A stretch of 64,000 nucleotides of DNA from Scyliorhinus canicula (GCF_902713615.1 NC_052162.1:18348182-18412181), one strand, 5' to 3'. Numbered from the stretch's first letter, positions 1-64,000 are shown. A program made the numbers and translations. Notes: a model not told the origin generated them from the sequence alone.

Positions 1-13107: not shown

Positions 13108-13793
13108 TGTTAAACTCACTCTCCATAATGCATGACCCTTAATGTAAGGTATGGTTCTCACAAGAGCCGCAATCCCATGTGTCCCATTCTTGGCTCTGCA
13201 CCATTGAGGAAGAAGTGTCCCGCTCTCTTGTCTGCATTCTTGAAAGGGGAAGATGTGTTTTTTTTAAGGATGGATGTGATCATGCATGCAGAAGGCTCAT
13301 GTACCTTCAAACTCTATATTCCCACGGTAACCTTTCGATGATATGAGTCTATTAGTTTATGTGATCTGCCCTCAGCCTAACAGGTGTCTGACGTTCCCAT
13401 GGTCAATATGCTGATCTCAGTAAAAGCATGCAGCAACTTACCACCTCAAGGTGACGAAGCAATGTCATATTTGTGTGCAGATGCTGAGATGTCCAACCTT
13501 AACTGTCTCTCACCCTGCAGTTTTTCCTATAGCAGAGAGACGGGTCTTGTCACAAATTTGGCAGCAACAATGTGCATCCCAACACCTTGACACCAGGAGG
13601 TTACTGATGGAACTTCCAGATGGTAATTGCTGGAGGGCACAACAGCCTTTAGGCACGCTCGGAAATCACACATTGACAATGTGCAGGGGAACAATGGGAT
13701 AGGAGTATGTGATGACCCAGAACAGGGCTCCAAATGAGCAAAAATGCATGTCCTTGAGGGCATCATGTTATCTGATCATGTTGGACTTTGCTA

Positions 13794-14027
13794 GGGCAGC
13801 ATGGTGGTGCAGTGGGTTAGCACTGTGGCCTCACGGCGCCGAGGTCCCAGGTTCGATCCCGGCTCTGGGTCACTGTCCGTGTGTGTTTGCACATTCTCCC
13901 CGTGTTTGCGTGGGTTTCGCCCCCACAACCCAAAGATGTGCAGGCTAGGTGGATTGGCTGCAGTAAATTGCCCCTTAATTGGAAAAAATGAATTGGGTAT
14001 TCTAAATTTATTTTTAAATTTTAAAAC
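13794..14027 (+). mobile_element. Short V-SINE with 14-bp TSD
   Basis: TSD GTTGGACTTTGCTA at 13780-13793 and 14028-14041. Confidence 0.9.
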
Positions 14028-14216
14028 GTTGGACTTTGCTAGGGCAAAGGCTGTCCAGGAGTACACACTAGTTGTGAGTGTGAGGAGGCAGCTGAATATC
14101 ATGTAGGCAACTGTCATGCCTCTTCACTGTCAGGCATCCTGTTTCTGTTGTAGTGTTAAGATTAATGAAACTCAGGAAGACAAACTGAAACTGCCGGATG
14201 TCAATGCAATGTAAAC

Positions 14217-14728
14217 GGGCACGGGGACAACCGATTCTGGCCGTTAACGCCGCTCCAGCCTCCCTTCCTGGCACCAAATGGGCACCGCGCCAACCCGCGC
14301 ATGCGCAGTTGGGCCGCGCCAACCTGTGCATGCGCGGGGGACTTCTTTAGCGCGCCGGCCCCGACCAACATGGCGTCGGTGTTCAGGGGACGGCCGCGCC
14401 GGAAAGTAGCGGGGGGGGAGGAGGCTGGCCCACTGATCAGTGGGCCCCGATCGCAGCCCACCACCCCCCCCCACACACACAGGTCACCCCCCGACCGTTC
14501 ACGCAGAGTTCCCGCCGGCAGCGATCAGGGGTGAACGGCAATGTGGGACTTTGTTGTAACCACGCGGCCGCTTGCCCCATCCGGGCCGGAGAATCGGCGG
14601 CCCTGCCGATTCCAGCGGCCCGCGGTGCGCTAAACGCACTGGCGCAAATGGCACCGATTCTCCGCACCTCGGAGAATTGCGCTGGCGCATTGTGGCGATT
14701 CTCCGGCCCGGCGCGGGGCTCGGAGAAT
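14217..14728. mobile_element. GC/CpG-rich MITE-like fragment (Harbinger-type)
   Basis: Repeated GATTCTCC/GGAGAAT inverted motifs and a GCGCATGCGC palindrome; little CpG decay. Confidence 0.55.
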
Positions 14729-14729
14729 G

Positions 14730-14905
14730 AAATTAATGAAATGAAAATCGCTTATTGTCACGAGTAGGCTTCAAATGAAGTTACTGTGAAAAGCCCCTAG
14801 TCGCCACATTCCGGCGCCTGTTCGGGGAGGCTGTTACGGGAATTGAACCGTGCTGCTGGCCTGCTTTCACAGCCAGTGATTTAGCCCAGTGTGCTAAACA
14901 GCCCC
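14730..14905 (-). mobile_element. Second tRNA-derived SINE family (~180 bp, CATTT tail)
   Basis: Same family at 24480-24652, 28207-28392, 33862-34039 and 52180-52350. Confidence 0.8.
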
Positions 14906-15806
14906 TGTCCCCACTGTGTTAGTAATGAAGTTTGTTTTAATATACCATATCCCTATTTTGCATCAAATCACTCGTGGAATAAGGTATCCTTTCCTCACAG
15001 TCTTACAAAATCTAAATAAAATGTTGGAGTTTCTTTTCAGTATCCTAGCCACAGTTGGGGTCTTGTCCAGGATCGTAATATAGTGTTTATGCTGGTCCAT
15101 GGTGGTGGAGACTTGTCCAGGAAGGTCCTCAGTGCACCCAATGTCTGTCTTGCAATCTGCTGGCAATGTGAGCATCTTGAGCACACCTGTCTCACCTGGC
15201 CCATGAAATGGCCTCTTTGCTTTCATGCTCGACTTTCACAACCTTATTCTCATCCCCTTCATGGTCCACCTCATTGGAGATGTGAAGGTCGTCCATCTGA
15301 TTATCTGGGAGGTTGCAGCACCAGGTTATGTAGCACACCGCAAGCCAGGATGATGTGCCAGATCTGTTCAGGCACCGGAACTACTTTTTCAGAGTCCCAA
15401 TGGTGCGTTCCACCAAAGTCCATGTCACACCCTGGGCCTCGTTATGCTTTCTCTCGGCGGGCGTCTGAAGCATCTGTGGAAATTCAGAAATCTCAGCAAA
15501 TCCCAGTCCTGGCTTACTTGATCTTGGTTAACGTTGCCAAAATTGTGGACCTTTACAAAAATGGCATCTGTCACCTCCATTTGGCATTTGTGTCAAAGGT
15601 CCCCAGTGGAGTCCTGAAAGAGCCTTAGCCGTACATGGCAAGTGTGGCAGTTACTTTCACTGCCATTTTGCATCCTCCCAGTCCACGTCGCGCCAAATCC
15701 TGCAGAATGTGGCAAACATGAGTCATCAGATCAAACATGCGCAGGCATCAGCGACCCTGATTCCCGCTCATCTACAGATAACACATGTTATGTTTATACT
15801 GGCATC

Positions 15807-17632
15807 AGTGTTCACCAAAGAAGAGGACTTTGTGGAAGATGATTCTTGGATAGGGTGTGTGGATAGTCTAAATCATGTTGACACCAAAAAGGAGATAGTG
15901 AGTGTTTTAAAATACATTAAGGTAGATAAGTCTCCTGGGCCTGATGGGATTTACCCAGAATACTGAGGGAAGCAAGGGAGGAAATTTCTGGGACCTTTAA
16001 GAAAGGTAGCAGGGATAATCCAGGATACTATAGGCCGGTGAGCCTCACATACCAGTAGTAGGTAAATAATTGGAGAGAATTCTCAGGGACAGGATTTATA
16101 CCCATTTGGAAACAAATGGACTCATTAATGATAGATAACATGGTTTTGTGAAGGGGAGGTCATGCCTCACTAACTTCATCGAGTTTTGTGAGGAGGTGAC
16201 AAAGATGATTGATGAGGGGCAGCACGGTGGTGCAGTGGCTAGCATTGCTGCCTCATGACGCCGAGGTTCGATTCTGGCTCTGGGTAAATGTCTATGCGGA
16301 CTTTGCACATTCTCCCCTTGTTTGCGTGGGTTTCACCCCCACAAACTAATGATGAGCAGAGTAGGTGGATTGGCTATGCTAAAATTGTCCATTAATTGGA
16401 AAAAATGAATTGGGTACTCTAAATTTATTTAAAAAAAAGAAAAAAAAAGATGATTGATGAGGGGACGGTGGTGGATGTTGTTTACATGGACTTCAGTAAA
16501 GCCTTTGACAAGGTCCCTTATGGCAGACTGGTATAAAAGGTGAAGTCACACGAGATCAGAGGTGGTAGGATGGATACAGAGCTGGCTCGGTCACAGAAGG
16601 CAGAGGGTAGCAGTAGAAGAGCGTTTTTCTGAGTGGAAGGTTGTGACAAGTGGTGTACCACAGGGGCCTCTGTTGTTTGTAGTACACATAAATAATTTAG
16701 AGGAAAATGTAGCTGGTCTGATTAGTAAGTTTGCGGATGACACCAAGGTTGGTGGACTGGCAGATAGTGTTGAAGATTGTAAGAGGATACAGCAGGACAT
16801 AGATATGGGTTGGAGACTTGGGCAGAGAAATGGCAAATGGAGTTAATCCGGACAAATGTGAGGCAATGCATTTTGGTAGACGAAACAGAGGGGAAATATA
16901 TAGTAAATGGCAAAACTCTTAGGAATATAGAAAGTCAGTGAGATCTGGGGGTACAGGTCCACAGATCTTTGAAAGTGGCAACACAAGTGAACAAGGTAGT
17001 CAAGAAAGCATATAGAATGCTTGCCTTCATTGGACAGGGCATCGAGTATAAAAATTGGCAAGTCATGATGAAGTTGTATAGAACTTTGGCAGGGCCGCAC
17101 TTGGAATATTGCGCATAATTCTGGTCGCCACACTACCAGGAGGATGTGGAGGCTTTGGAGAGGAGGTTTACCTGGATGTTGCTTGATCTGGAGGGTGTTA
17201 GCTATGCGGACAGGCTGAATAGACTCAAGACTGTTTTCACCAGAACAACAGAGGTTGAGGGGCGACCTGATAGAGGTCAACAAGATTATGACAGGCATGG
17301 ATAGAATGGATGGGCAGGCACTCTTTCCCAGGGTCGGTCACTGGAGGGCATAGGTTTAAGGTCTGTGGGGCAAAGTTTAGAGGAGATGAGCGAGGCAGGT
17401 TGTTTTTTTACACAGAGGGTGATGAGTGCCTGCAACGCTTTGCCTGGGGAGGTTGTGGAAGCATATACATTAATGGCGTTCAAAAGGCATCTCGACAAAT
17501 ACATGGATAGGATGGGTATAGAGGGATACGGCACTAGGAAATGCTGATGGTTTTGGCCAAGGGTGGTATCATGACCGGTACAAGCTTGGAGGGCCGTAGG
17601 GCCTATTCCTGTGCTGTATAGTTATTTGTTCT
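15807..17632 (+). mobile_element. 5'-truncated CR1-clade LINE (SINE insert ~16216-16448)
   Basis: KSPGPDGIYP, ISKFADDTKVGG and FFTQRV peptides, CR1 3' tail; frameshifted. Confidence 0.85.
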
Positions 17633-19684
17633 TATACACCCAGGGTATAGTGAGGTACCTATCAATGGCTCCTCCCTTTGGTGAGGCACCTTGTTCGCAT
17701 TTTTCTCCTTCTCTTCTGCCATTAGCAACAATGCATGCAGTGAAATCACCAGACTCCATCTTTCTGATGCTCGCCTCACTGCAGTATCAGGGATGCAAGA
17801 GTCAGCATTTGTTTGTAAGGGTCCACGTTTGGTCAAAGAATCATCTGTGACTCTGGCCTCAAATTTTCTCTGCAAATGCCGGAGTGTCCTGACTCCTGAA
17901 ATGATGCCCAGTGTGGGTATGCACGAATTGTAACCCCCAACCCACATGATGGACTGCTACCAACTTTGGCCAGGCAACTGGGTGTTCTGCTTTCAGCTGA
18001 GGTGCTGGAATTACCATGAACTTCACTGAAGACTGTGCAGTTTGGCCTGACCAGGGGAGTGAATGTTCAGTTTGTACATTACTATACTTAAGTGGGTTCA
18101 GAGGATTCACGAGTGTTTCATGGCCACATTGCCAAGAGACTCCTTTATAGCTTATCTATACCCTATAGTCATTGCCACTTTGAGGGATCAGTGTTGCTTG
18201 AATGGGCATAATTGCTTCACTTGTCCGACTTCCTGCATGTCAACTGACCAGCTGCTAGCCTGTCTCGGCTGTGGCTGTGCCCTCATCTTGGAACTAATAT
18301 TTTGTTTAGTTCCCGTCCTGCCTCCCCAGTCATGTGTTGCGTGGAACTTCCCCCCCCCCCCCAACCCGGCCTCACCTCGCCTCGTCCCCTGCAGCCCCGT
18401 CCACTCCTTTCCCACAGTCGCGCCTAGTCCCTTTCATAATGGAGCCCATGCCCTTCAGCCTCTTCCGTTCCCGCAGTCCTGTCTGGCCCTTCCCCCACTG
18501 GATCTATTGCCCGGCAGCACATTTAAAACCACCCCTCCCATCACTCCGTGTGGAATCTGCGGCTACTTGCCCAAAAGACCACCCCTGAAACAAAGGTGAA
18601 CGTTGTATTGATAGAAGCTTTGCCAATTCACCTCAGAGTCCCAAGCAAAGTGCAGATTACCAGCTATTGTGAAACACATTGTTGTAATTGAACAGTGACA
18701 TGGGTAGTAAGTTTTGTGTAGGGGGCTGATTATGTATAGTTATGTATAGGAAAGATATGAATGCATGTGAATGAAGAGAGTGCAGAAAAAGTTTACAAGA
18801 ATGGTTCCAGGGAGGAGAAACTTCATTTATGAGGATAGATTGGAGAGGTTGGCACTGTTCTCCTTGGAGAGAAGGTTGAAAGGGGGTTTGATAAAGGTAT
18901 TCAAATCATAAGGGGGCTGACTAAAGTAGATAGAGAAAACTTTTTCCTGCTCAAAACGGATCGAAAGTGAGAGGTTGCAGATTTAAAGGGATTTGCAAAA
19001 GAGCAACTGTGATGTGAGAAAAACCTTTTCACAGAGTGTGGTGGAAGCAAGGTTTGATCAAGGCATTCAAGATGTCATTGGCTGAATATTTGAATAGAAG
19101 CAATTTGCAAGGATACAGGGAAACAGGGTCATGATGCTCATTTGGAGAGCTAGTGCAGACACAATGGACCGAATGGCCTTCTTCTGCAGCCTAACAATTC
19201 TGTGATTCTGGTGAGGTGGTGTCATAAGCTGGCAATGCTATTCGCAACATTTGGTGGCGGGAAACGTCGCCCACTATGAATGGATGAAGTGCACAATCGC
19301 TTCTACATTTTATGTAATTGGAAATCCCGCTTTGAGCCTTTTCACAAGATTTAGCTCTCGTGCCCGCCATGAAAATCCCAGCTTTGGGGGGGCGGGAGAA
19401 GAGAGAGAAAACAAGGAGAAATTGCTTCAGAGAGGTTTGTTAAGATCTAGAATGCTTTACTAAAAGGTTGGTGGAATCTTGAGGGCTTATGGGGAAAAAC
19501 TAATGGTGTGGAACTAAATTTGACCGCTTTTGCAAAGAAGCTAGCACAGACATGAAGGCCTGAATAGCCTTTTTGAGCTGTAAAGTTCTATGACCGTTTC
19601 AAAATATACTGAAATTAATAAAAAGGATACTGTTAAAACTGCTATTTTCTGAACAAAACAACTGCACACACCTCATCATTGATA

Positions 19685-19690
19685 TTTATT
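19685..19690 (-). terminator. Candidate UPF3B poly(A) signal (implies a 3'UTR of ~1.6 kb)
   Basis: AATAAA on the minus strand at the end of a stretch with no recognisable repeats (19600-21300); a second candidate lies near 19996. Confidence 0.5.
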
Positions 19691-21299
19691 GATTGCAAGT
19701 GTTCAACACTATTGAAAATATAAACAATTCATGAAAAAAAAAGCAAATGCTAATAGCAAACATTTCAATTTTCTACTGCAGGAATCGTTTCAACAGTTCT
19801 TGGAATGTACCACCAGCTTTGCAACCTTTCTGACGCTGCACAAAAAGCCAACAGCGTTTGCTGCTCCTATTGTGCTTCCGTTCGATTGTTCCAATTTCAC
19901 AGACCCTGAATGCATACACAATGTCTAAAAAAAAAGCATAAGGAACCAGCAACATTGCAAATCAGGGATCAAGAAAAAGGCTATTTACTGCCTGTTTATT
20001 TTGCGCACATGATCCAAAACTAGCTACACTCTTCAGAAGTAAATCTTCAAAATAAAACTGGTTACTGAACAGATTTAATTTCTCCCTAAGAAACCCCCCC
20101 ACGCAGCCCCGTCGCAATGAATCTCAAGTGTTTTTCTATTTCTATGCCAAAAAAATAAAATCAGACTGCCTGCATTCCAGTATCTTGGTTTAATAAAAGC
20201 GCACACATCTATCCATCTGAAAGCAAATTTCCATAACATTAAACATCAACAAATTAATTTCCAGGTTGCCATGTTATCAGCACCCTCTGCTGGAGGAACA
20301 GTCAGGTGGCACTGCAGCTGGCTTCCAAAGGAAGAAGTGCCTTGAATGAAACAGAGCGGGAGTTATGTTGAAAGCACATTTTCTATGACACATGAAGAGG
20401 CAAGTAAGAATTTTTTTCCTGACTATTTTCTAATGTGTTCTTATATGTCCTTGACATATGACATATAGCTGGATGATGGGGTACAATTTCAGTTAAAAGA
20501 ACTGGATTGGCACAGAAACACAAATTGGGCAAAGTTAAATTTGTCTAAGCTCTTTCCCATGTAAATCACTTAGACCTTTGTTAAACTTTTAAAGGGTATA
20601 AAGAAAATAGAATTGAAGAATTACATAACCTCCACAGACCTTTCAATACAGATTGCGAACGGTACCTTTTTCCACATTTTTAGTTCAAGACAAGTCAAGT
20701 CTAACCCTAAAATGTAGCACCTATAGCAAATTGCTAAATTCGACTTTCCCAATTTCCTCCGTGGGCCTTTCCATACATTCCACAAGTGACAAGGTCAATA
20801 AGGCCACTAAGAATTTGGTCTCCCATGCTATAATCTGTGATGGTGCACCAAACCTATATATTCACTTACGACCCAGGTAAGTTACTAGCATTTGCTGGTA
20901 TAATTCTGTTGTAGCTGACAGAATATCTCCTTTGCCTGTGATTTGTCTACTGAAGCAGATGATGAGATGTCATTAATATCATATCAAAGCTGTTGGCGGG
21001 AACATTTTCAGAGTCACTAGCACCTGTCTAGTAAGCGCAATGTCCAATTTACATCCCGGTTAACCTCCAACTGCAATAACCTTACAACCACTTGTGCCCT
21101 GTCACAATCGTGATGGCAAAATAAAACCTCCGTTCCTAAAATAGGGAAATTACCAGTTTCAAACATTTTATCTGAGAAGCAACCACACCAGCCTTGTTCT
21201 CTGAACTCCTCTCCAGTAAGCACACTTTTGGACTTCCCCACATTTGGTCGGTGTACCATGACTGCTCAACCTTTGATGAACTAGTAGCAACAGCCATTT

Positions 21300-21467
21300 T
21301 CATTCTTCACTCTCCTTTTCTGCAATATTCCCGGAAGCCTCAAACTCCTCTTTTTTCTCTTCACTCGTGTCTGGCGACTTTAAGCTGCCCTCGCTAGACT
21401 TTGCACCCGTCATTAACCTGCAGCGGCTCCGTGCCCCCGGCTGATACAGCTGCATAGTTGGACGGTC
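21300..21467 (-). CDS. UPF3B: UPF3B last coding exon
   Basis: DRPTMQLYQPGARSR...EKESEE then TGA at 21302-21300. Confidence 0.93.
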   Translation of the reverse strand, partial: DRPTMQLYQPGARSRCRLMTGAKSSEGSLKSPDTSEEKKEEFEASGNIAEKESEE

Positions 21468-24400
21468 CTGTAAATAACAAGTAAAAAAACAAATACATAC
21501 AAATAAATCAAACTTCTGAAAGTTGGATTAAACGTCATCACATTTCAGTTATGATAAAATGCCTTTTCTTTAATCAAGAGCAAAGTGCATAATTTATAAC
21601 TACATTTGAGAGTAACATTTTTGGATTGCTTAAAACAGGATGTTGACATTGGCTAAACTCAGGACACCAATTGAATCACCCATAAAAAGGTATTTCTTAT
21701 TTTTTTAAAAATAAAAAGCGGACACTGCTCTGCTTGGTTTCAATACTACAGATTAGGGTTTAAAAAAAAACTTACCTTTCTATTAGTAGCTATAAATTAA
21801 CCTAAACATTTCAACACATTACAATGCAATCAGGCCAGCAAGATTGTACTCAAGATTCACTTTCATAGAATTATTAAGAGCGGGGCACCATATGTTTACT
21901 TAACTTTAACTTGTTTACATAATTTATTTTATAAGTTACATTCATGATTGCGACCTACGTCAACTTGAAGAACAATACATATTAACCAACAATAAAATCA
22001 GTGTCAAGATATTTAATGAAATGGCTCCAAAATCCGCTATTGAGAAGAAGTGATGGCTGAGTATTATATTTGCAACATCGGTGTTTTTAAAGCAATTAAA
22101 GGTAATGGCGGTTTTACTAACATCCTTCCCTTGTACTACTGAAAGATTTTCAAAATGAACCATTACGGTACCTTATTCCGGATTCGTTCCTTTTTTGCTG
22201 CACTATCTTCTTTCTTCTCCTCTTTTATTTTCTCCAACTTGTCATAGCTTGTTGTAGTCTCAGAGTTCTCCTTCTTCCTGGTCTTTTCATTTGTTTGATC
22301 CTTTTCCTTCTTGAGCTCTTCATCTTTTTTTCGGAAAGGTTTGTCAGCCTCGGATCGTTCCCTTGGCTTCCACCGTTCTTCCTCCTGCCGTTTCTGACGC
22401 TCTTTCTCCTTCAGCCGTCTCTCACGTTCCCTTTCCTCTTTATCTCTGTAGTCTCTTCCACAATCATCTTCAACCCTGTCAAGCCCAAACAATGCGAAAC
22501 TTACTCAGCGTTACCACAGAATTAAAAAAATGTTAAATTATATTTGCTTTGGGATATGCCGAATGCCACCATGGTTGCATTTACTTACTTATCACTTGTT
22601 GCCCTGAGAAGACGGTGCACCTTAATGACGGTTTTAAAATGGAGTGACTTTGATTTGATTTGTCACATGTACCAAAGTACAGTGAAAAGTATTTTTTTGC
22701 GGCCAAGGGAACGTACACAGTGCATACATAGTAGACAAGAAAAGAATAATCGACAGAGTACATTGATAAATGCTACATCGACAAACAGTGATTGGTTACA
22801 GTGCGAAACAAGGGGTCAAACAAAGCAAATACATGAGCATGAGCAAGAGCAGCATAGGACGTCGTGAATAGTGTTCTTACAGGGAACAGATCAGTCAGAG
22901 GGAGAGTTGTTGAGGAGTCTAGTAGCTGTGGGGAAGAAGCTGTTCCTATGTCTGGATGTACGGGTTTTCAGACTTCTGTATCTTCTGCCTGATGAAAAGG
23001 TGTGGAAAAAGGCAAAGCCCGAGTGGGAAGGGTCTCTGATAATGCTGTCTGCCTTCCTGAGGCAGCAGGAGGTGTAGACAGAAGCAATGTGCGGGTGGCA
23101 AGTTTGTGTGATGCGTAGGGCTGAGTTCACCACACTTTCCAGAACACATTGAAAGTTAAACAAGTAGCATGGCATTGGAGACACATGCAGGCCAGATTGG
23201 ATAGGTCTATGGATTTCTTACTGAGAAGAAAGTATGTGAGATAGTTGGATTATTGCGACAATCTGAGTTTCCCATTCATCTTTTCCTGATGCCATGCCAG
23301 ATTTATTGAATTCACAACTTAACTAGATACAATTCACTGAATGACAAGGCCAATTGGTACAAAGAATGATAGTTTATTCATCTGGCTTGCTAGGTTATAT
23401 AAAGCGTACTGGTGAATTGTATGGGCCAATTCACACCAGCTATTTTCAAGCACAGTTACAATTTGGATTTCTGATTAACGTGGCTCATTACAACTAAGCC
23501 ACAGTCAAGTAAACTTCCTTCGCTTTGGTGTCACCTGTGACATAGTGGTGATTATCACATCTCTAAGCCAGAAGGCTGTGGTTTAAAGTCCCACTCAAAG
23601 CTCACACTTTAGTACAACGCAGAGAGTGCTGCACTGACAGGGTTGCCATCTTTCGGATGAGAAATCAAACCAAGGCCCCATGTGCACTCTGGGTGGATGC
23701 AAACAATCCCCAAGGCACTATTCTGAAGAGGAGCTGGTGAGTTTTGGACTGGTATCCTGGCGAATATTCATCCCTCAACCAACATCAGTGAATTGCGAGA
23801 GCATATATTTATGGAACCTACCCGTGTGCAAATTGCCGACCACATTTCCTGTTTCAATTTAACCTCAAAAGTACCTGATTAGCTGGGACTTGCTGAGGTC
23901 ATGAAAGGTGCTACATAAATACAACTTAATTAATTCGTTCACAGTGCAACATCCACTTGAATCATACTTTATAAAGGTTAAGAGTAGTTACCAGACCTGA
24001 AATCTTTTTTTCACTGCCGCACTTGAATGTCTCACCATAGAAGTTTAAACTGCTCACTGCACTGCTCTGTAATGCAGTATGGCAAGAGTCCAGAGTGGAA
24101 AGACACAGATTTGTGTCCACAAATATGTTCAAGCCCTGCCACTCACACCAACCCCGAATGAATAGTTCAAAGGATGCTTAAGCAGAGGCTCGGTCATATC
24201 CCACTCCATTGCGTTTGCCAGGAATTGATGCTCAATACAAAGAAAGAAGAGGTTTACCCAAGCTAACACACATAGCTGCCAACCTTTAAAAAAATGATAT
24301 TGTCAAAAGTCACCTAGGAATTGCCTCACGGTACACTGGAAGAAATATACCAAGAGAAATCAGACCAGGGTTGACGATGCAGCATCTCTGAACTTATACA

Positions 24401-27400
24401 GGGAAGAAATCAGTTCTTGAGCACTAAGCCCATGACAATATGAGCTCTAAATGAACAATTCTTTACAATTTACACCATTGAGCTCACTCGGCTAAATCGC
24501 TGGGTTTTAAAGCAGACCAAGCAGGCCAGCAGCACGTTTCGATTCCCGTACCAGCCTCCCCGGACAGGCGCCGGAATGTGGCGACTAGGGGCTTTTCATA
24601 GTAACTTCATTGAAGCCTACTCGTGACAATAAGCGATTTTCATTTCATTTTTAATTTCCTCGATTGTAGCGTGCATACAAACCACCAATACCAATTTAGT
24701 ACCATGGGCAAAGAGACCGTGCATACTGAACCAGCATCCAAGTAACAAGACTGGAAAAGGATATAAGCAGTTTAAATTTATTCTCACTCACTTCTTTCCT
24801 TTATCTTCTTTGATGGTACTCTCCAGACGTTTACTCTGTCCACTGAACGGTCTGTCCTCCTTAGCTCTTTCTCTCTCCAGTTTCTTTACCTTCTCCCTGG
24901 ACTTTTCTAAACTGGAGTCATCCCCTTTATCTGACTTCTTCAGAAGCTACAAACACACAAATGATATTTTGTTGCTTGACATTTTGTAAAAATGTTAAAT
25001 GAAAGTGCTTTTGTTAGAACATTGACATCATTTCGGGTACCTTTATCTTTGGTTCATCCTTTGATCTGTCCTTGTCTTTATCAAATCCTTTATCCAACAT
25101 CTTCTTTTGCTTCTCTGCTTCTCTCCTTTTCCGCCTTTCATCCTCTCTCCATTTTCTCCTTTCTTCTTCTCGGAGCCGCCTCTTTTCCAGCTCTCTTCTC
25201 CTCCTTTCTTCTCTTTTTTCCTCTCGTATTCTCTGGCGACAGGAAGCGAGGGTGGGGAAAGGAAGAAAATAGAGACACACACAATGACGTAATTTGAATA
25301 AACACAAAACTGCTTTTCCATATTTTGACTTTTTTTTTAAAAAAAAATGACAAAACCAGAAAGTCATTACCTGTTTATTTTTCACATAGTCCAAAAGGGG
25401 TGTGGTTTTTTTAGCTGTTAAATGTAAAAAATAATTATTTCATCCATGCAAAATAAAACTCTGATTTTTTTGAGTTCTGACAAAATGGCAACAAAACACT
25501 GGGAAAAGATAAATGTATAAAATAAATCAAATGGGGAGTTCAGAAAAATATTTTCTACCAAGAGCGATGTGAATGTGGAACCAGAGGGAGTGGTTGGGAT
25601 GAATGGTATAGATGTATTTAAGGAGAAATTCAATGGGAGTATGAATGGAGTTGATGATTAGGCTGATAGAGTTGGATGAGGAAGGTTGGAAGCAATGAGT
25701 GGAGAATTAACAAGGCTGGTTGGATCAAATGGCTGCTTTCTATCCTGTATATTATATTATAAAACACTTGCAGCAAATGTCCATTGTATGTGTAATCAGG
25801 GCTCAATTTCTTGGGGATAATGCATTCATCACCTCACCCAAGTTGCCTCGAACAACTTTCGAGGATGCTTCAGAGGGCATCAAGAGTCAATTACTTTGGG
25901 TGGACTAGGGGCACACGCCATTCCAGAATGGACAGATGTAACAAATTCCTTCCCGTGAAGGGATTTAGTGCATCAATTGGATTAAGCAATAAACACAACT
26001 ACCCAGCTGTTTCAACGTCATTTTTTCAGGCACCAGCTCACCAATTCATTGAATTCAATTCATGGTAGGATTTGAATCCTAATATCATATGCGCTGGACT
26101 ACTTGCCCTGGTTTAGGATTTCATCAGGGCGATGCAAGCAGTGGAAAGGAATACAGAAGAACAGAAAAACAAATACAAGTAACAGACAATGGGAAATGTG
26201 TTTTAAACTAATTTAAGGGGCATGCAAGTTGTTCAAGGCAAGGCCTGATTATGCATGCGTGACAATGACAGAATAATTTCTGTCTATTTTAAATGATAAC
26301 CAACTATCTATTAGGCAGGTTATAATGTGATCCAAAGTCTACATATAGTGTGATGAATGGAGGATTTTAGGGATATCGGCTTCTAAATACTGGGGCAAGA
26401 AACCTGGGGTTATAGTGCGTTTGACTGCAGTGGTCATGTTTCAAAAAAAATAAAAGAATTTTGTTTTGCAGAGCTTGGGAGCTTTAGGAGCCAGAAGATG
26501 AAATTGATCAGAGGAATGTGGTTTTCACATTCGAACACGGGTCCTCAAAACCATAAGAGTGTTAACCACTGTGCCACCATGCTGCCCTAATAGTAGTGAT
26601 TAAGGAGCAATTATAAGCTGTTCTTTCAGGTGTGAAGTTAAGAGTTTAATATTGTATTCCTAATAAAGTTTTGTTTTAAAAATACCAAATCTCTATTTCT
26701 TCATGCAATCACCTGGGGCGAATCATTCTTTTTGCAGTCTTACAAATAAACTAAAGTTTAAGGGTTTTGGTCCAGTATCCTGGTCACTATTGGGGTCTGG
26801 TCTAGGATCATAATAATAGCCTGACAAACACACATCACAAACCAGGAGGGAAGATCAAGGAAATGAATCTTGTCAATTTGTGTAGCCCTGCATGAAGGAT
26901 AATTGTATTTAGAAAAAAATGGTCATTATATGTAGCTAAAGATTAATATTGAAGGGAAAATGATTTGTAAATTAATTCATGGGTTCAAATTCTGAAACTC
27001 GTCATTTTTATCTACAAACTGTAACAAGTAAACCGATGTCAGCTTGGAAACTGATCAGATTTATTTAAAAAGCTCATTTTACCTGCTAACTCTTTCGTTT
27101 TGGCTTCAATTTCCTCCAGCAGCGTCTCGGGATTGTTTGAATTTTTCTCATCATCTGCATTGTTATAACTCTCCAAAAACTTCTTATAGTCAGGATCTGA
27201 AACATTAAAAGAAAAGTGAAAAAACTTCTATAGGGAGTACCCAATTCATTTTTTCCAATTAAGGGGGCAATTTAGCATGTTCAATCCACCTACCTTGCAC
27301 ATCTTTGGGTTGTGGGGGCGAAACCCACGCAAACACGGGGAGAACGTGCAAACTCCACACGGACAGTGACCCAGAACTTCTACCAATTCTAAAACAAACA

Positions 27401-30400
27401 TAACCAAGACTCAAAAAGAAAAATTAATGCAAAGCTCTTACATCCAATTAACCTGCCCCTTCACTGGGAGAAAAATCTTTATCCTCTAAATCTGCTTCCG
27501 AGAAACTGGTGGCATAAAAAAATTAATTGCATTGACAATAGGGCCCTTACAAACAGTGCGGTTTAGGACCTACAACTGTGGAATAGCAACTTGTATCTTT
27601 CTGTACCCATTTAAAGCAGCAAGACTGAACCTGTATCCCAAGGTAGTGTACAAGAAATGGCTTCAAGATGTTGTATCGTTCTACCCTCAGCAGCAGTTTA
27701 ATTGTCGTTATGCTTTTTAAAACAATCCAAAATATCAGTTTCAAAGAAAAACAGCTAAATTCCAGTATTTTTGGTTGTTAATCCTTTCTGTTGGACTTTT
27801 CGCAGGTTTGTTTACTTGGGACTGATTTGTGCAATCCCTGGCTCATCCGGATTAGTTTATGTCAGTCTAGTTTAATGGTCAGAGCATTAACAATTAGCCC
27901 CAGTGCCTCTGGATTAGGCATCACCAGTGCTTGGTGCTCAAGATTGCTGGAAGCACTTTTTCACCCGGAAAAAGAATGAGCTCATTTCCGATTTCCACCA
28001 CCTCCCCAAACAGTTAAATAGTTTCTCAGGTCTCATTAAAAGCCCATGCTTTTCACACAGGAAGGAACTACCTCTGAGCCACAGTATATCAAAAAAATAT
28101 TCATAATATTCAAGAATATTTTCCCTGTTCCCTGCCCAATAAGTGGTACTAATGCGGTAAAAAATGTAAACTTCAAAAGTGTCAGAATTGTAATGATAAC
28201 ATCATAGGAGCTGGTTTAGCTCACTCAGCTAAATCGCTGGCTTTTAAAGCAGACCAAGCAGGCCAGCAGCACTGTTCGATTCCCGTACCAGCCTCCCCGG
28301 ACAGGCGCCGGAATGTGGCGACTAGGGGCTTTTCACAGTTACTTCATTGAAGCCTACTCGTGACAATAAGCAATTTTCATTTTTTCCATTTCATTAACAC
28401 AGTAACAATAAAGGGACCAGAACTTCAACTACTGGCAATTTGGCTTCCTCAAACAGACAGAACAAATACAGCAACTCTTTTAATGCAGCTTCCTTTAGTT
28501 AAGAAAAGGGCAGCCCATATAACAGATTTAAGGGCAGCACTTATTGCCCTTAGTGTTGGGTGGAGTTACTGGGTTATGGGATAGGGTGGAGGTGTTGACC
28601 TTGGGTAGGATGCTCTTTCCAAGAACCGGTGCAGACTCGATGGACCGAATGGCCTCCTTCTGCACTGTAAATTCTATGATTTCTCTCCAATTACCAGAAA
28701 TACTGGTCCTATACTGGCACCCTGTGTTGTGCGAGGAGGCTTGTAACCCCCACGTTGCACAAAATGCATTGTCTAGTCATCTAGCTAAAGAAAGCAAAAG
28801 TCATGGCTACTTAACATTGGCATGTTAAAGCATCACAGACCTCTGGGACTGAAGTCGGAATAGATTATTTGTTATCTGCAGCCTAAAGATCAACTAGAAT
28901 TATGCCAGTTTTAAACATCTTAGGAGAACCAACAGGAATTATTCCGCAGCTGTTTCCCATCTAAGACTCCAGTGTTTCCTTAAATTATGGGAATTAACTG
29001 GCGAGTTGTACAGGCGGTTAAAATGAATGTGTTGCCGCGATTTCTGTTTATTTTTCAATGCCTACCGATTTTCCTGCCAAAGGCTTTTTTCAGAGAGATT
29101 GAGGGAAGGATTACCTCATTCATATGGCGAGGGAAGGTGGCCAGAGTGAGAAAGGTGCTGCTACAGAGGGAAAGGCAGGCAGAGGGTTTGGGTCTCCTGA
29201 ACCTGATGTACTACTACTGGGCGGCAAATGTGGAGAAGGTGCGGAGCTGGGTCAGAGGGGTTGATTCCTAGTGGGTCAGAATGGAGGAGAGTTTGTGCAG
29301 GGGGTCGGGACTGAAAGCACTAGCAACAGCACCGCTCCCGATAGCTCCAGGGAAATACTCAGGGAGTCCGGTAGTAATAGCCTCATTGAGAATTTGGAGG
29401 CAGTTTCGCCAACACTTCGGGTTGGGGGCAGGGTCAAGGGAAATGCTGATTCAGAGGAAGCACAGATTTGAGCCAGGGAGGTGGGATGGAAATTTCTGGA
29501 AATGGGAAGAGAAGGGGATTAAGATGCTAAAGGATTTGTTTATTAGGAGTCAGTTTGCAGGACTGAAGGAGCTGGAAGAGAAGTATGGGCTGGAATTGGG
29601 GGGGGGGGGGGGGGGGGGGGGGGTACATGCAGGTTCGAGATTTTGCCACAAAGGAGATACAGAGCTCCGGAGAGTAAATGCCTCCACCTCGTGTGGGAGG
29701 TTGGGGCTGATACAGCTGAAGGTGGTATACAGAGCACACCTCACGAGTGCGAGGATGAGCCGATTCTTTGAAGGAGTAGAAGATGTGTGTGAACGTTGCG
29801 GAGGTGGGGGGGGGGGCTAATCACGTTCATATGTTTCGGTCCTGTCCAAAGATAGAGGATTACTGGAAGGAGGTTTTTAGAGTAATTTCCAAGGTGGTTC
29901 ACGTGAAACTAGACCCGGGTCCCCGGGAGGCTATAGTCGGTGTGTCGGATCAGCCAGGGTTGGAAACGGGTGCGGAGGCCTCGTTGATCGCCCAAAGGCG
30001 GATCCTGTTGGGATGGTGAGCAGCCTCTCCACCCTGTGCCCTGGCATGGCGGGGGGACCTGTTGGAATTCTTGACTCTTGAGAAGGTTAAGTTTGAACTG
30101 AGGGGAAGGACGGAGGCGTTCTACAAGTCATGGGCATTATTCATTATGCATTTTCAAGAACTGGATAACAACGAACATTAGTTTGGGGGGGGGGGGCTGT
30201 GTGTACTAAGGGTGACTATGGGTGATTCCCGATTCCTTTTTGTCATTTGTTTATGTAAACATGCGGGCTAATGTTTGGGGGTTGGTGGGAGGATGGGATC
30301 GTTGTTATTGATATGAGGATTGACATTATATTCGGTACTCATTATTGTTTATTGTTGGTGGGTGAGAATTTGGGAGAAAATGTGAAAATGGAGAATAAAA

Positions 30401-33400
30401 ATATATATTTTTTAAATTATGGGAATTAAAAATTAGTTAAACAAAATATTTAGTAATAGATTGAAAGAACGGGCATGATTTTGAATGCTGTTTTTAACTC
30501 CGCAAAGTTGCCTAATTTCTTGATGCAGGTCTCCAACCAGTGGATTGGATGCAGGAAACATATACTGACCTAGGATTTTAAATATTATACCAAGTCATAA
30601 CTACTGCTAAAGAACCTCTTCATTTATGTGGTTTTTGTCCATTATGATATAAATATAATTTAGTAAAATACATTAATTTAAACTTTATTTAATATTTCAG
30701 CTTTTTAAAAAAAATTTAGTGTACAAATTAATTTCTTCCAATTAAGGGGTAATTTAGCGTGGCCAATCCACCTACCCTGCACATCTTTGGGTTGTGGGGG
30801 CCAAACCCACGCAGACACGGGGAGAATGTGCAAACTCCACATGGACAGTGACCCAGAGCCGGGATCAAACCTGGGACCTGGGCGCCGTGAGGCAGCAGGG
30901 CTAACCCACTGCGCCACCGTGCTACCCCTGACCTCCTCACTTAACATTCCGCGAGAAAGTCAAGGAACGGTTGCCACCGCCTGGAGAATCCCAGCAAGGA
31001 CCATCGCAAGGCAAACTTTATCCTCTCCAAACTTAGAAACCCAGCCATGTCACGAACCCAAGTCTTCACACTTGAGGGTTTTGCATCCCTCCACATTAAC
31101 AAGATTCGTCTCCAGGCTACCAAGGAGGCAAAGGCCAGGACTCCGGCCTCTTTTGGCTCCTGCACTCCCGGATCTTCTGACACCCTAAATATCGCTATCC
31201 CCAGACTCGGCTTAACCAGTGTCCAAGACCTTGGACAGAAGGCTCGCCAGAATTTTTTTAAACGCCGGGCATGCCCAAAACATATGGACATGCTTTGCTG
31301 GGCTCCCTGAACACCTCATACAGCTGTCCTCCACCCCAAAGAACTTGCTCATTCTTGCCACTGTCATGTGCACCCGGTGGACCACCTTAAACTGAATCAA
31401 GCTAAGCCTGGCACAAGATGAGGAGGAATTGACTCTGCCCAGGCCCTCACCCAGCTCCTCCTCCCACTTGCCCTTCAGCTCCTCCGCCGAGGCCTCCTGC
31501 AGCTCCTGGTATATGTCGGATACCTTTCCGTCTCCTACCCACATGCCCGAGACCACCCTGTCCTGTATCCTGCGGGAAGGCAGCAGCGGAAATTCCACCA
31601 CCTGCTTCTTCAAGAAAGCGCGGACTTGCAGGTACCCAAAAGTATTCCCCGGGGCAAACTGAATTTCTCCTCCAGCGCCTTCAAGCTAGAGAAAGTCCCA
31701 CCTATAAACAAGTCCCCCATTCTTTTGATACCTGCTCTGTGCCAGCTTAGAAACCCTCCATCTATTCTATCCGGGACGAACCTGTGGTTGTTTCGTATCG
31801 GGGTCCAGACTGAGGCCCCTACCTCCCCCCTGTGCCTTCTCCACTGACGGCAGATCCTCAGTGCCGCCATCACCACCGGGCTTGTGGTGTACTGTGCCAG
31901 CGAGAGCGGCACCAGTGTCCCCAAGCTGGTATCCCTGCAAGACGCCGCCTCCAGCCGCCCCCCCGCCACTATCCGAATCATGGATATGTTCGCTGCCAAT
32001 ACTGCGACTGCGCTCTTAGAAGTCTTTTAACTCGCGGGGTCTTGTTTGCCCACATAAATCCCCTGATAATCCTGTTCACCCGCTTGAAATAGGACTTGGG
32101 ATGAGGATGGGAAGGCACTGGAAGACGAACAAGAACCTGGGGAGGACCGTCATCTTCACGGACTAGGGGCAGCATGGTGGCTCAGTGGTTAGCATTGCTG
32201 CCTACGGCGCTGAGGACCCGGGTTCGAATCCCGGCCCTGGGTCACTGTCTGTGTGGAGTTTGCACATTCTCCCCGTGTCTGCGTGGGTTTCACCCCCACA
32301 ACCCAAAGATGTGCAGGATAGGTAGATTGAACACTCTAAATTGCCCCTTAATTGGAAAAAATAATTGGGTACTCTAAATTTATAAAAAAAAATCTTCACG
32401 GACTGCACCCTGCCCGCCAAAGAAAGCGGGAGCATGTCCCACCTCTAAAGTCCTCCTCCATCTGATCCACAAGCCGAGTTAGGTTGAGCTTGTGCAGGGC
32501 ATCCCAACTCTTAGTCATCCGTATGCCCAAACAGCGAAAGCTCCTCTCCACCATCTTGAGCGGGAGCTCTCCCAGTCTCTTTTCCTGGCCCCTCGCATGA
32601 ATCACAAAAAGCTCGCTTTTCCCAACATTCAACTCATACCCCGAGAAATCCCCGAAATCTTTTAGGATCTGCATGACCTCCCCCATCCCCTCCACCGGAT
32701 CTGAAATATACAGGAGCAGGTCATCCACGTACAGTGAAATACGATGCTCCTCCCCTCCCCGAACCAGCCCCCTCCAGTTTCTAGACATCCTCAGCACCAT
32801 GGCCAACGGCTCGATTGCCAGGGCAAACAGCAGGGGGGGACAGGGGGTACCCCTGCCTCGTTCCTTGATGCAGCCTAAAGTACTCCGACCGCAGACGGTT
32901 TGTGGACACACTCGCTACGGGCCTGATACAGTAATTTGACCCACCCTATGAATTCCTGGTCCAAGAATTGCTTCATCCCTTCCCTCCCCTCCGGGGGTTC
33001 TGACTCATACAATTTACCATAGAAATCCTTGAAGACCTCATTGATCCTTTCCGAGCTCAGCACCGTGTTACACCCCCCCCCCCCTAATTCCCCCAATTTC
33101 CCTGGCCGCCTCTCTCTTCTGTAGTTGATGCGCCAGCATCCTACTTTCCCTCTTCCCATACTCGTACACCGCTCCTTGTAACTTCCTCAACTGAGCCTCT
33201 GCTTTCCCTGTGGTAAGCAAGTCAAATTCTGCCTGCAGGCGTGAGGCAACAATGCTAACCACTGCACCACCGTGCTGCCCTGATATTTCAGCTTTTAATG
33301 TGTACATCCAAGAGTTTATTTCCTTTACAACAAAGATTTAAAAATACGTTTTATTTATAAAAACATAAATTTAGACTATACAATTCTTTTTCTTCCCCAG

Positions 33401-36400
33401 TTAAGGGGCAATTTAGCGTGGCCAATCTTTCTACCCTGCACATCTTTAGGTTTGTGTGGGGCGAGACCCACGCAGGCACGGGGAGAATGTGCAAACACCA
33501 CACAGACAGTGATCCGGGGCCGGGACCGAACCCGGGTCCCAGGCACCATGAGGCAGCAGTGCTTACCACTGCGCCACCGTGCTGCCCTTAATTTACAACA
33601 AGGATAATTAATGCATTTTACTTCCTGGTTTCCAGTCTGAGAAATTTCCTGCTTTTGATTGGATGCTTACACTTTTTTTTAGTGTACCCAATTCATTTTT
33701 TTCCAATTAAGGGGCAATTTAGCATGGCCAATCCACTAACCTGCACATTTTTAGGTTGTGGGAGCGAAACCCACACAAACACAGGGAGAATGTGCAAATT
33801 CCACACGGACAGTGACCCAGAACCGGGATCAAACCTGGGACATCGGTGCCATGAGGCAGCAATGAAAAAAATGAAATTAAAATCACTTGTCACAAAATAG
33901 GCTTCAAATGAAGTTACTGAAAAGCCCCTGGTCGCCACATTCCTGCACCTGTTCGGGGAGGCTAGTACGGGAATTGAATCGTGCTGCTGGCCTGCCTTGG
34001 TCTGCTTTAAAAGCCAGCTCTTTAGCTAAACCAGCCCCAGTCCTGCCAATGCTAACCACTATGCCACCGTGCTGCCCCTGGATGCTTACACTTCTTCATG
34101 TTTCTGGACATCATGTGCTCTACCTGACTTGGTGCCAGATTTAAAATTAGGGGGAAGGCAAACATATTGCATGAAGATTTCTAAATGTTTGTGGGCAGCT
34201 CTGTCCTGAAGATAAGTGGCCAGAACCATGGTTTTACTGCTGACTGAAAAATCCAGACATTCACTAAATGCATTTTCTATGGGGTGACAGGACAATCGTG
34301 ACAAACAAACGGGTAGTTCACATCCTGTCCTAGCTGAAGGCATTGTAAAGTAGAACCAAAATGGTATAGACTTGACACGAAAATTACAGTTTACAACAAG
34401 ATGTGTACATTGTAATAAATAGTATAGGTTCTCCATACCATCACTAAAATGTATATGGTCCGTGCCATCTTCAACAGCTCCCACTTTTACATCTTTTTTC
34501 TTGCTCTTCTTTTTTGGAATTTTCTGAAAAGGGGCAAATTCTACAATAGCAGGGTACTCCTGACCTATTGGTTGGACGAGAGACAAACACAGGGAGAAAA
34601 AAATAAATGGGCTCTTACAATTAAGCCTTCTTTCAACAAAATGTGTTTCCGTCATCCTAAATTGATAAACAAATAGGATTCAAATGTTAATGCTTCCTGT
34701 TTACATTCATTAGACAGACTATGCAATGATTTTAGTTAGTAAATAAGGATAAGGATACATCCTGGGGATTATCACTGACCAGGAACTGCACCAGCCATAT
34801 AAACACTGTGGCTGCAAGATTTGGTCAGAGGCTGGGTATACTCACCTCTTGACTCCCCAAAGCCTATCCACCACCTACATGGCACAAGTCAGGAGTGTAA
34901 TGGAATACTCTCCACTTGCCAGGATGTGTGCAGCTCCAATAATACTCAAGAAGCTCAACACCATCCAGGACAAAGCAACCCACTTGATTCACAAAGATTC
35001 ATTCCCTCCACCACCGATGTACAGGCAGCAGTGCGCAGCATCTACAATATGCACTGCAGGAATGCACTAAGGCTCCTTCGGCAGCACCTTCCAAACCCAC
35101 CGCTACCATTTGGAAGGACAAGGTGAGCAATTATAAGGGAACACTCTGTTCCCGTCCAAGCCAATCACCACCCGGACTTGGAAATATATCATCGTTCCTT
35201 CACTGTCGCTCGGGCAAAATCGTGGAAATCCCTTCCTAACAGCACTGTCGGTGAACCGGCACCACATGTACCGCAGTAGTTCAAGAAGGCAGCTCACCAC
35301 CACCTTCTCAGGGGCAATTAGGGATGGGCAATAAATGCTGGCCTAGCCAACAAAACACATCCCATGAACGAGATAAATGAATTTTTAAAAATTAAGGTAG
35401 GAGTACATTATGCCTGCTTGGTATTCTTTTTACTGAGTGAAGTAATACGAACTAACATCTGCCCCACGGGAATCAAATTCCTTTCAAATGTGCTGCAAGT
35501 TCAGTTATGGAGCACTAACAGTAAAATATTGTTTATAGTATCAAATAATATTAAAAGGTTCCTTTTAAAAATTAAATTGACTACGAGTCTGGCAGGATTG
35601 ATTTCTATTTGTTGTGCAGCTCCATTCTCTGCTGTGTTCAACATCTGCTGACGGAAATAAAGTAAAAGTAACATAATAAATTGTGATCAATACAAAATAA
35701 AAATAAAAAATTATTTAGAGTATCCAATTATAGGGCAATTTAGCGTGACCAATCCACCTACCTTGCACATCTTATGGGTTGTGGGGGTGAGACCCACGCA
35801 GACACTGGGAGAATGTGCAAACTCCACATGGACAGTGGCTCAGGGTTGGGATCGAACTCAGGACCTCGGCACCGTGAGGCAGCAGTGCTAACTGTTCGGG
35901 GCAGCACAGTAGCACAGTGGTTAGCACAGTTACTTCACAGCTCCAGGGTCTCAGGTTCAATTATTGTCTGTGCAGAGTCTGCACGTTCTCCCAGTGTCTG
36001 CGTGGGTTTCCTCCGGGTGTCCAGTTTGCTCCCACAGTCCAAAGATATGTGGGTTAGGAGGATTGGCCATGATAAATTGCTCTTAGTGTCCAATAAGGTT
36101 AAGTGGGGTTACTGGGATAGGGTGGATGTGTGGGCTTAAGTGGGGTGCTTTTCCAAGGGCTGGTGCAGACTTGATGGGCCAATTGGCTCCTTCTGTACTG
36201 TAAATTCTATGATAACCACTGCGCCACCCTGCAGCCCACGTGATCAATACAATTTTATTTTTAAATCGCATTACTTTACACAACAGTTGCTCATAACTTA
36301 AAAAAAACAGGGCATCATTTAAAAACATATTCTGACTTTTTACGGCAACCCTGCAAAGGGAAACTTTTTATTCTATTAGGATGCTTTCAAAGCATAGCAA

Positions 36401-39400
36401 ATATGATCACAGCAGTGCTAATCACTGCATAATTATTAGATATACATCTATTATATACTACAGGGGGAAATGTCAACAACAATTATTCCTTTAAGCAATA
36501 AAAATATTAAAAAGAATCACTCAACATTCCCTCTCCATCTGTTTTGTCGAAATGGTAAAAGTTTCTTTAGTATGGAGTTTCTTTCCACATCCCCATTCTT
36601 GTCAAAAGATATACGAAAGAAAAATGTTAAACACCCAGATCAGATGGATACACGCAATTCCTCACAATATATATTTCAAAATGCATGTTTGGAGGTATTT
36701 AGTAGAACCTGAAGGAGGAACGCATACGAGAAGATGTCAGCATGCTCACTGATGTACAGAGTTAAAAATACCATACCTTTGCTGTCAATGAAAACGTAGC
36801 CATCAAACTGATCTCTGAAGAGGACAATGTCCTCTTGGTTTTTAAAGTTGATATATGCTCTAGAAAATATGTGCGGGAATAAACTGTGGAAAAATAAGAG
36901 ATTTTAAGGTAAGATTTAAATTGAAAAGGAGCAATGAACTGATTATTTTGTAGGAATGTATTTCAGATTTCCAGCATCCACAGTATATTTTGCTTTTGAT
37001 TTCGTGCCCAAGCTGTACAAGATGGACTCAGTCGTCCGGAGAGCATGCTTGATGACAATATCCAGGTCTGGATGACAAGTGGCAAGTTACATTCGCGCCA
37101 CACAAATGCTAGGCGATGACCACCTCCTACAAACAAAAATCTAACCATCACCCCATGACATTCAATGGCATTACCAGCGCTGAATCCCCCACAATCAACA
37201 TCCTGGGCGTTACCATCAAACAGAAACTGAATGGGACTAGCCATATTAATACTGTGGCTCGTGTAACTCACCTTCTGACTACACCAAAGCCTGTCCACCA
37301 TCTACAAGGCACAAGTCAGGAGTGTAATGGAATACTCTCCACTTGCAGCTCCAACAAACACTCAAGAAGATCAACACCAGCCAGGACAAAGTAGCCCGTT
37401 TGATTGCTCCCCATTCCACAAACTTTCAATACCTCCACCGACGAACAGTGGCAGCCATGTGTACAATCTACAAGATGCACTGCAGTAACTCACCAACTGA
37501 AGGGAATCAGCTATTTCTGATAGGTGAAAGGCCATTTTAAAGTAAATATTAAGGCCCAGTCTTTAATACCCATTTTTAAATAAGGATTTCAGTATTCATA
37601 ACCTCAGGTCATGACAAAAACAATTTAAACAGAGCTACAAAGCTTGACACATCCACAAACTAGTTGAAGATAGGGGCAACATTTCTACTGACAATGTGAA
37701 CTGACTTATTGTTCTAACGAACAGATTTCATATTAAGAAATGAGCTGTACGTAATCAGATCAAGGTTAAAATAAGCACCATAGCAATATGAAGCCACTAT
37801 TGTTCAGAATATGAATTAAATGGAAGTCAGCAGAAAACCAGTAAGAACCAGACACGATTACAGCACAAAATCACATTCCATAGCACACACACAAATATTC
37901 AAACATGAAACATTTAAAACTTATTTTGCACATTGAGGATTGACAGTTAACTATCCAATCAAATGAATTTGAAACTCACCCAAACCAATTAGGACGACAT
38001 AGAGGTATGGACAGATGGCCTCAGACTGATAACATTTTCCTTAAATATGAGAGTTCGGACAGCCATTTTCTATCCAGGATCACTCATCCTTTGATCTAAC
38101 TACTTGCTATCCTTATTTTCGTATTTTCACTCTAACTCTTGAAGTTTGCGCAAGCTGTTTTTCTTTAAGCAAGAAACCATTTCTGTATTATTTTTGAACG
38201 TTAAAATTGTTTCATAAATTACTTCTCCAAAGTCTTTTGCTGGCAAGGTTTTATTGAGACTTTATTTAAGGTTCTCTCAATTGTAATCAGCGGATGCAAT
38301 AAAAGATTCTTACTTCGCATCCGAGAAGCGTAACTCAAATTTCTACCGAGTTTTAAAGTATATGCGAGACTCCACTTGAACCATGTGGCAGATGTCTACA
38401 CCAAGGTTCATTAGACAGCACCTTCCAAACACACGACCACTGCTATCTAAAAGGACAAGATGTGGAGATGCCGGCGTTGGACTGGGGTGAGCACAGTAAG
38501 AAGTCTTACAACACCAGGTTAAAGTCCAACAGGACTTGAAACAAACCTGTTGGACTTTAACCTGGTGTTGTAAGACTTCTTACTAAAAGGACAAGAGCAG
38601 CAGATACCTGGGAACCCCACCACCCGAGGTTCCCCTCCAAGTTTGGAAATATATCACCGCTCCTTCACTGTCACTGGGGCAAAATCCTGGCACTCCCTCC
38701 CCAACAGCACAGTGGGTGTCCCTACACTTCAAGTACTGCAGCGGTTCAAGACGACAACTCACTACCACCTGCTGAATGGCAACCAGGGATGGGCAATAAA
38801 CGCTAACCAGTGACGCCTACATGCCGTAAATCTCTCAGTGGCGTTCCAAGATTTCATCAGCTGCCAACCCTATGAATATTGCACTACCTTAGTACTTGAC
38901 CAATACCACGGGAGGTTGAGGCCATCAACGCAAATAAAAAGAGTTCAGGGAAACAAAGGACAACCCCATCTGATTTTGAAGGCAGTTTGATCATGTGGCC
39001 CTTGTGATTTTTAGAAAACGATTTGACACAATTCTGTTCGAAAAACTACTTACCTTGAATTGGTAGAAAAAAATTCAAAGTAATCATGCTCAGGCAATGG
39101 GGCAAGTTGCTCTTCTAACTGTTCTTTTGTTAGACTGGGAGGCAACCGACGGATCACCACCTAATGGGGTAAAGGCAGTTAAAATATATATCAGCTACTG
39201 CTTTAAAAAATACATACAATGCTAATGTTAGAAAATTTTCAAATGGCTTTAATTTTAGGAGTAGATTGCTCCAATTAGACATCCAGTGAACTACTTTGTC
39301 TGTGAAAATTCAACCTACATAAACAGAAGAGCAAACAATATGATTATTGCAGTTGTGTATCTAGTGTGATAAGTTCTCTAAAGAGAGACATGTTGCCAAA

Positions 39401-40484
39401 GCTTTTGCCTTGCACTCATCAGGACAAACACAAGAATGCCAATTTCTACCACTGAATGGCCAAGGCATTGTTATGGAAAAAGCAACAGTGAACTATAGGC
39501 TTCCCAAGCTTTTCGGTAATTATAAAAAGGCACAAGGCTTGAACATATTCCTCTGATTTGCAGGGACAGGCCCTTGTGTGCCAACCATTCAGCAACCTTT
39601 TCTCCTGGAAAATGTGATTTGAGTAAATTGGTGCTTGACAGCTGGTGCAGACACGATGGGCTGAAGGGGCTCTTTCCATGCTGTCAAATCTCTATGACTC
39701 CGTGACTGTAGTTAGGAGATAATAACTAAGCTGTTATTCAAGAAACACCCTAATAGCACAAACGCTTGGAACTAAAGAGGCATCAGGATCATTCAAACAT
39801 TGCAAATATTTAATTTTAAAATTGCTGTCAGTTCAAACAGCAAACGCAGATAGCATCAGTAAAACAGAGAAAGGAAAATCTGACACAGAAGCAAAATACT
39901 GCAAATTCTGGAAACATTAGCGGATAAAGGGCCATCCACATGCATGCTGCCTGACCCACTGAGGGTTTCCAGCATTTTCGGTGATGACTGAAGGCAAAAT
40001 TTGCAGCAAACTCCAGGATGACTCAGTCACACAAGTGTTTGTCTTCATTCTGCTCTTCCAGGCCCTTATTACTGTCGCTGACGCAAAAATGTGAATGTCC
40101 AACATGACCCACTTGCAACAATGAAAATAAGCATTCACTGGAATGATGAGCGGCGGGGGGGGGGGGGGGGGACAACAACAAATAATCAGAGACCAGGAAC
40201 TTCCAGAAAATAGTCTACCCGCCTTGGGAGTTTTACGCCCACACTGACAGGTTTAATTTACAAAAGCAGAAGTGGGTGATCGACATGGGTCTTGTTGTGA
40301 TCAACAGCCGGCCATTTGGGGGAGGCGTCGCTTCCTGAACTTAAGCCAGCCTCAGGCCTGTTGATCCACAAACCTTGGTCAAGATCTCTTTCTTCTCCTT
40401 CTTCTCGGCTCTCTCCGCCCTCTCCTCCAATTTAACCTCCGTCTTCTTCTCCCGGGGTTTGGTGTTCTCCTTGTCTTCCTTCAT
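21300..40484 (-). CDS. UPF3B: Regulator of nonsense transcripts 3B, whole coding span (10 exons, ~466 aa; 475 aa with the alternative exon-4 donor)
   Basis: Exons 40374-40484, 39054-39160, 36777-36883, 34466-34564, 27083-27196, 25371-25414, 25041-25232, 24792-24946, 22172-22475 and 21300-21467 join in frame (1401 nt). RRM-like motifs VVIRRLPP, RAYINF and FDGYVF; EJC-binding motif RIRNKDRPTMQLYQPGARSR. Adjacency to NDUFA1 favours UPF3B over UPF3A. Confidence 0.95.
22172..22475 (-). CDS. UPF3B: UPF3B coding exon 9
   Basis: VEDDCGRDYRDKEERERERR...KKERIRNK, 304 nt. Confidence 0.92.
22630..23145 (-). mobile_element. Rex1/Babar-like LINE 3' end
   Basis: SGRRYRSLKTRTSRHRNSFFPTATRLLN C-terminal signature and CAAAT-repeat tail. 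Confidence 0.65.
23540..23930 (+). mobile_element. DeuSINE (SacSINE1-like)
   Basis: Deu-domain-like GTGCTGCACTG...CTTTCGGATGAG...GGCACTATT...TCCCTCAACCAAC; related copies ~43100-43570 (minus) and ~62880-63070. Confidence 0.65.
24792..24946 (-). CDS. UPF3B: UPF3B coding exon 8
   Basis: LLKKSDKGDD...IKEDKGK, 155 nt, ttgtag/gtgagt. Confidence 0.9.
25041..25232 (-). CDS. UPF3B: UPF3B coding exon 7
   Basis: RIREEKREERRRRELEKRRLREEERRKW...EPKIK, 192 nt. Confidence 0.93.
25371..25414 (-). CDS. UPF3B: UPF3B coding exon 6
   Basis: AKKTTPLLDYVKNKQ, 44 nt, acag/gtaatg. Confidence 0.93.
26349..26815 (+). mobile_element. Solo LTR-like element
   Basis: Starts TGTGATGA, ends TCATAATA, 4-bp TSD ATAG both sides, internal AATAAA; related 3' fragment at ~14915-15081. 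Confidence 0.5.
27083..27196 (-). CDS. UPF3B: UPF3B coding exon 5
   Basis: DPDYKKFLESYNNADDEKNSNNPETLLEEIEAKTKELA, 114 nt, tttcag/gtaaaa. Confidence 0.95.
28998..30412 (+). mobile_element. 5'-truncated fish-type L1 LINE with 17-bp TSD
   Basis: VKMNVLPRFLFIFQCLPIFLPK and CERC..HMFRSC zinc-knuckle remnants; TSD TAAATTATGGGAATTAA at 28981-28997 and 30413-30429. Confidence 0.85.
30930..33240 (-). mobile_element. Decayed L1 LINE ORF2 with SINE insert at 32167-32392
   Basis: PLLFALAIEPLA, ISLYVDDLLLY and CMRC..HMFWAC peptides; SINE TSD ATCTTCACGGACT. Confidence 0.85.
34466..34564 (-). CDS. UPF3B: UPF3B coding exon 4 (GC donor after 34466, or in-frame GT donor after 34439)
   Basis: QEYPAIVEFAPFQKIPKKKSKKKDVKVGAVED; 3' boundary ambiguous. 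Confidence 0.9.
34760..35365 (+). mobile_element. CR1/L2-like LINE 3' fragment
   Basis: AQVRSVMEYSPLA peptide and GGCAATTAGGGATGGGCAATAAATGCTGG tail; related copies ~37050-37495, 38385-38825, 41620-42080 and 50350-51110 (minus). Confidence 0.7.
35695..36237. mobile_element. Nested SINEs: HE1-like copy (+, 35897-36212) inside a short V-SINE (-)
   Basis: Outer TSD GTGATCAATACAA on both sides; outer head resumes after the inner tail. Confidence 0.8.
36777..36883 (-). CDS. UPF3B: UPF3B coding exon 3
   Basis: LFPHIFSRAYINFKNQEDIVLFRDQFDGYVFIDSK, 107 nt, ttttccacag/gtatgg. Confidence 0.95.
38461..38584. repeat. Short insertion with a perfect 39-bp inverted repeat
   Basis: Arms 38495-38533 and 38546-38584; flanked by direct repeat AAAAGGACAAGA. 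Confidence 0.85.
39054..39160 (-). CDS. UPF3B: UPF3B coding exon 2
   Basis: VVIRRLPPSLTKEQLEEQLAPLPEHDYFEFFSTNS, 107 nt, ag/gtaagt. Confidence 0.95.
40374..40484 (-). CDS. UPF3B: UPF3B coding exon 1
   Basis: MKEDKENTKPREKK...KEILTK, 111 nt, donor AAG|gtttgt. Confidence 0.93.
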
Positions 40485-40876
40485 ATTGAATGAGGCGGCC
40501 TCCAGCGTGCAGGCCCCGCTACCCTCTCTCCCCTTCACTCACTCCCAACTTCAGCTCAGCCTGGCCTTTTGCTCCCTGTCACGTCACTCGGACCTGCCTC
40601 CCCTCACTGATTGGCAGGTGTGAGGGGGCGGGGTCGGTGCTAGTACGTCACCGCGGGATTTGGCGCCGCCCCTTTCCTCCCCTTCCTTCCCGTCCCACTC
40701 CAGCTCTCGCGAGGTTTTGCGGCGAGAGAGCTCAGTGGGGGGGGGGTCGGGGGTCGGGGGTCAGGGGTCAGCGGTTGCTAAGGAGTGGGCGTGGCCGACT
40801 CACGCATGCGTGCTGTGCCCCGGGGCGGGGGGTAGAAGGTCAGTCAGTCGGTCGGTGGAAGCGGAGGAGGCCTAGG
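40485..40876. promoter_or_regulatory. Bidirectional CpG-rich promoter of UPF3B/NDUFA1
   Basis: Divergent ATGs 392 nt apart. CRE-like TCACGTCA 40579 and TACGTCA 40644, inverted CCAAT 40610, GC boxes 40625 and 40822, TTTGGCGC 40659, TCTCGCGAG 40705, NRF1-like palindrome CACGCATGCGTG 40801-40812. Confidence 0.85.
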
Positions 40877-40978
40877 ATGTGGTACGAGATCCTGCCGGGC
40901 CTCTGCATCATGGCCGGCTGCCTGACGGTGCCCGGACTCGCCACCATCTACATTCACAGGTGGACAAACGGCGGCAAG
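40877..40978 (+). CDS. NDUFA1: NDUFA1 exon 1
   Basis: MWYEILPG...NGGK, 102 nt, donor gtaatc. Confidence 0.96.
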
Positions 40979-43900
40979 GTAATCCCGGCGGCTCGGCTGC
41001 AGTTTATAAAGCGCCTTTCCCAGGATTGGCAAGTCGCCAGGATTGGCCTGGAGACCCTGGGCACTGAGGGTCAATCCGCAAGACAATTTGTGTGTGCAAC
41101 CCCGGGGGAAAAGGAATCAGGATTTCAAAAATAATAATTGTTTTGTTTGTTTTCAGTTTATTTAAACATTGAAAATGGGGAGAAAGAAATTTGGCTGACA
41201 GTCTGGTTATATCCAGTTGGATAATGGGTCTTTTTGCCTCAGTGCAAGAGACCCATGTTCAGTTCTGACCGTGGGTGATTGTGTGCACATTCTCCCCGTG
41301 TCTGGGTTTCCTCCAGGTGCTTCGGTTTCCTCCTACTGTTTGGGTGAATTGGTCTTGATAAATTGCTCCGTAGTGTCCAAAGGTTAGGTGTGGGGGATTG
41401 GGCCTTGATAAGGTACTCTTTCAGAGGGTCGGTGCAGACTCGCTGGGCTGAATGGCCTCCTGCAATGTAGCGAATGACAGCAGTGCATCACAAGGATGAA
41501 TGTTTTGGCAGAATAATGGTTTGAGTGTGGGGACGAGTCATGTGATGAAACCTCCAGAAATACATTTAATCACAGATGTCGACTTGTCTGGGCATTAGTT
41601 GAAAAGCAGCCTCTAGAAGGCGCAAGGAGTGTGATGGACTATTCCTCATTTGCTTGGATTAGTGCAGCTCCAACAAAACTTGGGAAGCTCAACGCCATTG
41701 TGAACAAAGCAAACCTGACTGGCACCACATTGGCCACCTTAAACATTCATTGCCTTCATAATTGGTGCACAGTGGTAGCAATGTGTATCATCTACAGGAT
41801 GCACTGCAGCAACTTGGCAAAAGCTGATTTGACAGCACCTTCCAAACCCATGATCTCTACCACTTAGAGGGACAATGGCAACAGAAGCACGGGGACACCA
41901 CCAAGCCACTCACAATCCTGACTTTGAACTTTATTGTGGTCCTTCCACTGTCATTGGGTCAAAACTCCTAGAATCTTCCCATCACTAGGTGAACATTCAA
42001 AATATGGCTCCCTACCACATTCCCAGGGGCAATTAGGAATGGGCACAAATGCTAGGCTTGGCTGCAATATAGGCATCCCATGCATTAATTTTTAAAATTA
42101 TCATTTTGGTCTTCTCATCGACTCCTGTGGGGTGAGAAACCTAGAAGATAGGAACAGGAGAAGGCCATTTGGTCCTTCGCGACGGCTCCACCATTCGTCA
42201 CGATCATGGCTGATCGTCCAACTCAATAGTCTAATCCTGCTTTCTCCCTATAACCCTCGATACCATTTGCCTCAAGTGCCATAATCTAGCCGCCTCGTGA
42301 ATTTAATCAATATCTTAGCTTCAACTAATTCCTGTGTTAATGAATTTCACAGGCTCACCACTCTTTGGGTGAAGAAATGTCTCCTCATCTCTGTCCTAAA
42401 TGGTCTACCCTGAATCCTTAGTTTGTGACCCCTGGTTTTGGACCCACCATCGGGAACATCTTCCTTGCATCCAGTCTTATCTAGTCCTGTGAGAATTTTG
42501 TAAGTCTCTATGAGATCCCCCCCCTCATTAATCGGCGCTCCAGCGAAAACAATCCCTAATCAAGTCAATCTCTCCTCCATACATCAGTCACGACATCCCT
42601 GGAATCAGCCTGGTAAACCTTCTCTGCACACCCTCGAGAGCTAGAACACCCTTCCTTAGAAAAGCACGGAAGGACAGTTGCATCACAGCTCCAGGGTCCG
42701 AGGTTCGATTCCCGACTTGGGTTACTGTCTGTGTGGAGTCTACACATTCTCATGTCTGCATGGGTTTCATTCGGGTGCTCCGATTTCCTCCCACAGCCCA
42801 AAGATGTGCAGGTTAGGTGGATTGACCATGCTAAATTGCCCTTGGTGTCCAAAAAGGTTAGGGGGGGTTACGGGATAGGAGACGTGGGCCGAGGACAGTG
42901 TTTTTCAAACTTTTTTTCCCAGGATCCACTTTTGCCAACTGCCTAACCTTCGGGACCCACTTGATCGCTGACACAGATATGATGGGCCGAATGGCCTCTT
43001 TCTGTGTTGCAAAACAACATGACTCCATGAAAGTAGAGATATCTTCAAAGTGAAGAGGGCAGAGGAGAGCCACAAGGTTGTTGTCAATGTTTGAATTATT
43101 AAAAAAAACAAGATTTACATTTCTATTAGCACCTTCATAACTAAATGAGTATAAAGTGGTTTGCAATCAATGAAGTACAGTCACTGCTGTGATGCCAATT
43201 TATGCACCACAAATCCCACAAACAGGAATGTGAAAAAGCCAGGAAAAATGGAAAAATCCATTGACCTTGGGAGATATTCTCCAGTCGCCGGGCGAATGCA
43301 GTCGGAGAATACCACTCCAATCTGTTTTTGTGATGTTGATTGAGGGTTAAATGTTAATGAGGACATCAGGGATAACTCCCTGCTCTTATCCAATGTAGTC
43401 CCATGGAATCATTTACATCCACATGAGTGGCAGAGCCTCCATGAAACATGGTAACTGGAAAATGGCATTTCTAGCAGGGCAGCATCCCTGCAGTTCTACA
43501 CTTAGCCTAGATATGGAGGTGAACCCACGCCCGTCTGATGTAGAGACGAGAGCATTACCCATTGAGCCATGCCTTTTTTTTTTTAAATTTAGCGTACCCA
43601 ATTATTTTTTCCAATTAAGGGGCAATGTAGCGTGGCCAATCCACCTAACCTGCACATCTTTTGGGTTGTGGGGGTGAAACCCACGCAGGCACGGGGAGAA
43701 TGTGCAAACTCCACACAGACAGTGACCCAGGGCCAGGATTCGAACCCGGGTCCTCAGCGCTGTGGGCAGCAATGCTAACCACTGTGCCACCGTGCTGCCC
43801 TGAGCCATGCCTAATATAGAGGAGACACTAGAGAAATTTAGGCTGAATAGCCCTTAATCTTAAAAATCATCTTTCAGGAGAAGATGCAGTATGCTAATAA

Positions 43901-45519
43901 ATGGCTGGGGAAGAGGAATCCAGAACATTACTGTAAATTATGCTGAGATTAAGACAAAGGGATACAGGTTTAAACTCGGAAAAGCTATTTTTGGGATTGA
44001 TATCAATATTTTTTTCACGTACAATGCAAGATGATTTTGCGGGGTGGGGTGGGAAGGGTGCAGTCAAAGGCAGCAAGTTTCCATAAAATTCTGCGGGTTC
44101 CCCTTCAGTAGCTGTTGTGAAAGAGTCCAAGTATGATTATTCTGTGGCAGATTTAATCTGGTAAATGCAATGAGTTTTACTGCGGGTGAGAATTGGCACT
44201 CAGACCCAGAAATAAAGACGACAGATTTCTCCAAACCCTGTTATCCCTCCCACATCTAGAAGTCATGCGTAAACTCTCCAACCTGGTGCTGGGCTTCCCA
44301 AAAGCTCCTTCCTACGAGAGAACCGAGAGAGAATGTAAGCGGAGGGCTTCAGGGAGAGGATCTGTGCTCACTTTTCTATAGAAATGGGAACTGAGTCTCT
44401 TGGTGGATTTACCTGAAAAGCGACCCAATGTCCCGTTACTCAGCTTCAGTATTGTTCGTGTGTTGGTTCCAAATTACAGCTAACCATCTGTTTGTGATGT
44501 CTGTCAACCTGCCAGTCCACTCTGCTTCTCATTCCTGGGCCATACATTCTCCCGTATCTCACTTTCATCGAACTTTTTCTGTTTGCAATCCTGCTGATCT
44601 TGCCCAGTAGTTGGGATAGCTATATTAATTTTAGAATGCGCCGCAACCCTTTTTATACCTGCCCGCGACCCACCCGCGGTTCACGACCCCTACTTTGAAA
44701 AAGCTTGGCTTAGGAGACGGTTAAAGAGTGGAGATGTGGGCTTAAGTAGAGTGCTCTTTCCAAGGGCCGGTGCAGACTCAATGGGATGAATGGCTTCCTT
44801 CTGCACTGTAAATTCTATGATTCTATAAAAGGAGACCAAAACTGCACACACTATTCTGGGTGTGGCCTGGAATGCCCTGTATACAGACCCTGTATAATTC
44901 CAACAACACACCCCTGTTCCTGTACTCAAAAAGTCTCTCAATGAAGGCCAACATACCATTTGCCTTCTTTACCGCCTGCTGCACCTGCATGCTTAGCTTC
45001 AGTGGTTGGTGCACAGGACACCCAGGTCCCTCTGCACACTCCCCTCTCCCAATTTACAGCCGTTCAGGTAGTAATCTGCCGTCTTGATTTTGCTTCCAAA
45101 GTGAATAACTTCACATTTATCCAAATTAGACTGCGACTGCCATTGATTTACCCACTCACCCAACCTGTCCAGATCATGCTGAAGGATCTCTGCATCCTCG
45201 TCACAATTCACCCTGTCACCCAACTGGGTATGGTCTGCAAACTTTGAAATGTTACATTTTGCTTCCTCGTCAAAATCATTAATATATATTGTGAATAGCT
45301 GGGGTCTGAGCACCGAACCCTGTGGCACCCCACTAGTTGCTGCCTGCCAATTTTAAAAGGACCCGTTAATTTGTACTCTGTTTCCTTTCTGCCAACCAGT
45401 CTTCTATCAACCTTAATACACTTCCCCCAATCCCATGTGCTTTAATCTTGCACAATTTCTTATGCGACACTTTATCAAATGCTTTCTGAAAGTCCAAATA
45501 TACCACATCGACTAGGCGT

Positions 45520-45571
<52 letters not shown>

Positions 45572-48500
45572 ACACACACTTTGTCAATCTTCAAAGACTC
45601 CCAATAGATTTGTCAAGCATGATTTCCCCTTCATAAAATTCCCACTCTGTCTGATCCGGCCACTGTTTTCTAAATGCTCCACTCTAAAGTCCTTGATAAT
45701 AGATTTGAGAATTTTCCCCACTACTGACGTTGGGCTTACTGGTCTATAATCCCTGTTTTCTCTCTACCACCCTTTTTGAATATTGGGGTGACATGAACTA
45801 CCCTCCAATCTGGGGGGACTGCTCCAGAGCCTATAGAATCCTGGATGATTACCACCAACGCATCCACTATTTCTACAGCCACTTCCTTAAATACTCTGGG
45901 ATGTAGATTATCAGGCCCTGGGGATTTATCAGCCTTCAATCCCATCAATTTCCCAATACCATTTCTCTACTAATATTGATCTCCCTCAATTCTTCCCCCT
46001 CACTAAATCTTGCATTCTCCAACATTTCTGGTATCTGATTTGTGTCCTCTTTTGTGAAGACAACCAAAGTATGTATTCAATTGCTCAGCCATTTCTTTGC
46101 CCCTATTATACATTCCTCTGTTTCTGTCTGTGGGGGATCTACATTCATCTTCACCAGTCTCTTTTTCTTCACATACTTATAGAAACTCTTAGTGTCAGTC
46201 TTTGTGTTTTCTGCAAGCTTACTTTCGTACTGTATTTTCCCCTTAATCAATCCCTTGGTCCTTTTGTGCTGAATTCTAAACAGCTCCCAATCTTCAGATC
46301 TATTATTTTTCTTGGCCAATCAGTATGCTTCTTCCTTGGATCGGATACTAGCTCTAATTTCCTTTGTGAGCCATGGATTGGCCCTCTTACCCATTTTGCT
46401 TTTGTGCCAAACAGTAATAAACAGTTGTTGCAGTTCCTCCATGCATTCCTTGAATGTTTCCCATTGCCTATTCACTGTCATCCCTTTAAGTAACTCTCCC
46501 CAATCTATCAAGGCCAACTCACGCCTCATATCTTCATAGTTTCCTTTATCAAGATTCAGCACCCTAGTCTGAATCAACTACTTCACCCTCCACCTTGATA
46601 AAAAAAATTCTATCATGTTATGGTCGCTCATCCCCAAAGGATCTCGCACAGTTAGATTGGTAATGATTCCCTTCTTATTGTACAGTATCCAGTCAAAGAT
46701 GACCTGCTCTCTAGTTGGTTCCTCCAGACATTGGTCAAGAAAACCATCCTGTATACATTCCAGGAATTCCTCCTCTACATTACTGTGGCTAATTTGATTT
46801 TGCCCAATCGATGTGCAGATTAAAATCGCCCATGATCGCAGATATTGCCTTATCACGTGCATCTCTAATTTCCTGTTTAATGTCATTCCCAACATCACCA
46901 CTGCAGTTTGGGGGTCTATATATGAAACCCACCAGTGATTTTTGCCCCTTGGTATTTCTTAACTCTACCCGTACAGACTCCACATTGTCAGAGCTAGTAT
47001 CCTTTCACACCATTGTGTTAATTTCCTCTTTAACCAGCAATGTCACACCACCACCTTTTCCTTTTTGCCTTTCCTTCCTAAATACTGACTACCCTGGGAC
47101 ATTCAGTTGCCATCCCTGGAGCCAAGTCTTTGTAATCCCAATTATATCGTACCCGTTTACATCTATCTGTAATTAGTTCATTTAGCGATTAGTTCATCTA
47201 CTTTATTGCAAATGCTCCGCGCATTAAGGCTCAAAGCTTGTCTTTTTAATATTGTTTGTCTTGCTCCCAATATTTTTCGCTACAGCCCTGTTTGAATTTT
47301 GTCCTTGGTTTCTCTGCCCATCACTTTTCTTATTCCCCTTTCCACCTTTTATTTGAGCATGACTGAAGCTTTGCTATTCTTAAAGGGAATTAAGAGATGG
47401 ATGTTCTTTCTGCAGAATCTAGAAACGAGAAGTGGGAACACCAATCAATAGGTAAAAGTAACTTAAGTAACTACATAACAATTATATTCAACTAAAATAG
47501 CTTAATTCTCTTTTGAAACTTTCAAAAAGGAATTTTCACAGATTTCTAATTGAATAGAGGATTACTAGATGGGCTATTTTTCATGCCGATGTTATGTTAT
47601 CAGTGTTTTCTCAAAGTTGCAGGGCTGCGCTGCAACCTAGATTTTTCAGTGCACAAGTCTCCCTCTTTAAGTAATCATGCAAAAAGGAAAGGGCCCACAC
47701 AAATAGACTGTGCCCTCCAAATGAAGCATATTTTCGTTCTAGTCCAACCTTCTAATGGAAAGGAGTAAAATTGGATGCATGTCAAGAAAATTAGGAATTG
47801 TTGCCTAGGACCACCCGACCATGTTCTTGTCATGCACCCAACCATGTTAAGTATTAAAACCTGTTTAAAAGCCTCAGTTGGAATTGAAACCACAGAGCTG
47901 GGTTAATGAAGTGCTCCATCAATAGTACTCTTGTCTGCTGGAGCTATATGAGAAACCCTACTCGACATTTTCATTGATTTTCCCAGACACGTAGACACAC
48001 ATATAATAATAATCTTTATTAGTGTCACAAGTAGGCTTACATTAACACTGCAATGAAGTAACTGTGAAAAGCCCCGAGTCGCCACAATCCGGTGCCTGTT
48101 CGGGTACACAGAGGGTGAATTCAGAATGTCCAAATTACCTAACAGCATGTCTTTTAGGGACTTGTGGGAGGAAACCAGAGTACCCAGAGGAAACCCACGC
48201 AGACACAGGGAGAACGTGCAGACTCTGCACAGACAGTGACCCAAGCCGGGAATCGAACCTGGGACCCTGGCGCTGTGAAGCAACAGTGCAAACCACTGTG
48301 CTACTGTGCTTCCATTTTCAATGAAACAGCTGAGGTCGAGAATTCTCCACTTTGGCATTCACAAGCTTGAAGTATAATCTTATCAAGCAGGGGAGACAAG
48401 GTGGCGCAGAGGTTAGCACTGCTGCCTCATGGTGCTGTGGACCCGGGTTCGATCCTGGCCCCAGGTCCCTTTCCATGTGGAGTTTTCACATTCTCTCTGT

Positions 48501-49416
48501 GACTGCGTGGGTCTCACCCCCCACAACCCAAAAGATGTGCATGGTAGGTGGATTGGCCACCCTAAATTGCCCCATAAGTGGAAAAATAAAAGAAAGGTGC
48601 CATGTGGCTTAGTGTCAGATTTCTGGTGTTCATGTGAAGGGCCTTGTGATGTTTAACTACATGAAAAGTGCTTATGAATGTAAATTATATATAGTTCTCA
48701 GCTGGAACAGAGGAATATCGTAAGATTTCTCTCTACAATTGACAATCTAATTTGCTCTGAATTTATTTGCAGTATTCAACAGCAAAGTAACAATTTTCAG
48801 ATTTAAATATATCCCTGCCCCTTTTCACCTATTAGATTTCTGGCAGTTAAGAAAGGGATAATCTGAAGACTGTGGCTGAAATTCGCCCGTAACAATATCA
48901 GTGGAAGATACCTTTCAAAATCACTGGAGTCGTACAGTTCTTGGCAATAAGATTAAAGCTGTACATTTAGGTTTGTCAGTAGTTTTTAAAAATACAATCG
49001 TTGGCATTTATTAAATCTGCCTGCACTGTAAATTCTATGAAATCAAGGGTTTACTTTACGCATAAACAATAAAGAGCAACTATTTTTTTTAAAATCCCGA
49101 TAACGTTTTAATGATTCTTTGTTTAGGAGAAACGGACTGCTCGTTTACCTTATCATTGGTCCCTCCTGGATCGAGACAGAAGAGTGTCTGGTTGCAAAAC
49201 CTATTACAAATCAAAGGTAAATGCTTGAGCATAAGAGCTGATGTTGCTTATTCTGACCATCACTTTTAATGCTTAAAATCATTCACATTTCATGTTTTAA
49301 AAAAGTTACCAAGACTAATTATGATTTGAAATAGTCTTTGTTTTATTGGTGTAATTGTGGAAACTTATGCCCTATTTAACTCTTCTGTTTTACAGGGGTT
49401 AGAAAACATTGACTGA
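40877..49416 (+). CDS. NDUFA1: NADH:ubiquinone oxidoreductase subunit A1 (MWFE), whole coding span, 70 aa
   Basis: Exons 40877-40978, 49127-49216 and 49396-49416 give [70 protein letters not shown]; all introns GT-AG. Confidence 0.97.
42140..47340 (-). mobile_element. Long CR1-clade LINE (endonuclease + RT remnants) in NDUFA1 intron 1, split by a nested insertion at 42664-44827
   Basis: IYRPPN and IMGDFN (APE endonuclease), [24 protein letters not shown] peptides; 3' tail at 42140. Confidence 0.85.
42896..44707. mobile_element. hAT-like TIR-bounded segment with internal filler
   Basis: CAGTGTTTTTCAAA ... TTTGAAAAAGCTTG (11/14 inverted match); 8-bp flanks GCCGAGGA/GCTTAGGA. Confidence 0.5.
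48003..48310 (-). mobile_element. Chimeric V-SINE carrying the tail shared with the second SINE family
   Basis: V head followed by GTGGCGACTCGGGGCTTTTCACAGT...TGTGACA..(ATT)n; second copy 52670-52968 (+). Confidence 0.75.
49127..49216 (+). CDS. NDUFA1: NDUFA1 exon 2
   Basis: [30 protein letters not shown], 90 nt. Confidence 0.96.
49396..49416 (+). CDS. NDUFA1: NDUFA1 exon 3 coding part
   Basis: ttttacag|GLENID*. Confidence 0.95.
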   Translation, partial: GLENID

Positions 49417-49510
49417 TGGACTTGTCACCTTAAACTACGGGACCCATGAACCTGCAAGGGAATGGTCGCTAAAACCTGAACTTTACTCTTTGTTCCATGA
49501 AGTAACTTAG

Positions 49511-49541
49511 AATAAATTAGAATAATAATATGAAAAATAAA
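49511..49541 (+). terminator. NDUFA1 poly(A) signals
   Basis: AATAAA at 49511 and 49536, ~100-120 nt after the stop. Confidence 0.7.
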
Positions 49542-49930
49542 AGTGTGAACCAATTATGTAGGTTGCCTCTTATTGAGGATGAGTTCTTGGAGGGAGGGAA
49601 TGGAATATATACAAGCACAAAAGGTGGGTGCATTGGAACAGCGAAAGTGCTGATATGGCAGCTTGGTATGTTCAACTAAATAGATTTCTATATTTCACTT
49701 TTTACAGACCATGTCAATTTGCATTTGCTTCAGCATGAAAAAATTTGATTGCCATGGATTAAAGGTATTAGGCAAATGTAATAAAGAAGGGGGAACATAA
49801 AATAGTAAAGTTTAAGAATTAGAGAAATTTCAGGAAAGCAACTTCAAACCAGACTATTTCAAATACATCTGAGAGCATGGGAAAGATGGTGTGTTAAATT
49901 GGGAGAAATAAAGAGATTTGTTTAACTTTG

Positions 49931-49936
49931 TTTATT
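49931..49936 (-). terminator. Candidate poly(A) signal of the Reeler gene
   Basis: AATAAA on the minus strand downstream of the TAG at 50054. Confidence 0.55.
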
Positions 49937-50053
49937 ATTCCTCAAACTGAATTGCATATTAGAGAAACTCATAATTACAGCACACTGTTCAGGAGCATAT
50001 TATAACACATCCGCATTCTATCCTAATGTATGCTGATTTGCTGCATCTCAATA

Positions 50054-50148
50054 CTAATTTTGACATCCAGTAATCATCAAGGAACATAAAAACAGTGTAG
50101 TGATGATGCTGATTCCATAGACCATCTTCACAGCACAACATGCAATTC
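50054..50148 (-). CDS. Reeler gene terminal coding exon
   Basis: Strong acceptor tttttttttcactccag, phase-compatible, GIACCAVKMVYGISIITTLFLCSLMITGCQN*; AATAAA ~120 nt downstream. Confidence 0.7.
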
Positions 50149-53100
50149 CTGGAGTGAAAAAAAAATTACATAATTAATGCTTGATGTTTTGAAATCCTTA
50201 TAGGAAGAAATTAACAGCCTTATTTAAAAAGTACATATCAAGCCATGGTCAACACATGGAAGTGGGAACTGCAAGTATCCTTCTGAGTTACATATTATGA
50301 GAAGTCAAGGTGAAGATTCATAGTGTAGGGAATCTCCAAAGTTTTCTTCCTATTCCTTCTTGGGAGGTGGGCTTTGATGGTAAGGTCAGCATTTATTATC
50401 CATCTTTAATCTTCCTTGATAGAGATATTGAATCCTCACTGTTTTCAGGTGATGGCAGTGGTGAAGCACCTTCTTAAACCCTTGTGGTACTTATGGTGTA
50501 GATACACCCACGGTGCGTTAGGGAAGGAGCCGCAGGATTTTAATCCAGCAACTGAGAGGAACAGTTCTATAGTTCCAAGTGGGCAGGTTACGTGGAGGAG
50601 AACCTGCAGATGGTGGTGTTCCTGTGTGTCTGTTCCCCTTGTTCTTCTTGATGGTAGAGGGGGTGGGTTTGGAAGTTGCTGGCAAAGGACCCTTTCAGTG
50701 CACCGTTTAAATGGTAGACACTGATGCTGAACAAGCAGGCTGCTTTGTTCCTTGAGTGTTATCGGAGCTGCACTCATCCAGGCAGGTGGAAAGTATTCAA
50801 TTACACTTGTGCCTTGTAGATGGTAGGCAGGGTTTGGAGAGTCAGGAGGTGAATCACAGCAGATTTCCCAGCCTCTGACCTGCTCATGTTGCCACAGTGT
50901 TTATATGGCTGGTCTATTTTGTTTCTGGTCGATGGTAGCCCCCTGGATGTTGATGGTGGGGAATTCAGCAATGGTGATGCTGCTGAATACAGACATCTCC
51001 ACTTCTGATCTTGCATTGGAGGGAAGGTCATTGATGCAGCAGTTAAATATGGTTAGGCTTAGAACAGTACCCTCTAGAATCCCTACACCAATGTCCTTGG
51101 GAATTGGTGCTAGAGGTGTAAACAAGAAATAATAATAAGGGCTGAATCTGCTAGTAATGTTTAGTTTGACACCGGTATAAAAGCTTGGAAATTCTAGAAG
51201 GAAAGATTGACTGAAGGAGACTGAGTTTCCATCATTTTCCCATTTTTGTGGAAGACTGATGAGTATAAGTTTCAGCACAGATGTAGAAGGATGAGGATTA
51301 TGTAAAATAGCGTATTGAATGCTGAGGAGGACACCACAGAGAATTTTACTAGTATTCATTAAATAACGACAAAAACAAAATGAGATGGGAAAGAGAGATT
51401 CCAGCAGAAAGTGAGAGCTGGATCACTTAACAGGCAGAGTTTTGTTTGTACTGTATCCTAATTAACACTGTGAGGGATAATGTCCTGGAACTATTGCTGC
51501 TACCCACTGTTCTCTTGCAGTTGACAGGAATGAATGAAATGTCAACCGATAGACGCATATCAGAGTTTAATGAGGAACATAGAACAGTACAGCACAGAAC
51601 AGGCCCTTCGGCCCTCGATGTTGTGCCGAGCAATGATCACCCTACTCAAACCCACGTATCCACCCTATACCCGTAACCCAACAACCCCCTCCCTTAACAT
51701 TACATTTTAGGACACTACGGGCAATTTATCATGGCCAATCCACCTAACCCGCACATCTTTGGACTGTGGGAGGAAACCAGAGAACCCGGAGGAAACCCAC
51801 GCAGACACAGGGGGAGGACGTGCAGACTCCGCACAGACAGTGACCCAGCCGGGAATCGAACCTGGGACCCTGGAGCTGTGAAGCATTTATGCTAACCACC
51901 ATGCTACTGTGCTGCCCAACACCGTAACAGAGAAAGATGTGTCTCTGATGTCTATTGCTATTGCAGGTGGTAGGTTTCAAAATGCTTTTTTAAAAATTTA
52001 GAGTACCCAATTATTTTTTTTCCAATTAAGGGGCGATGTAGCATGGCCAATCCACCTACCCTGCACATCTTGATGTGCAGGGTAGGTGGATTGGCCTTGC
52101 TAAAGTCTCCCTCAATTGGGAAAAAATAATTGGGTAGTCTAAATTTATTGGAAAAAAAAATTTAGCGTACCCTGCACATGAGGCTGTTTAGCACAGGACT
52201 AAATTGCTGGCTTTGAAAGCAGGCCAGCAGCATGGTTTGATTCCCGTAACAGCCTCCCTGAACAGGCGCCGGAATGTGGCAACTAGGGGCTTTTCACAGT
52301 AACTTCATTTGAAGCCTACTCGTGACAATAAGCGATTTTCATTTCATTTCATCTTTGGGTTATGGGGATGAAACCCACACAAACACTGGGAGAATGTGCA
52401 AACTCCACACGGACAGTGACTCAGAGCCGGGATCGAACCTGGGACCTCGGTGCTGTGAGGCTGCAGGGCTAACCCACTGCGCCACCGGGGTGCATGTTTT
52501 TAAGGTAAGGGGCAGGAGAGTTAGGTGGGATTTGGGGAAAAGCTTTTTCACCCAAAGGGTAGTGGGAATCTGGAACTCGCTGCCTGAAAGGGTGGTGGAG
52601 GCAGGAACCCTCACAACATTTAAGCATTTAGATGTGCACTTGAAATGCCATAGCACACAAGGCCATGGGCCAAGTGCGGCACGGTAGCACAGTGGGTAGC
52701 ACAGTTGCTTCACAGCTCCAGGGCCCCGGATTCGATTCCCGCTTGGGTCACTGTCTGTCTGGAGTCTGCACGTTCTCCCTGTGTTTGCGTGGGTTTCCTC
52801 CAGGTGCTCCGGTTTCCTCCCACAAGTCCCAAAAGATGTGCTGTTAGGTGAATTGAATATTCTGAATTCTCCCTCTGTGTAGACAAACAGGTGCCGGAAT
52901 GTGGCGACTAGGGGCTTTTCACAGTAACTTCATTGCAGCCTACTTGTGACAAGATTATTATTATTATTAATAAAGTGTTGGAAATAGGTATTAGAGTGGG
53001 TTGAAGGGTCTCTTTCTGTGCTGTAAAACTCTATGGGTCTATGTAAAAACTTACTCCAGTTTCCATTATCGTCCACTCACCTTTGGTTAAAGAAGGTGAT

Positions 53101-56100
53101 TGGACATTAAGCCAGTAGATTTCACGAGATTGAGCCACCGTTGCCCTGTCATGAGAAACAAAATATATCACCACGTGTAAGTTCCCCTCCACGCGGTACA
53201 CCATCTTTAATGGGAAGTCTGGAACTGCTTCCCTAACAGCACTGTACCTACACCACATGGGCTGCAGCAGCTCAAGAAGGTAGCTCACCACCACCGTCTC
53301 GCGGGTAGTTCGAGAAGGGCATCAAATGTTGGCCTTGACCAAATGTAGATAAAAATTGGTCTTTGTGGGGGCTTTCTGTCTGCACATTGGCTTCCACGTT
53401 CCCACATTACAACTGTGATTACAGTTCAAAATGTACTTCATTGGCTGTAAAGAACTTTGGGATGTGCTGAGGTCATGAAGTGCAGGTCTTGCTTTTTCTG
53501 TCACTGATCCAGGACCCCTGACCCTGGCGTGCTGTATAAAACTTTTCTGTTTTTGTCACCTTTTGGTTTGAGATTATTTTCTTTCCCTATTTCTGTAATT
53601 TTTTTCTCTTTTTAAAAAAAAAATTGTTTTTCTCCACCAGAAAATGTCTTTACCTGACACAAGCTGCTGTTTTGTCTACTTGCTACCACTGGGTGGCACC
53701 ACAAACAGCCATCTTGACCATACCTCCAGAACGCTCTCATTTGGAACCAAACCTTCACAGTTTCACACTAGTACTGCACCAAATACAGTTTTGTTATAAG
53801 GACACAAAATAAATGTACATTAACTGGAGGAAGTTCCTGTATGGACAGAGTTCCTTTTGGCCTTTCTGATGACCATACAGTGATATGTAACTTAGAACTT
53901 ACACTCTGTGTATGGAAATTAAATTCAGTACTTACGTGAATGTAACAGCATCAGGACAGGCTGACTCAGGGGGGATCCACACAAATGTGGTGGAACTATT
54001 CTTGGGGGCCGTGCTTGAGTGGGTAACTGCAGCTCCTAGATTTCCAAAGCACTAAATTAAAAAAAAATAGTAAAATACTGAAATACATACACAAGTGGCA
54101 AAATAGAACAAATTTTGAAGGAAACTAATTTGAGCCATGTGTTGTTTTAGTCTGGACTTTACCTGTAACAGTTTGGTGTTTTCAGGTGGGTCTTGCCAGG
54201 ATCCTAGTGGAGTGGTGCTTCTATCTTTTCGAGCTTCCAATATGAAGCCACGATATTGCGGCCCCAGTATTTGAACTGAATGTAACGTTAATATATGTGA
54301 TTAACATTCTGTCCACCTTTCTTTTTGAGCCTTTTAGATTAACCTGATGGCTTTAGTACCTCTGTACTGGACTGTTCACAAACTGTATGCAGAATTCAGT
54401 AACAAGCCAGTTAGAATTGCCAACTTCAATTAAATATAATTCCAGGAGGTTTAATTACGTGACTTGCCCCCACACTCCAGCCATTAGTCACCAACCCATT
54501 CATTCTTGTGACGTACTGGCTTCCTAAGGACAAAAAGACTCATTACTGAATTGGTTGATGCTTGACTGTCACTAAAGTCCTTCAGGGAAGGAAATCTGAT
54601 GTTCTTACCCGGTCTGGCCTACTTGTGACTCCAGACCCACATGAAGCTGCGGTTGACTCTTAAATGTCCCCCGCTGAAATGGCTCAGCAAACCACTTGGT
54701 TCAAGGGCAATTAGGGATGGGCAACAAATACTGGCTCAGCCAGCGACACCCATATCCCAACAATAATTTTTTTTAAAGACCCCCTGCCCCCCTACGTTTT
54801 CAATATTTTTATATCTGGTAAAGAGAAATGTTTTTTTTAAAACTATCTTTTTTAATGCCCAATGATTTTTCTGCAGGGTTGCCCACAATAGTGTCCGAGA
54901 GGTGTTCAATTCCTGGAGACTCCAGGCAAATCCTGGAGTTTGCAACCTTAAAGCCAGCGTAGACTTGTGGAGGCAACTGGCCTCCTTTTGTGCTGTGAAT
55001 TCTAGAATGCTGCTTAAGTGACGTGGCTAATGCATTGAGGTGTGCAAAAACTGTGTTCAGAATTATTGTATAATGAATTGCCGTCTGATCTAACCAGCTC
55101 CAACATGGGCATGTTGTTTGGGTACAGATTATTCCATTGTGTTGAATAAATATAAATAGTGTTAATAATTATTAGGTTTGTAAGATTGTTATGGTTTGGA
55201 ACTGTGCCTTTAATGTAAAATGAAGGAAACCATGCTCTTCTGAAATCTCCCTGGCTGGCTTAACTGTTAGAGGTTAAAAGGAGCCTGGATTGCTTTATTG
55301 GGAGAATGATACAGGTGTGTATGCTTGGAGACAATGGCAAAAACCTGTGTGTTAACAATGGATAGACTTGAGTTTCCAGAATCCAGAACAGTAAATGGTA
55401 GTACTTTAAACTGTCCATTTAATTCCAAGATAAGAGAGAGTTGGGCTCTCATGGATAGCTAATCAGCATCTCTAACTGCATACAAGACTCATGTGATTCA
55501 CATTGTCATAATGTCGATTTTGGAGATGGGAAGGGTACATAGGAAAACATTGTGTTTTCAGGCTACAGGCATTCCCAAAATATCACTGAATATCAGAGAT
55601 GGGTAATCTGCCAGGGTCTGGGTGCGAGAGATTAGCCAGAGGCTGAGAGTTTCTATTGTTCACCACACATAGATGTGGGTAGAAAGTTTGTACTTTAATT
55701 GGAAAGACCAAATTTGTGAGGATTTAAAACGAGGCTGGAAGATTTGCCTAGTTTTAGCCAGAGGGAAATTCACATCCTGAAATACAGTTCTGGAATTAAA
55801 GATTTCCAGGCTGGGAAAGAAAAATATCTTGGGTAAACCCTCAGGAACTATGAATCATTCTGATAGCAGGAGAATTTAATATCTACTTAAAGATAGTGTA
55901 TTGTCTATCTGATAGTGAGTATTTCTGATTGTTAAAAGTTTTGTTCTATTGCTTGAAGCATAAGTTGCCGACAAAAATAGTGTTTAGCCAATAATGCTTT
56001 TAGCCTATTTGATACAGTAAATGTCTTGAAACAGTGCTTTCCCAAATGTTTTCCCAGTGTGACCCTATTTTAATGCCTTAAACTTTGTGTGACGCCAGAC

Positions 56101-57805
56101 TGAAAATTTGGAGAGGAGGGTAGTAGAAGAGTTTTTTAAGTAAGGCGGGTGGGAGGTAGGGGGGGGGGGGGGGGGGGGGGGGAGGAGGAGGCTTCAGTTG
56201 TTGCCTGGGGCTGGGGATTATTTATTTTTATTTGTTTATGGGATGTGGGCATCACTGGCTGAACCAGCATTTTTGCCCACCCCTAATTGCCTTTGAACTG
56301 AGTGGCATGATGGGCCGTTTCAGAGGGTATTTAAGAGACAACCACGTTGCTGTGGGTCCGGAGTCACATGTAGGCCAGACCAGGAAAGGATGGCAGATTT
56401 CCTTCCCTAAAGGAAAGAAATTCAAGTATTCTGACTGATTATTAATATAATGGCATCCTAATTATCACTCTTACAAAAATCAGGATTATTGGCACAATTG
56501 GAAAATTACTTTAGTATGGTAGGATCCTGAATATTGATGCAATAGGACTCTGATTATTAATTGATGATTCTGGTTATTAATGTATTAGCATCATGATTAT
56601 TGAAGCAACAAGCAACTGCTTAATGCAATAAGAATTTAATGTAATTAGATCCTGATTATTAAGGTATCGGGGCACTGATTATTTATGTAATAAGATCCTG
56701 ATTGTAGAAGCAATGCAATTAATGTAATTTTATCTTGATTATTAATGTAGTCGGGTCCTGAATCTTAAAGTAACAGGACTCTGATTATGGATGTATAGGA
56801 ACCTGATTATGGATGTATAGGAACTGATTATGAATGCCTGAGCATTGATGTACTGGGATCCTCATTATTGATGCAATAGGATTCCAATTATTAATGTAAA
56901 AGAATCATGATTATTCCTGCATTATGATCCTGATTATTGTTGCAAGATTATCTTGATTTTTGAAGAAATAGGTTTTCTATCAGTCGTCAGAGAAGCCAAG
57001 CCCACCAACAAAAATACACAAAGGTTTCAAGGGTCTCACAGCTATTAGAAATCACGGTAGCCATTGCTGCCTCAGATCTCACAACTTCCAAAGCTCGTCT
57101 CGAGTCCACTGGGGCTTGTTTTGGAAGCTCTCTCTTAAAACATGAAATCCTGCCCTGGCATCCATTCAGCTATTAACTCGAAGTTTGAATTTCTTTTCAA
57201 AAGTTATCAATCTCGATGGGGATCGTAACAACAGTGAGAAAGTCTCTGCCTGTGTAGTCCAGGGAATAGTGGGCTAATTAAGGGACTCACCGATTATTTT
57301 GCTCTTCGGATCAACCTCATTTGACTTTAAATTATTGTGGTGCAAGCAGTTAGTCTCTGACACTTAGTTTGAACCAAGGTTTTCATACACACACAGTTTG
57401 CTCTTTAATAGGCCCCCTCCCCCTACATCACATTTTACTGATTGATGTGCCAGGCCGTGCTTTTTTAAAATTGCTCATTTGATTTATAATGGATGCCATG
57501 AGGCATGCCAAATTTGTCTTGTTAGAAAAGCCAATAATAAATTATCTTTGCAGCAGCAGCAGCAGCAAGTGAGTAACTCCAGCATTACACAAAAGCATAC
57601 CTTGTTTTGGTATTCCGGGTTGGTAGGTGCTCGTTCCAGTTTCGATGGTGTAAGGTGCAGTGCTGGACTGTGGCAAAACTCCCGAGTGCCTGGGCATCAT
57701 ACTTTCGCACACAGATGAAGGTGCACCAGTACTGAAGCCTCGGCTCAAACTGAGAACATTCAAAAAGACAATGGAACACACAGTAAGTAAGATCCTGCAG
57801 ACCAT
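50054..57805 (-). CDS. Reeler-domain-only protein (FRRS1 N-terminal-like / defense-protein-like), 197 aa, signal peptide and hydrophobic C-tail
   Basis: Exons 57601-57805, 54163-54275, 53936-54051, 53081-53145 and 50054-50148 join in frame (594 nt) with GT-AG sites. Reeler motifs C-x2-M-x-P-x-H, PY-x-I, YRGFILEAR, G-x-W, C..AVTH, W-x-PP, F-x-ATV..YW. Confidence 0.85.
51577..51917 (-). mobile_element. HE1-like V-SINE with CR1-type tail
   Basis: Closely similar to the copy at 10168-10514. Confidence 0.85.
53081..53145 (-). CDS. Reeler gene coding exon 4
   Basis: ATVAQSREIYWLNVQSPSLTK; gacag/gtgagt. Confidence 0.88.
53936..54051 (-). CDS. Reeler gene coding exon 3
   Basis: CFGNLGAAVTHSSTAPKNSSTTFVWIPPESACPDAVTF; tttag/gtaagt. 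Confidence 0.9.
54163..54275 (-). CDS. Reeler gene coding exon 2
   Basis: VQILGPQYRGFILEARKDRSTTPLGSWQDPPENTKLLQ; ttcag/gtaaag. Confidence 0.9.
56430..56965 (+). repeat. Degenerate AT-rich minisatellite (~20-22 bp unit)
   Basis: Recurrent CCTGATTATTAATGTAATAGGAT-like units. Confidence 0.75.
57601..57805 (-). CDS. Reeler gene coding exon 1
   Basis: MVCRILLTVCSIVFLNVLSLSRG (signal peptide) then FSTGAPSSVCESMMPRHSGVLPQSSTAPYTIETGTSTYQPGIPKQ; donor AAG|gtatgc. Confidence 0.88.
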
Positions 57806-58141
57806 TTTTGCTGTTCTATACCTGACGCTTCCAATAGGAATACTGCAAATTTTTTGCAAGGTGCACTGGTGAGGTTTGCTGCCTGAGATGTTTTGCTGAC
57901 TCATTCATGATAATAAAGTCCTTTCTTTTCTTTATCTCCATACGAAGCACACATGAAATTACTTTCAACGAGGTATTGCTTGTTTCTGAGTTCCATTTCT
58001 GAAAATATTTTAATCATTGGTTAAATGTATTTTAAAAAATTTGAATTTGTGAAAATACTTCAAAGAAGAAATATTTTCAAATCTCAGTATGAAATATACT
58101 GAAGCAATTGTTAAAGAGAAAACCTCCAAGAGGAAGGCTGC

Positions 58142-58148
58142 ATTTATA
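58142..58148 (-). promoter_or_regulatory. Possible TATA box of the Reeler gene
   Basis: TATAAAT on the minus strand ~340 nt upstream of the ATG; motif match only. Confidence 0.3.
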
Positions 58149-58794
58149 CTGTCAGGTGTGCTTTCATGCAAGGCACTGGTTAAAAATTGGAAAACCTTAT
58201 ACTCTCATCTCCGGACCAGTAGATTGTAGCTTCAATTCTGAACTTCATTGTGTTTTATAAGAATCCAAGGTGTGGACAGCACCACACCGTTTCTCGTTGT
58301 GGCAGCAAAGAAATACAACAATATTCTACATTGCGCTATAAACTATGTCAAATTTCCTGCTTTGGGCTAAATCACTCATCCATTTAAATTTTGCTGGAGT
58401 AGTTAGATCATTGTTAATGGTCACCAAAATAGGCAAAATGATATGAACACAACGGTGATTATTTAGAATTATCAGAAGAGTGGCTTGGTGGTACCACCAC
58501 AGACCAAGATGGATGGGTCCGAAAGGACATAATTGCAAGACTGGGACTGCAGCAGGCGATGAGGGAACCAACAAGAGGGGAAAACACATCTTTTTTTTAA
58601 ATGAGTACCCAATTCTTTTTTCCAATTAAGGATCAATTTAGCGTGACCAATTTACCTTCCCTGCATATCATTTGAGTTTGTGGGGGTGAGATCCACGCAG
58701 ACACGGGGAAAATGTACAAACTCCACACGGACAGTGACCCAGGGCCGGGATCGAACCAGGGTCCTCAACACCATGAGGCAGCAGTGCTCACCAG

Positions 58795-61430
58795 CATGCC
58801 GCCCGAGGGAAAGCATACTTGACCTCATCCTCACCAACCTGCCTGCTGCAGATCCTTCAGTCGTGACGGTATCGGTAGAAGTTACCACCGCCCAGTCCTT
58901 CTGGAGACAAAGCCCCATCTTCACATTGAGGATACCCTCCATTGTGTTGTGTAGCACTACCACTGTGCTTATTGCGATAGACTTTGAACAGATCTAGCAA
59001 ATCAAAACAGGGGCAGCATGGTAGCATAGTGGTTAGCACAATTGCTTCACAGCTCCAGGGTCCCAGGTTCGATTACCGGCTTGGGTCACTGTCTGTGCGG
59101 AGTCTGCACGTTCTCCCCGTATCTACATGGGTTTCGTCCGGGTGCTCCGGTTTTCTCCCACAGTCCAAAGACGTGCAGGTTAGGTGGATTGGCCATGCCA
59201 AAATGCCCTTAGTGTCCAAAATTGCCCTTGGTGTTGGGTGGCGTGACTGGGTTATGGGGATAGGGTGTGGGTTTGGGTAGGGTGCTCTTTCCAAGAGCCG
59301 GTGCAGACTCGATGGGCCGAATGGCCTCCTTCTGCACTGTAAATTCTATGATTCTTAAATTCTATGATTCTAAGACTGGGTATCCATTAGGCGCTGTGAG
59401 CTCTCAGCAGAAGCAGGACCGTACTCCACCACAATCTGTGACTCCATGATCTGGCATATACCCCACTCTATCATTACTATCAAACCAGGGGATCAACCCT
59501 GGTTCAATGAAGCGTGCAGGAAGACATGCCTGGAGCAACATTAGGCATACTGAAAAATGAGGTCAACCTGGTGAAGCGACAACATTGGACTACTTGTGTG
59601 CCAAACAGCATAAGCAGCAAGTAATACAGCTAAGCAATTCCACAACAAACGCAGCAGGTCTAAGCTCTGCAGTCCTGCCCCATCCAGCCGTGAATGGTGG
59701 TGGACAATTAAACAACTCACCAGAGAAGGAGACTCCACAAATATCCCCATCCTCCATAATGGATGAGCCCAGCACATATGTGCAAAAGACAAGGCTGAGT
59801 CATTTGCAACAATCTTCAGACAGATGTGCTGAGTGGGTGAACCATCTCGGTCTCCGGAGGTCCCCAGCATCACAGATGTCAATCTTAAGCTAATACCCCA
59901 CATGAGATCAAGAAAAGGCTGAAGGCACTGGACACTGCAAAGGCTATGGGCTCTGACAATATTCCAGCAATAATACTGAAAACTTGTGCTCCAGAACTTG
60001 CCACACCCTAACCATGTTGTTCCAGTACAGATACAACACTGGCATCTACCTGGCAATGTGGAAAATTGCCCAGCTGTCTCCTGTACACAAGAAACAGAAC
60101 AAATCCAACCCAGCCAATTACTGCCCGATCAGTCTACTCTCCATCATCAGCAAAGTGATGGAAGGAGTCATCAACCGTGCTATCAAGTGGCACTTACTCA
60201 GCAATAACCTGCCATGGATGCTCAGTTTGGGTTCCGCCAGGGTCACTCAGCTCTGACCTCATTGCAGCCTTGGTTTAAACATGGACAAAAGAACTGAATA
60301 CCAGAGGTAAGGTGAGATTGACTGCCTTTGGCATTGAGGTAGCATTTGACCGAGTATGGCATCAAGGAGCCCTAGCTAAACTGGAGTCGATGAGAATCTT
60401 GAAAAATTCTCTGCTGGCTGGAGTCATACCAAGCACAAAGGAAGATGGTTCTAGTGGTTGGAGGTCAATCATCTCAGCTCTAGGATATCACTGCAGGAGG
60501 TCCTCGGGGTAGTGTTCTAGGCCCAATCATCTTCAGTGCTTCATCAATTACTTCCCTTCCATCATATGTCAGAAGTGGGGTCATCCACAAACATGTTCGG
60601 TACCATTTGCAACTCCGCCGATAATGAAGCAGTCCATGTCCAAATGCAGCAAGACCTGGACAATATCCAGGCTTAGGCTGACAAGTGGCAAGTTACATTT
60701 GCACCACACAAGTGCCAGGCAATTACCACCCCTACAAGAGAGGATCTAACCATCGGCCCATGACATTCAATGGCATTACCATCGCTAAATCCCACAATTA
60801 ACATCCTGGGGGTTACCATTGATCAGAAACTGAACTGGACTAGCCACATTAAGACTGTGCCCACCAGGGCAGGTCAAAGGCTAGGAATCCTACAGCGAGT
60901 AACTCACCTTCTGACCCCCCCAAAGCCTGTCCACTATCTAAAAGACACAAGTCAGGACTGAAATGAATACCCTCCACTTGCCTGGATCAGTGCAGTTCCA
61001 GCAATACTCAAGAAGTTTGACAACATCCAGAACAAAGCAGCCCACTTGATTGTTCCCCCTTACACAAACACTCAAACACTCCACAACTGACAAACAGTGG
61101 CAGCCGTGTGTACCATCTACAAGATGCACTGCAGTAACTCGCCAAGGTTCCTTCGACAACACCTTCCAAACCCAAGACCACTAACCATCTAAAAGGACAA
61201 GAGCAGCAGATACCTGGGAAGCCACCAAGTCACTAACCACCCTGACTTGGCAATATACCTTCGGTCCTTCACTGTCGCTGCGGCAAAATCCTGGAACTCA
61301 CTCCCTAACAGCTCTGTGGGTGAGTTTCTCGGACTGCAGAGGTTCAAGGCAACTGATCACCACCTTCTAAAGGGCAACTAGGGATGGGCAATAAATGCTG
61401 GCCTAACCAATGATGCCCACATCCCAAAAA
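58795..61430 (+). mobile_element. Decayed CR1/L2-like LINE with HE1-like SINE at 59010-59370
   Basis: ILDLILTN, PANYCPISLLSIISKVME and AFDRVWHQG peptides; family tail at ~61380. Confidence 0.8.
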
Positions 61431-62539
61431 AGGAATTTAAACTGTTTTTAAAAACTGATGGGAAGGTCTCTGATGGGGATGGCCCTGTTAAGGGTCTGAA
61501 GGTTGGTCTCTGTTCGGTATCTGATGGGACGTCTCTGTTCGGGGTTTGATGCGGGGTGGGGTGGACAGGATTTGTGATGTGGGGGGACCCTCTAATGGAC
61601 TTTGGGGGCACACCTACATTACATACTTACCCCCTTGACCCACCACAGGGTCCACTGCGTCAGGGCCATGGTTGAAAACACTTGCACCAACAACGCCCAT
61701 GTGAATCCCGACTGAGAGGCCTGGAGCATCACGGGGACGGGGAGAATCCGTTTCTAGCCCGTTAATCGGATTCAAATGGGTTCAGATGACTCATTTGCAT
61801 CCTGCGGTCAGTAGGTCATCCTGTAGCCCAGTACTTTAAAGGAATTCTCCACACAGTAAGTTTTCTTTATTACTTACAGTGACAAACTCAATAGTGAACT
61901 TGTGACCATCCCATATATAATAACTGCAAAGAAAGATCCATGGCAATGATCAGAACAGCTGCTGGTTGTGAACGCATGGTTGGAGTTTATAGTTTCTGTG
62001 CATATTAAATATAACAGCTCAGTAGGATAGCAGAAGTGAGACCAGAGTTGTATTTATTGGTTTGTGGAAGTAATGTATTTAGCATATTGTTTGCAGTGGA
62101 AGAGCAGCATGAATGATACTTTTGTCCAAATTGACTTATTAAGCCATTTTAGCTCCCATTAAGTTGTATTCTGCTGTTACGTGTGGAGATGGTAATTTTA
62201 AAAACTCAATTTCCTGACATAAATCAGATGAATGCACACTGGTACTAGGATGTACGGTGAGGGACTGCTCTGTGGTCTGATACTAGAATCAGTATGCATC
62301 ACACTTTAATACTTTGATCATCGTAACATTTTGTTATCTGTTAAAACACTAGTCTTCTCTTAACATCAGTTTTCATTAATGTTTCTTCTTGACGTATTAG
62401 AACTTAAAGAGTTCCCTTGATGTCCCAATTAAGCACAGTGAGCAAGTAGAATAGTCGATAAAATGGAGGCTGTAAGCAGAATGTTGCCCATAACTGTTCC
62501 CAACCAACAACAACTTGCATTTATTTATTTTTATTCATT

Positions 62540-62778
62540 TTTAATAATTTTTTTGACATAAATTTTGAGTACTCAATTCATTTTTTCCAATTAAGGGGCA
62601 ATTTAGCATGGCCAATCCACCTACCCTGCACATCTTTTTGGGTTGTGTGGGTGAGACCCACACAAACACAGGGCGAATGTTCAAACTCCACACGGACAGT
62701 GACTCGGGGCCAGGATTGAACCCGGGTCCTTGGCGCTGTGAGGCAGCAGTGCTCACCACTGCATCACCGTGCTGCCCC
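62540..62778 (-). mobile_element. Short V-SINE
   Basis: TSD AACAACTTGCATTT on both sides; further copies ~30702-30928, 33349-33587, 43573-43800, 48390-48595 and 58590-58790. Confidence 0.85.
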
Positions 62779-64000
62779 TAACAACTTGCATTTTTATTGC
62801 ACCTATAATGTAGTAAAACATCACACGGTGCTTCACAGGATCAAACAAAGTTTGACATAACCATAATAAATCTAATTGTCATCCCTTTATTTCCTGGACA
62901 ATATTTATCCCTCAATCGACATCTAAAAACGGATTTCCTAATCATGTTGAGTCTAGCTGTGCACAAATTGGCTGCCATATTATCTTCATCTATGGCAGTG
63001 GTGGTACTTCAGGTCTGTAATTGGCTGTGGCATGTTCTGAGATCGCGAAAGTGCCATATAAATGGAGTTTTTTTCTCTCTGACATTCACCGAGAAACAAT
63101 AAACAATAGAGCAATGAATTGCTGTGATGAATTTTCGGAAACAATGCAGAAGACTTTTCCCCGACCCACTATTTCTTTTGTTGACTATTACCTCAAGCAG
63201 AAAACTCAAGCACACTCAGTGCTTTGATTAAAGTCCTTTTGAATTCTTGAGAGAGGGGATTTTAAGCGGACAGGCTTTAAATGACAAAGCCTATTCCTGA
63301 AGTACCCTTTCTGGCTGAAATCGTAACCTTTTTTCAGTCACGCTCAACTCCACTGTGAACTATCACAGGATTGCAAGCATTGGCTGATCATGTACTGGAA
63401 AGACAAAGGGTTCTTTATTAAGGCTTTGCCTATGTTTGATACCTCCCACTGATTGCTATTAATGCAAGTTTTTGTTTCATGTCTAGCCTGGCAGTTGTAT
63501 CACTCCTATCCCATTCAGCAGCGAAAGAATGATAAAACTGAAAATGTTTTTTAAAATGACAGTGTTCTTAAGGATGGAGGTTATTGCATTTTTCGGAGAG
63601 TTTATGGCATAGACATGCAGACACCCAACAATAAGCTTACATAATCTGTAAGCCATATACATACCAATAGTGTGCTATAGATTGCAGGAGATTTTTAAAA
63701 CTTTACACCTTTCACAGCGGAGTGATTATGGATCTGAATCCTTTTAAAAATAAACACTAATATATCTTTAATTCACACAATAATCTTGTTTCTTTAACAA
63801 CTTCAAATCACAGACACTGATTGCACACAACCCCTCTAGGAGTCTTTGGGTGCACCAGGTTCAGCAGTGCAGGAACCACTTGAGGGTAAACTTCAATTCA
63901 TCACTGCATAGATCCTTCTCCAGAAGAGAATCTTGATGGACCAACTGACTACACTCTCCCAAACCTCCAGTGCTTTTGCCTTTTATTGTGTTTTCCATGT

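Follow-up and report, generated by a model that had tools for sequence, protein, structure and literature searches.

What is a gene that lies next to NDUFA1 in the catshark Scyliorhinus canicula and encodes a signal peptide, one Reeler domain and a hydrophobic tail, and what might its product do? We analysed a window of 64,000 nucleotides (C17, 18348182-18412181), by which we mean the whole stretch of DNA examined; the positions given below are counted from its first letter. The family of the catshark gene is known, but its vertebrate branch, to which the gene belongs, is uncharacterised. Below we describe the gene and its relatives, and we weigh what such a protein could do at the cell surface.

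The gene and its annotation

Splice analysis resolves the catshark Reeler gene into five minus-strand exons, separated by introns of 3325, 111, 790 and 2932 nt that all have GT..AG borders (four of four) and lie in phases 1, 0, 2 and 1. The resulting 594-nt frame encodes 197 amino acids with a single N-glycosylation sequon (N124-S-S). A sequence-only reading of the window had arrived at the same five in-frame exons, length and sequon, and the peptide motifs that it quoted from within single exons all map to the minus strand. The five-exon gene is real, and chance is excluded. The features in the window are as follows.

57601..57805, minus strand: coding exon 1, with the ATG, the predicted signal peptide (residues 1-23, at 57805-57737) and the start of the Reeler domain (Cys33, Met36, His40)
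54163..54275, minus strand: coding exon 2, Reeler core
53936..54051, minus strand: coding exon 3, with Cys107, His117, the sequon at N124 and Cys138
53081..53145, minus strand: coding exon 4, final Reeler strands; absent from RefSeq isoform X2
50054..50148, minus strand: coding exon 5, predicted GPI signal with the omega candidate Cys170 (50140-50138), spacer, hydrophobic run and stop
49931..49936, minus strand: candidate polyadenylation signal AATAAA, about 120 nt past the stop, called from sequence alone
61878..61909, minus strand: alternative first coding exon of RefSeq isoform X3, with a canonical donor and its acceptor inside exon 1 at 57750
40877..49416, plus strand: the neighbouring gene NDUFA1 (exons 40877-40978, 49127-49216 and 49396-49416), with a Pfam MWFE match on exon 1

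The gene had been called hidden, which does not stand because RefSeq has an identical model: XP_038632180.1, 'putative defense protein Hdd11 isoform X1', agrees with the five-exon product letter for letter. That entry is an automatic prediction whose name was transferred. A homologue search with exon 1 led to the RefSeq proteins of Scyliorhinus canicula, where three isoforms exist (XP_038632180-182), all named 'putative defense protein Hdd11'. Isoform X2 skips exon 4, so that exon 5 is read out of frame, and isoform X3 starts upstream at 61909 and has a shorter and weaker leader. The gene model is already public, and the domain family is already known. The mislabel 'ferric-chelate reductase', which had been expected for this gene, is not found on it, but it does occur on 4 of the 118 named relatives listed in our profile search and on 3 more in other listings.

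Compared with Pfam, the full 197-residue protein matches the Reeler family (PF02014) over residues 33-156 with an E value of 7.9e-30 and no second family, so the domain does stand alone as had been read from the DNA. The match scores 104.5 bits against a curated cut-off of 21 and spans positions 1-130 of the 131 in the profile, which places the protein in the family. Exons 1, 2 and 3 also match the profile singly and in its order (1-31, 46-79 and 83-118 of 131). By hydropathy, two parts of the protein are hydrophobic, residues 1-22 and a run from about 167 to 195. The first 23 residues resemble a signal peptide with cleavage after Gly23, as predicted from the hydrophobic core and from the small residues that relatives have at -3/-1. 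A disulfide is predicted between Cys33 and Cys107, which are almost invariant among relatives. In an AlphaFold2 model built on a 20-row alignment (pLDDT 86), a beta-sandwich is flanked by one helix at the N-terminus and another at the C-terminus.

Distribution of the family

A single-Reeler protein of this kind is conserved across non-mammalian jawed vertebrates. When 50%-cluster representatives were searched with isoform X2, 1230 matches were returned, and the short single-Reeler architecture is common among the 150 of them that were listed. A profile search listed the best 120 of 136 matches, 118 of which are named; these include sharks, rays, a chimaera, gar, bowfin and many teleosts, 7 amphibians, 11 squamates, the tuatara, 3 turtles, amphioxus and tunicates. 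Lamprey, lungfish, bichir and paddlefish rows are named in a further homologue listing, and the ESM Atlas holds a 225-member, mostly chordate cluster under an Hdd11-type defence-protein name. The zebrafish protein si:dkey-251i10.2 (LOC562682) is 46% identical to the catshark protein, and it shares both architecture and clade with it, as do the models named 'putative defense protein 3/Hdd11' in fishes, amphibians, squamates and turtles.

No mammal, bird or crocodilian appears among the 118 named matches listed, which agrees with the absence from mammals that the sequence-only reading had proposed. This absence is suggestive, as matches in the search depend on shared words, and Xenopus and coelacanth do not appear either. 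It carries most weight for mammals and birds, which have been sequenced heavily. Mammals have likely lost the family, and so, in a separate event, have birds and crocodilians. The orthologues in bony fishes, amphibians, squamates and turtles, the lack of a match in birds and crocodilians and the second paralogue in cartilaginous fishes described below all go beyond the sequence-only reading. We found no study of the vertebrate family, of its predicted GPI anchor or of its loss in the open literature; subscription journals and most supplements may hold expression tables.

Possible function at barrier epithelia

The architecture of the catshark protein, a signal peptide and one Reeler domain only (based on hydropathy, relatives and Pfam), is that of the arthropod single-Reeler proteins Noduler/Hdd11, PIXR, PcReeler and LvReeler. 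In the available parts of the papers concerned, PcReeler of crayfish binds both bacteria and polysaccharides, and in the gills it inhibits biofilm (PMC10149183), tick PIXR and Noduler are further single-Reeler precedents (PMC5543126), and binding to bacteria or polysaccharides goes together with a check on biofilm in the crayfish, shrimp and tick proteins alike (PMC10149183, PMC12113285, PMC5543126). These arthropod proteins are described as secreted and their function has been shown, whereas for the catshark protein a role is assigned by analogy.

Because of this analogy and of the fish fin expression data given below, we favour, at roughly even chances, a secreted, glycosylated and GPI-anchored single-Reeler protein whose likely targets are the polysaccharides of microbes at barrier epithelia. 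It would be secreted and glycosylated, and then GPI anchored on the outer cell surface. Its Reeler domain would bind microbial polysaccharides at barrier epithelia, for example skin, fin or gill, and the binding of bacteria or polysaccharides could curb adhesion or biofilm, with the protein either tethered or shed into the mucus. The lineage would be an old one, in which a paralogue likely arose by vertebrate genome duplication and which mammals, and separately birds and crocodilians, likely gave up. A stricter version, in which the catshark protein is the vertebrate counterpart of Noduler and PIXR, acting as a tethered anti-biofilm pattern receptor in skin and gill, kept in two duplication copies in sharks and lost twice, is doubtful.

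In the accessible parts of the fish literature, zebrafish si:dkey-251i10.2 is detected as a protein and falls in a copper-induced inflammation model (PMC7271515), and a salmon fin transcript named 'hdd11', linked to the family by name only, goes down about 25-fold under sea lice (PMC7177938). In these two data sets the namesakes thus fall, rather than rise, under challenge. The Reeler protein is not listed in the text and one supplement of a shark skin-mucus proteomics study (PMC10707392), and it is not mentioned in the text of a salmon skin atlas (PMC10627282).

It is also possible, if rather unlikely, that the GPI-anchored protein serves adhesion or matrix binding in the epidermis or in pigment cells, with no immune role and with its Reeler domain used as in F-spondin and Reelin. 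The eight best PDB structure matches of the model are all human F-spondin Reeler chains (Foldseek E value 1.2e-9), and the TM score of 0.72 over the target shows that the model has the beta-sandwich fold of that domain. The F-spondin Reeler domain binds heparin and matrix. Down-regulation instead of induction in fish would fit such a role, and relatives, identified by name, are included in cichlid fin pigment-pattern data (PMC5012078) and in tree-frog skin chromatophore data (PMC11640764), as far as the available parts of these papers go. However, sequence identity to the F-spondin Reeler domain is just 19-23% and a PDB sequence search with the catshark protein gave no match. Moreover, the single-Reeler proteins that have been tested are antibacterial in those parts of the literature that we examined.

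Arthropods are where antibacterial single-Reeler proteins have been studied. Should their vertebrate relatives work likewise, fishes, amphibians and reptiles have a protein for barrier defence that mammals and birds have lost. This would be testable in zebrafish through si:dkey-251i10.2 and would be relevant to aquaculture, given the strong suppression of the salmon namesake by sea lice. As the gene was already annotated, the gain at present is a cleaner definition of the family, a predicted GPI anchor and a pattern of gene loss.

Relation to FRRS1, REELD1 and a second catshark gene

FRRS1 (Reeler-DOMON-cytochrome b561) shares the N-terminal Reeler domain with the catshark protein, and its introns 1 and 3 are at matching positions. 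It differs in having the DOMON and b561 modules, which the catshark gene lacks. When the back halves of three FRRS1-like proteins were used in tblastn, no DOMON/b561 exons were found in the window, in the following 200 kb or in the 80 kb around the second catshark gene described below, while the same search gave many matches at both FRRS1-like loci. The protein therefore has no reductase module, as had been stated from the DNA. Both catshark FRRS1-like genes sit on contig C4. Intron 2 lies before the conserved cysteine in the catshark Reeler gene and after it in both FRRS1-like genes.

Phylogeny had been proposed as a check on these relations, and the free tree keeps the catshark gene apart from the FRRS1 and REELD1-like rows. 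In a domain tree of 45 rows, taken from a 101-row set, the gene falls among its counterparts from sharks, amphibians, reptiles and ray-finned fishes, and their branching follows the order of the species. The jawed-vertebrate group has a support of 84/62, or 92/74 with lamprey added; for the former this is moderate. FRRS1-like rows form a separate clade (100/98), and insect-like rows, of about 160 amino acids and without a hydrophobic tail, fall outside the vertebrate clade. While the free tree separates the two, a forced grouping with FRRS1 has a borderline p-AU of 0.052.

Another reading is a surface accessory for metal or haem handling, in which a Reeler domain like that of FRRS1 would stand by itself and use its invariant methionine and histidines. 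Met36, His40 and His117 are kept in 99-100% of 90 relatives, FRRS1 has the same domain, and the grouping with FRRS1 is not firmly rejected. We regard this role as improbable, as DOMON/b561 exons are absent nearby and intron 2 is placed differently from both FRRS1-like genes. The same residues are found in distant invertebrate single-Reeler rows, and so they may be structural.

REELD1, like the catshark protein, has a signal peptide and one Reeler domain. The catshark has a locus on C3 that we take to be REELD1-like, going by its motifs and not by a named database match; it has another intron set and lacks intron 2, which the catshark Reeler gene has. Grouping with this locus was rejected (p-AU 0.012), and with it the possibility that the catshark Reeler gene is a genome-duplication twin of REELD1.

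A second catshark single-Reeler gene, on C14, has the same five exons and phases and falls into a cartilaginous-fish clade with a support of 98/96. The C17 and C14 copies share the phase-0 intron directly before the conserved cysteine, which the FRRS1-like and REELD1-like genes do not have. C14 also holds a second UPF3 gene (the UPF3A chromosome), 93 Mb from the Reeler paralogue. The data do not reject a tree in which the C17 and C14 groups form one clade (p-AU 0.22), and it is plausible that the two copies go back to vertebrate genome duplication. A Pfam search of the genome missed both genes, so that paralogue counts are lower bounds.

The C-terminal tail

The tail is complete in 84 of the 90 relatives scored. 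A hydrophobic 13-mer is present in 79 of these 84, the protein ends at most 6 residues past it in 68, and two or more Lys or Arg residues follow it in only 3. A hydrophobic end with almost no cytoplasmic tail or basic residues is the pattern of a GPI signal and not of a transmembrane anchor. The tail sequence itself is unconserved among relatives, which matches the expectation for a GPI signal. The best omega candidate in the catshark protein, found with a loose rule and no control, is Cys170-Cys171-Ala172, 27 residues before the C-terminus. An omega site, a spacer, a terminal hydrophobic run and the lack of a cytoplasmic tail are all present at the level of pattern, and the C-terminal 27 residues are predicted to be exchanged for a GPI anchor at or near Cys170. 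Both the signal peptide and the GPI-like tail of the sequence-only reading are thus supported as predictions, the former by hydropathy and relatives and the latter by the pattern in the 84 full-tailed relatives.

Of the 76 rows that could be scored, 26 have both Cys138 and a cysteine in the linker, 47 have neither and 3 are discordant. The pair is found in 12 of the 13 rows of the second shark group; teleost relatives mostly lack it, whereas the catshark protein has it. This co-occurrence suggests a second disulfide between Cys138 and Cys170. Thy-1 is a precedent for one cysteine being both disulfide bonded and the GPI site. The distribution of the pair stems from about one loss, in ray-finned fishes, and not from many independent events.

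Alternatively, the tail could escape cleavage and span the membrane as a single helix, or the protein could simply work in secreted form. A 19-residue hydropathy window peaks at 1.96 in the tail, AlphaFold draws residues 169-195 as one helix, and several database models of relatives have no tail. However, a cytoplasmic tail is nearly absent and there are no basic stop-transfer residues, and several of the tailless models break off on an exon boundary or shortly after one, as incomplete gene models would. We consider this alternative quite unlikely.

RNA data and genomic neighbourhood

Reads across the exon joints had been suggested as another check of the model and were not found: in four catshark RNA runs of unknown tissue, no reads cover exon 1 and no read joins two exons in the region 52960-57950. 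From these runs 1, 32, 34 and 32% of the reads were sampled, and exon 5, the 3' UTR and NDUFA1 lie outside the region. The signal that was present is mostly repeat derived. With no positive control in the region covered, this null result says little about a tissue-restricted gene, and zero junction reads are no evidence of silence. A silent or decaying fragment, such as a truncated duplicate of FRRS1 or REELD1, would account for the missing junction reads but is highly improbable given the intact frame and splice sites, the full-length orthologues across jawed vertebrates, the rejected REELD1 grouping and the zebrafish protein seen by proteomics in the accessible part of PMC7271515.

The identification of zebrafish si:dkey-251i10.1 with ndufa1 was rejected, as the two are separate genes in the part of PMC8624534 available, so that a place next to ndufa1 does not follow for the zebrafish Reeler gene; a table row of PMC5854894 adds nothing on the matter. 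Two chimaera rows that share a scaffold suggested a tandem copy, but none was found in the 200 kb beyond the window. The order on C17 is UPF3 (minus), NDUFA1 (plus), the Reeler gene (minus), an AKAP14-type gene (plus, 18,457,839) and an NKAP-type gene (minus, 18,473,066). The neighbours presumably correspond to the human Xq24 order UPF3B-NDUFA1-AKAP14-NKAP, a stretch in which we know of no Reeler gene. NDUFA1 is the tail-to-tail neighbour, its stop at 49416 lying 637 bases from that of the Reeler gene. The 3' end of the Reeler gene is also hemmed in by NDUFA1 on the opposite strand.

Other Reeler-domain genes of the catshark

The catshark genome carries a second single-Reeler gene and at least three further Reeler-domain loci:

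Contig C14, 158030032-158042880, minus strand: second single-Reeler gene, its five exons matching those of the window Reeler gene
Contig C4, 29.03-29.05 Mb, minus strand: FRRS1-like gene 1 (Reeler-DOMON-b561)
Contig C4, 29.37-29.40 Mb, plus strand: FRRS1-like gene 2 (Reeler-DOMON-b561)
Contig C3, 193611576-193633600, plus strand: REELD1-like gene

The product of the C14 gene is also predicted to end in a GPI-like tail, and its orthologues in the tree are exclusively from cartilaginous fishes. The same contig carries a second UPF3 gene. The FRRS1-like genes are divergently oriented, about 320 kb apart. The C3 locus, called REELD1-like on the basis of motifs, lacks the second intron.

Single-Reeler proteins of bichir, paddlefish, lungfish, anchovy, and newt (P0035, P0041, P0042, P0054, and P0018) fall outside both the jawed-vertebrate clade of the window gene and the cartilaginous-fish clade of its C14 paralogue, hinting at a third vertebrate lineage.

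Introns, read cover, and neighboring sequence

Intron 2 of the Reeler gene (window 54052-54162, 111 nt) is in frame, its sole stop being the acceptor TAG, and its retention would truncate the protein. Intron 1 holds a degenerate AT-rich tandem array of 22- to 23-nt units (window 56430-56990). In three RNA runs, one-stranded reads cover exons and introns alike at a low 1-4x (window 53100-55130); they may stem from transcription that runs on past NDUFA1, antisense to the Reeler gene, provided that the libraries follow the usual strand convention.

Window 22100-39160, minus strand: UPF3B-type gene
Window 30900-33200, minus strand: fragmented LINE-like reverse transcriptase (Pfam RVT_1), within the UPF3B-type gene

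NDUFA1 (plus strand, from 40877) lies head to head with the UPF3B-type gene, the outermost matched coding exons being about 1.7 kb apart. A long, strongly skewed G/A-rich simple repeat (window 2730-6330) produces spurious Pro/Gly frames of 1100 aa.
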